Part shown: one piece after another, positions 1 to 64,000 of the stretch
How positions within the stretch are numbered: the stretch's first letter is position 1
Layout: each line of letters begins with the position of its first letter
From: a virus
Taxonomy: Duplodnaviria; Caudoviricetes
IMG/VR virus record: IMGVR_UViG_3300021399_000147
Location: 8,894 to 72,893 of that record
DNA length: 64,000 nt
Reading direction: 5' to 3' (one strand)
Notes under the pieces: generated by a model
Seen by the model: the letters and a program-made list of their open reading frames with translations, nothing else
Told to the model about the DNA's origin: nothing
Databases searched by the model: none
Position numbers and translations under genes: made by a program

Positions 1-10
1 TAAGCCTTAA

Positions 11-27
11 AAATATGTTATATAATG
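11..27 (+). promoter_or_regulatory. Sigma-A-like extended -10 promoter (AAATATGTTATATAATG class)
   Basis: Identical motif at 3862-3878, near-identical at 5742-5758; related motifs near 37036, 59990 and 62965, always upstream of + strand genes. Confidence 0.7.
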
Positions 28-67
28 TTTGTGTTGAGAAGCTACACAAAACGAGAGAGGAGAAAAC

Positions 68-547
68 ATGAAACAGCTATTTGAAGATGAAAACGCAAAA
101 AACAATCCTATGGGGGATGACACTAAGTATTCTAGGGCAATACGTGTACCACAGTATGAGCCATCTAATGAAAAGCCCAGTCTTGAATCAGTCTATGACC
201 TTACTAAGTATAGTAAGCTAATGGCTAAAATCAATAAGTCTGGAGTATCAGAAGAAGAAAAGAAATTCCTTAAATTTGCCGCAACACGACACATTGTATT
301 CACTTATAGTAAGATAGCAGATTACTATGCCCATTCAGATAAAGAGATGCAGGAGCTTATGGAAGAGTCTGCATTAGTTATCTTAGATATAGATGATGCA
401 ATAGCTAATGGTTATGTAGCTCTGTCTGAGAAAATGAAACAGCTTATAGAAGAAGAAAAGGCAAGAGATGCTAAAGCTAAAGATGCTAAGAATATTCTAA
501 AAGCACAGAGAGAGCTGGCAGAGAAGAAAGCTAAGGAGAAAGTATGA
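68..547 (+). CDS. Conserved phage protein typically paired with TAGT/GREB1-like glycosyltransferases
   Basis: 159 aa; motif RHIVFTYSKIADYYAH recalled from phage base-modification loci; overlaps next gene (ATGA). Confidence 0.55.
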   Translation: MKQLFEDENAKNNPMGDDTKYSRAIRVPQYEPSNEKPSLESVYDLTKYSKLMAKINKSGVSEEEKKFLKFAATRHIVFTYSKIADYYAHSDKEMQELMEESALVILDIDDAIANGYVALSEKMKQLIEEEKARDAKAKDAKNILKAQRELAEKKAKEKV

Positions 548-1395
548 ACAAACTTGATGATTTTGCAGTAATGATATTATGTCATGGCAGAGCAGAAAAT
601 GTTCCTACTTATCCAACACTAAGAAAATATGGATATAGCGGTAGAATAATTGTAGTTTGTGATGATGAGGACACAGACTTACCTAATTATCAAGCTATAT
701 ATCCTGAAGTGCAAGTATTCTCAAAACAAGAAGTATTAAAATATACCGACCCTATGGATAATAAGCATGATATGAGATGCGCAGTATACGCCAGAAATGC
801 TTGTTTTGACATAGCGGAAAAAGAGGGAATTAAATACTTTGTAGAGTTAGATGATGATTATGTAGGAATGCCATACAGATATGAAGAAGATGGTGTAATG
901 TATCGTAGTACATTAGCCAATCTTGATAAAGTATTTGAGGCTTACATAGATTTCTTAGAAACTAACGAGAACATCTATTCAGTAGCATTTGGACAGCCTG
1001 GGGATTTCATAGGGGGAGTAGGAAGTAGACTGCATCAGATGAAGTATAGAAGAAAAGTCATGAATAGTTGGATATGTAAAACTGAAAGAAGATTTACATT
1101 TAATGGTACTATGGAAGATGACTTTTTAACTTACAGTTTATTAGGAAGTCAAGGTAAAATCTTTATTACTTTTGATTTCATAATGATAGACCAGCCAGAA
1201 ACTCAGCAAGTACAAGGTGGAATGACAGATATGTATTTAGGTGCAGGTACATATCAGAAATCTTGGTACGGAGTATTATGTTGTCCATCATTTGTAAAAA
1301 TAGGTATGATGGGAGATAGGCATTATAGAATACATCATCAAGTAGAACATGAATGTGCTTACCCAATGATTATATCAAGTAAATACAAAAAATAG
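544..1395 (+). CDS. TET-associated (TAGT/GREB1-like) GT-A glycosyltransferase, putative DNA base modification
   Basis: N-terminal ILCHGRA, ARNACF, LDDDY DxD motif, MEDD motif, QQVQGGMT motif. Confidence 0.7.
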   Translation: MNKLDDFAVMILCHGRAENVPTYPTLRKYGYSGRIIVVCDDEDTDLPNYQAIYPEVQVFSKQEVLKYTDPMDNKHDMRCAVYARNACFDIAEKEGIKYFVELDDDYVGMPYRYEEDGVMYRSTLANLDKVFEAYIDFLETNENIYSVAFGQPGDFIGGVGSRLHQMKYRRKVMNSWICKTERRFTFNGTMEDDFLTYSLLGSQGKIFITFDFIMIDQPETQQVQGGMTDMYLGAGTYQKSWYGVLCCPSFVKIGMMGDRHYRIHHQVEHECAYPMIISSKYKK

Positions 1396-1406
1396 GAGGA
1401 AAGATA

Positions 1407-2525
1407 ATGAAATTCACAACAAACACAGCACAGTTTCAGAACATGGTAGCAAAAGCAGTAAAGGGAGCGGGTATGAATAATGACTTATTCATTACTCAGC
1501 TTATGTCAATATCATTAAAGGACAATGTATTGACACTAACAACAACAGATAGCAATAACTATCTGTATGTCAAACAGCACAAGGTAGCAGGAGAAGATTT
1601 TTCAGTAGTAGTAGCAGTAGATAAGTTTGCAAAGCTCATTTCCAAGCTTACTTGTGAAGAGGTAACTCTTGAAATTCCTACTGCAAAGCAGGGTGAGTTA
1701 GATAAGTTAGTGATTAAAGGTAATGGTAAGTATGTCATTGAATTACCTTATGATGAAGAGGGTGAACTGATTGACTATCCAAATCCACTTGAAGCAGATA
1801 GTGAAAAATTCTGGAGTCATTCAGAAGTAAAGTTATCCACTATTAGACACATTCTTTCAACAGCTAAAGCCGCATTGCTTGTAGGTAAAGAAGATATGTG
1901 TTATTCAGACTATTATGTAGGAGATAGGGTAGTAGCAACAGATACATATAAAATCTGTGGTATTGATGTAAAAATCTTTGATGAACCTAAACTTATCTCA
2001 TCTCAGCTCATGGATTTACTTGACGTAATGACACAGGAGAACATTGAGGTAAGATATAATGATGATACAATCATCTTTGATACAGGTGATGTTACTGTAT
2101 ATGGTAAGTCAGATGAGGGTGTAGAAGAGTATCAGATTGATGCTATCTCAGGACTTCTTGATGAACAGTTCCCAAGCTCATGTAAGATAGAGAAGTCACC
2201 ACTGTTACAGATGCTTGACCGTCTATCATTGTTTGTAGATGTATTCGATAAGAATAGTGTATACCTTACTTTCACAAAAGAAGGACTTCAGGTATCATCT
2301 AAGAAAGACAGTGGTTCAGAGTTAATTCCATATAAAGAGAGTGATAACTTTGCAGACTATACCTGCTGTCTTGATATTGACCTTTTTAAGACACAGGTTA
2401 AAGCCTATCAGTCAGATGTTATCGAGATTCTGTATGGCAAGGAAAATAGTGTAAAGTTTGTGCTTAATAGTACAAAGCAGGTTATCGCCCTTGCAGATGA
2501 TGACAGAACAACAGAGGAAGAATAA
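1407..2525 (+). CDS. dnaN: DNA polymerase III beta sliding clamp
   Basis: 372 aa; three-domain clamp pattern (LTLTTTDS, VVATDTYKI, LLQMLDRLSLF). Confidence 0.85.
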   Translation: MKFTTNTAQFQNMVAKAVKGAGMNNDLFITQLMSISLKDNVLTLTTTDSNNYLYVKQHKVAGEDFSVVVAVDKFAKLISKLTCEEVTLEIPTAKQGELDKLVIKGNGKYVIELPYDEEGELIDYPNPLEADSEKFWSHSEVKLSTIRHILSTAKAALLVGKEDMCYSDYYVGDRVVATDTYKICGIDVKIFDEPKLISSQLMDLLDVMTQENIEVRYNDDTIIFDTGDVTVYGKSDEGVEEYQIDAISGLLDEQFPSSCKIEKSPLLQMLDRLSLFVDVFDKNSVYLTFTKEGLQVSSKKDSGSELIPYKESDNFADYTCCLDIDLFKTQVKAYQSDVIEILYGKENSVKFVLNSTKQVIALADDDRTTEEE

Positions 2526-2543
2526 CTCACTATGACTAGATTG

Positions 2544-2572
2544 AGGGAGAGTTAAATACTCTCCCTTATTTT
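2544..2572 (+). terminator. Intrinsic terminator
   Basis: AGGGAGAGT-TAAAT-ACTCTCCCT followed by TATTTT. Confidence 0.75.
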
Positions 2573-2588
2573 AACTGAAAGGATAATT

Positions 2589-3383
2589 ATGAGTAGAGAT
2601 AGTCTAAAGAATGTTTCAAGATTGATTTCATTGGCAAGTAAAGAGATGCCAGTAGAAGAATCCTTTTTAGAGGATTATAAAAGAAGTGTAGAACTCACAG
2701 CTAATAAAGATAGAGGTTTATCTTCACCAACATTTAAACCATCGTCACTTAATTGTAAGAGAGGATGTTGGTATCAGATAATGCAAGTTCAGCCTGATGA
2801 AGGTAATACATCTTTTAATATGGTAGGTATATGTGACTCAGGTACTGATATCCATGTGAGAACACAGACAGCAATCATGCAGATGAAAGATAATGGCATA
2901 GATTGTGAATGGATAGATGTAGAAGAGTATATAAAAGAACATAACCTAGACTATCTGATAGTGAGGGAGAAAAAGGGTACAGAAACGAAACTTTATGATA
3001 CTAGATATGGTACATATATTAGCTTTATGTGTGATGGTATTATAAAGTATAAAGGTAAATATTACATTGTAGAGATAAAGACAGAAAGCAGTAGTAAGTG
3101 GTATGGTAGAACAGATGTGGATAAGAAACATTATCATCAGGCAATATCATATTCAAACAGCTTTGGTATAGATGATGTATTATTTATCTATCGTGAAAGA
3201 GATTTATTAAATACGAAGGTGTTTAAATTTCATGTTACAGATGATATGAGAAAAGACCTTGTAGACTTCATTACAGATGTACAGGGTTATGTAGAACGTA
3301 AGATAACTCCACCTAAAGAAGATATACCAGCTGTGAATTGTCGTTACTGTGCATATTCAGCACAATGTAAGAAGGATAAATAA
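2589..3383 (+). CDS. Cas4-like PD-(D/E)XK exonuclease
   Basis: PSSLNC, GTDIH, CDGII..VEIKT, HYHQAISY and C-terminal CRYCAYSAQC. Confidence 0.8.
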   Translation: MSRDSLKNVSRLISLASKEMPVEESFLEDYKRSVELTANKDRGLSSPTFKPSSLNCKRGCWYQIMQVQPDEGNTSFNMVGICDSGTDIHVRTQTAIMQMKDNGIDCEWIDVEEYIKEHNLDYLIVREKKGTETKLYDTRYGTYISFMCDGIIKYKGKYYIVEIKTESSSKWYGRTDVDKKHYHQAISYSNSFGIDDVLFIYRERDLLNTKVFKFHVTDDMRKDLVDFITDVQGYVERKITPPKEDIPAVNCRYCAYSAQCKKDK

Positions 3384-3395
3384 AAGGGGGATAAT

Positions 3396-3851
3396 ATGGC
3401 AAAAGTAAATCGTGGTAAAGACTTTGAACATCAAGTAAGAGAAGGATTACAAAAAGTACCTAATACAGAGGTATATAGATTACCTGACCAGATTACTTAT
3501 CGTGTGGGAAGTAAAAATCCATGTGATATGTTCGTATTTCATGCTCCGCTTTTCTATGCCATAGAGTGTAAGTCTGTCTATGGAGACAGACTTCCCTTTG
3601 CTAATATCTCAGAATATCAGTGGTCAGAGTTATTGCGTATGTCAAAGCTGCCTGGAATCGTTTCCGGTATACTGTGCTGGTACATTGATAGAGATAGAAC
3701 AGTATTTATTCCAATTCAATTCCTCGAGACCCTAAAGCAAAATGGAGCTAAGAGTATTCGATATGATGCAGATGACAGTCATCTTATAGATATAAAGGGT
3801 AAAAAGAGGAAAATACTGTGGGATTATGACTTTTCAGCATTTCTCCTATAA
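3396..3851 (+). CDS. recU: RecU-family Holliday junction resolvase
   Basis: NRGKDFE N-terminus, PCD..F, AIECKS, ISEYQW. Confidence 0.8.
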   Translation: MAKVNRGKDFEHQVREGLQKVPNTEVYRLPDQITYRVGSKNPCDMFVFHAPLFYAIECKSVYGDRLPFANISEYQWSELLRMSKLPGIVSGILCWYIDRDRTVFIPIQFLETLKQNGAKSIRYDADDSHLIDIKGKKRKILWDYDFSAFLL

Positions 3852-3861
3852 ACACCATAAT

Positions 3862-3878
3862 AAATATGTTATATAATG
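3862..3878 (+). promoter_or_regulatory. Sigma-A-like extended -10 promoter
   Basis: AAATATGTTATATAATG, identical to 11-27. Confidence 0.65.
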
Positions 3879-3905
3879 AAAGAAAAAACAGAAAGTGAGT
3901 GTGTT

Positions 3906-4118
3906 ATGGGAGAAATTGTAAAGTTTGAATTAGGGTGTAAGCATTGCGAGAATTTATCTAGGATAGATAAAAACACTTATGTTTGTTTAGCATTATTACA
4001 TAATGACGATAGTGATGTTATACCTGTAAAAGACGGCAGAAAAACTGATGATTGGTGTGCTTGTGATGGTGATGATTTTGTAAGAACATTAAACAAGAAA
4101 CATTTACACGTAGATTGA
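3906..4118 (+). CDS. Small Cys-containing hypothetical protein
   Basis: ORF with CxxC; ATG 3906 chosen because the ORF-track start lies inside the promoter. Confidence 0.6.
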   Translation: MGEIVKFELGCKHCENLSRIDKNTYVCLALLHNDDSDVIPVKDGRKTDDWCACDGDDFVRTLNKKHLHVD

Positions 4119-4131
4119 AAGGAGAAGAAGC

Positions 4132-4632
4132 ATGGCAATATCTAAAGAATTATTAGATAAGATAGAGTCAAATTCAGAAGAGCTGGATAAGACCATAAAT
4201 GAAATTACAGAAATGTATTCAGGTGAACTTGATGAATATATGAGATTTGTATTAGGTATTCTTAGAGATGATAAACAGCCACCTACTGATGAAGAGTTGG
4301 ATGACTTTGTTCTTAGATTATCTTCACTCATATATTTTACAAGTGTTGGTGCAGAACAGATGGGCATAAGAGATGATTTATCCCACACTGCATATAAAGA
4401 AGCATATAATACCGCTCGTTCATTATTGACAACAGGTACTGTAGCTGATAAAAACGCACAGGCAGAGCTAGATGCATTAGCTGAACACGTAGTACATCTG
4501 GTATATAACAAGTCATATAAGATTTTGAAAGCAAAAGTAGAAGCGGCACAGGAAGTATTATCTTCTATAAAGAAGGTAATAAGCCGTAGAATGAGCGATT
4601 TCACTACATCTCAGTTAGATGTTAATAAGTAA
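4132..4632 (+). CDS. Helical protein, possible UvsY-like recombination mediator
   Basis: 166 aa, helical, directly upstream of recA; UvsY similarity is inferred from pattern and context only. Confidence 0.4.
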   Translation: MAISKELLDKIESNSEELDKTINEITEMYSGELDEYMRFVLGILRDDKQPPTDEELDDFVLRLSSLIYFTSVGAEQMGIRDDLSHTAYKEAYNTARSLLTTGTVADKNAQAELDALAEHVVHLVYNKSYKILKAKVEAAQEVLSSIKKVISRRMSDFTTSQLDVNK

Positions 4633-4644
4633 GGGAGGATAATA

Positions 4645-5700
4645 ATGGCTAAAGAAGCTAGACCGTCACTTGATGATGTTATAAAGAAAATCAATAAAGA
4701 TTCGGGTTCAAATATAGTTGGATATGGTATACCTAAGAGAGAATACACAAGAATACCTTTCACATCTCCTAGAATGAACTATTGTACTTATGGGGGAATA
4801 CCTACAGGAAGAATAGTTGAGTTTTTTGGTGAAGAAGGCGGGGGTAAGACAACATCAGCACTTGATATTGTAGGTAACTATCAGCGTATGCAGGCGAATG
4901 AAGAACATCCTAAACGAGTAGTATATTTCGATAATGAGAATACTTTGGATGTACTATGGGCAGCAAAATTAGGGGTAGATGTAGATTCACTAATACTTAT
5001 TCAGCCAGAAGAACAGAGTGCCGAAGAACTGTTGGAAGATGTATTAGATATGATGAGAACAGGCGAAGTAGGGTTAGTTGTAATTGATTCAATTGCAGTA
5101 TTAGTATCAGCACAAGCTATGGAAAAAACAGTTGCCGACAAAACATATGCAGGTATATCTATGCCACTTACAACATTCGGTAATAAAGCTAATATGTTAT
5201 GTAAACAGCATGATTGTACTGTAATAGGTATAAATCAGTTAAGAGATGATTTAGCTGCCATGTACGGTAATGCTACAAAAACGCCTGGGGGAAGAGCATG
5301 GAAACATCTGTGTTCTGTAAGATTACAGTTTACAAAGGGTGCATTTATTGATGAAAAGGGCAATGAGATAAAGCGAAGCTCAGAAAGTCCTGCGGGCAAT
5401 AAAGTTCTTATGAGTATGGTTAAAAATAAAACTTGTCCATCAAATAGAAGGGGTGGATATTATACAATCGATTATGCTAATGGTATAGATTACTTAGCAG
5501 ACTTGATAGAAGTAGCTCTTAAATATGACCTCATATTACAGAAAGGCGCATGGTTCTCAGTTATAAATCCAGATACAGGAGAGATATTAGCTGAAAAGAT
5601 ACAAGGTATGTCTAACGTTAGAGAGTTTTTCATGGATGAGGTTAACGAGCCTACACTTGATTTTGTAGAGCAGTATATAGACAGTAAAATAGGCATGTAA
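4645..5700 (+). CDS. recA: RecA/UvsX recombinase
   Basis: GGIPTGRIVEFFGEEGGGKTT Walker A, VVIDSIA Walker B, INQLR, TPGGRAWKH. Confidence 0.95.
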   Translation: MAKEARPSLDDVIKKINKDSGSNIVGYGIPKREYTRIPFTSPRMNYCTYGGIPTGRIVEFFGEEGGGKTTSALDIVGNYQRMQANEEHPKRVVYFDNENTLDVLWAAKLGVDVDSLILIQPEEQSAEELLEDVLDMMRTGEVGLVVIDSIAVLVSAQAMEKTVADKTYAGISMPLTTFGNKANMLCKQHDCTVIGINQLRDDLAAMYGNATKTPGGRAWKHLCSVRLQFTKGAFIDEKGNEIKRSSESPAGNKVLMSMVKNKTCPSNRRGGYYTIDYANGIDYLADLIEVALKYDLILQKGAWFSVINPDTGEILAEKIQGMSNVREFFMDEVNEPTLDFVEQYIDSKIGM

Positions 5701-5704
5701 AAAT

Positions 5705-5731
5705 AAGCGGGAGATTTCATTCTCCCGCTTT
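5705..5731 (+). terminator. Intrinsic terminator
   Basis: AAGCGGGAGA-TTTCAT-TCTCCCGCTT hairpin after recA. Confidence 0.75.
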
Positions 5732-5741
5732 ACTATTATAT

Positions 5742-5758
5742 AAATGTGTTATATAATG
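5742..5758 (+). promoter_or_regulatory. Sigma-A-like extended -10 promoter
   Basis: AAATGTGTTATATAATG just downstream of the terminator. Confidence 0.65.
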
Positions 5759-5795
5759 TTTAATATAAAATGTGTATAAACAGAAAGGGGAGACA

Positions 5796-5945
5796 ATGAA
5801 AGAAATTTTACAAAAGTGGTCAGGTAAGTTTGAAATTAACAATGAAATCTATACAGACTTACATGATGTGGAATTGAAAGACGGAGAAGATTTTCATATC
5901 ACGTTACTTTCAAAAAGACGGGAGGTGAGTGATATTGAAGATTAA
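5796..5945 (+). CDS. Hypothetical protein (49 aa)
   Basis: AAAGGGGAG RBS; manually translated ORF MKEILQKWSG... Confidence 0.55.
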   Translation: MKEILQKWSGKFEINNEIYTDLHDVELKDGEDFHITLLSKRREVSDIED

Positions 5946-6201
5946 ATGCAATCCTGAAGATTGCGACAACTGTCCGTACTCAGATTGTATAGGGGAAATT
6001 AAAAAGAAACCGGGCAGAAAAGCTCTACCACCAGAAGTGTTAAAAGAACACAGGCGAGCTTATGATAGACAATATTATTTAGCTCACAAAGAAAAACATA
6101 ACGCATATTATAGGGAGTATTATAAGAGGAAAAAGTATGAAAAAGCGAATAGTCGAAACTCTAGTTGTGGTAAGTTTCCTGACACTTCTAATAGTCAGTA
6201 A
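5929..6201 (+). CDS. Hypothetical basic protein with Cys cluster
   Basis: GGAGGTGA RBS; CNPEDCDNCPYSDC and K/R/Y-rich tail. Confidence 0.6.
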   Translation: MILKIKCNPEDCDNCPYSDCIGEIKKKPGRKALPPEVLKEHRRAYDRQYYLAHKEKHNAYYREYYKRKKYEKANSRNSSCGKFPDTSNSQ

Positions 6202-6706
6202 TAGAAATACTGCTATAGATGAAAAAGATGTTGCCGAGAGTCAAACTATCATAGATACGATTGAACCAGAGCTGTATGCTGATTTTAGTAATTATACAAT
6301 AATAGCTCACACAACATTTACAGATGAACAGGAAGAACTGAGAAACGAGATACTATATGGGGAACTTGAAGAGGCAGTACTTGTAGTTCAAGCAGAAGCG
6401 GGGAATCAAGATGAACTTGGTAAAAGATATGTTGCAGATGTAATATTTAATAGGCTGGATAGTGAAGATTTTCCAGATACTGTACATGAGGTAGTATATC
6501 AGAGAAATCCAATTCAGTTCGCAACAACAGTAAATGGTAGTATGGATGTTGCCGCATATAATGTGACAGAAGATGTATTTCAAATAGTATTAGAGGAATA
6601 CATAAACAGAACAAATTCCGACATAATCTACTTTAGGACAGAACATTATAGCACAGATGGAAAGCCTGCATTTAAGCACGGTGACCACTTTTTCAGTACG
6701 AGGTGA
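6137..6706 (+). CDS. SleB/Hydrolase_2 family cell wall hydrolase with N-terminal signal or anchor
   Basis: VQAEAGNQ catalytic Glu motif, VADVIFNR..S..FPDTVHEVVYQ, QF, IIYF, GDHFF. Confidence 0.88.
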   Translation: MKKRIVETLVVVSFLTLLIVSNRNTAIDEKDVAESQTIIDTIEPELYADFSNYTIIAHTTFTDEQEELRNEILYGELEEAVLVVQAEAGNQDELGKRYVADVIFNRLDSEDFPDTVHEVVYQRNPIQFATTVNGSMDVAAYNVTEDVFQIVLEEYINRTNSDIIYFRTEHYSTDGKPAFKHGDHFFSTR

Positions 6707-6833
6707 GAACATGACAATAGTAGATATGATGGAATTAGGGCTAATGTTTCTAAAAGTAGTGCTTGAAATATTAGTAGCAAACATAATATCCGCAGAAACA
6801 TTAAACTTAATTGATTTTATTAAAGAGGATTGA

Positions 6834-7049
6834 ATGAATAGGAGAAGCGAAAAACTAGACCAATATCTCAATAAGCAAGTTGAAATCACATTTATTGATG
6901 GAGATATTGTGACAGGAATTTTAGAATTTGACAGACCATATTGGGGACTAAAATTTGGTTCAAATCAATATTCAATAACACGCAATGGCACACATATGTT
7001 TTTTAGAAAAAGCCATGTAAAGAACATAAAGGAAAGTGAGAAAATGTAA
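6834..7049 (+). CDS. Hypothetical protein, Sm/LSm-like beta fold possible
   Basis: LNKQVEITFIDGDIVTGIL pattern. Confidence 0.55.
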   Translation: MNRRSEKLDQYLNKQVEITFIDGDIVTGILEFDRPYWGLKFGSNQYSITRNGTHMFFRKSHVKNIKESEKM

Positions 7050-7301
7050 ATGCTTTGGGAAGAAATGGAAAGATACACAAAACTCACAGGAGAAGATGCA
7101 ACTCATGTGCCAATAATAAAATTAGGAGCTTATCTTGATGGATATGAAAAAGGTATAGAGGTGCTAGACAAGATAAGAGCCGAGATAGAGGAAACATATA
7201 CGAATATTACTTATCAAGAAAACAGAGATAGAAAAGCAACGTGGGGATTAAGAAAGGCTTTAGAGATAATCGACAAGTACAAGGCAGAAAGTGAGGAATA
7301 A
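7050..7301 (+). CDS. Hypothetical protein with LDKIRAEI module
   Basis: Shares LDKIRAE..LEIIDKYK.ESE with 18307..18597. Confidence 0.65.
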   Translation: MLWEEMERYTKLTGEDATHVPIIKLGAYLDGYEKGIEVLDKIRAEIEETYTNITYQENRDRKATWGLRKALEIIDKYKAESEE

Positions 7302-7302
7302 T

Positions 7303-7494
7303 ATGTATGCATCAAAATTAGTATCGTTAATTTTTGTATTTTTAGCAGTATGGATGGGGGTATCTCATGTATTGATAGGGTTGACTGATATAGGTGGATA
7401 TAGGAGTATTAAGACAAAGAGTATAGCATTGATAGTACTTATCTTATTTTTAGTTTTAATGAGAATTTCAATATTTTTGATGATGGGAGAATAA
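7303..7494 (+). CDS. Small membrane protein
   Basis: Two hydrophobic segments; ATG after GTGAGG RBS. Confidence 0.55.
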   Translation: MYASKLVSLIFVFLAVWMGVSHVLIGLTDIGGYRSIKTKSIALIVLILFLVLMRISIFLMMGE

Positions 7495-7495
7495 A

Positions 7496-7681
7496 ATGAA
7501 AATGACAGTAAAGCAACTAATAAATAAGTTAAAGAAATATCCCGAGGATGCAAAGATAGTTGTAGACAATGACGAAAGTTATTTTAGTGGTACATATTTT
7601 GCTACCAGTGTTGAAGAATATGAAGAAGGTACGGTATTGATAGCTACAGACTATAAAAAGAGGTTAGAAGAATGGGAATGA
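7496..7681 (+). CDS. Hypothetical protein
   Basis: MTVKQLINKLKKYPEDAKIVV, a common phage small-ORF pattern. Confidence 0.65.
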   Translation: MKMTVKQLINKLKKYPEDAKIVVDNDESYFSGTYFATSVEEYEEGTVLIATDYKKRLEEWE

Positions 7682-7983
7682 CGATTGATGAAGCTAGGAC
7701 AGCACTAGGAAAAGAACGAAAATATGCACTTCACGAAAATAAGCAAGCCTTTGATATAGCTATTGACACTATGAAAAACTATCAAATGATGGAAGCCGAC
7801 TATGAAGCAAGATTAAAGGCTGATATGGTGGCTATGCTTACTGATATACAGTTGAGGATTGAAGAATTAGATACACCTCCTGCATATCAAGATGAAGATT
7901 ACTTTTTGATTGGCACAAATAAATGTAGCGAACTTATCCAACAGAAAATAGACAAACTGAAAGGAGTAGCAAATGATATTTGA
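7672..7983 (+). CDS. Hypothetical protein with DYEARLKADMVAML module
   Basis: Module shared with 8093..8443. Confidence 0.65.
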   Translation: MGMTIDEARTALGKERKYALHENKQAFDIAIDTMKNYQMMEADYEARLKADMVAMLTDIQLRIEELDTPPAYQDEDYFLIGTNKCSELIQQKIDKLKGVANDI

Positions 7984-8092
7984 TTTAATCAATAATGGTG
8001 CAGACCCATCATCTGTAATAACACTAACAGTATTGGCATTTGTATGTGGGTTTTCAATAGCAACATTTATCCATAGGATAGGGAGGTAGAAG

Positions 8093-8443
8093 ATGGGAAT
8101 GAGAATTGATGATGAAATCTATGTACATGGTTATTTGGATGAAATACGACAGGATAAAGTAATAGTCAGAAATGAGGGCGGCTATTTTGGAACAGTAGTA
8201 GATGAATTAGTAGAAGCAATTCCAAAAGCCGACTACGAAAATCGCTTAAAGGCTGACATGGTGGCTATGCTTACAAAGTTAAAGGAAGAGATAAGTGACT
8301 ATCACGAAATTGGTTGTGATAAAGATTGTAATAATTGTCGTATGGTGGCCTGTATCGAGCCAGCAAACGTTATTAAAGATTTAAATATTATCCAACAGAA
8401 AATCAATGAATTAAAAGGAGAAAAAGATGATAAAGATAATTAA
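8093..8443 (+). CDS. Hypothetical protein with DYENRLKADMVAML module
   Basis: Module shared with 7672..7983; GGAGG RBS. Confidence 0.65.
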   Translation: MGMRIDDEIYVHGYLDEIRQDKVIVRNEGGYFGTVVDELVEAIPKADYENRLKADMVAMLTKLKEEISDYHEIGCDKDCNNCRMVACIEPANVIKDLNIIQQKINELKGEKDDKDN

Positions 8444-8600
8444 AAAAGGAACAAAACAGACAGTAGAATGTGAAAGATGTGGATGCCTATTTAGTTTTGA
8501 TACCAATGATATAAATTATGGTAATCAACATGACCCTGAAAGAACTATTAACTGTCCACAGTGTACATATAAAATTGATTTATGGGAGTATGAACAATGA
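8427..8600 (+). CDS. Zinc-ribbon small protein
   Basis: Manual translation MIKIIKKG..CERCGC..CPQC; AAGGAG RBS. Confidence 0.65.
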   Translation: MIKIIKKGTKQTVECERCGCLFSFDTNDINYGNQHDPERTINCPQCTYKIDLWEYEQ

Positions 8601-9013
8601 ACAGAGCACAGAGAAGATTACAGGCAGTACAACAGAGAAAGAGCGAACTTACAGATAAGGAAAGGCAGCTAAACGAAAGATTACATAACTACTATCAAAA
8701 ACAGCTCAATGAATTGGTAGATAAATATAATAAAGAGTTAGAAGAGATGGAAGAAGAGTTACAACATGAGAGGGAAAATAATGTAACTAATGACTGGTAT
8801 TGGTTTTATGCAAACTTATGTTTAACTCTTAAAGATGATTACCACAAGAATAATGATTATATTGCCAAGTTTGTTGATAAGATGGAGAATCGTCTAAGAG
8901 GTTTCAAGAATACAGATATGAGCCGTGATGAATTGATAGCAATGTGTAGTGATAAGTGCGGTATTATTCTATGTGATGAGGAGGACGAACACTGTGAGCA
9001 AGACAATAAGTAA
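8597..9013 (+). CDS. Hypothetical protein (MNRAQRR start, coiled coil)
   Basis: ORF track; typical phage MNRAQRR N-terminus. Confidence 0.65.
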   Translation: MNRAQRRLQAVQQRKSELTDKERQLNERLHNYYQKQLNELVDKYNKELEEMEEELQHERENNVTNDWYWFYANLCLTLKDDYHKNNDYIAKFVDKMENRLRGFKNTDMSRDELIAMCSDKCGIILCDEEDEHCEQDNK

Positions 9014-9326
9014 GTTCTTATTAGTAATAATTATGTGCCTAATGCTATCAGGGTGTGAAGATAAAGAGTTAATTAAAGATACTGTAATAGATTGTAGATA
9101 TAATGAATCTTACACAGAAACAGTTACCGATTACGATTATAAATATAATCTGCATGAAAGTAAGTGGGAGTTAGTTCCTGATATTCACACAGAGTATCAT
9201 CCTGAAAGCTATGAGCTATACCATGAATATACATATTCAGATGGCAGTACAAGAAGAGTATGGACATACTGTACTAGAGGAGAATATTTAGCTACCTCAA
9301 AGGAGTTATATGGAACAGACTATTAA
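8949..9326 (+). CDS. Putative lipoprotein
   Basis: Hydrophobic stretch ending in lipobox-like LSGC; true start uncertain. Confidence 0.55.
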   Translation: MISAVLFYVMRRTNTVSKTISKFLLVIIMCLMLSGCEDKELIKDTVIDCRYNESYTETVTDYDYKYNLHESKWELVPDIHTEYHPESYELYHEYTYSDGSTRRVWTYCTRGEYLATSKELYGTDY

Positions 9327-9702
9327 AGAGAAAATACTTCAAAGAAGAAGGCAGATGTTAGTCCATTCTTATATATATTATGAATTGAACCAGAATATAG
9401 TATCTGACCATCAATGGGCTAAATGGGCTAAAGAATTAGAACAGTTGCAGAAGGATTATCCTAAAGAATCATCAGAAGTAATGTATTATGAGGACTTCAA
9501 AAACTGGGATGGTAGCTCAGGTGCATTTTTAAATTTTGGAGAAGATATAAAGACCGTCGCAAAAATTCTTTTAGGAGAAATTAAAATCTCAGATTCTACT
9601 AATATAAAGTCAAATTTTGTACAAAAAGTACAAAAATCACAATTAAAATCACTAAATCCTAAAAAATCAGTGAAAAATAGTGGAACAAGGAGTTTATTCT
9701 AA
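9310..9702 (+). CDS. Stand-alone NAD-dependent DNA ligase N-terminal Ia-like domain protein
   Basis: LVHSYIYYELNQNIVSDHQWAKWAKELEQLQKDYP matches the LigA Ia pattern (YY...ISDAEYD..L..LE..HP); no adenylation domain follows. Confidence 0.65.
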   Translation: MEQTIKEKILQRRRQMLVHSYIYYELNQNIVSDHQWAKWAKELEQLQKDYPKESSEVMYYEDFKNWDGSSGAFLNFGEDIKTVAKILLGEIKISDSTNIKSNFVQKVQKSQLKSLNPKKSVKNSGTRSLF

Positions 9703-9707
9703 ACGTA

Positions 9708-9736
9708 TTGACATTTACGTTACCATAATGTATCAT
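9708..9736 (+). promoter_or_regulatory. Sigma-A promoter for the HNH cassette
   Basis: TTGACA-17 nt-TATCAT. Confidence 0.65.
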
Positions 9737-9801
9737 CTATATTGTAAATGATATATAACACATTTAACAAACGAAAGAAACGAGAAAAGGAGAAAAACGA
9801 G

Positions 9802-10086
9802 ATGACACTATTAGAATTACAAGATGTATTAGGAGACAGAATTAAAGTAGCTTTAAAAGAGAACATGACACCGGAGCAGAGACAGACAGAGAATGAGCAG
9901 TCAGCATTGATTGTAGGCTTAGCAAAGCAGATGATTAACAATGGAGACCTTATTCTCAGAACAGAGAAACTTGCCGCTCAGACAAAATCACTTTCAGAGT
10001 CAGCCGCTATGAAGCTGATAACAGGCAGATTGATAGACGAACAGAAGAAAGTAGAATCGGCTATTGAGACTGTAGTGGAGAAGTGA
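9802..10086 (+). CDS. Small helical protein commonly paired with HNH endonucleases
   Basis: AAGGAG RBS before ATG 9802; LQDVL..AKQMINNGDLIL pattern. Confidence 0.6.
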   Translation: MTLLELQDVLGDRIKVALKENMTPEQRQTENEQSALIVGLAKQMINNGDLILRTEKLAAQTKSLSESAAMKLITGRLIDEQKKVESAIETVVEK

Positions 10087-10087
10087 T

Positions 10088-10774
10088 ATGAACAGAGAGT
10101 ATACGGAAGAGCAGATAGAGTGGATAAAGGATAACAGAAGCGGTCATTCTTATCAGGAATTAACTGAGCTGTTTAATGAGCGTTTTGGCACAAACAGAAC
10201 ATTTAATGGTATAAAGACAATGTGTACTCATAGACTTCATGCCTGTGATACACATGAGCCCTATACAAAAGAACAGGATAAATGGTTAATCGAAAATGCT
10301 TTGAAGTATAACAATTATGCAGAAGTTGCCGAAGAGTTTAATAAGCTCTTCGGCACAAATAAAGTTGATAGAGGTGTTCAGTCCCATTGTGTTAGAGTGT
10401 TAAAAATAATATCAGGCAGACAGTCAAAAGCTCCTAGTGGTTGGAATAAACAGCCTATAGGTGCAGAGTTGCTTACTAAAGAAGGTTATACTTTAGTAAA
10501 AATAAATGACACAGGCATTAAGAATAAAGACTGGATAACTAAGCAAAGATATATCTACGAACAACACTACGGTAAGATAGGCGACACTGATATAGTAGTA
10601 TTTTTAGACGGTGATAAATCAAATTATTCTTTAGATAATCTTGAGGCTATACCTAGAGCTATAAGTTTAAGAATAAACGCTAATAAATGGAATCATCCTA
10701 ATAAAGAGTTCACTTTAGCCGCTATAAGATGGTGTGAGTTGTATTATGTATTGAAAGCGCAAGGCGCTATTTGA
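10088..10774 (+). CDS. HNH endonuclease with two N-terminal Myb/HTH-like repeats
   Basis: YTEEQIEWI and YTKEQDKWL repeats; C-terminal KQRYIYEQHYG..VFLDGDKSNYSLDNL (His of the HNH motif appears as Phe). Confidence 0.75.
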   Translation: MNREYTEEQIEWIKDNRSGHSYQELTELFNERFGTNRTFNGIKTMCTHRLHACDTHEPYTKEQDKWLIENALKYNNYAEVAEEFNKLFGTNKVDRGVQSHCVRVLKIISGRQSKAPSGWNKQPIGAELLTKEGYTLVKINDTGIKNKDWITKQRYIYEQHYGKIGDTDIVVFLDGDKSNYSLDNLEAIPRAISLRINANKWNHPNKEFTLAAIRWCELYYVLKAQGAI

Positions 10775-10787
10775 AAGGAGATAATAA

Positions 10788-11096
10788 ATGGAAAACACAG
10801 TAGTAACAAACACAGTATTGGACAAGAAGCTAGATGGATATGGGGCAGATTCAAAATTACAGAATTTTGTAGCCCCACAGGAAATCACAGTTACAATTAC
10901 TCTGTCAGAATATAGGGAATTAGTATCTAAGGTAGCTACAAGAGATGCAGATATTGATAAGGCTAATACTGAAAAATGGAAGAGAGATGATGAGAATAAG
11001 AAGCTCAAAGCGGAAGTATCTGAACTTAAGGCAAAACTCTATGAATTACAGAGTAATATGAATAATGCTAAGGAAGAAGAATCAGATGAGACCTAA
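10788..11096 (+). CDS. Hypothetical coiled-coil protein
   Basis: ORF track; AAAGGAG RBS. Confidence 0.65.
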   Translation: MENTVVTNTVLDKKLDGYGADSKLQNFVAPQEITVTITLSEYRELVSKVATRDADIDKANTEKWKRDDENKKLKAEVSELKAKLYELQSNMNNAKEEESDET

Positions 11097-11439
11097 GAAT
11101 TTCAGCACAAGATATTATTCATCCAAGCAAGAAAAGAAAGTAGCAAAAGCTGTTGGTGGTAAGCAGACTGCCAATAGCGGGGCTACACTTTGGAGTAAAG
11201 GGGACGTCCGAACAGTCGATAATCTTTTCTTGTTGGAGTGTAAAACTCATACAGAGTTTAAAGATAGTTTCTCCATTAAACATAGCTGGATAGAAAAGAA
11301 CAGAGAAGAAGCATTTCAGATGGGCAAAAGATATTCAGCATTAGTGGTAGATTGGGGCGATGGCGAGAACCATTATCTTATAGATGAGCACCTGTTTCAA
11401 GAGTTGTTGGAACATTTAAGAGAGGTGAACAAAGAATGA
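11086..11439 (+). CDS. Hjc-like PD-(D/E)XK nuclease, putative Holliday junction resolvase
   Basis: QEKKVAK..GG...NSGA...KGDV...LLECKT. Confidence 0.75.
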   Translation: MRPKNFSTRYYSSKQEKKVAKAVGGKQTANSGATLWSKGDVRTVDNLFLLECKTHTEFKDSFSIKHSWIEKNREEAFQMGKRYSALVVDWGDGENHYLIDEHLFQELLEHLREVNKE

Positions 11440-11795
11440 GTGATATTGTATTTGAGGATAAAAGTAGATTTTTCAACTCAGTAGCTAATGGGCACTATGG
11501 CTCAAACATTAAAAGTTTTAAAGAGGTATTTAAGAAAGAGGTGAATAAAGAAATGACATTGCAGAAATTAAATGAATTATGTGTTAGGCATAATATTCCT
11601 AAAGATGTGAAGTTGCTTTCAGATTCTGGCTGGGAATGTGATGAAACTGAGATGAATGGAGTATATTATTGTGAGCAGTCAAATGTAATAGTGTTCACTC
11701 AAGGTAGTAGTAAATTTGACTATGAATATAACAATAATGGTTATGGTGACTTTGTGAGAATTGATGATAGAGAGGTGAACAATGAACATAATTAA
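11436..11795 (+). CDS. Hypothetical protein
   Basis: ORF track; contains DSGWECDETEM motif. Confidence 0.55.
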   Translation: MSDIVFEDKSRFFNSVANGHYGSNIKSFKEVFKKEVNKEMTLQKLNELCVRHNIPKDVKLLSDSGWECDETEMNGVYYCEQSNVIVFTQGSSKFDYEYNNNGYGDFVRIDDREVNNEHN

Positions 11796-11994
11796 ATTAA
11801 CTCGTGTAGATGATGATGCGGCAGTATACATAAATGCTGATACTATAACTCATGTAGTAGATTATTGGGATGGTTCAGAAGTCTATGTAGTAGGTAGAAA
11901 GAAGCCTCTGTATGTAAATGAAGAGGTAGACGTTATTGTTAAAGTGTTACTATATTTAGATAGAAAGGATAAAGATGAAATTCAGCATACCTGA
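11782..11994 (+). CDS. Hypothetical protein (FlbD-like small beta protein possible)
   Basis: IIKLTR...VYINADTI..V...GSEV pattern. Confidence 0.5.
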   Translation: MNIIKLTRVDDDAAVYINADTITHVVDYWDGSEVYVVGRKKPLYVNEEVDVIVKVLLYLDRKDKDEIQHT

Positions 11995-12111
11995 GTATCT
12001 AAAAGAAGAGGAAGAAAAGCAAAACATAAGTTTATTGCCAACATTAGATGAGTTGTATGAGATGGAAAGTTACTTGTATGACCCTGATGTAGAAAATGCA
12101 GGAGATAGAGA

Positions 12112-12363
12112 TTGAATAAGAAGTTATTGATGGAACAATTTGATGACATTTTAGCAAGTTATCGTCCAGAAGATTCAAAGATAGTTTGTGACACCGTGAA
12201 CGAATTGTGTGAACATGGTATACCTAAGGGGTGTTATCAAAATTATGCGGTATTGAACGACATTCTTAGAGTTTTAGGTATATTCGAGAGTTTGGTTAAG
12301 ATTAAAGGGGATGAAAATGAACAAAACTCAGAAAGTAAAAGAGCATCTATTGAGATTCGGTAG
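12112..12363 (+). CDS. Hypothetical protein
   Basis: ORF track, TTG start after GGAG. Confidence 0.5.
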   Translation: MNKKLLMEQFDDILASYRPEDSKIVCDTVNELCEHGIPKGCYQNYAVLNDILRVLGIFESLVKIKGDENEQNSESKRASIEIR

Positions 12364-12538
12364 TATAACTTCTTGGGATGCCATAAATCTTTATGGCGAA
12401 ACAAGATTATCTGATGTAATATTAAAGCTCAGACAAAAGGGTTGGGATATTAAAACTGTCAGGTGTGAGTTTACAGACAGATATGGTAATATTGGTAAAT
12501 ATGCAAACTATGTTTTGAAAGGGGATGATGATGTATAG
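12311..12538 (+). CDS. Winged helix-turn-helix DNA-binding protein
   Basis: HLLRFGSITSWDAINLYGETRLSDVILKLRQKGWDIKT. Confidence 0.75.
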   Translation: MKMNKTQKVKEHLLRFGSITSWDAINLYGETRLSDVILKLRQKGWDIKTVRCEFTDRYGNIGKYANYVLKGDDDV

Positions 12539-12776
12539 AATATTTCAGAACAAGAGAAATCCAAATAAGTTTATAGAAGTGAAACGATATAACGATGGCC
12601 ATTATGTATGGAAACAGTTTATCGAAAATACAGTTACTCATACAAGAACTTATACAGGATGTTCCCTTAAAAGAAGTAAGCTAGGTAAATGGAATAGAGT
12701 AAGTTGTGATACATTAGCAGAGGTAATATCTAGTGATTATGTATTTGTAATGGAGGAGATGGAGAACAATGAGTAA
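12525..12776 (+). CDS. Hypothetical protein
   Basis: ORF track with overlapping start and stop. Confidence 0.6.
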   Translation: MMMYRIFQNKRNPNKFIEVKRYNDGHYVWKQFIENTVTHTRTYTGCSLKRSKLGKWNRVSCDTLAEVISSDYVFVMEEMENNE

Positions 12777-13005
12777 TTCAAACAGTAACAATTCAAACAG
12801 TAACAAATCAACAGCAGGTGGAGTAACATTCTGTGGACTTCTTACAATAGCTTTTATTGTATTAAAGCTGACAGGAATAATCACATGGTCATGGGTATGG
12901 GTATTAGCCCCTCTATGGATACCAGCTATCATTGTTATAACAACGATTATAACTTTTATAGTCCTAATAATAAGATTTAACGGGGAGGTAAATAATGACA
13001 GATAA
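12769..13005 (+). CDS. Small two-helix membrane protein
   Basis: LLTIAFIVLKLTGIITWSWVWVLAPLW. Confidence 0.7.
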   Translation: MSNSNSNNSNSNKSTAGGVTFCGLLTIAFIVLKLTGIITWSWVWVLAPLWIPAIIVITTIITFIVLIIRFNGEVNNDR

Positions 13006-13231
13006 CAATTTAAAAATGACATTCGATTATAAATATCCAGACGAGCCAGTATTGATGATATATAGAGTTACAAACTTTGGTGTTATGTTTGGTTCTGAGC
13101 CTTCTATAAGTGTTGTGAAAACTTTTGTAGGAGAAGAGGCTCTAAATCTATATTCTAAGTTATCAGGAAAAGATATAGATAAAATCAAAAAAGACGCTGG
13201 ATGTGAAAATAATAATAAGGAGAATATATAA
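12995..13231 (+). CDS. Hypothetical protein
   Basis: ORF track; GGGGAGG RBS. Confidence 0.6.
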   Translation: MTDNNLKMTFDYKYPDEPVLMIYRVTNFGVMFGSEPSISVVKTFVGEEALNLYSKLSGKDIDKIKKDAGCENNNKENI

Positions 13232-14268
13232 TGAAATCACTAGCAGTACAATACCGCCCCAAGACATTTGAGGATGTGACAGAACAAGAGGCAATAAAGA
13301 TTATTTTAAAACAGCAGTTAGAGAGTGGTAATATCCATTCAGCTATGTTATTCTGTGGACCATCAGGTGATGGTAAGACAACAACAGCAAGAATCTTTGC
13401 AAACGAATTAAATAAGGGTAAAGGTGTTCCTATTGAGATGGATGCCGCATCACACAATGGTGTAGATGATGTAAAAGAGATATGTAAGATGGCAAGTACA
13501 AAATCCATTGATTCAGAATATAAAGTAATTATAGTGGATGAATGTCATTCTATATCCAATACTGGTTGGCAAGCTATGCTAAAAACAATAGAAGAACCAC
13601 CAGCAAAAGTAGTATTTATTTTCTGTACTACCGATCCACAGAAGATACCAGCAACAATACTATCGAGAGTGCAGAGATTCCAGTTTAGTAAAGTAAGTAC
13701 AAACGGTATAGCAAGTAGATTGACATACATAGCGGAACAGGAAAATATTTCTATTAACTCTGATGCCATTATGTATATAGCTAAATTAGCTAATGGCGGT
13801 ATGCGACTTGCTATACAGTATCTTGAAAAGTGTGCGGCATATGAGAATAATGGAGAGATTAAAGTAGATAGTGTGGTAAAAGCACTTAATGTAACAGATT
13901 ATAAAGACTATACCAAGCTTACAGACCTGATAGTTTCTCAGAAGAAGTCAGAGCTTATTATGTTCCTTGATGAAATTTATGCTTCTGGAGTCGATTTTAA
14001 GCAGTTTTTAAAGCAGTATGTACAGTTTATATTAGATGTGAATAAAGCACTAATCCTAGATGACCTGGATGAAACATTTAAGTACACAAGTTTGCCTAGA
14101 ACTAATGATATAGAAACATGGCTGACAGAGATACTGCAGGATGGAAATCTTGATTTGTTCAACAGACTTTTAAGCCATTTAGTAAAGACAGATTCAGAGG
14201 TTAAATATAGCCAGAGCGTAAAGTGTGATATAGAGTGTGCAATATTATTATTTGAGGTGGAAAAATGA
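13231..14268 (+). CDS. dnaX: DNA polymerase III gamma/tau clamp-loader ATPase
   Basis: LAVQYRPKTFEDV, GPSGDGKTT, EMDAASHNGVDDV, IVDECH, KTIEEPP, ILSRVQRF, GGMR. Confidence 0.93.
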   Translation: MKSLAVQYRPKTFEDVTEQEAIKIILKQQLESGNIHSAMLFCGPSGDGKTTTARIFANELNKGKGVPIEMDAASHNGVDDVKEICKMASTKSIDSEYKVIIVDECHSISNTGWQAMLKTIEEPPAKVVFIFCTTDPQKIPATILSRVQRFQFSKVSTNGIASRLTYIAEQENISINSDAIMYIAKLANGGMRLAIQYLEKCAAYENNGEIKVDSVVKALNVTDYKDYTKLTDLIVSQKKSELIMFLDEIYASGVDFKQFLKQYVQFILDVNKALILDDLDETFKYTSLPRTNDIETWLTEILQDGNLDLFNRLLSHLVKTDSEVKYSQSVKCDIECAILLFEVEK

Positions 14269-14453
14269 CAAAGTATAAGTATGAAGTGGTCAGAACTTAT
14301 GATGATGGCAAATGTGAAGCAAATTTACAAAGTGCATTTGATATTGGCTATGAGTTTGTAAGAGCATCAGAATATGTACCTGAAGCCACTCACAATGGAA
14401 CGAGAAGGTATGGCTATATAGAGTATATTCTTAGAAAAGAGGTAGAGGAATGA
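14265..14453 (+). CDS. Hypothetical protein
   Basis: ORF track. Confidence 0.55.
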   Translation: MTKYKYEVVRTYDDGKCEANLQSAFDIGYEFVRASEYVPEATHNGTRRYGYIEYILRKEVEE

Positions 14454-15052
14454 CAAAGAGAGATTTAGTGAAGTGGTTAGAAAGAAAACAGTCTGAAGCC
14501 TACGATACAGCTTCAGAGTATGCGGATAAAAAGATTGATGAGATTAAAGAGTCATTTTATAAAGATTTAGGTCTTGATGAGTTTGTTAATACAGTTGTAC
14601 CCATCTTTGAGAAAGCCTTTGCTGAGTATGAAAAGTTTTATAAAAAGATAGATGATATAGATGGAGTATCTATATCAAAGTATGGATTTAGACGAGGCTA
14701 TTATGATATACAGGACCTTACTGATGCAAGTAAAGTTAGATTATCTATCATAGAATGTCTTAATTATCTTAATCATCCAGTGTTTACAAAGATAAATGAG
14801 GCACGTAATGAGTGTAAAATGGTAAACCATACTTACAGTACAGTTATTGAAACCGTAAAGAATCTACCAACAGCAAAAGATGGCATTGAGTATCTAAAGA
14901 AGCTTGGCTTTGATGTTTCAGAGATTCAGCCAGCAGAGCAGAAAAAACAACTTCCTGCAACTATTAGCGTTAATGTAGATGTAAAGTATCTTTTATTAAA
15001 TAAGGAGAAAGAAGATGTTGGGACAAGCGAAACTGATAGCACAGATAGATGA
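14450..15052 (+). CDS. Hypothetical protein
   Basis: 200-aa ORF with RBS and ATGA overlap. Confidence 0.65.
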   Translation: MTKRDLVKWLERKQSEAYDTASEYADKKIDEIKESFYKDLGLDEFVNTVVPIFEKAFAEYEKFYKKIDDIDGVSISKYGFRRGYYDIQDLTDASKVRLSIIECLNYLNHPVFTKINEARNECKMVNHTYSTVIETVKNLPTAKDGIEYLKKLGFDVSEIQPAEQKKQLPATISVNVDVKYLLLNKEKEDVGTSETDSTDR

Positions 15053-15878
15053 CCTCGTAGCAGAGGATAAATTTCCTCGATTCTCTATAGTAGTAGGAGA
15101 AAAGGGGATGGAACATGAAGATGTAGCAAGATATGTGGCAAATAAAATGAATTGTACACTTATAGAGCTACTGGATGTAAAAATAGATACAATAAGGAAT
15201 ATGATAAATCAAGCATATAAACTTCATGCTCAGACGGTATTTAGTATTCCTCATGCAGATGATATGTCCATTAACGCAAAGAATGCCTTATTGAAAGTTG
15301 TAGAAGATACACCTAATAAAGCATACTTTATCATGTGTTTAGAGGACTTATCAAATACTCTGGCTACAATACAAAGTAGGGGTATAGTATTTTATATGTA
15401 TCATCCTAGTGTGGGGGAATTAAAAGATTTTGCCAGAAGTTTGTACGTTAATAAGAACGATATAGATGAGAAAGAAATAGAGTTGTATGGAGAGCTTTGT
15501 AGTACGCCTGGGGATGTACTCACTTTACAGAAAGCAGGTATAACAAACTTTTACAGGTATGCAGAATATGTTGCCCACAATATATGTGAAGTGTCTGGAG
15601 CAGAAGTATTTAAGTTTTCAGATAAGTTAGCATTAAAAGACGGGGCAGATGGATATGATTGTCTATTATTTCTTAAAGCATTACAGTTACAGTTTTGGGA
15701 AATGTGTCAATATGCTTATAAGCCTGATGCAAATAAATGTGCCAACTACTGTGATTGTGAGTTAGTAAGGTGTATAGGTAGATATATGCAAGATTTAAGA
15801 ATCCGTGGGGTGAATAAGAGTATGCTCATGGATAATCTATATTTAGAAATGAGGAAGATATGGAAATCTCAGATGTAA
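15015..15878 (+). CDS. holB: DNA polymerase III delta-prime clamp-loader subunit
   Basis: IDTIRNMI, AKNALLKVVEDTP, LATIQSRG (degenerate AAA+ of the HolB type). Confidence 0.8.
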   Translation: MLGQAKLIAQIDDLVAEDKFPRFSIVVGEKGMEHEDVARYVANKMNCTLIELLDVKIDTIRNMINQAYKLHAQTVFSIPHADDMSINAKNALLKVVEDTPNKAYFIMCLEDLSNTLATIQSRGIVFYMYHPSVGELKDFARSLYVNKNDIDEKEIELYGELCSTPGDVLTLQKAGITNFYRYAEYVAHNICEVSGAEVFKFSDKLALKDGADGYDCLLFLKALQLQFWEMCQYAYKPDANKCANYCDCELVRCIGRYMQDLRIRGVNKSMLMDNLYLEMRKIWKSQM

Positions 15879-16777
15879 AACAGCAGATAAAAACAGGCAA
15901 CTTGGATAAGATTTATATTTTCTATGGAGAAGAGTATCAGGTAATTAAGATTTATCTAAAAATGATGGCAAAGAAAGCAAATCTTGAATTAACTTATGCA
16001 GATAGTCTTATGGATATAATGACTGGTGCTAAGACAAAATCTCTAATTCAGTCACACCATTTATATGTAATTATGGACGACAAAGAGTATCTCACTAATG
16101 AGAAGATGTGGGAGCAGTTTAAGGGGCTGAAAGAAGATATTGTAGTATTCTACTATACAAGTGCTGATAAACGTTTAAAATTTTGGAAGAATAATAAAGA
16201 CCGTGCGATTGAGTTTGCCAAGTTAGATAATCAGGTATTAACAAAATATATCAAGAAAGATGCTCCATTAAGTGATAGTGCCTGTGAAAAACTTATAGAT
16301 ATGTGTCAGAATGACTACGGAAGAATCTTACTGGAGATAGATAAAATAAAAGCCTATTCCATAGCAGAAGCTATAACACCAGATGGGGCATTTGAAGAGT
16401 TAGTAAAGCAAAGAGTCATCTATTATCAGCCGAAAGACGCTATTTTTGACTTTGTGGCAGCTTTCCTTGAGCGTAGACCTTCTAAAGCATATAACTTACT
16501 TCAACAGTCAAAAGCTGTCGGAGAAGCAAATATGGTCATATTATCAGTACTATATAATAACATTAAGACACTATTACAAGTACAATCAGCAGAAAACTAT
16601 AAAACATTAGGTCTGAATGGGTTCGTACTAAAGAATACATTACCTTATAGAGGTAATTATAGTAATGGTGAATTAGTGAAAGCCATGAAACTGATAAGAA
16701 ATATAGAAAAGGGAATAAAGACTGGTCAGATACCAGATGAATTATCCATAGAGTATCTGATGGTACAAATTCTCTAA
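15860..16777 (+). CDS. holA: DNA polymerase III delta clamp-loader subunit
   Basis: IYIFYGEEY N-terminus, ILLEIDKIKAY, AIFDFVAAFL, C-terminal IEKGIKTG. Confidence 0.8.
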   Translation: MEISDVKQQIKTGNLDKIYIFYGEEYQVIKIYLKMMAKKANLELTYADSLMDIMTGAKTKSLIQSHHLYVIMDDKEYLTNEKMWEQFKGLKEDIVVFYYTSADKRLKFWKNNKDRAIEFAKLDNQVLTKYIKKDAPLSDSACEKLIDMCQNDYGRILLEIDKIKAYSIAEAITPDGAFEELVKQRVIYYQPKDAIFDFVAAFLERRPSKAYNLLQQSKAVGEANMVILSVLYNNIKTLLQVQSAENYKTLGLNGFVLKNTLPYRGNYSNGELVKAMKLIRNIEKGIKTGQIPDELSIEYLMVQIL

Positions 16778-16812
16778 TAAGGGTGAGAAGTGATAAATAT
16801 AAAGGAGGTAAG

Positions 16813-17100
16813 AAGATGTATTGCCCATTATGTGGAAGTGATAAAATCTCTGTCTTAGATACTATATCAAGACAGAGAGATACCCTGAGAAGAAGGAAGT
16901 GCGATAGTTGTAATGCTAGATTCTTTACTCAGGAAAATATAACTGATTCAGAAGATGTAGCCAGAGTATTTTCTGAATGGTCTAAAGAGAGAACAAGGAA
17001 GTATAGAGCAAAGCAGAAAGGAGTGGAATATGAAGTCAGTTTTGCAGATGGAAGAGGAAAATCAACTGCCCCAAAAAAACCTACATCCCCTTTGTTTTAG
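16813..17100 (+). CDS. NrdR-like zinc-ribbon protein
   Basis: MYCPLCG..SVLDT....RRRKCDSCNARFFTQE; GGAGG RBS before 16813; ATP-cone absent. Confidence 0.7.
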   Translation, partial: KMYCPLCGSDKISVLDTISRQRDTLRRRKCDSCNARFFTQENITDSEDVARVFSEWSKERTRKYRAKQKGVEYEVSFADGRGKSTAPKKPTSPLF

Positions 17101-17203
17101 ATGTGGTCGTAAGCTCAAATCTGAGCAGTCGAAACTATTAGGTATGGGGCCAACTTGTTATAAAAAATGGCAGAATGAACAAAGCACAAAGCCATTGATT
17201 TAA
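17030..17203 (+). CDS. DUF6011-like zinc finger protein
   Basis: Manual translation CFRCGRKLKSEQSKLLGMGPTCYKKW; AAAGGAG RBS. Confidence 0.65.
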   Translation: MKSVLQMEEENQLPQKNLHPLCFRCGRKLKSEQSKLLGMGPTCYKKWQNEQSTKPLI

Positions 17204-17217
17204 AGAGGTGATATATC

Positions 17218-17562
17218 ATGCATTTCAGAAGAAAGTTAAGAAAACCACCTAAGAAGTTAATGAGAAGGCCTAAGAAGTACATTTATCCATATTTATGCCC
17301 ATACTGTGGAGAAGCGGCATATCCTGTTTTCACAGATGAAGAGAAGCCATATCTTAGATTACCTACAAGAAGTTTTTCTACATGGAGATGTTTCGGTGGG
17401 CATGAGTTTTTAGTTTTAGAGAAAGTGATAGGCGACCAAGAATGGGGCACAAGAGTGTATACAGATGAGAAGTTACGAAAAGAATCTAAAGAATGGATAA
17501 ACGAACTGAGAACACATAATTTTGATGTAGGAGAAGTAACGGACGAGTCGGAAGAAGTGTAA
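17218..17562 (+). CDS. Hypothetical zinc-binding protein
   Basis: CPYCG..C..GH; GAGGTG RBS. Confidence 0.6.
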   Translation: MHFRRKLRKPPKKLMRRPKKYIYPYLCPYCGEAAYPVFTDEEKPYLRLPTRSFSTWRCFGGHEFLVLEKVIGDQEWGTRVYTDEKLRKESKEWINELRTHNFDVGEVTDESEEV

Positions 17563-17578
17563 ATCTTCTATATAATGC

Positions 17579-17620
17579 AGAGCGATTAAATAAGCATAGT
17601 ATGGCAAGTTTAATCGCTCT
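17579..17620 (+). terminator. Hairpin or terminator preceding the first cassette promoter
   Basis: AGAGCGATTAAA / TTTAATCGCTCT 12-bp inverted repeat followed by TTATT. Confidence 0.55.
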
Positions 17621-17626
17621 TTATTA

Positions 17627-17697
17627 TTCCTGTTGAAGCGCAATATCAGATATGCTATCCTAATACTGTAAACAGAAACACACAGATTGAAAGGAGA
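17627..17697 (+). promoter_or_regulatory. Cassette promoter and leader, copy 1
   Basis: TTGAAG(17633)-17-TATCCT(17656), AACACAC, TTGAAAGGAG. Confidence 0.8.
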
Positions 17698-17701
17698 ATA
17701 A

Positions 17702-17998
17702 ATGATGAACGAAGAGGAGTTTACAACTACATTTTGGCAAGACTTTAGTATAGCTGATGCTTTTGGAGTAAAGGCTATCAAAGACACCTACAAAAGAGCA
17801 TTTGAAGAGTGGAAAGATGATTACAGATACCTTACTGATTTAGTAATAGTACTGAATCATAAGTGCTGGCAGCATTATGAGAATGGTAATGAGAAGATTA
17901 GTCAGTTATACAGTGACCTGTATTATGAAGCTGATGAATATGCCCTAGATAATCTTAAAGGTGATGAAGCTACATACTATTTTAAAAAGACAGATTGA
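17702..17998 (+). CDS. Conserved phage hypothetical protein
   Basis: TTFWQDFSIADAFG..AIKDTYKRAFEEWKDDY..LTDLVIVLNHKCWQHY. Confidence 0.75.
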   Translation: MMNEEEFTTTFWQDFSIADAFGVKAIKDTYKRAFEEWKDDYRYLTDLVIVLNHKCWQHYENGNEKISQLYSDLYYEADEYALDNLKGDEATYYFKKTD

Positions 17999-18007
17999 GG
18001 TGAAGAG

Positions 18008-18310
18008 ATGACAAAGGAAGAACTAATTAAACAACTTGATGATATAGTTCCTAAAAAGCCAAAATCAGAATGGTCTAAATATCAGCGTCAAATAGTAGAT
18101 GAGGCTATCAAGACATTAGAGCAAGAGCCAAAGACAGGGCATTGGATATTTGCAGAGGGTATTAAAGGGAAAGACAATGTTGAAAAATGCAGTCGCTGTG
18201 GTTCACATTGGAGAGAAGCAGTCATTTATCGAACAGATACACAGGAGTATTTAAGAACAAGGCTATTGTATTGCCCTAATTGCGGAAGTAGAAACGAGGT
18301 GGAAGTATGA
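18008..18310 (+). CDS. Mosaic small protein with C-terminal zinc ribbon
   Basis: LEQEPKTGHWI..CSRCG..YCPNCG. Confidence 0.7.
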   Translation: MTKEELIKQLDDIVPKKPKSEWSKYQRQIVDEAIKTLEQEPKTGHWIFAEGIKGKDNVEKCSRCGSHWREAVIYRTDTQEYLRTRLLYCPNCGSRNEVEV

Positions 18311-18597
18311 CATACGAAGAATTAAAAGAACATTGCAAAAGACAGGTACAACAGTTTGAACGAATTGAGAAAATAATGCCTGTGACACCAAATGATTGGA
18401 AAAGATATGAGGAACACAAGCTGATATTAGAATTGCTAGAGCAAGAGCCTATTCTTGACAAGATAAGAGCTGAGATGCTTGAAGAAATGTTGTCTCATAG
18501 CGGAACAGGCGAAGAAGTGATACAGGCCTATGCTGATGGACTTAAAAAGGGGTTAGATATTATTGATAAATATAAGACAGAAAGCGAGCAAGTATGA
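18307..18597 (+). CDS. Mosaic small protein (LEQEP plus LDKIRAE module)
   Basis: Shared modules with 7050..7301 and neighbours. Confidence 0.65.
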   Translation: MTYEELKEHCKRQVQQFERIEKIMPVTPNDWKRYEEHKLILELLEQEPILDKIRAEMLEEMLSHSGTGEEVIQAYADGLKKGLDIIDKYKTESEQV

Positions 18598-18851
18598 ACA
18601 GAGAAGAAACGAAAAAACACTTTAAATCTTGGTGTCAGGGGCATATAGGTAACAATGGATCCGATAAAGATTATCATATGTTCAATAATATTATGGCATT
18701 GTTAGAGCAAGAGCCTACGCTTTACAAGATATTCTGCATAGTACATCCATTAAGCATTATGTCAACACCAGAGTTGGAACACAAAGCAATAATGCAGATA
18801 GCAGAGTTGTTAGAACCAATATGTTTGCCGGAAAGTGAGGACGAGGAATGA
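18594..18851 (+). CDS. Mosaic small protein (LEQEP)
   Basis: ORF track; shared junction. Confidence 0.6.
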   Translation: MNREETKKHFKSWCQGHIGNNGSDKDYHMFNNIMALLEQEPTLYKIFCIVHPLSIMSTPELEHKAIMQIAELLEPICLPESEDEE

Positions 18852-19108
18852 CAAACGGAGAGAAACTAAAAGAAATATTTCCAAATTTACGAATAATAGA
18901 GTGTAAGTATTTTGTAGGTGTAATGGGAGAAAATTATGAATTTAATAATACATACCCATTAAAATGGTGGAATGCTGAATATAAAGAACCAATAACTTGT
19001 AAGGATTGTAAATCCAGAAAGTGTAATGATGCTGGTGATTATTATTGTGATATAACTGGTGGATATTATGAACCCGATTATCATTGTAAAGATGCGAAGA
19101 GAAAGTAG
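18848..19108 (+). CDS. Hypothetical protein, paralog of 19118..19417
   Basis: MTNGEKLKEIFP...WWNAEYKEP. Confidence 0.65.
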   Translation: MTNGEKLKEIFPNLRIIECKYFVGVMGENYEFNNTYPLKWWNAEYKEPITCKDCKSRKCNDAGDYYCDITGGYYEPDYHCKDAKRK

Positions 19109-19117
19109 GGTAAGAAA

Positions 19118-19417
19118 ATGACAAATGGAGAGAAACTAAAAGAAGTATTTCCAGATATAGAATTTACAGAAATGGCGTATACTGTTCATGCAGTGGCAGG
19201 AGTCACTTCAAATGGAGTAAAGGGACACATTAGTTATGATTTTTGGAAAGAATGGTGGAACGCAGAATATAAAGAGCCAAGAAAAGGTTATCTATCCATT
19301 GATGATGTAATGGAGGTATTTGATGATTTTATGTGTGGAGAAGTGGACGAAGATGGCATAGACACATTTGTGGAAATGTTAAGAGATAAGGCAGATATGA
19401 GAGAGGTAGAAGAATGA
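19118..19417 (+). CDS. Hypothetical protein, paralog of 18848..19108
   Basis: MTNGEKLKEVFP...WWNAEYKEP. Confidence 0.65.
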   Translation: MTNGEKLKEVFPDIEFTEMAYTVHAVAGVTSNGVKGHISYDFWKEWWNAEYKEPRKGYLSIDDVMEVFDDFMCGEVDEDGIDTFVEMLRDKADMREVEE

Positions 19418-19752
19418 CAAGAAAAGAAAGAGCTATAAAAAATCTAAAACAGATGTGTAGTGATGGAAGATATTTAGGAAGTGGGAGTTATGTACCTTTA
19501 GAAGTGTTAGAAGATTTTAATTTAGCAATTCAAGCACTAGAGCAAGAGCCTAGATGGATTCCTGTTAGTGAGAAGTTGCCCGAATCAGATGAAGAATATC
19601 ACACGTTTTTGGTAACAGATAATAAAGGTAGGGTAACATTATCAGAGTTTTATCTATCAATATCGGATAGGAAACCTTATTGGAGTGGGATGATAGATGT
19701 TAAAGCATGGATGCCATTACCGAAACCATATGAAGTAGAAAGTGAGGAATAA
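19414..19752 (+). CDS. DUF551-like domain protein
   Basis: WIPVSEKLPE...VKAWMPLPKPY. Confidence 0.75.
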   Translation: MTRKERAIKNLKQMCSDGRYLGSGSYVPLEVLEDFNLAIQALEQEPRWIPVSEKLPESDEEYHTFLVTDNKGRVTLSEFYLSISDRKPYWSGMIDVKAWMPLPKPYEVESEE

Positions 19753-19909
19753 GGATGGGATGTTCAAAATGTGAATATGCACCAAGAACATACGAGGAAT
19801 ATTGTATGAGTACAAAGCAACCACAATCATTTTGTCCAGATGCTTATACAGAGAAAGCACAATACTGTGGTAATTATGAAAAATCACAGGCAGAAAGTGA
19901 GGAATAAAC

Positions 19910-20179
19910 ATGGCAGATATAGAGTTAGTGATTAAGATACCAGAAAGCACATATCAAGTATTTAAACAACTTAGTAAGATTATAGGTGTTCTAGTATATG
20001 AAAAAGATATTTTAACGCTTATAAAAGCAGTTAAAAATGGCACACCACTTCCTAAAGGACATGGAAGATTGATAGATGCTGATGATATAGATAATCATAT
20101 TATAGGTCACGTTGATACAAGAAGTTGTCCAACAATCATAGAAGCAGACAAGGGAAGTGAGGGAATATGTCAGAGCTAA
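19910..20179 (+). CDS. Hypothetical protein
   Basis: NGTPLPKGHGRLIDAD..PTIIEAD, common phage motif. Confidence 0.65.
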   Translation: MADIELVIKIPESTYQVFKQLSKIIGVLVYEKDILTLIKAVKNGTPLPKGHGRLIDADDIDNHIIGHVDTRSCPTIIEADKGSEGICQS

Positions 20180-20283
20180 TAGCAATCTATTTGGTAGGTT
20201 TTGTAGGTGGAACATTGTTCGGATTGTCAATTGCATTTGCAGTATGGGTATATAAAGTAAAAAGCAGAAAGTGAGGAATAAAT

Positions 20284-20523
20284 ATGCAAAAAATAAATTG
20301 GGATGAGATAGATAAACAGGAAATATCAAAGTCGGTAGTATTACTTGATTTGTTTACCAAAACCTTTTGTAGATACCAGAATGATTATGAGAGGTTTGAC
20401 GATTTGAAATTTAGATGTGATGAATGTCCATTCAGCAAATCTAATGGGAATTGTATGTGTAAAGAGTTTAAAAACAAATACGCTCCAGATTATCGAGATT
20501 TTGGTAGTATGGGGGATTTATAA
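20284..20523 (+). CDS. Hypothetical Cys-containing protein
   Basis: ORF track; GTGAGG RBS. Confidence 0.6.
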   Translation: MQKINWDEIDKQEISKSVVLLDLFTKTFCRYQNDYERFDDLKFRCDECPFSKSNGNCMCKEFKNKYAPDYRDFGSMGDL

Positions 20524-20646
20524 GGCAGAAAGTGAGGAAACATGAATGTATAATTTCTTACTAGGATGTGTTATAGGTGCAATAATTACAAATCTTTTAT
20601 GGTATATACATGACAGAAAGTGAGAAATAAGAAGTGAGGAATAAAG

Positions 20647-20832
20647 ATGCCTAGAAAGAAAAAAGAGCCCCCTACATATTCAAAAGAATATGAATGGGAA
20701 TTATATCAGAAATTACAGAATCATGCCTTTAGTGATGAGGATATATTACAAGGATTCTTTCATCATCTTACGCCCGAAGAGTCTTGTGCGGTAATGGAAG
20801 ATATTTGTAGGGAAAATGAAATAGAGCTTTAA
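20647..20832 (+). CDS. Hypothetical protein, paralog of 21313..21492
   Basis: YSKEYEWEL..KL....SDEDIL..F...C..MEDICR versus YSRDYESEL..KL....TDEDL...F...C..LEDACR. Confidence 0.6.
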   Translation: MPRKKKEPPTYSKEYEWELYQKLQNHAFSDEDILQGFFHHLTPEESCAVMEDICRENEIEL

Positions 20833-20834
20833 AG

Positions 20835-20908
20835 TTCCTGTTGAAGTGTGTTATTGCTTATGCTATCCTAATATCGTAAACAATAACACACTTTTATTTT
20901 GAAGGAGA
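20835..20908 (+). promoter_or_regulatory. Cassette promoter and leader, copy 2
   Basis: TTGAAG(20841)-17-TATCCT(20864), AACACAC, GAAGGAG. Confidence 0.8.
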
Positions 20909-20916
20909 TTGAAGTT

Positions 20917-21126
20917 ATGGTGGAAATTAAAAAGAAGTGCTTAATCTGTGGTAAGACCACATCACTAAAAATCACAAACAAGGTAGCAGAGATGTATGAC
21001 AAGTATTTAGCTGGATATGGACTTATTCAAGATTTACCATTGCCAGCTGATAAGAGAGAATTTCTTATGTCAGGTATGTGCATGAGCTGTCAGGAAGATT
21101 TCTTTAATAGTGAGGAGGAAGAGTGA
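20917..21126 (+). CDS. Small zinc-binding protein
   Basis: CLICG..REFLMSGMCMSCQEDFF. Confidence 0.65.
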   Translation: MVEIKKKCLICGKTTSLKITNKVAEMYDKYLAGYGLIQDLPLPADKREFLMSGMCMSCQEDFFNSEEEE

Positions 21127-21299
21127 TGGATAATATTGTAATGTTCTTTGATAGAAAAGGCGAAGGTCATTATGGTCTGATGATTAGAGAATATCCAGCA
21201 TTTGAGGGTGGTATGAGATATATCATTGAGGATGAGACTAGCGGATATGAGTATAGATGCGTTAAAGAGAATGGCAAGTATGTAGAGCTTGTGGTGTGA
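21126..21299 (+). CDS. Hypothetical protein (57 aa)
   Basis: Manual translation MDNIVMFFDRKG...VELVV. Confidence 0.55.
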   Translation: MDNIVMFFDRKGEGHYGLMIREYPAFEGGMRYIIEDETSGYEYRCVKENGKYVELVV

Positions 21300-21312
21300 A
21301 AGGAGAACAGAT

Positions 21313-21492
21313 ATGAGTAAGCCATATAGTAGAGATTATGAAAGTGAATTATTGGATAAACTCAGAGAGAATGAAATAACAGATGAGGATTTAGTAGGAT
21401 GTTTCCTAAACTATTTTAGCTCAGATGATACTTGTGCCTGTCTTGAAGATGCGTGCAGAACCTATGATATAGAATATGAGGAGGAAGAGTAA
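21313..21492 (+). CDS. Hypothetical acidic protein, paralog of 20647..20832
   Basis: AAGGAG RBS before ATG 21313. Confidence 0.6.
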   Translation: MSKPYSRDYESELLDKLRENEITDEDLVGCFLNYFSSDDTCACLEDACRTYDIEYEEEE

Positions 21493-21770
21493 TGATGGAA
21501 TATGTTACCCAATGCAAAGATAACAAGACAGGACTTACATTAGTCTTGTCTGAGGTAAGCTATAATCAAGCGATTGACTGGTTACAGAGAAAAGCCGAAA
21601 AGTATTTCAAAGAAATATTTAGGTGTGAAAGTATAGATACTACCCGTACAGTAATAAGTGTAGGCACACCTAAGCATGATTTTGATTTTAACGGTAATCC
21701 TACTGTGTGGTACACTAATATCATTAAGTTCTACTATGATGAGGAAAGAGGATTGCTTCTGGAAGAATAA
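21492..21770 (+). CDS. Hypothetical protein
   Basis: ORF track. Confidence 0.6.
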   Translation: MMEYVTQCKDNKTGLTLVLSEVSYNQAIDWLQRKAEKYFKEIFRCESIDTTRTVISVGTPKHDFDFNGNPTVWYTNIIKFYYDEERGLLLEE

Positions 21771-21780
21771 AGGAGATTAT

Positions 21781-22056
21781 ATGGAGATTCAGTATTCGTT
21801 TAAACCTGAAGAGGTTATATGTGATTTCAAGTTGATTGGCGAAACCTTTATGTTAGGCAGTCAAAAAGTAAAGACAGGAAAAGGCAAGAGAATGTACACT
21901 CAGTTAATTACATCAAAAGGATATGATGATATTGCAGTGGAGTTGATAAACAAAGCTAGATACGCATATACTCATGGATTAAAGAATGATGTGGTTTTAA
22001 CATCACAAGAGATAAGGGTATTAAAAGAGCTGGTAATTTACTGTGTAGGACTATAA
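21781..22056 (+). CDS. Hypothetical protein
   Basis: AAGGAG RBS before ATG 21781. Confidence 0.6.
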   Translation: MEIQYSFKPEEVICDFKLIGETFMLGSQKVKTGKGKRMYTQLITSKGYDDIAVELINKARYAYTHGLKNDVVLTSQEIRVLKELVIYCVGL

Positions 22057-22057
22057 C

Positions 22058-22132
22058 TTCCTATTGTAGGATAGTACAGAACGTGCTATCCTATACTTGT
22101 AAACGAAAACACACTTTTTATTGTAAAGGAGA
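22058..22132 (+). promoter_or_regulatory. Cassette promoter and leader, copy 3 (hairpin-forming)
   Basis: TTGTAG(22064)-17-TATCCT(22087); inverted repeat TAGGATAG/CTATCCTA. Confidence 0.8.
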
Positions 22133-22138
22133 AAAACT

Positions 22139-22459
22139 ATGGAAATGTTATTTGATGAGAAAGATTATGAGCCACTGAAAGAAGGCGAGACTTACGAAGG
22201 TAAGTTCGTTATTATCGCACCTAAGTACTTTAGACCTGAGTATAGAAGTGCTAAGTACCAGTTGTTTCATGCAGAAGGTGGATTTGGTTGTGACCCTAGT
22301 AAGATGGGTAATGCAGTATTCGGCAGAGATTGTGAAGAGATGTATAGGCAGGAGAGATATAACATTCTTGGTGTAGCTAAAGAGTCTGCAATTCGTGAGT
22401 GGGAAAAAACCTACCATATGAGTAGAGAGGATATATTGAAAGTAGGTAGAGATGAGTAA
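22139..22459 (+). CDS. Conserved hypothetical protein (YQLF..GGFGC.P motif recalled from Firmicutes mobile elements)
   Basis: KYFRPEYRSAKYQLFHAEGGFGCDPSKMGNAVFG. Confidence 0.6.
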   Translation: MEMLFDEKDYEPLKEGETYEGKFVIIAPKYFRPEYRSAKYQLFHAEGGFGCDPSKMGNAVFGRDCEEMYRQERYNILGVAKESAIREWEKTYHMSREDILKVGRDE

Positions 22460-22637
22460 AGGAAGAGATTTCTATAATTTAAGAGCCCTGCTAAAACAGC
22501 GGGGCTACAATGTTTCTGATGATTATATATGGGCAGTAATAGATTATCTTGATTTATGTCCTGATACATACACTATATTTGACTGGTTAGAAGATACAGA
22601 GAAGAACTATCCAGAAACTTTGAAAGGAGAATATTAG
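22452..22637 (+). CDS. Hypothetical protein
   Basis: ORF track. Confidence 0.55.
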   Translation: MSKGRDFYNLRALLKQRGYNVSDDYIWAVIDYLDLCPDTYTIFDWLEDTEKNYPETLKGEY

Positions 22638-22639
22638 TT

Positions 22640-22948
22640 ATGCAAAAACAAAAAGAACATACATATCGGAGAATGATAGTAGGAAAGAATGTAAAATTCA
22701 GATTAAACGAGGTATACAAGGACATAGCTATCTATGAAGAAATTTGTCCTACAGGATATGTAGTTAGTCAGTCTTGGTTACTTGTAAATCAGCACCTCTA
22801 TATATTTGTACAGTCATACAATAATATGTGCAAAGAAGAGTTGCTGGACGCCATTGACAACTATAAGGATTGTGGTGAGTTTGGATTCAAGGGATTTATG
22901 AGAATAACAGGTTTTACAGTTCATCCGAACGGAAAGGATACATTATGA
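22640..22948 (+). CDS. Hypothetical protein
   Basis: ORF track; AAAGGAG RBS. Confidence 0.55.
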   Translation: MQKQKEHTYRRMIVGKNVKFRLNEVYKDIAIYEEICPTGYVVSQSWLLVNQHLYIFVQSYNNMCKEELLDAIDNYKDCGEFGFKGFMRITGFTVHPNGKDTL

Positions 22949-23283
22949 GTTTTTGTGATTTCCATACAATGCAGACAAAATCGGGGCGTACATTTACGCC
23001 CCTTAACAGTTATGATGTTGTCGAGGTTATCAGAGATGATATGGGTGATGAAGTAGCTGATGAGGTAACTGGATGGTTAGAAGAGAACGTCAGAGAAGAG
23101 ATGGAGTTCAATTCTGACTACACTGCTATGGAGCAGGAAGTAGAAATCTGGCATAGTTTTGTAGATGACCTCTCAGAAGAAATCGAGCGGCTAAGAGAAA
23201 AGATAGAGGATAATAAATTGACAAAAGCCAATATTTCAGTGGAACTCTATAAAATCTATGAAAAGATGAGAAAGGAGCTTTAA
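22945..23283 (+). CDS. Hypothetical acidic coiled-coil protein
   Basis: ORF track. Confidence 0.6.
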   Translation: MSFCDFHTMQTKSGRTFTPLNSYDVVEVIRDDMGDEVADEVTGWLEENVREEMEFNSDYTAMEQEVEIWHSFVDDLSEEIERLREKIEDNKLTKANISVELYKIYEKMRKEL

Positions 23284-23336
23284 TATGTGGTACTTGATAT
23301 TATTTATTCTGTTTTGTGTCTTTGTTCTTTGAAATA

Positions 23337-23413
23337 TTCCTGTTGTAAGGGCAATCAGAGTGTGTTATCCTATTATTGTAAACAAAAACACACACAAAAC
23401 ATTGAAAAGGAGA
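23337..23413 (+). promoter_or_regulatory. Cassette promoter and leader, copy 4
   Basis: TTGTAA(23343)-17-TATCCT(23366), AACACAC, TTGAAAAGGAG. Confidence 0.8.
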
Positions 23414-23421
23414 TTACCGTT

Positions 23422-23667
23422 ATGACAAAGCAGGAAAAGAAAGAATATGAGAACAAGGAACCAATAGCAACATTTGTATTGTGCAACTTAGGCGGAATAG
23501 AGATTTTAGATATTCTCTATGGAATTGATGATTATGTAGTATACCGATTTAACTTTGGTAAGCCTGAAGAAACACACAGAGCTAAAATAAGATATGGTGT
23601 AAACCACTCTAGTTTCAAGACATTTGTTGGATATAGCGTACGTCTTGATGAGTGCATGAGAGTATGA
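23422..23667 (+). CDS. Hypothetical protein
   Basis: Start at ATG 23422 after the cassette RBS; LGGIEILDI..GIDDYV..R..LDECMRV. Confidence 0.65.
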   Translation: MTKQEKKEYENKEPIATFVLCNLGGIEILDILYGIDDYVVYRFNFGKPEETHRAKIRYGVNHSSFKTFVGYSVRLDECMRV

Positions 23668-23680
23668 AAGGAGAATTAAG

Positions 23681-23899
23681 ATGGAAGAAGAATTTGTGAT
23701 TGTAGGAGATTCAAAGAAATTTAAAGGCTGTCTGATAACTACTTGTGGAACTAAGCAGAGAGCAGAAGAGGTATTGGAGCGTATGTTAACAGCTCCAACA
23801 CGTAATGATAAACTACTAATAGGTGATTGCACTAATCTAAGAATAAAGGGCTGTGACCCTAAGAAGTCTTGGTGGAATGATTCAGTACTTGCAAATTGA
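23681..23899 (+). CDS. Hypothetical protein
   Basis: ORF track; AAAGGAG RBS. Confidence 0.6.
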   Translation: MEEEFVIVGDSKKFKGCLITTCGTKQRAEEVLERMLTAPTRNDKLLIGDCTNLRIKGCDPKKSWWNDSVLAN

Positions 23900-23914
23900 A
23901 AGGAGAATAAGATA

Positions 23915-24088
23915 ATGGGTGAACATGAATATACTTGTTGCATATGTGGAAAACATTTTGTAGGCTGGGGTAATGACCCTTGGCCAGTAGATATGAGAGA
24001 TAATGTGGAGTGTTGTAATGCTTGCAATAATAGCAAAGTATTACCTGCAAGACTCCAGAGTTTATATAAAAATGGAAAGGAGAATTGA
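23915..24088 (+). CDS. Small zinc-finger protein
   Basis: Manual translation CCICGKHFVGWGNDPWP..CCNACN..VLPAR. Confidence 0.7.
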   Translation: MGEHEYTCCICGKHFVGWGNDPWPVDMRDNVECCNACNNSKVLPARLQSLYKNGKEN

Positions 24089-24092
24089 GATT

Positions 24093-24275
24093 ATGGAAGA
24101 ACGAATACAGATTATTAAATCTTATATAGATTATTATTTAGATTGCGCAAAAAAAGAAACGGATGTTATTAAAAAAGATTTATGGGTAGAATCAGCCGCA
24201 CATTGGACGCAATATCTAAAGAGTATATCAGGCATTAAATATAGGGAAAAAGAATGTAATATTTATTGCCAATAA
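24093..24275 (+). CDS. Hypothetical protein
   Basis: AAAGGAG RBS before ATG 24093. Confidence 0.5.
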   Translation: MEERIQIIKSYIDYYLDCAKKETDVIKKDLWVESAAHWTQYLKSISGIKYREKECNIYCQ

Positions 24276-24307
24276 AACCTAATTTTCATTGGGAAAGGAG
24301 AATTAAG

Positions 24308-24601
24308 ATGACAAAAGAATCCGAAGTAGTAAGAGATAGATTTGAAGCCTTAGTAAAGAAGTATGGATATAGAAGTATAAGGAATGTCTGCTTATCAGCA
24401 GGCATTACTGCTTCTAATCTATATTCCAATATTACAGGAGTGTATGACATATCCATTAAAAGAATGTTCAGGATAGCCAATGTTCTAGGCTGTGATGTGA
24501 CAGAGGTTATAGATGCATTTCACCACGACCTATATGAGGAGAATAAAGAGATAGTAGCAGAAGGTAAGAAACTTCCTGTTGAAGTGGTAGAAAATGTGTG
24601 A
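24308..24601 (+). CDS. XRE/Cro-C1 HTH transcriptional regulator
   Basis: SIRNVCLSAGITASNLYSNITG...SIKRMFRIANVLGCDV. Confidence 0.75.
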   Translation: MTKESEVVRDRFEALVKKYGYRSIRNVCLSAGITASNLYSNITGVYDISIKRMFRIANVLGCDVTEVIDAFHHDLYEENKEIVAEGKKLPVEVVENV

Positions 24602-24644
24602 TATCCTATACTCGTAAACAAAAACACACTTATTGTAAAGGAGA
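24573..24644 (+). promoter_or_regulatory. Cassette promoter and leader, copy 5 (overlaps 3' end of the XRE gene)
   Basis: TTGAAG(24579)-17-TATCCT(24602). Confidence 0.8.
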
Positions 24645-24650
24645 TTAGTT

Positions 24651-24971
24651 ATGGAAAACTACAACTTTAAAATTACAGAATGGTTAGACAATCAGGTAGA
24701 GTACACGAAGAAGCTGAGTGAGATTGTGGAATTTAAAGATGATGATGTGGAATTACACAATCTGGCAATGCACAGAGATAAGTACGAGGTCCATTTAGCA
24801 ACAGATACCTTGAGATTCATAGCCACAAAGTTAAATTTAGACTTATGTGTAGGCTCAAGGAGAAAATATGATAAAGAAAATCCTTATGAGGTGTTCTTTA
24901 TATATAAGGGCTTTAAGTTCTTAGATATAGAAACCGAAGAAGAATATCAGAAATACGGACCAGTGGTTTAA
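24651..24971 (+). CDS. Hypothetical protein
   Basis: ORF directly behind the cassette leader. Confidence 0.65.
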   Translation: MENYNFKITEWLDNQVEYTKKLSEIVEFKDDDVELHNLAMHRDKYEVHLATDTLRFIATKLNLDLCVGSRRKYDKENPYEVFFIYKGFKFLDIETEEEYQKYGPVV

Positions 24972-24984
24972 CTCGCTGATACTT

Positions 24985-25027
24985 CAAGCACTAGGAATGT
25001 AAAAGTTCCTAGTGCTTTTCTTTTTTA
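24985..25027 (+). terminator. Intrinsic terminator
   Basis: AAGCACTAGGAA-TGTAAAAG-TTCCTAGTGCTT followed by TTCTTTTTTT. Confidence 0.8.
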
Positions 25028-25082
25028 GATATGCTATCCTATTATTAGAAACAAGAACACACAGATTGAAAGGAGAGCCAAT

Positions 25083-25337
25083 ATGAAGAAACCTACATTA
25101 GTATTTTTTGATGAAGCTTATGGCTATACTGCATCAGCAACAAGAGAAGCAGGCAGAGACCTGACAGAGAAAGAAATGAGAAAGTGGTGGAAACACTACG
25201 CAAAGAGAGCACCTGAGTGTATAGCTATATCAGCAACCTATGAGAATGATGAGGGCGAAATTAGAGATATTACAGAAAACTGGGTGATGCACGAATGTGC
25301 CATGTATGCAGATGCACATAGTAATATTTTTAACTGA
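25083..25337 (+). CDS. Hypothetical protein behind partial cassette leader (copy 6)
   Basis: TATCCT at 25035, AACACAC and TTGAAAGGAG present, canonical -35 block absent. Confidence 0.6.
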   Translation: MKKPTLVFFDEAYGYTASATREAGRDLTEKEMRKWWKHYAKRAPECIAISATYENDEGEIRDITENWVMHECAMYADAHSNIFN

Positions 25338-25350
25338 AAGGAGACAGATT

Positions 25351-25596
25351 ATGTGCCACGGATGTAATGATTGCAAATGGTGTAAATGTTATAGAGGTGA
25401 CTATTGGACACCTGATGAATATGAGTGTCAAGGTGGATATGATATACCTGAAGATGTTATGCAGAGAGTATGGGAAAATGGTGAAGAGTGGAAAGATAAT
25501 GAAGAGCCCATCTGCCCTGCGTATGAAGAAGCACCTACAGAAGATGATGAGTATTGGGACAGATACGCTTATGAGGAGAATAAATCAGAGAGATAA
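25351..25596 (+). CDS. Cys-rich acidic small protein
   Basis: MCHGCNDCKWCKC..GDYWTPDEYEC..ICPAYEE. Confidence 0.6.
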   Translation: MCHGCNDCKWCKCYRGDYWTPDEYECQGGYDIPEDVMQRVWENGEEWKDNEEPICPAYEEAPTEDDEYWDRYAYEENKSER

Positions 25597-25597
25597 T

Positions 25598-25730
25598 TAC
25601 CTGTTGAAGGTACTTACTAGCTGTGAGACAATATACTTGTAAACAGTAATTGACAGCTAGTAAGTACTCCTGATGCTGAGTATACTCCGTCAGAAGTGCT
25701 GAACGGGTCACAACAACACACAAAGGAGAG
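25598..25730 (+). promoter_or_regulatory. Cassette promoter copy 7 with a structured insertion in the leader
   Basis: TTGAAG(25604)-17-GACAAT(25627); perfect 15-bp inverted repeat 25610-25624/25653-25667. Confidence 0.7.
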
Positions 25731-25735
25731 AAGAT

Positions 25736-26056
25736 ATGATACAGTTAGATGGAGTTTACCCAAGTAATATCAATGGAGTAGTAATTGAGAAGTTTGAAGA
25801 TATGCTGGCAGACCATCCTCTTGATGACAGATATGCTAAAGATATTGTGACAACCAATAATGCTAATATTCAGGCATATTCAGATGAGTTTGCAAAGCAG
25901 GTAGCATATGCAGAGAATATTGATTTTGGTGAATGGATTAAGTACAACACAGGATTGATGCCTTATATCAAGAAAGCCGCAAACACAGTACACTGGTTAC
26001 ATGAGAATGGATATACAGAGTACAAGGTAAATATGCAGTCGGGAATCATTAAGTAA
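25736..26056 (+). CDS. Hypothetical protein
   Basis: ORF track; AAAGGAG RBS. Confidence 0.65.
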   Translation: MIQLDGVYPSNINGVVIEKFEDMLADHPLDDRYAKDIVTTNNANIQAYSDEFAKQVAYAENIDFGEWIKYNTGLMPYIKKAANTVHWLHENGYTEYKVNMQSGIIK

Positions 26057-26070
26057 GAAGGAGAACAGTT

Positions 26071-26421
26071 ATGGCAACAATGATTAAATATGGAACAAAA
26101 TTAGGTGAAAGTCTTATTCACGATATGAATTATTATAGGCATGATGGAGATACACTCTATGAAGTGTATGGTAAACCATCTAAGAAAAAGAGAGATAGTT
26201 GGGAGAAGATTAGACGGGATTGTGAGTATCTCAAAGGCAGACACCTTCATATAATAGGAGCATCAAGTTATAGTTATTCCTGTATATATGCTTATCCTGT
26301 ATATGATTTTAGGGATAACAGCATTATATCTATGATTATTAGAAAAGAAACATCAGGCAGCACATATGAGATGGAAATGCCATTAGATGATTACGAAAGA
26401 TTGATAATAAGAAGGCATTGA
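26071..26421 (+). CDS. Hypothetical protein
   Basis: LYEVYGKPSKKKRDSWEKI...IIGASSYSYSC. Confidence 0.65.
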   Translation: MATMIKYGTKLGESLIHDMNYYRHDGDTLYEVYGKPSKKKRDSWEKIRRDCEYLKGRHLHIIGASSYSYSCIYAYPVYDFRDNSIISMIIRKETSGSTYEMEMPLDDYERLIIRRH

Positions 26422-26479
26422 GAATGACTGCCTTAAAGAAAATTGATTACGAGGAATTACCTTTCAATTAAATGTGTGT

Positions 26480-26518
26480 TTAGTCGTGTAGGTGTAACAG
26501 CTTGCACGACTATTTTTT
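26480..26518 (+). terminator. Intrinsic terminator
   Basis: TAGTCGTGTAG..TTGCACGACTA followed by TTTTTT. Confidence 0.7.
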
Positions 26519-26637
26519 AGGCGTAAAAATCAATAGCGCCAGGAAGCTCAGGATTCGATTTTTATTATTCGATTGATAAAATGTTCATTGAAGCAGATTA
26601 AAAGCTCAGGAAAGAGCTGGAAATGAGAAGTCAAAAC

Positions 26638-26707
26638 TTCCTGTTGTAGCTCATTATCAGATGTGCTATCCTATTCTTGTAAAAAGTAATACATATTGAA
26701 AAGGAGA
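26638..26707 (+). promoter_or_regulatory. Cassette promoter and leader, copy 8
   Basis: TTGTAG(26644)-17-TATCCT(26667). Confidence 0.8.
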
Positions 26708-26715
26708 TTACCATT

Positions 26716-26940
26716 ATGAATGAGAATGTAACATACCTATTAGAGAAGCATGGCCTTGAAAACTATGAAGATTACGCTGCCATGTTAGGAAATATGAGTC
26801 AGGCGGCAAAAGAAATGCTCGAAAGTACAGAGATGGGCGAAAGAGATGATATAGAGAAGAATAACCTTAAGATATTAACAGAGTTACTTCCTATATGCTC
26901 AGACTTATTCATTAACTGTGACCCGTATTACAGAAAATAA
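26716..26940 (+). CDS. Hypothetical protein
   Basis: ORF behind the cassette leader; stop abuts the next promoter. Confidence 0.65.
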   Translation: MNENVTYLLEKHGLENYEDYAAMLGNMSQAAKEMLESTEMGERDDIEKNNLKILTELLPICSDLFINCDPYYRK

Positions 26941-27011
26941 TTCCTATTGATAGGCTAACATAGATGTGTTAGCCTATTATTGTAAACAAACACACATATT
27001 GAAAGAGAGGA
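26941..27011 (+). promoter_or_regulatory. Cassette promoter and leader, copy 9 (hairpin-forming)
   Basis: TTGATA(26947)-17-TAGCCT(26970); inverted repeat ATAGGCTAACA/TGTTAGCCTAT. Confidence 0.8.
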
Positions 27012-27018
27012 AACCGAT

Positions 27019-27297
27019 ATGATGTATGGAATGAAACGAGAGTTACCTAGAAATAAAGAGGGAAAGAAGTTATACCCAGTATGCTCATGGGAAAAGAATC
27101 AGCACAAGCTCTATAACGCCCATGATAGAGTGATGAATGCCATTAGTGATGGCAAAGCAGATTGGGATGACCTTGATAAAGTTGAGAAAGCTATGGGAGC
27201 ATTTGAAGCTCATGTTATAGATGGCACAGTATTCGCAACATGGGAAGACCGAAATCTGATAATGGATTATATATTCGCATATAATGCCAGACACTAA
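27019..27297 (+). CDS. Hypothetical protein
   Basis: ORF behind the cassette leader. Confidence 0.65.
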   Translation: MMYGMKRELPRNKEGKKLYPVCSWEKNQHKLYNAHDRVMNAISDGKADWDDLDKVEKAMGAFEAHVIDGTVFATWEDRNLIMDYIFAYNARH

Positions 27298-27317
27298 TGT
27301 CTGGCATTTATTTTTTT
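27283..27317 (+). terminator. Intrinsic terminator
   Basis: AATGCCAGACA-CTAA-TGTCTGGCATT followed by TATTTTTTT. Confidence 0.75.
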
Positions 27318-27385
27318 CCTGTTGATAGGTTAGCATCAGTATGCTAACCTATTCTTGTAAACAAAAACACACTAAAAAGAGAGGT
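27316..27385 (+). promoter_or_regulatory. Cassette promoter and leader, copy 10 (hairpin-forming)
   Basis: TTGATA(27322)-17-TAACCT(27345); inverted repeat ATAGGTTAGCAT/ATGCTAACCTAT. Confidence 0.8.
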
Positions 27386-27392
27386 AACCATT

Positions 27393-27593
27393 ATGTTTGA
27401 AGAAGTTATTGCCAATGCAGTAAAAGCCTATGATGAAGAAGTAGCTGAGGTTAAGATTGAAGATAAGGTTGTCACCATCACATATACAGACGGTGATACA
27501 TACACAGGTGAAGTCAGAATAGATGGCTCAACCATTCTGTTAGATTTTCACAGAACCTTCATCATCAGAATAGACCTTAATGCCAATATGTAA
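27393..27593 (+). CDS. Hypothetical protein
   Basis: ORF behind the cassette leader. Confidence 0.6.
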   Translation: MFEEVIANAVKAYDEEVAEVKIEDKVVTITYTDGDTYTGEVRIDGSTILLDFHRTFIIRIDLNANM

Positions 27594-27608
27594 AGAGAGG
27601 CGGCAAAT

Positions 27609-27746
27609 ATGAAGATGTATTTAGAAGTAATAAATGGCTATGAGGTTTATTATACAGATGGTGATTGGGTTGTAGAAGATGAATATGGCTGTTGCACACC
27701 ATATGAGACATTTGAAGATGCCAAAGCGGCAGCAGAAGAAATGTAA
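27609..27746 (+). CDS. Hypothetical acidic protein (45 aa)
   Basis: Manual translation MKMYLEVINGY...AAAEEM; GAGG RBS. Confidence 0.55.
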   Translation: MKMYLEVINGYEVYYTDGDWVVEDEYGCCTPYETFEDAKAAAEEM

Positions 27747-27748
27747 AT

Positions 27749-27820
27749 TACCTATTGCAGGTTAGCAGTCAGAGTGCTAACCTATACTTGTAAACAAACA
27801 CACACATATTTGAAAGGGGT
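27749..27820 (+). promoter_or_regulatory. Cassette promoter and leader, copy 11 (hairpin-forming)
   Basis: TTGCAG(27755)-17-TAACCT(27778); inverted repeat AGGTTAGCA/TGCTAACCT. Confidence 0.8.
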
Positions 27821-27827
27821 AAACATT

Positions 27828-28085
27828 ATGCAGAGAAGAAAATCATTATCCGAGAAAGATGTTAGAACAGTTTTAGCCGTCATTGAGTGCTTCCAAGAGC
27901 AGAATCATTATAGATTTGATGAGATGAACCGTATCATGGGAAATCTGACAATCGAAGATATGATAGCCTTGAAGTCAAAGCTAGAGAAGTGGAAGGGCGA
28001 AGAAGTTGTAGATGAGTATGAAGATGTGGACATGGATGAGTATAGAGAATCCTATGCTGATTATATAGCACCATATATCTATTAA
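27828..28085 (+). CDS. Hypothetical protein with acidic tail
   Basis: ATG 27828 after the cassette RBS. Confidence 0.65.
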   Translation: MQRRKSLSEKDVRTVLAVIECFQEQNHYRFDEMNRIMGNLTIEDMIALKSKLEKWKGEEVVDEYEDVDMDEYRESYADYIAPYIY

Positions 28086-28100
28086 GAAAGGAGAAATATT

Positions 28101-28304
28101 ATGTTAATGATTACAACACCAAATGGTAAATTAGAGCTTAGAAGTTTTGGCAAGTCCATGTACGGAGGATGGTATTTAGATTACTATGACTTCAACCTTG
28201 AGAAGATGGACGGTATAAAGAGAAATACGCTCCGTGAGTTATGTGAGTGGGCAGGTGTAGATAAATCTACTATGATTAAGAGAGTAAAGAGATGGGACAA
28301 TTAA
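28101..28304 (+). CDS. Hypothetical protein
   Basis: ORF track; AAAGGAG RBS. Confidence 0.6.
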   Translation: MLMITTPNGKLELRSFGKSMYGGWYLDYYDFNLEKMDGIKRNTLRELCEWAGVDKSTMIKRVKRWDN

Positions 28305-28407
28305 AATAATCGTGCCAGGATGACTTTCCAGACACTTTAAACATCTATGTCGATAAAAGTATCATCTGAGATATTTAGGTGTCTGGAAAAGCGAAGGCAG
28401 AATAAAA

Positions 28408-28486
28408 TTCCTGTTGAAGCAGTATTTCCAATATGCTATCCTGTTCTTGTAAGAAATAACACACATTTGAAAGATATGAAAGGAGA
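28408..28486 (+). promoter_or_regulatory. Cassette promoter and leader, copy 12
   Basis: TTGAAG(28414)-17-TATCCT(28437). Confidence 0.8.
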
Positions 28487-28492
28487 ACCTAT

Positions 28493-28660
28493 ATGTTGAT
28501 GGCAGTATTCAATGCTAAGGTGTATCTTGAAAGAGCAAACAGCGACCACTTTGAGGCATCAAAGTTACTTCACAGAGATTATCAGAGAGGATACTACACA
28601 GAAGATGAGTACCTTGAGATGATGGATGTGCTTGCATCTAAGATGATGTGGGAGCACTGA
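28493..28660 (+). CDS. Hypothetical protein (55 aa)
   Basis: Manual translation MLMAVFNAKVY...MMWEH behind the cassette RBS. Confidence 0.6.
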   Translation: MLMAVFNAKVYLERANSDHFEASKLLHRDYQRGYYTEDEYLEMMDVLASKMMWEH

Positions 28661-28672
28661 TAACTGAATAAG

Positions 28673-28744
28673 TTCCGCTTGAAAGAATAGCAACTAAGTG
28701 CTATCCTGTTCTTGTAAACAGAAAACACACATTTGAAAAGGAGA
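28673..28744 (+). promoter_or_regulatory. Cassette promoter and leader, copy 13
   Basis: TTGAAA(28679)-17-TATCCT(28702); short inverted repeat ATAGCA/TGCTAT. Confidence 0.8.
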
Positions 28745-28751
28745 TACCAAT

Positions 28752-29015
28752 ATGAAAATTGAAATTTTAATTCCATACCTTATTCGTCAAGTAGTTGATG
28801 TAACTGTTACAGAATGTCCTATGGGCATCAAGTGTTACGAAAGTGACGAGATTGAGTTTATGTTATTTGGAAGAACCCATGTGTTGACCTTCACAATAGA
28901 AGAGAGACCTGACAGTAAAACCTTGTACTATACGATTGATAGAAATTATGATGACCAGAAAGCTCTTAGAGAGAATGAATTTACCTACAATTTAGTGAAG
29001 GAGGTGACAGTATGA
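28752..29015 (+). CDS. Hypothetical protein
   Basis: ORF behind the cassette leader. Confidence 0.6.
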   Translation: MKIEILIPYLIRQVVDVTVTECPMGIKCYESDEIEFMLFGRTHVLTFTIEERPDSKTLYYTIDRNYDDQKALRENEFTYNLVKEVTV

Positions 29016-29179
29016 GTCAGCGTCCATGTATAGGTTGTATCTACTATAAGCAGTGCGGTGAAAGCACAAGAACAATGCCATGTGAAGGCAGAATGACAAA
29101 GACCGATAAGAAAAGACGAGAGGAACTAATAAGAGAGGGAGAAAGGGAGCAGGCTAGAAGAGCCTTCTACGAAGATTAA
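29012..29179 (+). CDS. Small Cys-containing protein (55 aa)
   Basis: Manual translation MSQRPCIGCIYYKQCGESTRTMPCEGR; GGAGGTG RBS. Confidence 0.6.
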   Translation: MSQRPCIGCIYYKQCGESTRTMPCEGRMTKTDKKRREELIREGEREQARRAFYED

Positions 29180-29288
29180 AAGGGAGAGAGGAAAACAGTA
29201 TGATAAAAGGATATTACACAGACGGGGATGGAAAGACATATGCGTATGAGAACGGCGAATGGAAAGAAATCGAAGAAGGAGATAAGAG

Positions 29289-29744
29289 ATGAACACACCA
29301 TATAATGAATATTCAGCAGGAGATGTAGCAGAGATATTAAAGGTAGACAGGTCAACAATTACATATTGGTGTAGAAAAGGTTTGATAATTGCAAAGAGTG
29401 TTAGTGATGGTGCAAAAAATGCCCGTTGGGTTATTCCAGAAAAAGAAGTAGAATATCTTAGGCAGCTCGGTAAGCAGTATGGAAGTAAAGGAATCATGAA
29501 GCACTATGAAAGAGTGGGAGAAGAGATAACTCCAGCTGTTGCAGTACCTACTATAAAAGATGATACCCCTACAACAGAAATCAAAAAAGAGGCGGCACCA
29601 AAGAAGTTCGATATAGATGAAATAGCCTTACAAATAGCACAAATCCAAGATATAAAAGAAGAACTAAATAATCTGGATGCAAGAAAGACCCAACTTCTTA
29701 ATGAGCTGGAAGCAATAAGAAAAGACATTCAGCCATATCTCTAA
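29289..29744 (+). CDS. Excisionase/MerR-like HTH DNA-binding protein with coiled-coil tail
   Basis: YSAGDVAEILKVDRSTITYWCRKGLI.A......RWVIPE. Confidence 0.75.
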   Translation: MNTPYNEYSAGDVAEILKVDRSTITYWCRKGLIIAKSVSDGAKNARWVIPEKEVEYLRQLGKQYGSKGIMKHYERVGEEITPAVAVPTIKDDTPTTEIKKEAAPKKFDIDEIALQIAQIQDIKEELNNLDARKTQLLNELEAIRKDIQPYL

Positions 29745-29748
29745 TCAG

Positions 29749-29785
29749 AAATAGGGGCGGTATAAAGAGTACTGCTCCTATTTTA
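29749..29785 (+). terminator. Intrinsic terminator
   Basis: AATAGGGGCGGTA..TACTGCTCCTATT followed by TT. Confidence 0.6.
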
Positions 29786-30367
29786 ATATATCCATATATA
29801 GTCACTAATAAATCATAATATCCCTAATAAATCATCAATCAAATCAGAAAAGCATAATCCAATCAGAAAAGCAGGGCGGCATAAAAGACACCTGTGATTA
29901 TAAAAATAACCAGTAATACCATATTCCAATATAATCAATAGAAGTAGTAATAGTATAGATAGATATACCAACATGCCCTCTTGCCTTCTTTTAGCCTTGT
30001 ATTCACAGAAATGTTGTAGCCATCTGTGTTTGTCTTAGTTTTTAGTACATCTTCCTTTATCCATTTTTAGCCCCTTTCCCATCATCCTTCTCCCTCATCC
30101 TTATTATCATTAGCCCGGCGCCCGCCGTCGATATTTGATTTCAATCAAACAATTTCGCCATCCTAGGCCCAAAATGGCACGTTTTTGAGCCATTTTTGCT
30201 CCATTGGCGATTCTCGTTGTGCAAGGTGCACAAGTCTCCATTTCAGCATCCCCGCAGGGTTTGGGGAGGATGGCAACGATATTTCGATAGGTAGTGTTTT
30301 TTTTTATCGAGTAGGAAACACGATATTTCGTAATGCCATCCTGAGGTATTGTGATTTTGCACAAAAG

Positions 30368-30435
30368 TTCCTATTGTAGGAAAGTGCTGGACGTGATACC
30401 ATAAAATAAAAACAGCACACAGATTTGAAAGGAGA
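30368..30435 (+). promoter_or_regulatory. Cassette promoter and leader, copy 14
   Basis: TTGTAG(30374)-17-TACCAT(30397), GCACAC, TTGAAAGGAG. Confidence 0.7.
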
Positions 30436-30443
30436 ACCTAATT

Positions 30444-30695
30444 ATGATGAACTTTGGAAGATTGGAAAGCCTGATGTACGATTGTAGAATGAACCTGTAT
30501 TGGAGAGATGGCTACGATTTTATAGACCTGAGAGATGCAAAGGTGGCAAAGATAGAGGGTAATGAGATTGTCCTCTATGATGAGAAAGAAAACCTATATT
30601 GGCACTATGAGATAGATTCATTAGAGGCTAAGCTAGATTCCCTTAAAGATATCCATGCCAATGAGTTTAAGAGTCTATTCCGTATGTCAAGATAA
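30444..30695 (+). CDS. Hypothetical protein
   Basis: ORF behind the cassette leader, followed by hairpin TAGCACCGC/GTGGTGCTA and T-run. Confidence 0.6.
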   Translation: MMNFGRLESLMYDCRMNLYWRDGYDFIDLRDAKVAKIEGNEIVLYDEKENLYWHYEIDSLEAKLDSLKDIHANEFKSLFRMSR

Positions 30696-31038
30696 TCCCT
30701 TAGCACCGCCCATTGATTTGAGTGGTGCTATTTTTAGGTCTCCATATTCCCCATTATAACAGGCTCCATTTGCCTGCCCATCAGGTAATTCTCCCATCTA
30801 CCATCCTCCATTGGCCCATCACGCTCCCCCGGTAATCTCCGTAGGGGCAGATGGAACATGGCCCATTAACGTGGTGCTGGAGGTAGAGGTATGGAGGGTG
30901 TGAGGAGCGGGAGGAGAAAATGTGTGACTAAATTTTTACATTATATAGAAGAAACACAACTAAAAACAGCTCAAATGCAGTAATAGCAAGCGTTACAAGC
31001 ATTTTAGAAACTTTTTTCAAAAAATTTTAAAATTATAC

Positions 31039-31067
31039 TTGTAAACAAGAATAAATTGTGCTACTGT
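31039..31067 (+). promoter_or_regulatory. Promoter of the GG/CC-free island
   Basis: TTGTAA-17-TACTGT with TG extension; downstream leader carries AACACAC twice and TTGAAAGGA. Confidence 0.55.
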
Positions 31068-31191
31068 ATATACAGAAACAAACAAGTCTAGTTGTTTCTA
31101 GTCGTGTTCACGACTTTGTTAGTATCTAAACTAACACACTATAACACACAGTAACGTAAAAACATTGTAAAATTGAAAGGAAAAAACGAAC

Positions 31192-31683
31192 ATGAAAAAG
31201 AACACAGCAACAACTAACAACAATGCAACTAATAACAATAATAGTTTTGAGATGACAAAAAAAGTCTTTGCTACTAAAGAGCAACTACTTGATTTTACTA
31301 AGTATATGAGCGAACATAATTTTAACACAGCTACAGCTCTTACAAGAGAAGATAAGCCTATCAACGTTACAGTTGCCACTCACTTAGTAACGTACACAGG
31401 AGATACAAACAAGGGAACGTTGATAAGTGTTTGGAATACAAACAAAAAGAGTCGTACTTGCTACAGTGTACGCATAAGCGTTGATTTACAGAAAAAGCTC
31501 GAAGCTATGAATAAATCATTAAAAGTGCTTTTCAGTAATTTTAAGTATGCTGATTCTAATGAAAATAGATGTGATTTTTATAGTATCGACGACGTAAAAC
31601 TGTTTTTTGATAAGATGTTTAGTTATACAGAGTCTGCTAAGAGCGTCAAGAAAATTACAGAAAGCGAAGTGAAAACAGCGTGA
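31192..31683 (+). CDS. Hypothetical protein in the GG/CC-depleted island
   Basis: 163 aa, N/T-rich N-terminus; only 1 Pro, 2 Gly and 1 Trp. Confidence 0.65.
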   Translation: MKKNTATTNNNATNNNNSFEMTKKVFATKEQLLDFTKYMSEHNFNTATALTREDKPINVTVATHLVTYTGDTNKGTLISVWNTNKKSRTCYSVRISVDLQKKLEAMNKSLKVLFSNFKYADSNENRCDFYSIDDVKLFFDKMFSYTESAKSVKKITESEVKTA

Positions 31684-31802
31684 TAATATTTACAGTTTGT
31701 AGCATTACATTTTTAATCACATTATATAAAATATTCAAGTAAAAACAGAGTCGCAAGTGTATAAAAAGCACTTGCGACAATATGAAAGTGAGATAATAGA
31801 AA

Positions 31803-32123
31803 ATGAATAGTAATACTTTAGCTTTAATGTATATAGAACTTGCAAAAGTTAATAGTGAAAGTAATATTGATATTAAAAATATAGAATTATTAAATACTAG
31901 TGACGTGACTATATATACTTATAGAAATAGTGAAAATTCAAACGATAACGATTATATAGTTGTTATGTATAGTGATTTTTTAGATACTAATTCAAATGAA
32001 ACTTTTTGCGCACAATTGTTTTTTAATGTATCTCAATATAATGTCACACATAAACTCAATAATGAGTATGTGAGAAGTAGACAACTTGAAGTAGCTTATC
32101 TATATGCATTAAATATGCACTAA
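31803..32123 (+). CDS. Hypothetical Asn-rich acidic protein in the GG/CC-free island
   Basis: 106 aa with no Gly, Pro or Trp; GG-less RBS GAAAGTGAG. Confidence 0.55.
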   Translation: MNSNTLALMYIELAKVNSESNIDIKNIELLNTSDVTIYTYRNSENSNDNDYIVVMYSDFLDTNSNETFCAQLFFNVSQYNVTHKLNNEYVRSRQLEVAYLYALNMH

Positions 32124-32137
32124 ATAATAAACTTATA

Positions 32138-32176
32138 TAGCTTGCTAGTCTTAAAACACTAGCAAGCTATTTTTTT
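32138..32176 (+). terminator. Intrinsic terminator
   Basis: TAGCTTGCTAGT-CTTAAAAC-ACTAGCAAGCTA followed by TTTTTTT. Confidence 0.85.
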
Positions 32177-32324
32177 ATGCTTTATTAAATATGTTATATA
32201 TTATTTTTCTCTGTTTTCTTGACGTTCTATATACTTAAAATATCATTCTAATATAAAATATTATTTACATACTTTTTTATCGTTACAAGTCGATTTTTGA
32301 CGCTATTTAATTGCGTACAATCTT

Positions 32325-32340
32325 TGTTTCACGTGAAACA
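32325..32340. promoter_or_regulatory. parS: parS centromere-like site (ParB/Spo0J box)
   Basis: Perfect palindrome TGTTTCACGTGAAACA, matching the Firmicutes parS consensus. Confidence 0.8.
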
Positions 32341-32363
32341 TTACTACGCTACCACCCCCTATT

Positions 32364-32377
32364 CGTACATATGTTCG
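32364..32377. promoter_or_regulatory. Possible LexA (Cheo) box
   Basis: CGTACATATGTTCG, 13/14 match to CGAACATATGTTCG. Confidence 0.4.
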
Positions 32378-32406
32378 ATAGAGAGCTACGTGAGCGAGTA
32401 GGCACC

Positions 32407-32546
32407 CGGACACAGCCTGGTAAGTTTTCATATAACCGTGACCTGTCCTTCAAAATAACTTCGGACACAGCCTAGGTAGATTTACTTATAACCGTGCCTG
32501 GTCGTTCACTAAAATACTTGCCTGGAATGATTTTCGTATAACCGTG
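32407..32546 (+). repeat. Direct repeats upstream of the terminase genes (candidate pac/cos-associated)
   Basis: CGGACACAGCCT at 32407 and 32462; TATAACCGTG at 32431, 32487 and 32537. Confidence 0.7.
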
Positions 32547-32619
32547 AGAGGTCGCGGAAGGCTGTGGTTTCAATAAATGCCAAAATGATGTGTCATTTTA
32601 GCCAATATATTTGTAAAAA

Positions 32620-33030
32620 ATGGCGCGTATGTGTTATAGTATGTTTACAAAGGAGGGGCTAGATTATATGTCACCAACACCAGTTACTTTAGCTAGAACA
32701 ATGGCAAATGCGCTGAACCGCCTATATGGCACACATATTGTTATCAACACAACACAGTTCTTTGGAGGCGAGGGTAAACTCGTCAGGATGTACGTCATCA
32801 AGGATGCGTATTTCTTGGGCAGCAAGAAGAACTACTCGGACAAGGAGTTGTTTAAGACTGCTAGTGGAGTATATACCTGTCTTTTTATGAGGGATATGTT
32901 GTTTGCGTTTCAAGGTAAACCTCCGGCAGAGATTACAAACGAGGGTTACCTTAATGTTTTTGCTAAGAAGAATGGACAAGCAAGCATAGATTATATGCTG
33001 GAAAAGTATTTAGGAGGTAAGGAAGAATGA
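32620..33030 (+). CDS. Hypothetical protein upstream of terminase
   Basis: ORF track; exact start uncertain. Confidence 0.6.
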   Translation: MARMCYSMFTKEGLDYMSPTPVTLARTMANALNRLYGTHIVINTTQFFGGEGKLVRMYVIKDAYFLGSKKNYSDKELFKTASGVYTCLFMRDMLFAFQGKPPAEITNEGYLNVFAKKNGQASIDYMLEKYLGGKEE

Positions 33031-33518
33031 TTAGTTCACAGATGCCAGAAGACGCCGTACCTAGCGTCAAGAAACACATTTTAGAGGGGACGTGCGTAAC
33101 ACAGGACGGTACACGTCTTACCCCAAAAGAAGATAAGTTTATCAGTTTGTACATCCAGTACTCGGATCCTATAAAGGCAGCTAGAGAAGCTGGGTACATG
33201 GTACGACCTGACAGAAAGAACAAGGACTTGGCTTATGCTCACAAAGGTAAATCTCTTTTAGCTAAAGACTATATCCGTAATGAGATTGCGGCTAGAATGG
33301 ATATGATAAGAGATGAACAGATAGCAGATGCTAAGGAAGTTCTTGTATATCTTACTAAGGTAATGCGAGGAGAAATCAAGGACCAGTTTGATATTGATGC
33401 TTCATTGTCTGAAAGGACTGCAGCCGCTAAGGAACTGAACAGAAGGTTCAAAGAGCTTGAGGATGCGAAAGAACATGGACCAGCTAAGGAAGTACATCTT
33501 GTTCTGAGGAGGGAATAA
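33027..33518 (+). CDS. terS: Terminase small subunit
   Basis: LTPKEDKFISLYI..DPIKAAREAGY, IADAKEVLVYLTKVMRGE, ERTAAAKEL; position. Confidence 0.85.
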   Translation: MISSQMPEDAVPSVKKHILEGTCVTQDGTRLTPKEDKFISLYIQYSDPIKAAREAGYMVRPDRKNKDLAYAHKGKSLLAKDYIRNEIAARMDMIRDEQIADAKEVLVYLTKVMRGEIKDQFDIDASLSERTAAAKELNRRFKELEDAKEHGPAKEVHLVLRRE

Positions 33519-34825
33519 TGGGTAGACCGAGAAAAGCTAAAGAAAAGAAGGGAGAGATTATCTTAGATGTTAATGAGAATATCGCTCCCGTTTATTTTTC
33601 CGCAATGGATGATATTTTAGACCATGGGCACGTACACTATGTCTTTAAAGGGGGACGAGGCTCTGCTAAATCTTCTTTTATTTCAGAGATGATACCACTA
33701 CTACTCATAAATAATCCTAAAACTCATGCCATAGTGTTTAGAAAGATTGGTAATACTATCAAGAACTCTGTATGGGCACAGGTAGTTTGGGGAATAGATA
33801 GATGGGGACTCAGAGATTACTTTCAGATACCTAAGACTATTGCCAATCCTATTGTATATAAACCTACAGGACAGCAGATATTATTTATGGGACTTGATGA
33901 CCCTAACAAAGTAAAGTCTGTAAAGTTGCCTTTCGGATATATCGGAATAACATGGTGGGAAGAGCTTGACCAGTTCTCTGGTGAAAAAGAAATTCGTAAA
34001 GTATTACAGTCAACAATGCGTGGTGGTACAGATTTTTGGGACTTTAGAAGTTTTAACCCACCTATCTCTAATCTTAATTGGGCTAATCAGTATGCCGCAG
34101 ATGCATTGAGCAGAGAGAATACCCTTGTAACATCAACGAACTACAATGATATTCCAGCAGAGTGGTTAGGACAAGCATTTATAGATGAAGCTATGGACTT
34201 AAAAGAAACTAATCCTAGAGCGTATGAGCATGAATATTTAGGAATACCTGTAGGTACAGGTGGTAATGTCTTTGAGAACGTAGAACCTATGTACATGACA
34301 GATGAGTTTATCAATTCCTTTGAGAGAACAAATGCAGGTGTTGACTGGGGGTGGTACCCAGACCCGTTTGCTTTCACTAAATGTAGTGTGGATATTAGTA
34401 GAAGGTGTGTTTATATCTTTGCGGAGTTTAGATGTAATAAGTTATCTAACAGACAGACGTTTGATAAACTGTATCATGAATTACAGTATTGTGGCAGACC
34501 TTATTTATCGCCTGATGAGATTGTTACTTGTGATAGTGCTGAGCCTAAATCTATCTCAGACTGGAAAGATTATGGAGCATTTGGAGCTAGACCTGTGAAG
34601 AAAGAGCCTGACAGCATCAACTATTCTATGAAGTGGTTACAGTCAATGAAACATATCTACATAGACCCTAAAAGATGCCCTGAGACCTATAAAGAGTTTA
34701 TAGAGTACGAATATGACAGAGATAAAGATGATGAGGTAGTCAGTGGCTATCCTGATGCAAACAACCACAGTATAGATAGTGTAAGATATGCGACCAGTGG
34801 ATATTGGAGAAGAAGAGGTCAGTGA
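33518..34825 (+). CDS. terL: Terminase large subunit, PBSX family
   Basis: KGGRGSAKSS, WWEELDQF, SFNPP, GVDWGW..DP, CDSAEPKSI, NNHSIDSVRYA. Confidence 0.95.
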   Translation: MGRPRKAKEKKGEIILDVNENIAPVYFSAMDDILDHGHVHYVFKGGRGSAKSSFISEMIPLLLINNPKTHAIVFRKIGNTIKNSVWAQVVWGIDRWGLRDYFQIPKTIANPIVYKPTGQQILFMGLDDPNKVKSVKLPFGYIGITWWEELDQFSGEKEIRKVLQSTMRGGTDFWDFRSFNPPISNLNWANQYAADALSRENTLVTSTNYNDIPAEWLGQAFIDEAMDLKETNPRAYEHEYLGIPVGTGGNVFENVEPMYMTDEFINSFERTNAGVDWGWYPDPFAFTKCSVDISRRCVYIFAEFRCNKLSNRQTFDKLYHELQYCGRPYLSPDEIVTCDSAEPKSISDWKDYGAFGARPVKKEPDSINYSMKWLQSMKHIYIDPKRCPETYKEFIEYEYDRDKDDEVVSGYPDANNHSIDSVRYATSGYWRRRGQ

Positions 34826-34854
34826 TTGAATATATGATGGCTGAATGTTATACT
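34826..34854 (+). promoter_or_regulatory. Sigma-A promoter inside the packaging operon
   Basis: TTGAAT-17-TATACT with TG extension. Confidence 0.55.
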
Positions 34855-34876
34855 ACATATATAAAGGAGGGCAAGT

Positions 34877-35230
34877 ATGGAGAAAAGAGTGGTCAACATT
34901 TTAGGTACAGAGTGGACCATATTATTTGGTACAGAATCACAGTTTCCTAATCTTAAAGATAACGATGGATATATGGATAGTTCAATAAGGTGCATAGTTA
35001 TTGATGATATGTCCGCTTCTGAAAATGATGCTTCCGCTAAGAAAGATATGGATGCATATAAGAAACAGGTACTGCGACATGAGATTGTTCATGCGTTTAT
35101 GTTTGAAAGCGGTCTTGACAGCAGTAGTAATTCACATGAGCATTGGGCTGTAAACGAAGAAATGGTAGATTGGATGGCTATTCAGTTACCAAAGATAATT
35201 GATGCTTGTAGAGAAGCATTAGCATTATAA
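34877..35230 (+). CDS. HEXXH zinc-metallopeptidase-like phage protein
   Basis: VLRHEIVHAFMFESGL..NEEMVDWMAIQLPKI. Confidence 0.65.
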   Translation: MEKRVVNILGTEWTILFGTESQFPNLKDNDGYMDSSIRCIVIDDMSASENDASAKKDMDAYKKQVLRHEIVHAFMFESGLDSSSNSHEHWAVNEEMVDWMAIQLPKIIDACREALAL

Positions 35231-35240
35231 GGAGAAACTT

Positions 35241-37016
35241 ATGAGCTTATGGGACAAATTGAAAGGAGCATGGCGAAAAATGCTGAAACGTGAGGTAATA
35301 GAAAAAGTCTTATCTGTAAAGACCGCTGTTTCTGATGACATGGTAAACAGTATTCAGTTATGGTCACAGATGTATGAAGGTAGAGCCCCATGGTTAAAAA
35401 ATCCTGAACCTGGCAATCCTGAGAGAGTAGTTTCTTTAGGACTGCCAGCACTTATAGCTAGTGAGAAAGCTAGAATGGTGACTCTTGAAATGGAGAGTGA
35501 GATTACACCTCCAATGAAGGATGTAGAGAAAGTCAATCCTGATTATGTGCCGCCTTCTGTTGATGCCGAAACAGGTGAAGTCAACATGGGTAGAGAAACA
35601 ATGGTAATCACAGAACCTGAACCTGATGGTCCTACTGAGAGAGCAAACTTCTTGAATGATGCTTACCAGAATAAATTGTTGAAGCATATAAGAAGGCAGA
35701 TAGAATATGGAATAGCTAAAGGTGGTCTAGTAATCAAACCTTATGTTATTCAGTATGAAGAAGGCTCACCTACTATTGAAGATGATGAGGATAAAGATAG
35801 ATTATCAGCAGAAAAGCCTTTACCTAAGTATGAGATAGAGTTTGACTTTGTACAGGCTGATAGATTCTATCCTCTGTCTTTTGATAACAACGGAAAGATA
35901 ACTGAGGCAGCTTTTATTCAGACTAAAGTAGATAATGATAAAGTATATACGCGCCTGGAGCATCATATACTTATCGGAAGAACTGTAACAGTAAGAAACT
36001 ATGCTTTTGTTAATTCTAATGATAGCAATCGAATATGGTACAAGACGGCTAATGATTTAGGTAAGCCTTGTAAATTGTCTGAGGTAGCTGAATGGGCTAA
36101 TCTTCAGGAAGAGGTAACAATCAAGAATGTAGACAGACCTTTGTTTGCATATTTCAAGATGCCTGAAGCTAATACGATAGACCCATATTCGCCACTTGGT
36201 GTATCAGCTTATAGCCGAGTTATTTCTCTTATCAGAGATGCCGACGAACAGTATTCAAGAATGCTGTGGGAGTTTGAAGGTGGAGAACTTGCTATTGATG
36301 TAGACAGAGATGCCTTAAAGATACAGGAGTATCAGAATGGTCAGCATCAAACAGTATTACCTACAAAACAAGAACGTTTGTTCAGAAAGGTAGACTTGAA
36401 TAGTGAAGAAACATACAATGTCTTTGCCCCTACACTTAGGGATGAGTCTATTTCTCATGGATTGAACGTTATTCTTACAAGAATAGAAGATGTTGTAGGA
36501 TTTAGTCGAGGCACACTTTCAGAAGAAGCCGACGTCAATGCTAAGACCGCTACTGAATTAAAGATAGAGAAGCAGAGAAGCTATGCCACAAATAGAGATA
36601 TTCAGTTAGCATTGGAAGATGCACTTAGAGATGCTATCTATGCTATGGATGTATATTGCACTCTATACAAAGTAACACCGCCTGGGGAATATGAGGTATC
36701 ATTTGAATGGGATGATTCTATCATAGTAGATACTGAGGCAGAGTTAGAGAAACGTCTTACAATGGTAAACGCTGGCATCACATCTAAGCTAGAAACAAGA
36801 ATGTGGTACTTCGGTGAAACTGAGAATCAGGCAAAAGCCGCATTACAGAAAGTTGAAGATGAGAAGAAACAGAGCATGGAAACTAATATTCAAGCTCAGG
36901 CACAGCTTGGTGATGTAGCTCAAGGTAAAGACTTCTCAGGTAATAACAATAATCCAAACACTCAGCAGAAGGCATTTAATAACGCTGAAAAAACTTCTGC
37001 CAAAGTTGTTGGATAA
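35241..37016 (+). CDS. Portal protein (A118/SPP1-like)
   Basis: 591 aa after terL; SLGLPALIASEKA, YSPLGVS, WEFEGGE, FEWDDSII. Confidence 0.88.
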   Translation: MSLWDKLKGAWRKMLKREVIEKVLSVKTAVSDDMVNSIQLWSQMYEGRAPWLKNPEPGNPERVVSLGLPALIASEKARMVTLEMESEITPPMKDVEKVNPDYVPPSVDAETGEVNMGRETMVITEPEPDGPTERANFLNDAYQNKLLKHIRRQIEYGIAKGGLVIKPYVIQYEEGSPTIEDDEDKDRLSAEKPLPKYEIEFDFVQADRFYPLSFDNNGKITEAAFIQTKVDNDKVYTRLEHHILIGRTVTVRNYAFVNSNDSNRIWYKTANDLGKPCKLSEVAEWANLQEEVTIKNVDRPLFAYFKMPEANTIDPYSPLGVSAYSRVISLIRDADEQYSRMLWEFEGGELAIDVDRDALKIQEYQNGQHQTVLPTKQERLFRKVDLNSEETYNVFAPTLRDESISHGLNVILTRIEDVVGFSRGTLSEEADVNAKTATELKIEKQRSYATNRDIQLALEDALRDAIYAMDVYCTLYKVTPPGEYEVSFEWDDSIIVDTEAELEKRLTMVNAGITSKLETRMWYFGETENQAKAALQKVEDEKKQSMETNIQAQAQLGDVAQGKDFSGNNNNPNTQQKAFNNAEKTSAKVVG

Positions 37017-37022
37017 TTAGTA

Positions 37023-37051
37023 TTTACACGCTAGAAAATATGTTCTATAAT
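37023..37051 (+). promoter_or_regulatory. Sigma-A promoter upstream of scaffold and capsid genes
   Basis: TTTACA-17-TATAAT. Confidence 0.7.
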
Positions 37052-37057
37052 GAATGT

Positions 37058-37136
37058 GGGCAAGATGTAGATATTTGCCATATCCTGACCCTCCTAAAAG
37101 TGTTAACGGTAGTGCTGCCACTGCCGTTAACTAGGG
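37058..37136 (+). ncRNA. Candidate structured RNA or leader with exposed anti-SD CCCUCCU
   Basis: GGCAA/TTGCC hairpin, CCCTCCT, 13-bp hairpin 37102-37131. Confidence 0.35.
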
Positions 37137-37267
37137 TAATAACTCTGTAATGAGATTATTATAAATAAGTCTTGCAATCGGACATTTAAACGATTGTACA
37201 TTCCAGTGTAGAAAGTGACTACACATTTAAACAACAAACTGATAGAAGAATGTAGAAGGAGAAAAGT

Positions 37268-37939
37268 ATGTTACTAAAAGAAATTTTTGACAAGGCTACT
37301 TCCGAAAACAAGTCTTTAACTTGGGAGGAATTTGAAGCACTTGCGAAGGAAAACAAAGCAAAGTTTACAGACCTATCTGAGGGTAGATATGTAGACAGGC
37401 AGAAGTATGAGGATGACCTTGCTAAAAAGGACACAGAGATTACATCTCTGAATGACACTATCACAACCAGAAACAATGATTTAGAAACATTGAAAACACA
37501 GTTAGCTGAGGCAGGAAGTGATGCTGGAAAGCTAGACGAGCTTAATGCTAGTCTTGTTGCTTTACAGTCCAAGTATGATGCTGACACCGCAGCCCTACAG
37601 GGTAAACTTTCAGCACAGGCTTATGAGTTTGCAGTTCGTGATTTTGCAGGTAAACAGAAATTCTCTAGCAATGCCGCTCGTAGAGATTTTGAAAGAGCGT
37701 TGATAGAAAAACATCTTCCTATGGAAGATAAAGCAATACTTGGGGCAGATGATTTCTTGAAAGTATATGCAAAAGCTGACCCAACTGCTTTTGTAGTTAA
37801 AGAGACCGCTCCAAAAACACCAGCTCCAGAATTTGCAGGAAGTGCAACTGGAACAAAGCCAAGTGGAAGTAAAATGACTTTATCAGAAATGATGAAGGCT
37901 AAAAATGAAAACCCAGATTTTGTTGTAAATTTTGATTAA
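37268..37939 (+). CDS. Capsid scaffolding protein (phage GP20-like)
   Basis: Coiled coil, YVDRQKYE motif, position before the capsid gene. Confidence 0.8.
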   Translation: MLLKEIFDKATSENKSLTWEEFEALAKENKAKFTDLSEGRYVDRQKYEDDLAKKDTEITSLNDTITTRNNDLETLKTQLAEAGSDAGKLDELNASLVALQSKYDADTAALQGKLSAQAYEFAVRDFAGKQKFSSNAARRDFERALIEKHLPMEDKAILGADDFLKVYAKADPTAFVVKETAPKTPAPEFAGSATGTKPSGSKMTLSEMMKAKNENPDFVVNFD

Positions 37940-37955
37940 CCGAAAGGAGTAAATT

Positions 37956-39035
37956 ATGGGATTATTTGACGCAAAGCTGTTTAACGGCGAGGTATTCCAG
38001 AAGTATGTTGACAGAGTACCTAATGTACATCTTAATGAACTTATTAAGTCAGGTGCAATCGTAGCAAGACCAGAGCTTGCAAGTGCAATGGCAGACCAGA
38101 TTGGTGGTAACTACTTGACAACACCTCTTAAGGGTCTCATCAATCACACAGTACCACTTAACTATGATGGTACTACAGATATTACATCTGAAAGCACACA
38201 GACATATTCACATTCCAGAGTAGTAGTTGGTCGTGCGGCAGCATGGACAGAGAAAGACTTCTCATATGATATTACAGGCGGAGTAGATTTCATGCAGAAT
38301 GTAGCTGAACAGGTTTCAGAGTACTGGGATGAAATTGACCAGAAAACACTTGTTAATATCATGAATGGTATCTTCTCTATGGATTCATCTGTTGAAGCTA
38401 ATGCAGAATTTGTAGAGGAACATACATCTGATATTACAGGTGTAACAAATAGCGAAGGCGTAGTTGGTTACATGGACGGCTCATCTCTTAACTCAGCTAT
38501 GCAGAAAGCATCTGGTGACCACAAGAATCAGTTCAGTCTTTGCTTGATGCATTCCGCTGTTGCTACACATCTTGAAAACTTAAAGGTACTTACATACCTT
38601 AAATACAATGATGCTAATGGTATTGAGAGAGACCTTAACATTGGTACTCTGAACGGAAGAATGGTAATCATTGATGATGATATGCCTGTAATTACAACAG
38701 GAGAAGGTGCATCAGCAGTTAAGAAGTATGTAACTTATGTATTCGGTAAGGGTGCAATTGAGTTTACAAACTGCGGTGCTAAAGTTCCTTACGAAATGAG
38801 CAGAGACCCTAAGACTAACGGTGGTCAGGATACACTGTATTCAAGACAGAGAAAGTGCTGGTCACCATATGGTATCAGCTTTACAGGTATCAACGAAATT
38901 GCAACACCTTCACCTACAGATGCAGAGCTTGCAACAGGTAGCTTCTGGAATCTTGTTAGCACAGGTGGAACAAGCAATATCAAGTATATTGCTCACAAGG
39001 CTATTCCTATCGCAAGAATGATTTCACTTGGTTGA
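37956..39035 (+). CDS. Major capsid protein
   Basis: 359 aa; FDAKLFNGEVF, GRMVIIDDDMP, E.SRDPKTNGGQD.LY.R. Confidence 0.88.
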   Translation: MGLFDAKLFNGEVFQKYVDRVPNVHLNELIKSGAIVARPELASAMADQIGGNYLTTPLKGLINHTVPLNYDGTTDITSESTQTYSHSRVVVGRAAAWTEKDFSYDITGGVDFMQNVAEQVSEYWDEIDQKTLVNIMNGIFSMDSSVEANAEFVEEHTSDITGVTNSEGVVGYMDGSSLNSAMQKASGDHKNQFSLCLMHSAVATHLENLKVLTYLKYNDANGIERDLNIGTLNGRMVIIDDDMPVITTGEGASAVKKYVTYVFGKGAIEFTNCGAKVPYEMSRDPKTNGGQDTLYSRQRKCWSPYGISFTGINEIATPSPTDAELATGSFWNLVSTGGTSNIKYIAHKAIPIARMISLG

Positions 39036-39092
39036 TAGTTAGCATTCCTTCATACACCCTAAATTCTTTTCCTCAGAAAGGCGGATTTAACT

Positions 39093-39539
39093 ATGTATCT
39101 ATCATTTTCAGAATATCAAGAATATGGCGGAACATTGGAAGAATCCGCCTTTCAAGATTTAGAGTTTGATGCAGAAAGCACAATAAACTGGTATACATTC
39201 AATCGTCTGAAAAGACCTGAATGGCAATCTGTTTTAGAAACTGATGAACTAAAAAGATGTATGTATCAGCTTATCAGATTAAAGCAGATGGAAAATGAAC
39301 TGTTAGCTTCAAGCTCAGGTGGTGCTGGATGGGGTGTAGGTTGGACTAAAGAAGCCGGAATAACTCAGGAGACTAATGATGGAGTATCAACTAGCTATAA
39401 CACTATGAGTAGTGGGGAGCTAATGAATTACTTTAATGGTACAAAAACAAAGTCAGACCTGATTGACAAATATTTAGGTAGCATAGTGAATGATTTAGGT
39501 AGGAGTATTCTTTATAGGGGCATCTATAAGGGAGAGTAA
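39093..39539 (+). CDS. Head-tail connector (gp15/gp6-like)
   Basis: MYLSFSEYQEYGG..F....A...I..YTFNR, SETNDGVS-like motif. Confidence 0.75.
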   Translation: MYLSFSEYQEYGGTLEESAFQDLEFDAESTINWYTFNRLKRPEWQSVLETDELKRCMYQLIRLKQMENELLASSSGGAGWGVGWTKEAGITQETNDGVSTSYNTMSSGELMNYFNGTKTKSDLIDKYLGSIVNDLGRSILYRGIYKGE

Positions 39540-39543
39540 ACGT

Positions 39544-39876
39544 ATGTATGGATATATATTTTTAACAGAGAATAAATTGACAGGTAAGAAATATATAGGT
39601 CAGTATGCATCTGTTAAGTTCGATAAAAAGTATCTCGGAAATGCGCCTGCATTGATTTCTGACGTTGCAATTCATGGAAGTGATAATTTCTCAGTTAGAA
39701 TGTTAAGGGCGTGTGAATCGAAGCCAGAATACGAAGGAGCATATGAAGCTATTTTAGCCGAGTACAATGCACTTTCAGATAGTAACTACTACAATTGTGA
39801 GAAGGCTGAACCTGAAACTACAGAAGAACAGCCGAAGAAATCACGTAAGAGAAAGAAAGAAGAAGTAGAAGAATGA
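39544..39876 (+). CDS. Seg-like GIY-YIG domain protein, apparently degenerate
   Basis: GYIFLTENKLTGKKYIGQ..S.KFD..YLG..HGSDNFSV.ML..YN...NYYN. Confidence 0.6.
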   Translation: MYGYIFLTENKLTGKKYIGQYASVKFDKKYLGNAPALISDVAIHGSDNFSVRMLRACESKPEYEGAYEAILAEYNALSDSNYYNCEKAEPETTEEQPKKSRKRKKEEVEE

Positions 39877-40319
39877 ACAGATACCCCTCATGGTGGGACG
39901 ACACTATAACTTTATATAATAAGTATACGGATCCTACTACTAAGAAGGTGAAGTGGTATCGTCATGTTATTACTGATTGTTTCTATAAACATACTGTTGA
40001 AAAGATTACAGTTGGTAATACTACTTTGGATTCTAACTCTTCTATTTGCCGCATTCGTGTTTCTGATAATTTTATTGATAAAAAGTCATGGATGAAACTA
40101 GATGATTCTGAAAGAGCTGAAAAATTTACCTTGAGTGCTGGAGATATTATAGTAGCTGATGAGGTAGATTTTCAGATAGATGATTACACTTCAGGAAGTC
40201 GTTCATCTGACTTAATAAAAGAGAACAAAGAGTGGCCAGGCTGCTTTACAGTAGAAACTGTAAACATAAATGTCGGTGGTGGAAGAGGTAATGAACATTA
40301 CCATGTACGAGGTGTTTAA
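39873..40319 (+). CDS. Head closure / minor capsid protein
   Basis: DTITLYNKY..WYRHVI, position in the neck operon. Confidence 0.65.
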   Translation: MNRYPSWWDDTITLYNKYTDPTTKKVKWYRHVITDCFYKHTVEKITVGNTTLDSNSSICRIRVSDNFIDKKSWMKLDDSERAEKFTLSAGDIIVADEVDFQIDDYTSGSRSSDLIKENKEWPGCFTVETVNINVGGGRGNEHYHVRGV

Positions 40320-40321
40320 CT

Positions 40322-40720
40322 ATGCCTAGTATTTATGTGAGCTTCGATAATAAAGCTATGAATAAATATCTTACAGAAACTCTTGGTAATAAAGCTAAGA
40401 TGTTAGATGAAGATATGAATTTAAGAAATGCTGCCGCAGGTCAGTATGCCGCATATGTCAGCAAGTATGTTCCTTTAGGTAAAACTGGCAGATTAAGACA
40501 AGCCAAAGTTAAAGATGGCGAAGTAAGATATTCAGCTATTGCGATAAAGAAAGATGGTACAAGATATGACTATGCAGAAACGCAATATAATGGACCTGAT
40601 TGGTGGGAAAGACGTACACCGGGTACATATAGTCATTGGAACAGACATATGACTACTGCTGAAAGACAAGCATTTTATGATGATGTAAAACAGATGTTGC
40701 TGGAGAAGATGAATAGATGA
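40322..40720 (+). CDS. Minor capsid / neck protein (Minor_capsid_2-like)
   Basis: KYVPL.TG.L, YA..QY, TPGT.SHW. Confidence 0.7.
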   Translation: MPSIYVSFDNKAMNKYLTETLGNKAKMLDEDMNLRNAAAGQYAAYVSKYVPLGKTGRLRQAKVKDGEVRYSAIAIKKDGTRYDYAETQYNGPDWWERRTPGTYSHWNRHMTTAERQAFYDDVKQMLLEKMNR

Positions 40721-41193
40721 GCGATAAAAATAAAGCAATGATAAGTTTCCTATTAAGGTGTCCTATTATACAGGAAAATCCTCTATTCTTTAACTTTGCA
40801 GATGAAGAGGACGGCAACAATCATTTTATTACAGAAAAAGATAGTAAAATAAAGCGTTATATTGACGGCAGTGAGTTAAAACAGTATACTTTTACTATAG
40901 CCAGTTATTATTCTGTATCGCATAATGCCATATTAACGAATGAGGGGGAGATTTATGATGCGAATATCGAAAATATGGCAAAGATACAGGAAATACTTGA
41001 TTGGATAAATGAGCAAGCAGATAACGAAGAATATCCTGATTTTGGGGAAAATTGTGAGATTGATGAAATGGAAACTCTTACAATAGACCCCGATATAGAT
41101 GGAATTGATACTTCTGTTAATCCTCCCGTAGCAAGGTATTCAGTCGGTGTAAAACTGAAATACCTAGATAAATCAAAACAAGTTTGGAAATAA
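40717..41193 (+). CDS. Tail terminator / minor capsid protein
   Basis: KRYIDGSELKQYTF, ARYSV..KL.Y; position. Confidence 0.65.
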   Translation: MSDKNKAMISFLLRCPIIQENPLFFNFADEEDGNNHFITEKDSKIKRYIDGSELKQYTFTIASYYSVSHNAILTNEGEIYDANIENMAKIQEILDWINEQADNEEYPDFGENCEIDEMETLTIDPDIDGIDTSVNPPVARYSVGVKLKYLDKSKQVWK

Positions 41194-41207
41194 GAAAGGA
41201 GTTAACT

Positions 41208-41726
41208 ATGGCAGAGCAGTTTAATCTTAACAATGGCCAGAGAGCCGAGAGAAAACTTCTCATCACAGTAGCAGAATGGACTGAGGGTACAAGTAAGGTA
41301 AGAGAGTTTCTTGGTACTAGAACAGAGGATTCATCTATTGAGTATAACTCAGAGATTAACACAACTACTGATGTACTTGGAAACAACTATACAGACCTTG
41401 AGAGAACTCAGCCTGAACAGACATTCGACGAATCACCTATTATTGGTGGTGAAAAGCTGAAGGTGCTTCTGAATGACATTCGTAGAAGAAATGCTATTTC
41501 AGAGCTTAACCAGTTCACAATCTATGTTATCACAGCATTTGTAGGTGATGCTACAAAGGGTTATGCCGCTGAGAAACATGATGATTGCACAATCACATAT
41601 GATTCAATCGGTGGTGATACAAAGATTAACTTCCCTTATACTGTACACTTCTCTAACAAGATTACAACAGGTACAGTTGATAAGTTGGCAGATGACTTTG
41701 TGTTCACAGCTGATGCAACAGTCTAA
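41208..41726 (+). CDS. Major tail tube protein
   Basis: AAAGGAG RBS; acidic 172 aa; SIEYN.E..TTTDVLG, SIGGD. Confidence 0.75.
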   Translation: MAEQFNLNNGQRAERKLLITVAEWTEGTSKVREFLGTRTEDSSIEYNSEINTTTDVLGNNYTDLERTQPEQTFDESPIIGGEKLKVLLNDIRRRNAISELNQFTIYVITAFVGDATKGYAAEKHDDCTITYDSIGGDTKINFPYTVHFSNKITTGTVDKLADDFVFTADATV

Positions 41727-41745
41727 TAATTAGGAGGGAAAAGAT

Positions 41746-42369
41746 ATGACAAAATCTACATCAAAACTCTTTGAAAATGAAGAGCCAAAGCCAATGCAGG
41801 AAGATGCTATGAATACTCCTGTAGAAGAAAAAGAGGTTGAAGAGAGTGTACCTGAAAAGAAAGCAGAAGTTGTGAAGATGCCTTCTGCCACTGATGATGA
41901 CATTCAGGATATCAATCTTTCTGCAATCAAAAAGAAAAGATTCAGGATTAACGGAGACAGCAATAAAATCCTTGAACTCAACACAAGTGATATGAATATT
42001 GCATCCAGACTTGCTATTGCTTATGAAAGATTACAGACATACATGGAAGATGTAAGCAAAGTGTTGGGAGAAGTTCCTGAAGAGACTGATGATATTTCAA
42101 AAGAACAGGAAACATTAGCTACAACAGAATTAGCTAAGATTGATGCAAAGATGAAACAGGAAATTGATTACATCTTTGATGCTCCTGTTAGTGAAGTATG
42201 CTCAGATGGTGGTTCAATGTATGACCCATTTGAAGGTATGTTTAGATTTGAACATATCATTGATGCTTTATCCAAACTCTATGAGAACAACCTCAATTCT
42301 GAGTTTAATAAGATGAAGCGTAGAGTGTCAGCAAAGACTTCCAAGTATACCAAGAAATATCATAATTGA
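41746..42369 (+). CDS. Tail assembly chaperone
   Basis: Position between tail tube and Gp15-like gene. Confidence 0.6.
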   Translation: MTKSTSKLFENEEPKPMQEDAMNTPVEEKEVEESVPEKKAEVVKMPSATDDDIQDINLSAIKKKRFRINGDSNKILELNTSDMNIASRLAIAYERLQTYMEDVSKVLGEVPEETDDISKEQETLATTELAKIDAKMKQEIDYIFDAPVSEVCSDGGSMYDPFEGMFRFEHIIDALSKLYENNLNSEFNKMKRRVSAKTSKYTKKYHN

Positions 42370-42391
42370 AATTGAATAGGAGCCTCCGTGT

Positions 42392-42976
42392 ATGTATGAA
42401 TTACCTACGGAGATAATGATAGAAGAACGTCCGTACCACATACGAAATAACGGGGATTATCGTATGGTATTGGACGTTTTTTCCGTTTTAGAGGATGAAG
42501 AACTAAATCAGGAAGAACGACTTATCTCCGCTTTAATTATATTTTATGAAGATTATAACGAGATTGAAGATGTATATGCTGATATAGACAATATAGCAGA
42601 ATTACTCAAACAGATGTTCTGGTTTTTACGTGGTGGTAAAGATGAAGATGATTCAAACACTAAAAACCAAAAACTGATAGATTGGAATGGAGATTCTGAT
42701 ATAATAATATCAGCGATAAATAATGTTGCAGGGCGAGAAGTCCGAGCAGAACAATACACCCATTGGTGGACATTCTTAGCATATTATATGGCAATAGGTG
42801 ATAGTATATTATCAACAGTTGTCGGCATCAGAAATAAAATGATAAGCAGTAAACCTCTCGATAAATGGGAGAGGGAATATCGAAATCGCAATCCCCAATA
42901 TTTCAACTGGCAATATAAAACTACTGATGAAATAGATGCAGAAAAATGGCTAAAGAGTGTATGGAATAAGGAGTAG
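42392..42976 (+). CDS. Phage Gp15-like protein (tail assembly chaperone)
   Basis: LPTEI..YHIR..DYR..L, IDW..D...IISA, HWWTFLAYY. Confidence 0.8.
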   Translation: MYELPTEIMIEERPYHIRNNGDYRMVLDVFSVLEDEELNQEERLISALIIFYEDYNEIEDVYADIDNIAELLKQMFWFLRGGKDEDDSNTKNQKLIDWNGDSDIIISAINNVAGREVRAEQYTHWWTFLAYYMAIGDSILSTVVGIRNKMISSKPLDKWEREYRNRNPQYFNWQYKTTDEIDAEKWLKSVWNKE

Positions 42977-42979
42977 CTT

Positions 42980-45900
42980 ATGGATGATGAAGTAAAAATT
43001 CCGGTGAAATTCCAAGTAGACACCTCAGACTTATCGAAGCTAAAGAGCGAAGTTGATAAGGTTATAGAGTCTGCAAATAGAGCCTCTAAAAGAAGAGGTA
43101 AAAATGCCCTTTCTATCGTAGATAAAGATACAGTCCAAAATAATATAGCTAACTTGACTATATTAGAGGGCGAAATAGCTAAAGTGCAACAGAAAATCTC
43201 GGAATTGTCCAAGACTAGTATAAAAACAGATTTCACTAAAGCTATAAAAGATGTGGAGTACTTCCGAAAGTTAGCAGATAAAGGTATCAAGGACGAAGCT
43301 GATGCTCTTAGGGAACTAAAGAACGCTAGAAAAACAAATTCTAGTGCGAAGAAAAATGAAGAAATAAGAGTTCCTCAAAAAATAGCTGATATACAGGCTA
43401 AAGCTAAGGCGGATAATAGAGAACTTACTGCTCAAGAAAAACAGAAAATAGCTCTTTTAAAAACTGAGGCTACATTACGTTCTAAATTGGCGGCAAATCG
43501 ACTCTCCCAAGCTAAGTCATCCTATGATAGTGCAAAGGAAGCGGTTGAAAGTGACAAAGCGAATTTATCAGCCGCAGAACAGCGAAGGGCAGAGCTTAGT
43601 GACATTCTCCGTAGCGAACAAAAGAGTGAGGAGTACAATGAACGTATAAATCAAAGAGTACAGAAATTAAATGGTACTCTTAAACAAACAGCGGAATTAT
43701 ATAGTAAAATTGCTCAGAATACCGACAAGATAGCTAATGGAACACCTGATGGCACATCTAATTCAAGTAGAGCTAGTTCATCTGCATCTTTAACAAAGCT
43801 CATAACACAAAATTACAATGAACAGATAAAAGCGTTGAATAGAGAGAAGGCAGCTATACAACAGTCTACTGCTAGATTCTATTACAAACTCCGTGCAGTA
43901 AAAATGCTGGGTTATCAGATTAAAGCATTAGACTCCGCATTAAACAAATTCGGTAAAACTGCTTTAAATGCTTCAAAGACAGCATTAAGTGGATTTTTGA
44001 AATTAACTAATCCGGTAGCTCTTATAGCTGGCAACTTGAAGAAAGCTACTTCGGCAATGAAGAAATTCAGTCAGGCTACAAAGAGTGCTAAGAAATCACA
44101 TGATGGATTAGGCACATCATTAAAAGGTGCAGTAATGACTTTGTTGAAATATACATTAGGTATAAGGTCATTATATGTACTGTTTAATAAACTCAGAAAT
44201 GCTATGGTCTCTGGTATGGAGAATTTAGCACAAGCGTTTGACCCTGTAAATCAGAAAATGTCATCTATTGTCACATCTCTTTTACAGATGAAAAATGCGG
44301 TTGCCACTGCAGTGGAGCCTATGCTTAGTGTATTAGCTCCTGCACTTGAAAAGATTGCGGCATTAGTTGCTGATATTGCATACAAAATAGCTTCATTTAT
44401 CGCCGCTCTTACTGGTAGAAGTTTTGTATACAGAGCAACTAGAGCGCAGGTCGACTATGCTAAATCATTAGAATCTACTGCAAGTGCGGCTAAAGACGTT
44501 AACAAGCAATTGATGGCATTTGATGAACTAAATGTCATCAATACGAATAAAGATAGCGGTAATGGAATGCCTGATGTAGGTAGTATGTTTGAAGAAGTAC
44601 CTATTGACGGTATAATGGCTGACTGGGCAAATAAATTCAAAGAGTTTTTAGACAAGCTATTCAGTCCGATTAAAAAAGCATGGGAAAAAATGAAGGACTT
44701 TGTTATAAAGTCTTGGAAGTATGCATTGAATGAAATGAAACTTCTTGCAGATGCAGTAATGGAAGACTTCTGGGCAGTATGGGGAGAATATGCTACACAA
44801 AAAGTCTTTGAGAATATCTTTAAGATAGTTGGCGACATAGGATTGATTGTAGGCAACATAACACACAATCTCAGAATTGCTTGGAAAGAAAACAAGAATG
44901 GTTATAGAATATTAGCATCTATAAGAGATATTATTCTTGTAATAACCAATCATCTTGTAGACCTGTTTGATTATATGACAGATTGGTCAACAGAGCTTTC
45001 CTTTATAGCAGTATTTAATGCTCTTGCAGATGTGTTAGAAAAACAAGTAGTACCTGCAGTAGATAAGCTCATGGATTTGCTTGTGGTACTGTTTGAGGAC
45101 ATTGTTTTAGAGTCATTACGCTATATTATAGAAGACCTAATCCCTAAGCTCCTACGAGCATTTGGCAATATTGTTGAAGCTATTGGAAATCTTGCTGAGA
45201 ACTTTAAATCAGCATGGGAAGAAGCTGGAAAAGGTCAAGCTATTGTAGAAAAACTAGAAGAGATAATTTCCTATATAGCAGATGCCATCTATGATTGTAC
45301 TGAGGCGACAAAAGAATTTGCGGCTGAGTTGAACTTTAACCCTCTATTAGAATCTATCAGAGATAATCTTGATAAACTTGAAAGACCTATTAAAGCTATT
45401 ACAGATGGCTTTAAATACTTCTATGAAAAAGTATTACTACCTTTCTGGAAATATATCGTAGAAGATGGTTTGCCTAAGTTACTAAATAAATTAGGCGAGA
45501 TTTCAAATAAAATTGATTGGGATGCTTTAACAGAGAAGGTAAATAGATTCTTAGATGCATTTGAACCATTCTTAGAGAAAGTATGGGAGACATTAGTAAT
45601 AATACTTGGAGATTTAGGAACTGCTATTGCAAACTTTGTAAACTCTAAAGAATTTGACCATATTGTAGACAAACTCATAGAGTGGATGGACAATGCAGAC
45701 CCTAATGAAATGGCAAAGGGAGTAGAAAGTCTTGTAGAAGCATTTATAGGATTCAAAGCATTTACAGGATTTGCATCAGCGGTAACATCAGTATTAACTG
45801 GAATCATGACATTTGGCAATGTAATTTCTCAAACAGCCATGACTGCTAAATTAAACGAAATCTCCGTTGCGGTAAATAATCTATCAGGTACAACATCTGC

Positions 45901-47545
45901 ATTAGCAAGTGGAGGATTCTTAACAACAGTCGGACAGCACATAAGCAGATTCTATGCATTACTGAGTAACCCTACTGGAGAGACTGCATTAGCTAACTTT
46001 GGAGTTAATATTTCAAACGCAGTATCTAGTATAGAAGGTATAGCTAAACCAATAGCAGGTGTAGTTTCTATCATAGTAGGTTCTATCACAGCAATATCGA
46101 ATTTCGGTAGTATGTTGGCTGATGGATTTAATCTTGGTAAAGAAGCGGCTATGTTACTTGGTGTAGCATTGACAGCACTTGGCGCAATTCTCTTAGGTGC
46201 ACCTGTACTTGTAACTGGAATAGTAGCCGCAATAGTAGCTGCCGTAGCAACACTTGTAACATTCTTAGGTACATATGGAAGTGCAATACAAGAGTGGTGG
46301 GATGGATTAGTTGAAAATGCAGGCGAATGGTTCAATAACTTAGGTGAGAAGTTAGGAGAGTTAGCTGGAGAAGCCATACTCAAAATGATTGATGCCTTTA
46401 AAAACTTCCCGACAGAGTTCAAGGCATGGATTTCAGAAGTAGACTGGTTAGACTTAGGTAAGAATCTTATAGACGGTATATTGTTCATATTTACATTACC
46501 TTATAAGATTGCAGAACTTATATGGTCAGCAATTTCAAATTTCTTCCTAGGGTTTGTAGAAGGATTATGTAAAGCATTCGGAATACACTCACCTGCAGAA
46601 GAGATGAAGCCTTATGGTAAATACATAATTCTCGGTATATTAGAAGGTATATTAGATGTAGTTAAGAACATAGCTGATTGGGTAGATACTAATATATGGC
46701 AGCCTTTTAAATCTGCTATGCTTGCTATACTTAATCCTGAGTCACTTGTCGAAACTGGTAAAAATGTAATGACAGGATTCTGGAATGGTATATCATCTAA
46801 ATGGAGTGAGTTTACAGATTGGTGGCAAAATACTGCTCTTGCAAATTGGTGGAATAATAATATAGCCCCTTGGTTTACATCAGAAAAGTGGCAAGAAGTA
46901 ACTAAGGGTATTAAAGAAGGTATCTCAGCTACTTGGAATAAGACTGTAGGATATTGGGTAGAATCATTAACATCTTGGTGGAATGATAATGTTACCCCTT
47001 GGTTTACTACTGAGAAATGGAAGACTTTGCTTAACAATGTTTCAACCGCATTCACATCTACTTTTGATAGTATTGTAACCTCAGTAACAAGCAAGTTTGA
47101 TAAGATTATTTCATCAGCACAGAATATGGCTAGTAAGATAAGTGGCATAGTTAGTAGCATTAAGAATAAACTAAGTGAGATTGGCAGCACAGTAAGTAGT
47201 GCCGCATCATCTGCTGGTTCATGGATAAGTAGTAAAGTAAGCTCTTTAAATATCAGTATACCTCATTTAGCTCAAGGTGCAGTAATTCCGCCTAACAAAG
47301 AGTTTATGGCAGTACTCGGTGACCAGAAGAGAGGTACTAATATTGAAACTCCACTTGCTACAATGATTGAAGCATTTAATGCCGCAAGAGGTGATGAGGA
47401 AATACTTCTTAGAGAACAGAATGAGATACTTATGGCAATACTTGAAAAAGAATTTAGTATATCTACTAAAGATGTTTTCAAAGCGGTAAAGACTGAAAAT
47501 AATAACTATATCAGACGTACAGGTAAGAGTGCATTTGTATATTAA
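42980..47545 (+). CDS. Tail tape measure protein
   Basis: 1521 aa helical with Trp-periodic repeats; C-terminal IPHLAQGAVIPPNKEF.AVLGDQK.G.NIETPL. Confidence 0.92.
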   Translation: MDDEVKIPVKFQVDTSDLSKLKSEVDKVIESANRASKRRGKNALSIVDKDTVQNNIANLTILEGEIAKVQQKISELSKTSIKTDFTKAIKDVEYFRKLADKGIKDEADALRELKNARKTNSSAKKNEEIRVPQKIADIQAKAKADNRELTAQEKQKIALLKTEATLRSKLAANRLSQAKSSYDSAKEAVESDKANLSAAEQRRAELSDILRSEQKSEEYNERINQRVQKLNGTLKQTAELYSKIAQNTDKIANGTPDGTSNSSRASSSASLTKLITQNYNEQIKALNREKAAIQQSTARFYYKLRAVKMLGYQIKALDSALNKFGKTALNASKTALSGFLKLTNPVALIAGNLKKATSAMKKFSQATKSAKKSHDGLGTSLKGAVMTLLKYTLGIRSLYVLFNKLRNAMVSGMENLAQAFDPVNQKMSSIVTSLLQMKNAVATAVEPMLSVLAPALEKIAALVADIAYKIASFIAALTGRSFVYRATRAQVDYAKSLESTASAAKDVNKQLMAFDELNVINTNKDSGNGMPDVGSMFEEVPIDGIMADWANKFKEFLDKLFSPIKKAWEKMKDFVIKSWKYALNEMKLLADAVMEDFWAVWGEYATQKVFENIFKIVGDIGLIVGNITHNLRIAWKENKNGYRILASIRDIILVITNHLVDLFDYMTDWSTELSFIAVFNALADVLEKQVVPAVDKLMDLLVVLFEDIVLESLRYIIEDLIPKLLRAFGNIVEAIGNLAENFKSAWEEAGKGQAIVEKLEEIISYIADAIYDCTEATKEFAAELNFNPLLESIRDNLDKLERPIKAITDGFKYFYEKVLLPFWKYIVEDGLPKLLNKLGEISNKIDWDALTEKVNRFLDAFEPFLEKVWETLVIILGDLGTAIANFVNSKEFDHIVDKLIEWMDNADPNEMAKGVESLVEAFIGFKAFTGFASAVTSVLTGIMTFGNVISQTAMTAKLNEISVAVNNLSGTTSALASGGFLTTVGQHISRFYALLSNPTGETALANFGVNISNAVSSIEGIAKPIAGVVSIIVGSITAISNFGSMLADGFNLGKEAAMLLGVALTALGAILLGAPVLVTGIVAAIVAAVATLVTFLGTYGSAIQEWWDGLVENAGEWFNNLGEKLGELAGEAILKMIDAFKNFPTEFKAWISEVDWLDLGKNLIDGILFIFTLPYKIAELIWSAISNFFLGFVEGLCKAFGIHSPAEEMKPYGKYIILGILEGILDVVKNIADWVDTNIWQPFKSAMLAILNPESLVETGKNVMTGFWNGISSKWSEFTDWWQNTALANWWNNNIAPWFTSEKWQEVTKGIKEGISATWNKTVGYWVESLTSWWNDNVTPWFTTEKWKTLLNNVSTAFTSTFDSIVTSVTSKFDKIISSAQNMASKISGIVSSIKNKLSEIGSTVSSAASSAGSWISSKVSSLNISIPHLAQGAVIPPNKEFMAVLGDQKRGTNIETPLATMIEAFNAARGDEEILLREQNEILMAILEKEFSISTKDVFKAVKTENNNYIRRTGKSAFVY

Positions 47546-47556
47546 GAGGTGAGACT

Positions 47557-47970
47557 ATGAGTGATTTTCAAGGATATTTAATAAAGATGGGTGGGGAATT
47601 ATTTCCCCACCAGTATATAGCATATGATACATATAAAACATCACCTAACCGCAGACTTGATTTAGATTCTACAAGAACTGCTAATGGCAAACTTAAAAGA
47701 TATGTATTAGAGCATACGGCATCAACATTACAGTTTGAGCTTAGACCTTTAGAAGGATATGACCAAGAGATTGTATGTGACTTCATATTCAACCACTTAT
47801 CTAATGTAACTGAGAAGAAAGCATTAGTTAAATATTGGAGTCCTGATGTGCATACATATAAAGAAGGTGAAATGTATATTCCTGATATTGAATGGTCAGT
47901 ACAAAGAATTGATACAAATTTAAACAAAATTTGGTACAAAGGTGTTACAATTAAATTTATAGAATACTAA
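47557..47970 (+). CDS. Distal tail protein (DUF6711-like)
   Basis: Follows tape measure; LDSTRTANGKL.R..L..YWSP..MY.PD. Confidence 0.65.
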   Translation: MSDFQGYLIKMGGELFPHQYIAYDTYKTSPNRRLDLDSTRTANGKLKRYVLEHTASTLQFELRPLEGYDQEIVCDFIFNHLSNVTEKKALVKYWSPDVHTYKEGEMYIPDIEWSVQRIDTNLNKIWYKGVTIKFIEY

Positions 47971-47988
47971 GAAGAAAGGAGAGTGTAG

Positions 47989-50445
47989 ATGTTACCTTAT
48001 ACACGTGAGGAAATATTGGCGTTCGATAGTAGCACACAAAAGCAATTAGTTCTAACATTCTCCGATGGCACAGTTATTACTAATGAAGATATTGAATCAG
48101 AGAGTATGTCTCTGGAGCAGAGTATTTGTGAAGATGAACAGCTTACATTTGGTCAGGTATCAGCATCTTGTTTTAAGGTGAGACTACTTGGAGTTGCTAA
48201 GAGTTATAAGAATCTCACAGTAATACCTACTATCTCAGCTACTTATTATGATGACGAAACTGGTGAGACCACAACTTTTACAAGACAGTTAGGCAAATAT
48301 AAAGTATACTCAGACACAGCTACATCTAACAGACTGAGTAGAGATTTGGAATGTTATGACCTGTTATATGAAGTATTAGATACCGATTATACTGACTGGC
48401 ATAACTCACAAGACTTTCCAATGACTGTAAAATCATACCGTGATGCGTTTTTTCAGCACGTAGGAATAGAGCAAGCAGATATTACATATCAGAGAAGTGA
48501 TGGTTCTTATAGCTTGCCTAATGACGATATGGTTATAGAGAAGAACTTTATAGCTGATGGTTATAGTGGTTCAGACTTACTAAATAGCTTATGCGAAATA
48601 AATGGTTGTTTCGGTCATATAGACTTTGATGGTAAGTTTAAGTATGTAATAATTCAGCCTGAGTTTAGAGGACTTTATCCTTCAGATGACCTCTTTCCTA
48701 GTGATACAATATATCCTATTGATGCTGACATAAGTATATTGGATGCTAGAGAATATGTTCAAGGCAGTCTAAAATACGAAGAATTTGAAACAAAGAATAT
48801 AACTCAGTTACAGGTAAGAATGACTGAGAATGACATTGGGGCAGTAGTAGGTGGTGAAGGAAATACTTACATAATAGAAAATAATCCTCTATTATATGGA
48901 AAGACTTCTGAACAATTAACTGAAATAGCTAATAATATATTTGCTGTCATAAGACTTCCTCATTACACACCTGCATCAGTTAAACTTCCTTGTGCACCAT
49001 GGTATGAATTAGGTGATTGTTTCAAAATCTTGTCAGAATCGTCCTCAATCATCATATGTGTATTGCATAGAACTATTACAGGAATAACAGCATTATTTGA
49101 CACATTTGAATGTGAGGGCGTTGAATATTATAGCGAAAGAGCTAATGGTGTAAATAGAAATATAGATATTCTAAAACAATACACCAATGAACTATCAAGA
49201 ACAGTAGAGCAGACGCAATCTACTATAACTGAAATGACTGAGGCCATTAATGGTGAATTTTCAAATATTCGGTCTCAAATTACACAGACAGCAGACGCTA
49301 TTACTTCCGAAGTACAGAGAGCTTCAAGTGCGGAAAGTGACCTTAGTACAAAAATCACACAGACTGTTGAAAGTATCAGTTTGGAAGTGCAGGATGATGG
49401 TAGTTCCAGCAGTATTCAGTTAAAACTAGGTGAAACTATATTATCTAGTGGCAAAATTACATTGAGTGGGTATGTAACATTTACAGACTTATCTGACCCT
49501 AACTCAAAAACAACAATAGACGGTAATCTTATCAAAACTGGTACTATTGATGCTAGTAAAGCAACCATTACTAATATCAATGCAGATAATATAACATCTG
49601 GTAGTATTAGTGCAGATAAGATTAAAGGTGGTCAGCTCACTATTGATACTGCAAGTAATACTACTAAAGCAATCGTAATTAACAGGTCTAATACCAATTA
49701 TATGACTATATCACCAGACAAAGGTATAGTTATACACACAAATGTACATAACACAGGAGTGACTGTGGATAATGGTATAAGTGTAGGTGATAAAACTGTA
49801 ATTGATAGTGGGGGTGTTAAAGTAGGAGGCTCATGGGGCACACAGATACAATTAACAAGTAAAGGATTTAAAGTAGGGTATGGCTCAAGCTCGTCAGACA
49901 TAACAAATCCAGCACTAGAAATAACTGCTGAAGCCTCCTCTTCTAAAATTATAGTAGGCAAAAGTTATTTATCACAGGTTATCATAACGAATACAAATAT
50001 TACAATGAATTATGCAAGTACTAATGCTTTAAGTATTGCCTGCTCATCTGCAACTAATACTGCAATAAATGTATCTAGTGGTAAAACTTCATTACAAGAG
50101 TTATCCTGTACAAGTTTGTCATGTAAAAGCGGCGTGACTGTAGATAGTAAAGCATATACACCTAAAACAGTCTATAGCGTGTATTCAGGCTCAGACTATG
50201 GGGATCCTAAATTTAATGAGGTGAAGAAATATTCTCTAAATAATACTAATCTATGGGCAGTTAATGCATACTCAGCACCATCAATGTATAGAGAAAGTAA
50301 TGGAAGATATACTTTTAGTAGTAACCCATCTTGGACTAAAATATCATTATCAGAGAGTAGTTACTCTACAAAAATTTATGGAATATCGGGATATTCTTCA
50401 TCTTACACACCTAGTTTTAAAAAATACCAAGCATTAGCTCAATAG
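47989..50445 (+). CDS. Baseplate hub / tail-associated spike protein
   Basis: 818 aa; coiled-coil SQITQTADAITSEV, IDASKI..beta-helix-like repeats. Confidence 0.75.
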   Translation: MLPYTREEILAFDSSTQKQLVLTFSDGTVITNEDIESESMSLEQSICEDEQLTFGQVSASCFKVRLLGVAKSYKNLTVIPTISATYYDDETGETTTFTRQLGKYKVYSDTATSNRLSRDLECYDLLYEVLDTDYTDWHNSQDFPMTVKSYRDAFFQHVGIEQADITYQRSDGSYSLPNDDMVIEKNFIADGYSGSDLLNSLCEINGCFGHIDFDGKFKYVIIQPEFRGLYPSDDLFPSDTIYPIDADISILDAREYVQGSLKYEEFETKNITQLQVRMTENDIGAVVGGEGNTYIIENNPLLYGKTSEQLTEIANNIFAVIRLPHYTPASVKLPCAPWYELGDCFKILSESSSIIICVLHRTITGITALFDTFECEGVEYYSERANGVNRNIDILKQYTNELSRTVEQTQSTITEMTEAINGEFSNIRSQITQTADAITSEVQRASSAESDLSTKITQTVESISLEVQDDGSSSSIQLKLGETILSSGKITLSGYVTFTDLSDPNSKTTIDGNLIKTGTIDASKATITNINADNITSGSISADKIKGGQLTIDTASNTTKAIVINRSNTNYMTISPDKGIVIHTNVHNTGVTVDNGISVGDKTVIDSGGVKVGGSWGTQIQLTSKGFKVGYGSSSSDITNPALEITAEASSSKIIVGKSYLSQVIITNTNITMNYASTNALSIACSSATNTAINVSSGKTSLQELSCTSLSCKSGVTVDSKAYTPKTVYSVYSGSDYGDPKFNEVKKYSLNNTNLWAVNAYSAPSMYRESNGRYTFSSNPSWTKISLSESSYSTKIYGISGYSSSYTPSFKKYQALAQ

Positions 50446-50456
50446 GAGGGATAAAA

Positions 50457-50681
50457 ATGAAAGATATAGAAATTAGACAATTCAGAGATGATTTATTGGA
50501 GCTTATCAACAACACAATGTTACCATTAGAAGTCAAAAGACTTGTTTTATTTGAGATTTCTAAGGCAGTTTCTGAGGCTAGTGATAATTATATCAATTCT
50601 CAGAAACAGAGTATCATCAAACAGTTAGAGGAAGGAGAACAAAATGCAGAAAGCGTATCAGAGAAGAAATTGGGAGAATGA
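50457..50681 (+). CDS. Hypothetical tail-region protein
   Basis: LINNTMLPLEVKRLVL. Confidence 0.6.
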   Translation: MKDIEIRQFRDDLLELINNTMLPLEVKRLVLFEISKAVSEASDNYINSQKQSIIKQLEEGEQNAESVSEKKLGE

Positions 50682-52671
50682 ACCTTCAACAGCTACACCT
50701 ATAAATGAAGATAATCTCAATGCTATGGACTATGCCCTAGATGTTGTAGATACTAGGGTTGTGGAATTATCTGCATATAAAGAAACTATGGAAGAGAAAG
50801 TTGCTCAGGCATCTGCCTCTGCTTCTTCTGCCGCTACTTCTGAAACTAATGCCGCTACTTCTGAGAGTAATGCGGCAGAGAGTGAAAGTAATGCGGCTAC
50901 TTCCGAAACTAATGCTCAGAACTCAGCTTCTGCCGCCGCTACATCAGCTTCTAATGCCGCTACAAGTGCAAATACTGCCGCTACAAACGCTACCAATGCA
51001 TCTAATAGCGCACGTACTGCTACTGCTAAAGCATCAGAGGCTTCTACAAGTGCTACAAGTGCGGCTACAAGTGCTACTAATGCCGCTAATAGTGCATCTA
51101 GTGCCAGCACAAGTGCTGATAGTGCTGCCAATAGTGCGTCCAATGCTTCTACAAGTGCTAGTAATGCGGCAACAAGTGCTAGTAATGCGTCTACAAGTGA
51201 GAGTAATGCGGCTTCAAGTGCTAATAATGCATCTGGTTCAGCTACAAGTGCTAGTAATGCGGCTACAGATGCGGCGGCATCAAGAGATAGTGCATCAGCT
51301 TCCGCTACAAGTGCGGCACAATCTAGTAGTGATGCTGAGGCATGGGCAATAGGAACAAGAAATGGTGTAGATGTGCCAGCTACTGACCCCACATACAATA
51401 ATAACTCTAAGTATTATGCAGAGAGCATGAGTGATATGTGGAAGATACAAGGCAAATTAGGTGCTAAGAATTTACTTGCATATCCGTATTATCAAACTAC
51501 TACAACTTCAAACGGAGTAACGTTTACTGATAACGAAGATGGTTCTATTACAATTGATGGAACAGCAACCTCAGCCGCATTATTCTATCTTGAAGATGAT
51601 TTTACATTAAAGGCGGGTTCATATATTTTAAGTTCAGCAGAATTGTTCCCGTCAAGTGTATATTCACAAGTATTGAATAAAAGTACAGGTTCATCCATTG
51701 CATCAATCGGAAATAATAACATTCAAGCAACAACATTCACTGTTTCAGAAGATACAGTAGTAAGAGTGAGAATATCTTCATCACGTGGCAATACGGTTAA
51801 CAATCTTACAGTTCATCCAATGTTAAGATATGCCACAGATACAGATGATACATGGCAACCTTATGCACCAACAAACAAGACATTAGATAATAATGTAAAT
51901 GGTATTTGGGCAATTCAAGGTAAGTTTGGTTCAAAAAATCTTTTAAAAAAGCCTTATAACACACCAACGCCTTATGTTACAGGCGGTATTACATTTAGCG
52001 ATAATGAAGATGGTGGAGTTGTAATCAATGGAACATCAACAGGCTATATTATTTTGCAAATGATAAGAGAATTAGAAGTGTTGCCACATGGGAAATATAT
52101 ATTATCGGTGCAAGAAGATTTGCCTAGTGGTGTAGTATTGCAAATGGGATATGTTACAACAGATGAAACTATTGCTTTTATCCAAAAAGGTTATAATGCA
52201 CTCACAACTCATAGTATGGTAGTTACCATAGATGATGAATTTGACGGAAACCTTATTAACATCAGATTGTCAATAAACAGTGGCACAACAGTAGATAATT
52301 TAGTAATTCATCCAATGTTGCGATATGCGGAAGATACAGACAGTACATGGCAACCTTATGCAATGTCGAACAAACAATTGACTGATGCTATAATGAGTAA
52401 TGGGGAAGAAATAGCCAATGAAAGCACAGTATCACAAGAATTAAAGCCTAACTATTTCCATCTGTTCACTAATGCGGTAAAGTCGCTGACAATCACACTT
52501 CCATCTAATCGCCGCCCTTGGAATGAATTTAACTTCGCCTTTACTACTTCATCAAGCGGTTGTAATCTTGCGTTACCTAGTGCAGTCACATGGGTGGGTG
52601 GTACACCTACACTTGATGCAAATACTTATTATGAGGTATCAATAAGAAATAATAGAGCAGTAATAGGATAA
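50644..52671 (+). CDS. Tail fibre / receptor-binding protein with Ser-Ala-rich stalk and two tandem beta modules
   Basis: WENEPSTATPINEDNLN N-terminus; SASAA repeats; two GAKNLL...PMLRYA.DTD.TWQPYA modules. Confidence 0.8.
   Translation: MQKAYQRRNWENEPSTATPINEDNLNAMDYALDVVDTRVVELSAYKETMEEKVAQASASASSAATSETNAATSESNAAESESNAATSETNAQNSASAAATSASNAATSANTAATNATNASNSARTATAKASEASTSATSAATSATNAANSASSASTSADSAANSASNASTSASNAATSASNASTSESNAASSANNASGSATSASNAATDAAASRDSASASATSAAQSSSDAEAWAIGTRNGVDVPATDPTYNNNSKYYAESMSDMWKIQGKLGAKNLLAYPYYQTTTTSNGVTFTDNEDGSITIDGTATSAALFYLEDDFTLKAGSYILSSAELFPSSVYSQVLNKSTGSSIASIGNNNIQATTFTVSEDTVVRVRISSSRGNTVNNLTVHPMLRYATDTDDTWQPYAPTNKTLDNNVNGIWAIQGKFGSKNLLKKPYNTPTPYVTGGITFSDNEDGGVVINGTSTGYIILQMIRELEVLPHGKYILSVQEDLPSGVVLQMGYVTTDETIAFIQKGYNALTTHSMVVTIDDEFDGNLINIRLSINSGTTVDNLVIHPMLRYAEDTDSTWQPYAMSNKQLTDAIMSNGEEIANESTVSQELKPNYFHLFTNAVKSLTITLPSNRRPWNEFNFAFTTSSSGCNLALPSAVTWVGGTPTLDANTYYEVSIRNNRAVIG
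50810..51335 (+). repeat. Low-complexity Ser/Ala/Thr/Asn coding repeats
   Basis: Recurrent GCTACAAGTGCT(AGTAAT) units. Confidence 0.85.
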
Positions 52672-52726
52672 ATGGTAGCAAATTAAATGTTATATAGTAT
52701 AATCAAAATATAAGGAGGTATTTAAA

Positions 52727-52939
52727 ATGGTTAGAGTAACTTCAATGACACTTAATGATTCTGATAAGTCAGCTAAAGTATTCCTTGAAGCCGATACAAA
52801 ATCTGAGATGAGTAGTATTTCTACAGATGATATTGAGGGTTTTCCTTCAGGATATACCATTGATTTTTTCAGTAAGGTTTTGACCTCATCAGGTGAACTT
52901 GGCATAATGAAGTCAGATGGTACATGGAATTGGGGATAA
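52727..52939 (+). CDS. Hypothetical protein
   Basis: ADTKSEM..GS-like tail-accessory motif; AAGGAGG RBS. Confidence 0.65.
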   Translation: MVRVTSMTLNDSDKSAKVFLEADTKSEMSSISTDDIEGFPSGYTIDFFSKVLTSSGELGIMKSDGTWNWG

Positions 52940-52956
52940 ATGAAAGGAGGTAATTC

Positions 52957-53922
52957 ATGGCTATGAAAGTAGAAGATGCCTTTACACAGGCATTAGCGGC
53001 ATCAAGAGCATATACAAAAGAAACTGTATTAGGCGGTGGAGCTATTAAAGGCAAGAACTGTACAATATCCAACAAAGTCGCTATTGAAGGTGGTACAAGA
53101 GTCTATTTTAGCTGGACATTAGATGATGGTACAGAAAAAAGTGATTACATAGATGTGATGAATGGTGATACTTCTTCTATTTGGAAGATACAAGGCAAAT
53201 TTGGTGCTAAGAATTTACTTGTATATCCGTATTATGAAACTTCTAAAACTAAGTATGGCGTAACCTTTACAATCAATGATGATAGCTCAATTACAGTTAA
53301 TGGAACAGCAACGGGTAGTGCGGGGCAATTCTTTTTAGAGGACAACCTTACATTAAAAAAAGGTTCGTACATTCTGAGCACAACAGAATTATTACCGAAA
53401 AGCGTGTATTCACAAGTATTAAATAAAGGTACAGGTGTAGCAATTGCTACTATTGGAAATAATAGCGTTCAGTCGAGTTTATTTACTCTTACCGAAGATA
53501 CTGTGGTAAGAATTAGAATATCTGCATCAGTAGGCTCAACTACTGATAACCTAGTTATATACGAAATGTTAAGATATGCAGAAGATACAGATGATACATG
53601 GCAACCATACGCAATGACAAACAAACAGTTAACAGATGCTTTAGTGAATGATGGTGAGGTTGTAAATAATGAAGCCACAGTATCACAAGAACTGAAATCC
53701 AACTTCACTTATATATTTAGTAATGCAGTAGAGAATCTTACTATTAGTTTGCCTTCTAATCGTAGAGAATGGGAAGAATTTAATTTCATTTTCACCACCT
53801 CTTCTACTGGTTGCAACTTAGCACTACCTAGTGAGGTAACATGGATTGGTGGAACTCCTACACTTGACGCTAACACATATTATGAAGTGTCGATAAAGAA
53901 CAATAAGGCGGTGATAGGATGA
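52957..53922 (+). CDS. Second receptor-binding or tail protein, paralogous to the C-terminal half of 50644..52671
   Basis: One GAKNLL...TWQPYA module plus the same C-terminal TLDANTYYEVSI.NN.AVIG domain. Confidence 0.75.
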   Translation: MAMKVEDAFTQALAASRAYTKETVLGGGAIKGKNCTISNKVAIEGGTRVYFSWTLDDGTEKSDYIDVMNGDTSSIWKIQGKFGAKNLLVYPYYETSKTKYGVTFTINDDSSITVNGTATGSAGQFFLEDNLTLKKGSYILSTTELLPKSVYSQVLNKGTGVAIATIGNNSVQSSLFTLTEDTVVRIRISASVGSTTDNLVIYEMLRYAEDTDDTWQPYAMTNKQLTDALVNDGEVVNNEATVSQELKSNFTYIFSNAVENLTISLPSNRREWEEFNFIFTTSSTGCNLALPSEVTWIGGTPTLDANTYYEVSIKNNKAVIG

Positions 53923-54287
53923 GTGAGTTTAGAAGAAGATTGTTAGTGAAAAACGCCAATAAAGACAGTATAAAGTTACCTACATATGATGAAAGCACTT
54001 ATCCTTATACCGCCTTGCTAAAAGGCACATTTTTAAGTTGGGTAACTGAACAAATAGGAATTTCAAGTGGGTATGCATTTTGTCTTAGCAATAAGCAAAT
54101 TGGAACATTCAAATACAATGCTTCATACGGGTATCTATGGGGTTCAAGCACAGGTGCTCATGGAATTGTATTTGCGTCAGCTGATGGTATTACATGGCAA
54201 AGCATATACGAGGGCGACAGTTATGTAAGAACAGGTTTAAGCACACTTGAGGAAACATTATTTGACAATATCACAAAGACAGCATAA
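53919..54287 (+). CDS. Hypothetical tail-region protein
   Basis: MSEFRRRLL start; ATGA overlap. Confidence 0.6.
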   Translation: MSEFRRRLLVKNANKDSIKLPTYDESTYPYTALLKGTFLSWVTEQIGISSGYAFCLSNKQIGTFKYNASYGYLWGSSTGAHGIVFASADGITWQSIYEGDSYVRTGLSTLEETLFDNITKTA

Positions 54288-54299
54288 GGGAGAAAACAC

Positions 54300-54572
54300 A
54301 TGATGTATGGTAAATTAGTTGATGGGGAATTTATTTTAGCACCAAAATCATTCGTTGAAGAAATTACTCACACCAGAGTAGAAACATATGTTGATGAGGA
54401 AACTGGTGAAGAGAAAACAATTACATATGACGAAACAGAAGAAGTCACAGTAATAGGTTTTACAGAAGAGTATATGAGAAAGAAAGGTTATAAACCTGTC
54501 ATTCTAGCAGAAAATCCTAGTGGTAAATATACAGAAGATATTGAGTATATTTATCAAGAAGAATTACAATGA
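54300..54572 (+). CDS. Hypothetical tail-fibre accessory protein
   Basis: MYGKLVDG...APK..GYKPVI. Confidence 0.6.
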   Translation: MMYGKLVDGEFILAPKSFVEEITHTRVETYVDEETGEEKTITYDETEEVTVIGFTEEYMRKKGYKPVILAENPSGKYTEDIEYIYQEELQ

Positions 54573-54652
54573 ATACCTAACAATTTCTAACAAAGGGGCT
54601 AATAATTATAGAGGAACTTTGTTATAATTGAGCTAGATTGAGAGGTTGACCT

Positions 54653-54988
54653 ATGATACAAACAATATTACCTATATTACAGACTTTATTAGCTTTTGCG
54701 AATATATGCATAATAGGATATGGCTTATTTAACTTTCTTAAAAAGCCACATACTGAACTTGAAGATAAAGTAAAAGAACATGATATTAAAATAAAAGAGA
54801 TTGAAAAGGCTTTACTTCGAGATAACGACAGATTTCATAAACACGACGATACAGATGAGGTAATATTGTCATGTATGCTCGCCCTTATTGATTTTGAATT
54901 AGCATATTGTATTCATACGTCATATGAAGATACAGAAGATTTAATAAAAGCGAGGACAGAGCTTAGAACACATTTAGCAAGGAAATGA
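54653..54988 (+). CDS. Holin-like membrane protein
   Basis: N-terminal transmembrane helix plus coiled coil, in the lysis module. Confidence 0.5.
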   Translation: MIQTILPILQTLLAFANICIIGYGLFNFLKKPHTELEDKVKEHDIKIKEIEKALLRDNDRFHKHDDTDEVILSCMLALIDFELAYCIHTSYEDTEDLIKARTELRTHLARK

Positions 54989-54989
54989 T

Positions 54990-55187
54990 ATGAAAGCACT
55001 AGATAGATATGTAAGATTCTCATTTATTTGTCTGATAACATTTACTATTGTAGAAATTGTTGTACAGGCTATAACAAGCGTACCTCAGGACACACTTATC
55101 ACTTGTTTCTTTAGCGCATTTGGAGGAGAACTCCTCCTTTGCGCTATGATTAAAAGACTAAAATTAAAGGAGAAAAAGGATGAATGA
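54990..55187 (+). CDS. Small two-helix membrane protein (holin candidate)
   Basis: Two hydrophobic segments, PQDTLI..FF.AFGGEL..A.IK. Confidence 0.55.
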   Translation: MKALDRYVRFSFICLITFTIVEIVVQAITSVPQDTLITCFFSAFGGELLLCAMIKRLKLKEKKDE

Positions 55188-55500
55188 TGTAGTATTTACA
55201 ATTTTACAGGCAGTACTGTCATTATCAATCATACTTATCATGCGGCATGTTTTGCCTTACTTAAAACTAAAACTGCAATCTGTATGTGATGAGTACTTGC
55301 TTAATGCCATCAAAGAAGCCGTAAAGTCTGTTGAGCAGACCATAATTGGTGAGAAGATGGGGAAAGCTAAAAAGGAAGAAGTTCTGTGCAGAATTACTGC
55401 ATGGGCAAATGAGCATAATATTCCTTTTACACAGAAACAGTTATCTGACTTAATTGAAACTGCTGTTTGGACAATGAATAATGAGGATAAGAAAAAATGA
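55180..55500 (+). CDS. Holin, LL-H family-like
   Basis: AVKSVEQ....G.AKKEEV...QLSDLIETAV..MN. Confidence 0.75.
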   Translation: MNDVVFTILQAVLSLSIILIMRHVLPYLKLKLQSVCDEYLLNAIKEAVKSVEQTIIGEKMGKAKKEEVLCRITAWANEHNIPFTQKQLSDLIETAVWTMNNEDKKK

Positions 55501-56276
55501 GTGAATTGTTGGGGATTGATGTGTCACACCACCAAGGCAAGATTGATTGGTCTAAAGTGGCAAAATCGGGCAAAAAGTTTGCTATTTTGAAGTGTCAGTA
55601 TGAAGCGGCAAGCCATAACATTGATGATGAATTTGAACGCAATTATAAAGGTTGTGGAGATAACGGAATTGCAAGGGGTGTTTATATTTACATTGCTAGA
55701 GCATCAATGGCAGACCCCGAAAAAGACGCAGAATGCCTTTTGAAACATCTAAACGGACGTAAACTTGAATATGGCATTTGGCTTGATTTAGAGGATAAGA
55801 CTGTTGATGTAAAAGGCAAGGCGTATATCAGAGAGTTGGTTTACACATATGCTAATATCTTTATGGATGCGGGTTATTATGTAGGCATATATTGCAATCG
55901 AGATTGGTATAATAGACTTATCCATGATGATTTAAAGAGGGATTTTGATTTTTGGATTGCTCGTTATCCGAATAATGACACAGGAAAATACAATGCTACA
56001 TCAAGCCTTAAACCTAGTACAAGCATGGCGGTAGCATGGCAGTATTCAAGCAAGGGCACAGTTGATGGAATAAGCACAGTAGTTGACCTTGATGTAGATT
56101 ATGATGGTGTAATCAATCTGATTGCAGATTTACCACTAAAGAAATCACTTGAAGAAATTGCACAGGAAGTAATTGATGGCAAGTGGGGAAATGGCAATAT
56201 AAGGCGTGCTAATCTCACTAATGCAGGTTACAACTATGCAATGGTACAGGCAAAAGTGAATGAGATGTTGAAGTAA
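55497..56276 (+). CDS. Endolysin: GH25 muramidase plus Cpl-7 cell-wall-binding repeat
   Basis: GIDVSHHQGKIDW, LDLED, WIARY, WQYSSKG.VDG; EIAQEVIDGKWGNG..R..L..AGYNY..VQA.VN. Confidence 0.93.
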   Translation: MSELLGIDVSHHQGKIDWSKVAKSGKKFAILKCQYEAASHNIDDEFERNYKGCGDNGIARGVYIYIARASMADPEKDAECLLKHLNGRKLEYGIWLDLEDKTVDVKGKAYIRELVYTYANIFMDAGYYVGIYCNRDWYNRLIHDDLKRDFDFWIARYPNNDTGKYNATSSLKPSTSMAVAWQYSSKGTVDGISTVVDLDVDYDGVINLIADLPLKKSLEEIAQEVIDGKWGNGNIRRANLTNAGYNYAMVQAKVNEMLK

Positions 56277-56294
56277 AACAAGGGGGATATTGTC

Positions 56295-56558
56295 ATGGAA
56301 GACAATAAAAAAGATACAAACATTTCATACTTTGTTTTAGAAGGCATATTAAATCATCATTCAATGATTATTAAACGTCTTATTGCTACTATTATAGTTT
56401 TAGTATTTATGATTGGAGCTATAATAGCTGGATTTCTTTGGTACCTCAGTTTACCAGTAGAAGAGTATGATACAGTAACCGTTGAAAATGAAGAAGGTAA
56501 TGCGAATTACATCGGACAAGATATGAATGGAGACTTCAATTATGGCAAAAGTAACTAA
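56295..56558 (+). CDS. Membrane protein, first gene of the post-lysin module
   Basis: Single transmembrane helix; GNANYIG motif. Confidence 0.65.
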   Translation: MEDNKKDTNISYFVLEGILNHHSMIIKRLIATIIVLVFMIGAIIAGFLWYLSLPVEEYDTVTVENEEGNANYIGQDMNGDFNYGKSN

Positions 56559-56606
56559 AGTGACTTATAAAAGAAGGCGTGGGGGAGCAAGACGAAAGCG
56601 AAAGAA

Positions 56607-56813
56607 ATGAAACTAGACAACATGGACAATGCTGAAATATCACAAGCTATTGACAGATATGTTCGTGGAGAAAGGGCTAGAGCAATCTTAAAACGCCGTC
56701 TTATTGATGAAATTTGTTATGAACCTTTGGCAGAAGAATTTGATATTTCAGTTTCTCAGCTAAAAAGAATTTTGTACAAATCTCAGGAACAACTATTTAA
56801 TCATTTGAACTAA
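56607..56813 (+). CDS. Sigma-70 region-4-like HTH protein
   Basis: RAILKRRLIDEICYEPLAEEFDISVSQLKRIL. Confidence 0.7.
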   Translation: MKLDNMDNAEISQAIDRYVRGERARAILKRRLIDEICYEPLAEEFDISVSQLKRILYKSQEQLFNHLN

Positions 56814-56878
56814 ATATTATCCATTTTTGAGCTATTCTCGGACTCGAGGATAGCTCTTTTCTTTTCTACAATTTATAT

Positions 56879-57259
56879 ATGTCATATATAAATTTTAATC
56901 CAAATCCAGAACTGAAAAATGTAGGGGACTGTGTTATCAGAGCCTTTTGTGCCGCCACTAATTGTGATTGGGAGACTGCATTTACAAAGATTGTGCTTAG
57001 GGCATTTATCTTACATGATATGCCATCTTCTGATGATGTTTGGGGAGCACAGCTTCATAGTGAAGGCTTTGTTAGAGAGATTATACCCAACACTTGTCCC
57101 TATTGTTATACAGTAAAGGATTTCTGTGAAGAACATCCTACTGGTACATATGTTTTAGGCACAGGTACCCATGCTGTCTGTGTAAAAGATGGCAACTACT
57201 ATGATGCATGGGATAGTGGAAATAAAGTACCTCTATTTTATTGGCGAAAGGAGAATTAA
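56879..57259 (+). CDS. Conserved protein with papain/C39-like Cys-His motifs
   Basis: NPNP..VGDCVIRA, GTHAVCV.DG.YYD.WDSG. Confidence 0.6.
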   Translation: MSYINFNPNPELKNVGDCVIRAFCAATNCDWETAFTKIVLRAFILHDMPSSDDVWGAQLHSEGFVREIIPNTCPYCYTVKDFCEEHPTGTYVLGTGTHAVCVKDGNYYDAWDSGNKVPLFYWRKEN

Positions 57260-57261
57260 AT

Positions 57262-57738
57262 ATGCCAGCACCTTATTTTAACAATTATCAACAGAGTTAT
57301 GCACCTTATCAACAGAACATGAATCCTTCCTATAATCAAGGAAACAGCTACTCACCTAATTATCAGCCACCTCAGATGCAGATGGCTCAGCCTTCTCAGT
57401 CATCAACAATAAACTGGGTGCAGGGTGATGTAGGAGCTAGAGCATATCCTATTCAGCCTGGAATGTCAGTTTTACTTATGGACTCAGAGGGACAGAACTT
57501 CTATATTAAGTCCGCAGACACTATGGGCATGCCTAGTCTAAAGAAGTATGCATATTCAGAAGTAGTAGAAGAACCTATGCGTTTAGAGAGCCATGAAGCT
57601 AAACAGATAGATACTGCGTTTAATGCTACTAGAGAAGAAGTAAAGCAGATGCAGGAAGAGATTAACAGACTTAAAGAGCAGATAAAACGCATGGAAGATG
57701 AAAAACAGCAGGATAATAGAGGAAGAAAGAATGGCTAA
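57262..57738 (+). CDS. Q/N/Y/P-rich low-complexity protein with WVQG domain and coiled coil
   Basis: INWVQGDVGARAY...LMDSE...FYIKS.D..GMP. Confidence 0.7.
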   Translation: MPAPYFNNYQQSYAPYQQNMNPSYNQGNSYSPNYQPPQMQMAQPSQSSTINWVQGDVGARAYPIQPGMSVLLMDSEGQNFYIKSADTMGMPSLKKYAYSEVVEEPMRLESHEAKQIDTAFNATREEVKQMQEEINRLKEQIKRMEDEKQQDNRGRKNG

Positions 57739-57982
57739 TTCTATATATGAACAATTGAATGGAAATCAATCACAAAATAATACGAATGATTTTCAGTCAC
57801 AATTCAATTCATTTAGACAGAATCCTATTCAGTTTATGGCTCAGAGAAATCTCAATATTCCACCTGAATATCAGAATAATCCTCATGAAGCTGTCAATTA
57901 TCTGATACAGAGTGGAAGAATGAATCAAGAGGCCCTACAGAAAGTAATAGGAACATTACAGAAAATGGGATTTAGATTTTGA
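57731..57982 (+). CDS. Gln/Asn-rich small helical protein
   Basis: NPIQFM..NIP...NNP...VNYLIQSGRMNQ. Confidence 0.65.
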   Translation: MANSIYEQLNGNQSQNNTNDFQSQFNSFRQNPIQFMAQRNLNIPPEYQNNPHEAVNYLIQSGRMNQEALQKVIGTLQKMGFRF

Positions 57983-58052
57983 AAAATGAATTAAACTTAG
58001 GTTTCAATCCTTGCAAGGGAAACAATATCAATCTTTTAGAAAGGAGATAACT

Positions 58053-58973
58053 ATGGATAACGGTACTAATATGTATATGCCAGTTGCTCCAGCTTATGGC
58101 TATGGAAACGCAGGTTTCGGTAGTGGTATGTTTGGCGGAGATGGCTGGTGGGTAATCCTTTTCCTCTTTGCTCTTATGGGCAATGGATTCGGAGGATGGG
58201 GTGGATTTGGAGGAATGGGAGGTATGATGGGTTATGATATGACACTTCCTTACTTCTATAACACTCAGACACAGAATGATGTGAACAGAGGATTCCAGAA
58301 TCAGCAGTTAGCTTCTCAGCTTGCAGGCATTCAGAGTGCAGTAACAACAGGATTTGGTGATACTGCTCTTGGTATTGCAGGTGTAAATCAGAACATCTGT
58401 CAGACAGGTAATGCTATTACAGGTGCAGTAACTAGTGGCTTTGCTAATGCAGAAACTGCCGCTAATGCTAGACAGATTGCTAATCTACAGCAGGCATTCA
58501 ATTCACAGACTGCTATTACAGGTGGTCTTAATAACCTTTCATCTCAGTTCGCTGACTGTTGCTGTGAAAACCGTCTTGCAACTTGCCAGACACAGAACAT
58601 CATTCAGAATGAAGGTAACCAGACAAGATTTGCTGATGCTAATAACACAAGAGATATTATTCAGAGCCAGACACAGGGTACTCAGGCTATTCTTGATAAA
58701 CTTTGTCAGCTCGAACTTGATGGAGTTAAAGCACAGGTTGAAGCTAAAAATGACCGTATTGCAGAGCTTACTACTCAGCTTAATATGGCTACTCTTAGAG
58801 AATCTCAGACAGCTCAGAACGCTTTCATTTCTCAGGGCTTCGCTAATGAGGTTGACCAGCTCTATAACAGGCTCAATAACTGCCCTGTTCCATCAACTCC
58901 TGTATATGGCAGAACTCCTATCTTCACTTGCAATCAGGACTACGGATGTGGCTGTGGATGCGGTGTAGCATAA
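58053..58973 (+). CDS. Gly-rich, Gln/Asn-rich protein with CC and terminal CGCGCG motifs
   Basis: FGGDGWWVILFLFALMG, DCCCENR, TQAILDKL, CGCGCG; AAAGGAG RBS. Confidence 0.8.
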   Translation: MDNGTNMYMPVAPAYGYGNAGFGSGMFGGDGWWVILFLFALMGNGFGGWGGFGGMGGMMGYDMTLPYFYNTQTQNDVNRGFQNQQLASQLAGIQSAVTTGFGDTALGIAGVNQNICQTGNAITGAVTSGFANAETAANARQIANLQQAFNSQTAITGGLNNLSSQFADCCCENRLATCQTQNIIQNEGNQTRFADANNTRDIIQSQTQGTQAILDKLCQLELDGVKAQVEAKNDRIAELTTQLNMATLRESQTAQNAFISQGFANEVDQLYNRLNNCPVPSTPVYGRTPIFTCNQDYGCGCGCGVA

Positions 58974-58987
58974 AGTGAGGTGATACT

Positions 58988-59455
58988 ATGGCAGAGTTTA
59001 CGAGTAATCCTGTACAGACAGTACAACCTAATCAGCCAGTAGTTTTAAGTACTACGATTAGATGTCCTAAAGGTTACGTTTATCACAGACCTGAATCTGG
59101 AATTGTAACCCTCAGAGGTATCACTAATAACTGTTTTGCTCGCTATCAAGTGACATTCAATGGTAATATTGCAATTCCTGATGGTGGAACAGTTGGCCCG
59201 ATAGCTGTCGCATTAGCTATTGACGGAGAACCTATACTCACTTCAAGAGCAATAGTTACTCCTGCAGCCACTGCGACTAACCCTCCTACAACTGACAATT
59301 TCTTTAATGTCACCAGTACTGAAATAATCACTGTGCCTAAGGGATGTTGCTGGAATATTTCAGTAGAGAATGTAACAGAACCTGCTACACCTACTACACC
59401 AGCTAGTCCTATTTTAGTACAGAACGCAAACTTAACGGTTAGTCGCATAGCGTAA
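58988..59455 (+). CDS. Beta-sandwich protein (BclA C-terminal/C1q-like possible)
   Basis: HRPESGIVTLRG, ARYQV.F.GNIAIP.GGTV..I.VA.AI.GEP, VPKGCC.NISVEN. Confidence 0.6.
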   Translation: MAEFTSNPVQTVQPNQPVVLSTTIRCPKGYVYHRPESGIVTLRGITNNCFARYQVTFNGNIAIPDGGTVGPIAVALAIDGEPILTSRAIVTPAATATNPPTTDNFFNVTSTEIITVPKGCCWNISVENVTEPATPTTPASPILVQNANLTVSRIA

Positions 59456-59467
59456 AGGAGGAATATT

Positions 59468-59908
59468 ATGTCAAAGAAATTAGAAAGCCTCCGTGATACA
59501 CTTTGCGGAGAGTTAGAAAAAGTTGCTAAGAAAGAGGAAATCAGTATGTCTGACCTTGATGTTATAGACAAACTGACACACTCCATTAAAAATCTCGACA
59601 AAGTAATGCTTGGTAATGAAATGATTGAGCAGTACGGATATGACTTTCCCGACTATAGTGGAGCTAGAAGAGGTCGAGATGGAGACAACGACGGCAGATA
59701 CAATGAAAGTAACAGAAGAGGAAGAAGTCGTGACAGCTACGATAGAAGCTACGATTACTCAGGAAGACGATATGATGATGGAAGAAGCTACGAAGGTAAC
59801 TACGATAACTCCAGAGACTATTCCAGAAATCGTGGTGGATATAGCGGACATGACGAAGAAATAGACCGCTTCAAGCACATGATGAAAGATGCCGTAAATC
59901 AGTTATAA
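59468..59908 (+). CDS. Helical protein with R/Y/D/S/G-rich disordered tail
   Basis: LRDTLCGELE..DKLTHSIKNLDK, then SYDRSYDYSGRRYDDG repeats. Confidence 0.7.
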   Translation: MSKKLESLRDTLCGELEKVAKKEEISMSDLDVIDKLTHSIKNLDKVMLGNEMIEQYGYDFPDYSGARRGRDGDNDGRYNESNRRGRSRDSYDRSYDYSGRRYDDGRSYEGNYDNSRDYSRNRGGYSGHDEEIDRFKHMMKDAVNQL

Positions 59909-59936
59909 ATAAGATACCCCCATAAATCTTATTTTT

Positions 59937-59968
59937 GAGCCAGTCAGAAATGACTGGCTCTTTCTTTT
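59937..59968 (+). terminator. Intrinsic terminator
   Basis: GAGCCAGTCA-GAAA-TGACTGGCTC followed by TTTCTTTT. Confidence 0.9.
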
Positions 59969-59974
59969 GCAGAA

Positions 59975-60003
59975 TTGACAAGCAAATAAATATGTTATAG
60001 AAT
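59975..60003 (+). promoter_or_regulatory. Sigma-A promoter
   Basis: TTGACA-17-TAGAAT. Confidence 0.8.
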
Positions 60004-60052
60004 GTTTAGCATAAGATAATTTTTGCAACAAAACGATAGAAACGGAGAAACT

Positions 60053-61747
60053 ATGATAACAGTAAGAATTAAAAAGGCTAAGTTTATGCCTGATGATTAT
60101 TCAGCTTATCTTACTTTCCCTTACAATCAAAATGTTATTGATACTGTAAAGAAGTTAAGATATAGAAGCTGGATAAAAGGTACAAAAGAATGGGAAATAA
60201 GAATTGAAGATTTACCTGTATTATTTGATGCATTTCCTAATATGGATTTTGATGTTAGCGGTAGATATGTAGAGCTTAATCCTACATTAAATTTCAATCT
60301 TGATACTTTCTCATTTAAAACACAATGCTACAAACATCAAAAAGAAGGCTTCAAATATGGAATGACACATACAAAATGGCTACTTGGAGATGAACAAGGT
60401 CTTGGTAAGACAAAGCAAGTAATTGATATAGCTGTTGCTAAAAAACAAGCATATGGATATAAGCATTGTCTTATTGTATGTGGTGTTAATGGTCTTAAAT
60501 GGAACTGGCAGAATGAAGTACATACACATTCTAATGAAGAAGCTCATATTTTAGGGCAGAAAGTGAGAAAGAAAACAGGAGAGATTTATATAGGAAGTAA
60601 CAAAGATAAACTCAATGATATTATGTGCCTGGATTCGATTTCAGCGTACTTTATCATAACTAATATAGAAACTCTCAGAGATGATAAAATATGCTCTAAA
60701 ATCGAAGAGTATTTACATTTGGATGACAGCGATAATAGAAAGATAAATATGATAGCTGCCGATGAATGCCACAAAATGAAGAATCCATCTAGTCAGCAAG
60801 GTAAAGCGTTTATTACATTAGATGCTGATTGTAGAATAGCTATGACAGGTACACCTCTCATGAACTCGCCGCTTGATTTATATATCATATTCAGATGGTT
60901 AGGTTATGAGAAACACGCTTTCTATTCATTTAAAAACTATTATGCTGTGATGGGTGGATATGGCGGATATGAAATAGTCGGATATAAACATTTAGATGAA
61001 CTAGAAGAGAAACTTCAATCTATAATGTTAAGACGATTAAAGAAAGATGTTTTAGACTTGCCTGAAAAAACATATGTTAATGAATATGTGGAAATGACTG
61101 CTAAACAAGCTATCATATATAAAGAGATTAAAGCAGAGATTAAGTCTAATATAGATATGATTTCTGTTTCGCCTAATCCTTTAGCAGAGATGATAAGATT
61201 GCGACAAGCAACTGGATATACAGGAATATTATCTAGTCAGGTACAAGAATCAGCAAAGTTAGATAGAATGGAAGAGCTTATTGCAGACGCACTTGCCAAT
61301 AAACAGTCAGTAATAGTATTTAGTAATTGGTCAAAAATCACAGATGAAGTAGAACGCCGATTAAGTAATATTTCATATAGATGCATAACAGGTGATACTG
61401 CTGATAGTGACAGACAAAAATTTGTAGATGAGTTTCAAGCAGGTGAAGCCGATGTTATGATAGGAACTACATCAGCACTTGGTACAGGACTAACTTTAAA
61501 CAGAGCAAGTGTTATCATTCTTTTAGATGAGCCATGGAATATGGCTACAAGAGAACAAGCTGTAGATAGAGCGCATAGAATAGGACAGACAAATGCTGTT
61601 ACTATATACACCATAATCGCAAAGGGCACGATTGATGAACGAATACATAACTTAGTATATGAAAAGGGAGAAATGAGTGCCAGAATTGTAGATGGCAATG
61701 GTACAGTCATCAATAAAAAGGAACTCGTTGATTATTTATTAGAGTAA
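60053..61747 (+). CDS. SNF2-family helicase/annealase with N-terminal HARP-like domain
   Basis: LLGDEQGLGKT, ADECH, MTGTP, MLRRLKKDV.DLPEK, GTGLTL.RA, QAVDRAHRIGQ. Confidence 0.92.
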   Translation: MITVRIKKAKFMPDDYSAYLTFPYNQNVIDTVKKLRYRSWIKGTKEWEIRIEDLPVLFDAFPNMDFDVSGRYVELNPTLNFNLDTFSFKTQCYKHQKEGFKYGMTHTKWLLGDEQGLGKTKQVIDIAVAKKQAYGYKHCLIVCGVNGLKWNWQNEVHTHSNEEAHILGQKVRKKTGEIYIGSNKDKLNDIMCLDSISAYFIITNIETLRDDKICSKIEEYLHLDDSDNRKINMIAADECHKMKNPSSQQGKAFITLDADCRIAMTGTPLMNSPLDLYIIFRWLGYEKHAFYSFKNYYAVMGGYGGYEIVGYKHLDELEEKLQSIMLRRLKKDVLDLPEKTYVNEYVEMTAKQAIIYKEIKAEIKSNIDMISVSPNPLAEMIRLRQATGYTGILSSQVQESAKLDRMEELIADALANKQSVIVFSNWSKITDEVERRLSNISYRCITGDTADSDRQKFVDEFQAGEADVMIGTTSALGTGLTLNRASVIILLDEPWNMATREQAVDRAHRIGQTNAVTIYTIIAKGTIDERIHNLVYEKGEMSARIVDGNGTVINKKELVDYLLE

Positions 61748-61757
61748 AGGAGATTAT

Positions 61758-62027
61758 ATGGAGAACAAGATTAAAATTGAGGAACTTGCTATGCGTATTG
61801 ATTCCTCTACACAGACAATCAATAACTGGTACAAATGGAAAAGAGAGAATCCTAATTCTGAATTAGCTTCTATCTTACCAGACTATATTCAGGAAGGTAA
61901 CAGACGTACTAGATATTGGAATACAAGTGATATTTGGAAACTTGTAGAGTTTAAATCAAAAATAACCCACGGACGTAATGGAGTCATGGGGTTATATAGA
62001 GGCAAAAAGAAAGGGGATAAGAAATGA
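61758..62027 (+). CDS. Small HTH DNA-binding protein
   Basis: IEELAMRIDSSTQTINNWYKW. Confidence 0.65.
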   Translation: MENKIKIEELAMRIDSSTQTINNWYKWKRENPNSELASILPDYIQEGNRRTRYWNTSDIWKLVEFKSKITHGRNGVMGLYRGKKKGDKK

Positions 62028-62458
62028 GAAAACTAATCAACACAGAGGAACGAACTGACACAGTATATCAGGAGGATGACATTAAGGTCTTAGTAGAAAA
62101 ATACATAGAAAATAAAGACCAAGAAACTCACTATAAGAATCTTGCATCCGCCGAGAATACTCAGATTAAAGAGATGATGGCAACATTAAATATCAATAAA
62201 GTTGATACAGCAATGGGCAGTGCCATAGTTTCAGAACAGAAGCGAGAAAATTTCATTGAGGATTTATTGATTGATTTCTTAAAGAAGAATGGAAAAGCAG
62301 ATGGCATAGTTAAAACTAAAGAATATGTTGACTATGACGCTTTAGAATCAGCTATCTATAATGAAAAGATTCCTGCTGATATGTTAAGTGCTATGGCAGT
62401 TTGTAAGGAAGTAAAGACAGTTAAAGTGTTGAGAATCAAAAAGAAAGGAGAAAAATGA
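62024..62458 (+). CDS. Hypothetical protein (Gam-like pattern possible)
   Basis: IVKTKEYVDYDALESAIY. Confidence 0.55.
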   Translation: MRKLINTEERTDTVYQEDDIKVLVEKYIENKDQETHYKNLASAENTQIKEMMATLNINKVDTAMGSAIVSEQKRENFIEDLLIDFLKKNGKADGIVKTKEYVDYDALESAIYNEKIPADMLSAMAVCKEVKTVKVLRIKKKGEK

Positions 62459-62561
62459 TGTTAATAAATCCATTTGTAGCAGGTGTATTAAGTACGATAT
62501 TCTGTGAGATGTTATGTATTATTATTCTAGCAGTAATTAAATATTCAGGAGGAAAGAAATA

Positions 62562-62804
62562 ATGAGTTATGAAGTAAAAGGAAAAACAAAATCTATTAAA
62601 GGAACTTCAAGATGTGCTATGTGCATCAAAGACAGATTCTCAGGAAAAGACAATTATTACACAATTGAAGTTACAGAAGAAAGGGATATTCCAGATGTAG
62701 AAGATGTGAATATGGATAAAGAGTATGAAGCACTCTTCGATTCCATAAATGATGTAGTAGATAATCAGATGGAACAGATTGTAAAAGCAGTTAAGGGCGA
62801 ATAA
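62562..62804 (+). CDS. Hypothetical acidic protein
   Basis: ORF track; AGGAGG RBS. Confidence 0.65.
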   Translation: MSYEVKGKTKSIKGTSRCAMCIKDRFSGKDNYYTIEVTEERDIPDVEDVNMDKEYEALFDSINDVVDNQMEQIVKAVKGE

Positions 62805-62814
62805 ATAAATCCTG

Positions 62815-62843
62815 TTGATAACACACTACGAATATGTTAAAGT
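62815..62843 (+). promoter_or_regulatory. Cassette-class promoter driving the candidate sRNA
   Basis: (TCCTG)TTGATA-17-TAAAGT with TG extension; same TCCTGTTG context as the cassette promoters. Confidence 0.65.
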
Positions 62844-62849
62844 AATATA

Positions 62850-62944
62850 TGTAAATGAGATGTAAGTCACATTTGCGAAAATCCTTTCAATAAATATAGT
62901 GTGTTAGCAAAGACAGCAGGAAATCTATGTTCCTGCTGTCTTTT
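62850..62944 (+). ncRNA. Candidate trans-acting antisense sRNA complementary to the cassette leaders
   Basis: 5' hairpin 62851-62876; unpaired TCCTTTCAATAAATATAGTGTGTTAG; 14-bp terminator hairpin 62909-62943; no ORF with an RBS. Confidence 0.65.
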
Positions 62945-62945
62945 C
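62909..62945 (+). terminator. Intrinsic terminator
   Basis: AAAGACAGCAGGAA-ATCTATG-TTCCTGCTGTCTTTT. Confidence 0.85.
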
Positions 62946-62948
62946 GTA

Positions 62949-62977
62949 TTGACAGCATATTTATAATATGTTATAGT
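62949..62977 (+). promoter_or_regulatory. Sigma-A promoter of the replication initiator gene
   Basis: TTGACA-17-TATAGT with TG extension. Confidence 0.8.
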
Positions 62978-63179
62978 ATGTTTATGATGTATGCAGTAGA
63001 CTAGCTATCTATTGTGTGCTACAATGAATAAGCCAGTTGATGTGCGCATACGTTGACTGACAATGTACAAACACATAATAACTGGCAAAGAGCTTGATAT
63101 GAGGAAGATGCGCCTTCTGAATATCGAGCTTTTTATTTTAAGAAATACAGAGGAGAATTGTTGGGAGGAGAATTGAATA

Positions 63180-64000
63180 ATGAAAGATACTAATTTCTTT
63201 TGTGTCCAAGCTTGGATGGTTACAAAGTTAAATTTAAAGGGCGCAGAGCGTGATATATACGCTATTCTATATGGATTCACACAAGATAATGAAAGTGAGT
63301 GTAAATGTAGTTACACATATATGTCCACTATAACAGGATATACAAAAAGAGCAATAATGGATGCAATGGACAGACTATTAGCTAAAAATTATATAGTAAA
63401 ATCTGGCTCAGACTCAGATAAAGATATGAGAAATATCTATAAATGCAACTTTGATTTCATTGATGGAATATTAAGAGGGGGTGAAATAACTTCACCACTA
63501 GGGGGTGAAATAACTTCACCACTAGGGGGTGAAATAACTTCACTACATAATATAAATAATAAAAATAAATCCTATAATAAAAGCACCGGAGCCGGTGCTC
63601 TTTCTAAAAATCATTCTCAGGTCTATAAGAAAAGAGAAACTCTAAATGATGATTTAGAGAGTGGAAAAGATATAGATAAACAAAAGTCTGATAAAAGAAA
63701 ATCTCCTAAAGAAAAGTTTAAAGATGAGTGTTATAGTCTGATAGATAGTTTTGTTACAGACAATCATCTTGATTATGCAGTCCACGATTTACTTATAGAA
63801 TATTTTGATTTTATCTCAGATATTAAACAAGCTGATGGAGATAATAAACAAAAGGTTGTTAAAAATACTAGCACATGGGAAAAGAAGCTCAATAATCAAT
63901 TGTTAAAGCTCATTGAAAATGGATATAACCCTATTGATATTATTAGACAAAGTTTAGATAAAAAATATTATAAGTTTGTACCACTAGAATCTAGCAGTAA
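63180..64000 (+). CDS. Replication initiator / replisome organiser (truncated at window end)
   Basis: Manual translation MKDTNFFCVQAWMVTKLNLKGAERDIYAILYGFTQD..winged HTH..LLAKNYIVK, internal iteron repeats; GGAGGAG RBS. Confidence 0.8.
   Translation, partial: MKDTNFFCVQAWMVTKLNLKGAERDIYAILYGFTQDNESECKCSYTYMSTITGYTKRAIMDAMDRLLAKNYIVKSGSDSDKDMRNIYKCNFDFIDGILRGGEITSPLGGEITSPLGGEITSLHNINNKNKSYNKSTGAGALSKNHSQVYKKRETLNDDLESGKDIDKQKSDKRKSPKEKFKDECYSLIDSFVTDNHLDYAVHDLLIEYFDFISDIKQADGDNKQKVVKNTSTWEKKLNNQLLKLIENGYNPIDIIRQSLDKKYYKFVPLESSS
63477..63545 (+). repeat. Iterons (replication origin) inside the initiator gene
   Basis: GGGGGTGAAATAACTTCACCACTA twice plus a 21-bp partial copy; internal inverted repeat GGTGAA/TTCACC. 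Confidence 0.85.

Follow-up and report, generated by a model that had tools for sequence, protein, structure and literature searches.

Organization of the locus upstream of the packaging genes

The window, a 64,000-nucleotide stretch of a tailed-phage genome (Duplodnaviria; Caudoviricetes), is part of a circular assembly of 72,893 bp (72.9 kb) that is 98%-complete and represents a rumen-type phage of a rumen siphovirus clade. Directly upstream of the DNA-packaging genes, a short operon lies in an island from which the dinucleotides GG and CC are nearly missing (Table 1). The promoter, the leader, two to three genes, the terminator and the spacers are all affected.

Table 1. Features of the island and its flanks, in window coordinates.
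Feature	Position	Strand	Description
GG/CC-dense untranslated element	30736..30914	+	C-rich first half, G-rich second half; CCATT/GGCCCAT repeats
GG/CC-depleted island	30915..32351	.	7 sites; none in 31434-32351
Promoter P1	31005..31048	+	-10 TAAAAT at 31028-31033, then ACTTGTAAACAA; from cassettes aligned by eye and a consensus scan
Leader	31100..31181	+	Small hairpin 31100-31115; AACACAC blocks at 31133 and 31143; RBS
ORF1, 163 aa	31192..31683	+	Founding member of a small family restricted to phages; 2 Gly, 1 Pro, 1 Trp
20-aa hydrophobic ORF	31680..31742	+	GTG start overlapping the ORF1 stop
Hairpin between ORF1 unit and ORF2	31750..31778	+	GG/CC-free
ORF2, 106 aa	31803..32123	+	No Gly, Pro or Trp; ORFan
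Intrinsic terminator	32137..32177	+	13-bp stem, then T run; GG/CC-free
Promoter-like P2	32219..32246	+	TTGACG-16-TATCAT, 10/12; reads towards parS and pac
Putative parS, perfect palindrome	32325..32340	.	16 bp, exact TGTTTCACGTGAAACA; matches the Firmicute consensus
Right border motif	32350..32361	+	TACCACCCCCTA; conserved across lineages with otherwise unalignable islands
Three direct repeats	32425..32546	+	TTTT(C)NTATAACCGTG, about 50 bp spacing; candidate TerS boxes, SPP1-type pac
Conserved 120-aa ORF, then TerS (33027-33518)	32668..33518	+	First packaging-operon genes

The signals that open the operon resemble those of 14 early promoter-leader cassettes found elsewhere in the genome, with which the island shares the +1 motif, the AACACAC leader and the ATTGAAAGGA RBS. 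This RBS, at 31172-31181, is the site of the only non-coding GG in the island. All 14 cassette promoters carry CC at fixed positions and the island promoter carries none: TAAAAT stands in place of the cassette -10 element TATCCT, and the upstream TTCCT is likewise exchanged for CC-free sequence, so that P1 is a CC-free version of the early-cassette promoter. The TTTTAAAATT(A/G)TACTTGTAAACAA portion of P1 is also found in one related lineage (L001). Judged from these motifs, the operon would be of the early type, in keeping with the initial annotation, which had put its genes forward as candidates for first expression. The best explanation of the shared signals is that the island represents the fifteenth and last cassette of a putative early regulon, rewritten without GG or CC on either strand.

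The ORF1 product has an alpha/beta core followed by a basic tail of Lys, Thr and Ser. It has no match in Pfam and a single weak one, of no assigned function, in PHROG. Its fold retrieved nothing at E<=0.001 from PDB or BFVD with Foldseek, and nothing above 0.8 from the ESM Atlas. The best VIA-align match was the C-terminal domain of T4 MotA (Z 7.2), a score that the tool rates as noise level, and a MotA-like activator is therefore not claimed; AcrIIA11 (Z 4.2) was also within noise in this fold comparison. In relatives whose junction was read, ORF1 is likewise followed by a tiny membrane-type ORF. As the initial annotation had it, ORF2 lacks Gly, Pro and Trp, is preceded by an RBS free of GG (GAAAGTGAG at 31784-31792), and is flanked by hairpins (31750-31778 and 32138-32169) that are both free of GG and CC. 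The searches returned no homologue of ORF2 but itself, the ORF is missing from the closest relative (L049), and its single-sequence structure model is unusable (pLDDT 40). For neither ORF did the searches bring up a similarity to known anti-defence proteins, and no HTH domain was found in ORF1 or ORF2 (Pfam, E<=0.1) that would indicate an Aca-type regulator.

The left border of the island is formed by the untranslated element at 30736-30914, which contains no ORF and carries GGCCCATT repeats. The 200 bp that lead up to the island contain 44 GG/CC, and the element is also packed with GGCC, a word avoided by the rest of the genome. Across the 11 islands compared below, the left elements contain GGCCC in every case and GGCCCA in 9 of 11. 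A structured RNA is not claimed for this element: the elements alone give z-scores between -0.05 and -2.5 (-1.2 in this phage), and the RNA-fold z of -2.7 obtained for 30696-30920 belongs to a stretch that takes in the preceding terminator hairpin. Rfam returned nothing in 29500-33200.

On the opposite side, the putative parS lies 12 bp from the border and is a GG/CC-free variant of the consensus. An identical site is present in L052 and a copy with one mismatch in L049, which also keeps P2; in many distant relatives, parS clusters lie upstream of the terminase. Past the border, the likely true start of the 120-aa ORF is at 32668. TerS matches PF03592 (5.7e-17) and resembles SF6 G1P (PDB 3ZQP, 1.5e-6), TerL resembles the nuclease domain of SPP1 G2P (PDB 2WBN, 2.6e-23), and the portal is of the SPP1 type, PF05133 being matched by the portal of relatives. 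This set of SPP1/SF6-like proteins predicts pac-initiated headful packaging with permuted ends. The initial annotation had placed the island near the probable genome end; with SPP1-like headful packaging, the island need not lie at a physical end or enter first. Contigs run through both island borders without a break, and two-step injection is not indicated.

Extent and conservation of the depletion

A recount of the locus bore out all coordinates given initially for the island and its GG/CC sites. Between 30914 and 32352, these dinucleotides occur only at 31179, 31357, 31376, 31399, 31413/31414 and 31433. Local base composition predicts 55.5 GG/CC in the whole 1437-bp island, where 7 are observed (P of 7 or fewer, 3e-16), and 31.7 in the 917-bp run at 31434-32351, where there are none; the latter figure agrees with an earlier estimate of a few dozen. 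The exact probability of zero GG/CC in 917 bp is 5e-13 under local composition and 2e-24 under genome composition, and the local AT content thus leaves the depletion unexplained. Both borders are as abrupt as first described, the dense run stopping at 30913/30914 and CCACCCCC beginning at 32352. With an O/E of 0.9, GG/CC is not depleted overall in the genome. A sliding-window check, as proposed with the initial annotation, found no other 917-bp window below the minimum O/E of 0.58, and the second-longest GG/CC-free gap in the entire 72,893-bp genome measures 101 bp.

The island has a G+C content of 28%. CpG reaches an O/E of 1.16 inside it, as compared with a genome-wide depletion to 0.48. On the coding strand, CC is more strongly depleted than GG (0.03 vs 0.20), and TC is low (O/E 0.70) while GA is not. 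Across the islands, CT and AG stand at 1.13-1.17 (1.14-1.15 in the rest), and the GC and CG steps exceed expectation (1.79 and 1.11).

A search of a phage database gave no close DNA match. Every readable lineage of the ORF1 protein family is represented in a set of 11 islands. Pooled over 10.4 kb, these islands contain 67 GG/CC where 533 are expected, and the homologous islands of relatives are thus depleted as well. The same architecture recurs in 7 of 7 clusters of the family (50% identity) and in the 11 islands: a GG/CC-dense GGCCCATT element, an abrupt change to the GG/CC-poor operon, the CCACCCCC border, repeat boxes and TerS. The constraint is maintained across divergence to less than 25% protein identity, while gene content varies by lineage, with ORF2 in this phage and different accessory ORFs in L005 and L051. 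A survey of the protein family found it confined to the island slot. These comparisons show that the constraint is tied to the position in the genome rather than to the genes present there. The depletion is caused by neither chance nor AT-richness, and it is no one-off.

L038, whose TerL is 76% identical, was tried as a control and set aside. Its slot holds minus-strand genes. A 206-aa protein encoded there has no detectable relation to the ORF1 family, and the slot is CpG-rich (O/E 1.93) with only partial GG/CC depletion.

The constraint acts on DNA

Within the island ORFs, GG/CC across codon junctions was counted 17 times, compared with 125±9 when codon order is shuffled. Synonymous choice follows the same rule: among the codons of the islands, GCC accounts for 1 of 147 for Ala, TCC for none of 148 for Ser, and AGG plus CGG for 1 of 62 for Arg. 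Non-coding and untranscribed parts of the islands are likewise without GG/CC, the 80-250 bp 5' of the promoter and the spacer past the terminator being purged equally. Most of the remaining sites coincide with the RBS or with conserved codons for Gly, Pro and Trp. The initial annotation had considered the six sites it listed in this island to be mostly forced in this way; their positions are right, but the CC at 31376 lies within a GCC alanine codon and is not forced by the amino acid.

The constraint is thus shown to work at the DNA level, and to be strong enough to strip Gly, Pro and Trp from any gene in the slot. The earlier proposal of selection on DNA holds, given that the depletion is kept in all diverged lineages and is seen alike across codon boundaries, in the choice of synonymous codons and outside coding sequence. 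A ban on DNA words that removes three amino acids implies an unusually severe penalty per site, which in turn points to a concrete molecular reader of GG/CC, and such a reader can be searched for.

Possible readers of GG/CC

The reading that we favour, tentatively, is that the first-expressed operon is kept invisible to a GG/CC-dependent DNA-targeting activity, by analogy with the pre-early region of T5. The operon would have to function on the incoming genome while this activity is present, the reader being a host PAM-type or restriction-type system or the phage's own nuclease or modification. Its products, the basic protein of the ORF1 family and the 20-aa membrane peptide, to which a variable accessory ORF may be added, may then shield the remaining genome or free it from that activity. 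In that case, selection would act against the target word mainly within this one operon. As a guess, the GG/CC-dense repeat element could serve at the inner border as an insulator or stop element. That the phage DNA can be attacked follows from the heavy nuclease pressure seen in site avoidance throughout the genome: O/E is 0.03 for GATC, 0.19 for CGCG, 0.24 for GGCC and 0.36 for CCGG, and GAATTC is absent where 18.5 are expected. Several points speak against a hidden early operon, among them the SPP1-like packaging machinery, the near-normal GG/CC level of the genome as a whole, and searches that brought up neither host spacers nor similarity to anti-defence proteins. Without delayed entry, cuts elsewhere should be equally lethal; the adjoining element is full of GG/CC; and the release of CpG in the island is left unexplained, save perhaps by the use of CGT codons.

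In T5, sites in the pre-early region are the only ones through which EcoRI or CRISPR restricts the phage, and this region is closed by an untranslated injection stop signal rich in repeats (bioRxiv 10.1101/866236). The present locus may be comparable in that an early operon, whose products would protect everything else, would be the sole part that has to be free of nuclease targets, and in that the inner border is untranslated and repeat-rich. However, the ends of T5 are fixed, its terminal repeats measure 10 kb and its two-step injection is proven, whereas the machinery here is of the SPP1 headful type; a dinucleotide rather than a 6-bp site is avoided, over 1-1.4 kb rather than 10 kb, and no homologues of A1/A2 are known in this phage. 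The Autographiviridae evade type I restriction-modification because their leading region, and no other part, is free of the motif (PMC12455610). In these phages, T7 included, the position of the motif is likewise decisive, the first-expressed region being free of it and the motif present elsewhere (PMC12455610), but there the avoided word is a specified type I site, transcription drives a slow entry of the DNA, and recoding of the proteins is not reported.

Depletion of short words read by defence systems has also been described on a wider scale. CC, the type I-F PAM, is depleted in Pseudomonas phages (PMC12174588), and restriction-site avoidance across phage genomes has been described as well (PMC4246573). 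The avoidance of GATC, GGCC, CGCG and GAATTC in the present genome is of this kind, a short word being removed by selection. The known cases are mild and genome-wide, whereas here one kilobase is nearly cleared, with sharp borders and the loss of three amino acids. The operon also recalls acr operons in its small, fast-evolving genes, in a fold without match, in its fixed slot between conserved modules and in its probably strong and early expression, but the searches found no homology to known Acr proteins and no Aca-type HTH gene; an acr operon free of PAMs could never itself be targeted. A further likeness is to the pac region of SPP1 (pacL-pacC-pacR, bound by the TerS G1P), given the homologous TerS, TerL and portal and the repeated boxes upstream of the TerS operon. 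The pac of SPP1 spans a few hundred bp and is not known to have a dinucleotide-free operon alongside.

An unlikely alternative is that the phage marks its own DNA post-replicatively in a GG/CC context, the mark being extended by its three TAGT DNA-sugar transferases. The first operon would be kept free of this bulky mark for the unmodified host RNA polymerase to read it on the incoming genome, or it would avoid sites at which two neighbouring modified cytosines could not both receive a sugar. The GG/CC-dense element would then act, in hyper-modified form, as an insulator or terminator. Two precedents would suit such a scheme: in kinetoplastids, RNA polymerase II is stopped by glucosylated base J, and in hmC-hmC the T-even alpha-glucosyltransferase glucosylates only one hmC. 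The three TAGT paralogues (PF20691) adjoin PolA and the clamp, and belong to a family that includes the T2/T6 enzyme adding a second glucose to glucosyl-hmC DNA (PMC13216743); the island-bearing genomes G001 and G002 also carry three TAGT genes and G003 at least two. The CC fixed in 14 cassette promoters and missing from the island promoter fits as well. However, the 98%-complete genome contains no TET/JBP, C5- or N4/N6-methyltransferase, ThyA-like hydroxymethylase or DpdA/TGT (PF12851, PF00145, PF00303, PF01555 and PF01702 all returned none), which leaves the TAGT genes without a base-priming enzyme. GGCC and CCGG are still avoided genome-wide, which would be unexpected were GG/CC protected by modification, and all other genes needed before replication have normal GG/CC. 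Five more distant relatives with one or two TAGT genes have no strong island (lowest 800-bp O/E 0.29-0.74), and a link between TAGT genes and the island is thus unsupported outside the clade.

The remaining alternatives fare worse. A physical property of the DNA, with GG/CC as the most A-philic and G4/i-motif-forming step and a GG/CC-free stretch beside a GG/CC-packed one acting at pac or in a carrier state, is improbable; it might take the form of a segment to which spore proteins that induce the A-form cannot bind, a restricted zone of ParB loading around parS or a terminase handle. The island does adjoin the pac repeats, the change from dense to free DNA is abrupt, and the parS near the border, its copies in L052 and L049 and the clusters upstream of the terminase in distant relatives are in line with it. 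Yet parS is absent from most island-bearing lineages, the relatives with parS clusters have no island, and the island is organised as an ordinary transcription unit, with the cost falling on its proteins; we know of no packaging or partition system that requires a dinucleotide-free kilobase. Quite improbable, too, is a cause at the RNA level, in which an early transcript free of GG and CC would be spared endoribonuclease cleavage, the loading of Rho onto YC-rich RNA, or pausing at internal Shine-Dalgarno-like sites. The low TC and the stronger depletion of CC than of GG on the coding strand favour it, but it requires two unrelated RNA words instead of a single DNA word, the DNA 5' of the promoter and past the terminator is purged as thoroughly as the transcript, and G-richness would disfavour Rho, so that the removal of GG is not accounted for.

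Very improbable is a mutational footprint, left by a cytosine deaminase specific for CC or by some other mutagen with a context preference, which would repeatedly erase unselected CC, for example on single-stranded DNA beside the pac cut. The region adjoins the site where DNA ends are made, and the confinement of most leftover sites to conserved codons and the RBS is what this would produce. The purge nevertheless affects both strands, the expected products CT and AG are not above the genome level, the borders change sharply from one base to the next and adjoin a GG/CC-dense block, and there is no AT runaway, the GC and CG steps being enriched. As for a recent moron from an AT-rich donor, with the lack of GG/CC as a by-product, it would suit the dinucleotide signature, which is unlike the rest of the genome, and the ORFan status of ORF2. 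It is close to refuted: the depletion far exceeds that given by 28% G+C, the slot is purged also in lineages with unrelated genes, the ORF1 family is found in this slot only, and promoter, leader and RBS are the phage's own.

A broader form of the hidden early operon, doubtful at present, would have a widespread and undescribed reader of GG/CC on incoming DNA, in host or phage, keep the first-expressed operon GG/CC-free in unrelated phage lineages, with the dense block as stop or insulator. If true, phage genomes would follow a general design rule that is new, and pre-early anti-defence genes could be recognised by a sequence signature. With a host defence as reader, the island would mark the phage's weak point and its first-line counter-defence genes; with the phage's own modification, it would reveal context-specific hypermodification without a recognisable priming enzyme. 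In either case, the island provides a simple mark by which any phage genome can be screened.

A BLAST search of positions 30001-50000 against 401 genomes of the family and 47 of the genus of the best endolysin match found no host spacers; its only yield was homology to prophage terminases and chance matches of short length. Of these short matches, 11 were tested for arrays and none lies in one; five others were read in context, and one recurrent short match falls inside a bacterial dprA-like gene. Our guess at the host is a Lachnospiraceae-like bacterium: the endolysin is 66% identical to a Faecalimonas MAG contig, and sites matching the putative parS occur in a Faecalimonas MAG.

Depletion of GG and CC at the level of the DNA

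The contig from which the window was taken is 72,893 bp long and is 98% complete by CheckV, with every kept ORF of at least 100 aa on the plus strand; its ends overlap by about 126 bp, which makes the assembly circular. Between the dense block on the left of the island and the border on its right, GG or CC occurs only at the six places that the initial annotation had listed (table), 7 occurrences compared with the 55.5 expected from local composition. The 917-bp run without either dinucleotide also stands as annotated, with 0 observed vs. 31.7 expected and an exact P of 5e-13 at local composition. The longest such gap elsewhere in the whole genome is 101 bp, and on these counts AT-richness does not account for the depletion. 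The island also differs from the rest of the genome in its CG (observed/expected, O/E, 1.16 vs. 0.48), GC (1.63 vs. 1.16), and TC (0.65 vs. 0.90) steps.

Amino-acid usage explains the depletion only in part. Island proteins are poor in Gly (1.6% vs. 5.5% in the rest of the genome), Pro (0.3% vs. 2.8%), and Trp (0.5% vs. 1.3%), and synonymous and junction sites have been purged as well. Codon junctions in the island genes carry 17 GG/CC, compared with 125±9 when codon order is shuffled (2000 shuffles, minimum 89), while GCC makes up 1 of 147 Ala codons, TCC 0 of 148 Ser codons, ACC 3 of 203 Thr codons, and AGG plus CGG 1 of 62 Arg codons. DNA 5′ of the promoter and 3′ of the terminator is free of GG/CC to the same degree, and most of the sites that remain belong to the RBS or to conserved codons for Gly, Pro, and Trp. 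This indicates that GG/CC is banned as a DNA word, on both strands, within the limits of protein function.

Coordinates of features, in the window unless a relative's contig is named
Feature	Position	Remark
TAGT paralogue	544-1395	between PolA and beta-clamp genes
TAGT paralogues	L048 7206-8072, 8069-8896	between PolA and beta-clamp genes
Early cassettes	17627-30435	14 copies
Left element	30736-30914	GG/CC-dense, untranslated
Island	30915-32351	GG/CC-depleted
GG/CC sites in 30915-31434	31179, 31357, 31376, 31399, 31413/14, 31433	
GG/CC-free run	31435-32351	
ORF1	31192-31683	plus strand
Tiny ORF	31680-31742	overlaps or abuts ORF1 stop codon
ORF2	31803-32123	plus strand
Promoter-like site	32219-32246	near-consensus
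parS	32325-32340	perfect; 12 bp inside right border
Right border	32350-32361	
ORF upstream of TerS	32620-33030	start most likely ATG 32668, not 32620
Slot with minus-strand genes	L038 2031-3424	
Extra GG/CC-free stretches	L047 862-1214, L005 1818-2153	

The island and its neighbors in related phages

Immediately downstream of the island lie a conserved 120-aa ORF and the genes for TerS, TerL, and the portal. Relatives were retrieved through the 120-aa ORF (L001-L003), TerL (L004, L005, L047), and the ORF1 protein family (L049-L052, L201-L203), and all share one order of parts: a very GG/CC-rich untranslated block of 150-350 bp with GGCCCATT-type repeats, a GG/CC-poor stretch of 0.8-1.4 kb with an abrupt onset, the conserved border CCACCCCC, direct repeats, and the packaging operon. 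Within the GG/CC-poor stretch lie a gene of the ORF1 family, a tiny hydrophobic ORF that overlaps it, in some cases a further small gene, and a terminator. Homologous islands with normal GG/CC would have spoken against selection; the 11 islands pooled (10.4 kb) instead hold 67 GG/CC vs. 533 expected, with an O/E on the coding strand of 0.03 for CC and 0.20 for GG. In each of three relatives read whole (G001-G003) the genome has no second stretch of this kind, and some forty phages whose TerL is about 55% identical lack a comparable island. The ORF1 family is very small: a search of 1.8 billion representatives places it in 28 clusters at 90% identity and 7 at 50%. Wherever a member's contig extends to the flanks, the gene sits in the slot upstream of the packaging genes.

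In L038, a relative with TerL 76% identical, minus-strand genes fill this slot, which shows a strong CpG excess (O/E 1.93 vs. 0.68) and only partial GG/CC depletion, and which retains a CCCACCCCC border and a degenerate parS. Two other relatives, L047 and L005, carry extra short GG/CC-free single-gene stretches upstream of the main island; that of L005 has its own GG/CC-dense element and looks like a module duplication.

The modeled ORF1 product has an alpha/beta domain and a disordered basic tail (pLDDT 62), and fold searches with it gave only noise-level matches, the best being the T4 MotA C-terminal domain (Z 7.2). ORF2 is an ORFan. The tiny ORF, conserved at 17-32 aa across the relatives read and missed by gene callers, is purely hydrophobic except at its C-terminal end and is probably translationally coupled to ORF1. 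For the ORF upstream of TerS, the favored ATG is preceded by AAGGAGG and gives a product of 120 aa (MSPTP...), as in relatives.

Probable early expression, packaging, and the candidate explanations

The early region repeats a promoter-leader-RBS module consisting of TTCCT-TTGAAG, a 17-nt spacer, TATCCT, ACTTGTAAACAA, AACACAC, and ATTGAAAGGAG. CC is fixed at two positions in nearly all 14 copies, namely TTCCT upstream of the -35 (TTACCT in two cassettes) and the -10, which in most is TATCCT or TAACCT. The island shares ACTTGTAAACAA and has two AACACAC blocks and ATTGAAAGGA, while its CC-containing boxes are replaced, making it the sole CC-free version; L001 has the same layout, TTTTAAAATT(A/G)TACTTGTAAACAA. 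Given the shared +1 motif, AACACAC, and RBS, together with the replaced boxes, the island appears to be one more early cassette, the fifteenth, composed without CC. Its -10, TAAAAT, is nearer the host consensus, which suggests that the island is perhaps the first unit read. A separate promoter-like site 3′ of the island terminator is directed across parS, the border motif, and the pac repeats.

To the right of the border are three TATAACCGTG boxes that resemble TerS sites, so that the island adjoins a candidate pac site. The TerL nuclease domain matches SPP1 G2P (2WBN, 2.6e-23), TerS matches SF6 G1P (3ZQP), and portals of relatives match SPP1_portal. The nearest characterized TerLs (46% identity) belong to the Clostridium perfringens phiCP39O group, phages listed as putatively permuted and terminally redundant. 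SPP1-type headful packaging, however, predicts variable ends, so that the island need not lie at a fixed genome end or be the first part to be injected.

These facts call for a penalty per GG/CC site that is limited to the island operon. Explanations by DNA structure, RNA-level effects, mutation, or foreign origin are less probable. The one established logic of such a penalty is that of the T5 pre-early region, whose products protect the remaining genome, which is the only place where EcoRI or CRISPR can strike T5, and which terminates in an untranslated stop signal rich in repeats (10.1101/866236). Similarly, in Autographiviridae the absence of the motif from just the leading region is enough for escape from type I restriction (PMC12455610). 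Targets of two letters are characteristic of CRISPR PAMs, for example CC in type I-F (PMC12174588). On these grounds the reading ranked first, which we advance tentatively, is that a first-expressed operon would be kept invisible to a GG/CC-dependent DNA-targeting activity, in the style of the T5 pre-early region. It is weakened mainly by the SPP1-type packaging, by the lack of a host and PAM, and by the GG/CC-dense neighbor. Localized motif avoidance in early regions is already known, whereas no precedent for a near-complete dinucleotide purge from a kilobase was found in the literature searched; in the island the purge is accompanied by sharp borders, recoded proteins, and a neighboring block in which this dinucleotide is dense.

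The main rival, which we consider rather unlikely, is a mark placed on GG/CC by the phage itself, from which the island operon has to stay free. Three paralogues of the DNA-sugar transferase family TAGT (PF20691) and the CC fixed in the cassette promoters fit such a mark. However, a search of the genome found no base-priming enzyme (TET, methyltransferase, hydroxymethylase, or transglycosylase), the island is absent from more distant relatives that carry 1-2 TAGT genes, and GGCC (O/E 0.24) and CCGG (0.36) are still avoided in the genome. So are GATC (0.03), CGCG (0.19), and GAATTC (0 vs. 18.5 expected), and avoidance this strong implies that the phage DNA is exposed to nucleases. It also points to hosts that would be rich in restriction systems reading these words. 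GATC numbers 0-37 sites per 60-75 kb (O/E 0.00-0.15) in the window's whole genome (G000) and in genomes G001-G003, G006-G008, G010, and G016, where CGCG and GGCC are likewise extremely avoided; G000 has zero copies of GAATTC, GAGCTC, and ACATGT.

parS and the GG/CC-dense left element

Copies of parS are also present in L052 and L049. In the wider clade, defined by TerL about 55% identical, many phages have 1-4 copies of host-type parS with 0-1 mismatch just upstream of terminase (upstream of TerL in L013, L017, L019, L022, L026, L039, L040, L042, and L046). No ParB-like protein was found among 36 Pfam-scanned proteins of the window's genome. The site may have a role in segregation, in the carrier state or in spores, or in the biology of the pac site.

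Equivalents of the left element occur in L001-L005, L047, L049, L051, L052, and L201. These elements are untranslated, with 5-10 GGCCCATT/GGCCATTA repeats, a C-rich first half, and a G-rich second half. GGCC is concentrated in the relatives' left elements though avoided elsewhere in those genomes, with about 6 copies in about 200 bp in L001 (counted by eye) and more in L051.

Follow-up and report, generated by a model that had tools for sequence, protein, structure and literature searches.

A candidate trans-acting small RNA complementary to the leader shared by a phage's cassette genes

We describe a compact non-coding unit of an uncultured phage, composed of a strong promoter, a 5′ hairpin, a largely unpaired middle and an intrinsic terminator, in which the middle mirrors the leader shared by 14 promoter–leader–ribosome-binding site (RBS) cassettes of the same genome. 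From its sequence, its relatives and its predicted pairing we propose, with a probability of roughly 0.55, that the unit encodes a trans-acting small RNA (sRNA) that would pair with the common leader and repress the cassette regulon. The DNA analysed here, referred to as the window, is a stretch of 64,000 nt that corresponds to bases 8894–72893 of a 72,893-nt IMG/VR virus record (98% complete), and its + strand carries all of its genes. Because the endolysin is a GH25 enzyme with a CW_7 repeat, the large terminase has its nearest relatives in Clostridia-type phages (with at most 50% identity to any cultured phage), and the sequencing runs on record with the stretch are DNA runs of animal-gut metagenomes only, these features point to an uncultured phage from Gram-positive bacteria of the ruminant gut. 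A blastn search of 62300–63300 against GenBank phages returned no match. Neither the window's phage (G000) nor four relatives yielded a tyrosine integrase or a serine recombinase (resolvase), so the phage is probably virulent, and a role for the small RNA in prophage immunity was judged unlikely on the same ground. The 'DTR' labels of two relatives were set aside as a guide to the first-entering genes, because they place the genome ends at different map positions.

An initial annotation of this DNA had described, between a promoter and a 14-bp terminator, an ORF-less segment with a 5′ hairpin and an unpaired middle; all of these elements are present in the sequence, the fold and a promoter scan (Table 1). 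The promoter scan placed the −10 element TAAAGT at 62838–62843, preceded by TG at 62835–36. The predicted RNA (62850–62946) folds with a minimum free energy of −30.2 kcal/mol (z = −5.7 against dinucleotide shuffles), and covariance model R1 scored it at 69.4 bits (E 1e-11). Most of the middle is unpaired in the fold, and its reverse complement is CTAACACACTATATTTATTGAAAGGA. The middle contains two blocks, UCCUUUCAAU and GUGUGUU, which are reverse-complementary to the conserved block pair of the cassette leader and stand in matching order. The unit holds no ORF of note, no ORF is conserved on either strand, and no gene is encoded opposite 62850–62946. For the unit, Rfam gave no hit at gathering score in a scan of the window and, over 62750–63250 at E ≤ 1, chance matches only; a window-wide inverted-repeat search was uninformative. 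Between the stop codon at 62804 (gene 62562–62804) and the unit there is no other terminator, and therefore the sRNA terminator also ends the upstream operon, with the unit as the 3′ tail of that operon. The next promoter, which borders the unit downstream, is kept in relatives. Near-consensus extended −10 promoters of the form TGTTATAGT number only four per genome and stand at equivalent places in four genomes; the sRNA promoter is one of them, unlike the cassette promoters, whose −10 elements are off-consensus.

Table 1 Features of the sRNA unit, its predicted targets and related elements (window positions unless stated otherwise)
Feature	Position	Strand	Basis or remark
14 promoter–leader–RBS cassettes, predicted targets	17625–30443	+	nhmmer E 1e-18 to 6e-4
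Cassette profile starts	17625, 20833, 22056, 23335, 24571, 25004, 25596	+	Profile search
Cassette profile starts, continued	26636, 26939, 27314, 27747, 28406, 28671, 30366	+	Profile search
Second anti-leader copy, promoter-less	26433–26517	+	3′ UTR of operon 25083–26421
Leader of gene 31192	31131–31181	+	Best + strand match genome-wide: 13/13 nt (31131–31143), 10/10 nt (31172–31181)
sRNA promoter	62810–62843	+	TCCTG 62810–62814, −35 TTGATA 62815–62820, 17-nt spacer, extended −10 TGtTAAAGT 62835–43
Predicted ~95-nt non-coding RNA	62850–62946	+	Predicted start ~7 nt past the −10
5′ hairpin	62851–62876	+	7-bp stem, one G–U; fold
Anti-Shine–Dalgarno block UCCUUUCAAU	62882–62891	+	Pairs with AUUGAAAGGA of the leaders
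GUGUGUU block	62899–62905	+	Pairs with AACACAC of the leaders
Intrinsic terminator	62909–62946	+	14-bp stem 62909–22/62930–43, then U run
Next promoter	62949–62977	+	TTGACA-17-TGtTATAGT; drives the replication gene's structured leader; borders the unit downstream
Four extended −10 promoters	62838, 62972, 32635 and genome position 3255 (before the window)		Small RNA, replication leader, downstream replication block and packaging operon

The cassettes were located with a profile built from 11 copies, which found 14 in the window and 10, 11, 9 and at least 3 in four related genomes. The claim of a leader shared by 'about 15' early mRNAs in the initial annotation thus held for the leader, and the profile search corrected the count to 14; the leaders it had quoted at 17677, 22108, 24623 and 25056 read as claimed. 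Each cassette consists of TTCCTGTTGA, a spacer, TGCTATCCT (or TGCTACCTT) and ~6 nt, followed by GTAAACA, AACACAC, a variable stretch, (T)TGAAAGGAG and ATG. Transcription of the cassettes probably starts near GTAAAC, which would place the two conserved blocks within a leader of 35–45 nt; the distance between the blocks varies among leaders from 2 to ~15 nt, and the leaders are A/C-rich and unstructured. The first block, AACACAC, occurs 25 times in the window versus 6.9 expected, and the composite AACACAC-N2-15-TTGAAAGG occurs five times versus 0 in 100 shuffles. Three of these five composites are on the + strand, in leaders before genes, and two are on the − strand, at the sRNA locus and at 26460–26480. 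On the map, the array is flanked by the replication and packaging modules. Among the first genes of ten cassettes, no product belongs to a Pfam family and only two have a PHROG (function unknown); that the cassette genes form an early or host-takeover set is a guess made in the initial annotation.

Two further properties of the cassette promoters were observed. In many of them (22056–27800 and in relatives), the spacer beside the −35 element repeats the −10 region in reverse complement; the two arms of this palindrome change together, as GGATAGC/GCTATCC, GGCTAAC/GTTAGCC, GGTTAGC/GCTAACC and GGTAGC/GCTACC, in G000 and the relatives G001, G003 and G006. In addition, one cassette promoter per genome is followed by a longer non-coding stretch, of ~55–70 nt, in place of the usual leader and RBS (window 25596–25735; G001 9822, G003 46560 and G006 6942 in oriented genome coordinates). 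This longer stretch is conserved among G001, G003 and G006 (CAGAGAGTAAG...GATGCTGAAATCGCC), and the G000 copy stands in the same place with little shared sequence; it may be a structured 5′ untranslated region or another small RNA.

Homologues of the sRNA unit were sought by flanking proteins and by the promoter, seed and next-promoter patterns. Seed patterns in viral contigs gave mostly chance matches and one new member, the promoter pattern in metagenome contigs gave at least one, and the next-promoter pattern gave two more. The resulting set (n = 11) comprises the window and at least 10 further copies, of which the covariance model scored the ten strongest at 51–82 bits; one of the contigs, G009, carries the RNA gene, and the cassette region is absent from it. 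Identity of the flanking proteins among the 11 phages goes down to ~60%. In 11 of 11, the unit follows a homologue of an 80-aa gene and precedes a second strong promoter and the structured leader of the replication-initiator gene. The promoter layout TCCTGTT..-N14-ATGTTAWAGT is likewise kept in the same register in all 11, and in most relatives the promoter is nearer to consensus than in the window. All homologues have a 5′ hairpin, a GUGUGUU-type block and a U-run terminator, and their folds reach z values of −3.4 to −7.3. Together, these observations support a conserved non-coding unit that would be read on the + strand from promoter to terminator in 11 phages.

The hairpins and the seed of the RNA changed in different ways. 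The 5′ hairpins are unrelated to each other in sequence. For the terminator, 93.6% of the cells in 10 homologues are paired versus 77% in shuffles and at most 57% in slid-partner controls, and compensatory changes are present in 11 of its 14 pairs. The closest relative has flanking proteins 95% and 83% identical to those of the window; the two phages differ in both hairpins and share the same seed. These comparisons support hairpins in which structure appears to be preserved while sequence changes. The anti-Shine–Dalgarno block is pyrimidine-only in all homologues, reading CUUCUUUCA in six, CUUCUUUCG in one and CUCUUUUCA in two, with two CUUUCAA words as the pyrimidine block of one homologue. 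Its first letters are CUUCUUUC in seven of the 11 homologues, a form that pairs with GAAAGGAG by way of a single G–U; the same change would weaken a Shine–Dalgarno sequence read on the minus strand. In relatives, GUGUGUU extends to GUUUAC or GUUUUCUUAC, complementary to the extreme 5′ end of their leaders; the seed of G000 is without the complement of the leader's first bases. The mean unpaired probability of the seed blocks is 0.34–0.86, and in three homologues part of the anti-Shine–Dalgarno block can form a small internal hairpin.

Target prediction covered the five genomes that hold both the RNA gene and the cassettes, and compared the seed alone with the 57-nt translation-initiation regions of all predicted + strand genes. 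The initial annotation had set in advance, as a check on its proposal, a comparison of cassette leaders with the background of such a prediction, and in all five genomes the cassette-first genes came out above it (duplex energy, Mann–Whitney p 6e-7, 3e-4, 2e-5, 3e-3 and 2e-5). In G000, the mean duplex energy was −18.4 kcal/mol for cassette-first genes versus −12.0 kcal/mol for other genes, with the cassette-first genes at ranks 2–45 of 132. The enrichment was also obtained with the full-length RNA and net cofolding energies (p 6e-7 to 9e-3 in the five genomes) and among only those genes that share a GAAAGG-type Shine–Dalgarno sequence (p 6e-6 to 2e-2). Because it persists at equal Shine–Dalgarno sequence, the private AACACAC block adds specificity. 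When both strands of G003 were scanned irrespective of genes, cassettes accounted for all of the five best-scoring non-self windows among 7,440. In the duplex scan of G000, the best + strand window besides the RNA's own antisense was the leader of gene 31192 (−23.6 kcal/mol), where the two uninterrupted matches reported in the initial annotation are correct; one minus-strand window beside a cassette scored slightly better, and the leader of the replication gene next door was absent from the top windows. Cassette leaders are thus the preferential complement of the sRNA.

In the predicted duplexes both blocks are paired, with an internal loop between them; those of G000 are modest (−18 to −22 kcal/mol, in two helices of 7 and 10 bp). 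As the anti-Shine–Dalgarno block resembles the 3′ end of 16S rRNA, it fits any strong phage ribosome site; many non-cassette sites fit it as well, and in G000 several non-cassette genes score as high as cassettes and some outrank them. A genuine sRNA with other main targets could account for this, be they host mRNAs whose ribosome sites are strong, phage GAAAGGAG sites damped broadly, or mRNAs that are stabilized by covering of their 5′ ends, and the loss from the G000 seed of the complement to the leader's first bases would suit it. We consider such a reading unlikely, since the second block with its extension is conserved and specific to cassette leaders, cassettes keep their rank among genes with the same Shine–Dalgarno sequence, and the order of the blocks equals that of the leader in 11 of 11 homologues. 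Activation or stabilization is, in addition, hard to reconcile with covering of the Shine–Dalgarno sequence in leaders that are A/C-rich and unstructured.

The profile search also bears on where the sRNA gene came from. Searched with the cassette profile, the RNA body gave opposite-strand matches in G003 (E 9e-4 genome-wide, 3e-6 locally) and G009; these reach from the −10 box, or from where the transcript begins, as far as the Shine–Dalgarno sequence. On the + strand, profile positions 2–53 align with the sRNA's own promoter, through to the GTAAA where the RNA would begin. Read from these two matches, the gene therefore joins a promoter of the cassette type to an inverted leader copy, and the earlier proposal that the seed mirrors the cassette leader is borne out, in that both blocks are conserved and the profile covers the whole leader. 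The terminator stem of G009 includes GCTATC, the −10 box in inverted form. Since many cassette promoters have a palindrome between spacer and −10 box, such a palindrome may be the ancestor of the terminator. We sketch a tentative history, open in principle to any phage with many copies of one promoter–leader cassette and given somewhat less than even odds, in which one cassette was inverted behind a strong promoter and became a master regulator, its former leader now serving as the anti-leader seed, the RNA went on to co-evolve with the leader family as a timer of an accessory-gene regulon, and the promoter palindrome may have become the terminator. Membership of the sRNA promoter in the cassette promoter family is a correction to the initial annotation.

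The same homology could describe a relic, that is, an inverted cassette promoter and leader that persists only as the terminator of the upstream operon, its complementarity functionless. The RNA body is indeed homologous to a backwards leader, including the −10 box GCTATC in G009, its hairpin is the sole terminator after gene 62562–62804, and co-variation of seed and leader across phages is weak. A relic should decay, however; instead, the hairpins were replaced while both seed blocks were kept in 11 diverged phages, a strong dedicated promoter was retained directly upstream in 11 of 11, and the minus strand offers neither a promoter nor an ORF, which makes a relic improbable, a shade more so than other main targets. 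The initial annotation had itself raised a decayed cassette transcribed from the minus strand. As an evolutionary origin this idea stands; as a present use it fails, as the minus strand at the locus has no promoter, meets the hairpin first, and in most relatives has its Shine–Dalgarno sequence degraded to GAAAGAAG.

As the RNA descends from the leader, complementarity as such is expected, and its retention is what needs explaining. We compared seeds and leaders across five genomes in a double-centred energy matrix. With the 3′ half-seed, 7.5% of permutations reached the observed trace (p ~0.08), a trend only; with the whole seed there was no clear diagonal, and the G000 RNA had no preference for its own leaders over those of relatives. 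Individual cases go further: G006 leaders begin GTAAGAAACAAC or GTAGAAAACAAC, and the complement of GTAAGAAAACAAC is present only in the G006 RNA, and the G003 RNA mirrors GTAAACGAACACAC, a partial match of seed and leader. Co-variation of seed and leader is thus suggestive only, and gene conversion could mimic such co-evolution.

A further possibility is that the selected element is DNA, with the leader serving as the operator of a phage regulator and the inverted copy as an extra operator between two strong promoters. The cassette promoters do hold further conserved DNA (TTCCTGTTGA and the palindromic spacers), which suggests protein control, and the inverted copy lies ~40 nt upstream of the next promoter. 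Block spacing that ranges from 2 to ~15 nt is ill-suited to a fixed protein site, however, and one of the blocks is the ribosome-binding site itself. Moreover, the C-to-U changes in the seed keep RNA pairing through G–U while altering the DNA word, and the copy is framed by features of an RNA, a 5′ hairpin and a U-run terminator. We therefore regard an operator as very improbable.

Our preferred reading remains a trans-acting RNA that represses the cassettes, and we infer its transcription, its pairing in vivo, its negative effect and its timing as follows. One of the phage's four strongest promoters of host type would drive + strand synthesis of a stable ~95-nt RNA. The 5′ block of this RNA (UCCUUUCAAU or CUUCUUUCA) would pair with the extended Shine–Dalgarno sequence of the cassette leaders and its 3′ block (GUGUGUU) with the AACACAC box; in relatives, pairing of the 3′ block would also take in the mRNA's first bases. 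The variable stretch in mid-leader would stay unpaired as an internal loop. Pairing would block 30S binding on the first gene of 10–14 transcription units and would probably speed mRNA decay. In this way, one RNA could turn down the whole set of small ORFans together during lytic growth, be it to delay their expression, to cap it or to shut it off late.

G000 carries a second, promoter-less anti-leader copy, directly after gene 26071–26421, which the initial annotation had overlooked. It contains CCUUUCAAUUAAAUGUGUGUU at 26460–80 (anti-Shine–Dalgarno block and GUGUGUU), a hairpin at 26481–26512 and a U run, scores 24.9 bits with R1 (E 0.04), and mirrors the 5′ leader of its own operon (25056–25075). 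This copy could act within its own mRNA or be released as a 3′-derived RNA. Because both anti-leader copies tail upstream operons, + strand anti-leader RNA should exist whenever those operons are read. The covariance model found no second copy in the four other genomes, where weak matches were rejected as second copies on inspection. As a separate observation, the hairpin before the leader of gene 31192 (31090–31185) shares the stem AGTCGTG/CACGACT with the terminator of the second copy (26481–26512); the two hairpins lie 4.6 kb apart in opposite orientation as an inverted repeat, which may record a past rearrangement.

RsaE/RoxS and RNAIII are chromosomal multi-target sRNAs of Gram-positive bacteria whose pyrimidine-rich seeds cover Shine–Dalgarno sequences. 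The RNA described here has, as they do, an unpaired seed rich in pyrimidines between two terminal hairpins, and like them it is predicted to act on many mRNAs by RBS occlusion. They differ from it in being chromosomal; their targets are not known to share a duplicated leader, nor are they themselves known to be derived from those targets. Unlike cis-antisense RNAs such as lambda OOP and P22 sar, the sRNA is not transcribed opposite a gene that it would control.

Within phages, the closest likeness is to the c4 antisense RNA of the P1/P7 immI region (Citron & Schuster 1990), which pairs through two short blocks around an RBS and blocks translation, which changes together with its target sites between relatives, and which, in the service of prophage immunity, is processed out of the operon that also encodes its single target, icd/ant (PMC12197685). 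Both are small structured phage RNAs with two short RBS-directed blocks, the sRNA being predicted, like c4, to act on phage mRNAs that are not transcribed opposite to it. Unlike c4, the sRNA has a promoter of its own and 10–14 predicted target transcripts with a repeated leader, 32–45 kb from its gene. In addition, c4 belongs to a temperate phage, whereas these phages have no integrase or resolvase, and the two share no sequence or Rfam relationship (the family model is unmatched). That the sRNA would work like c4 yet stand outside the c4 family is part of our main reading, and the probability given for the latter applies to both jointly. In logic, with one phage factor set against many of the phage's own messages at their Shine–Dalgarno regions, the proposal also recalls the T4 endoribonuclease RegB, a protein nuclease aided by ribosomal protein S1 that inactivates many early phage messages at Shine–Dalgarno GGAG sites (PMC3014915). 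Unlike RegB, the proposed agent is an RNA that would recognize the Shine–Dalgarno sequence plus a private leader box by base pairing.

In the literature searched, no phage RNA is described that targets a leader common to many of the phage's own genes. The usual account of timing in lytic phages rests on promoters, sigma factors, anti-terminators and a few protein repressors or nucleases. If our reading is true, it would add an RNA layer to this account, with a phage RNA switching a dozen of the phage's own transcription units through their shared leader, and would explain the identity of a long leader, as well as of the promoter, among small genes that are otherwise unrelated. A single 95-nt RNA would then also be a handle with which to switch a block of ORFan, possibly host-directed, genes. 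Birth by inversion of its own target, as the gene seems to be derived, would be a clear example of how a regulatory RNA arises.

Several further elements were observed in the window. The ~200-nt leader before the replication-initiator gene (62978–63179) is structured, includes a terminator and is conserved in six phages, with 41 consensus pairs, 10 of them with compensatory changes, and no Rfam match. The apical loop of its terminator, ATGCGC (63108–13), is complementary to GCGCAT (63044–49) in an upstream hairpin, and loop and partner change together in every lineage (ACGGCAC/GTGCCGT, ACTGCAC/GTGCAGT, GGGCTAT/ATAGCCC and GGGCAT/ATGCCC), which suggests a pseudoknot or an antiterminator alternative. 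Inside the replication-initiator gene, a perfect 24-nt tandem repeat of 2.8 copies, AGGGGGTGAAATAACTTCACCACT (63476–63543), is iteron-like and may mark a replication origin. In the head module, a GP20-a RNA (Rfam RF02991; 37165–37265, 68.8 bits) stands before gene 37268.
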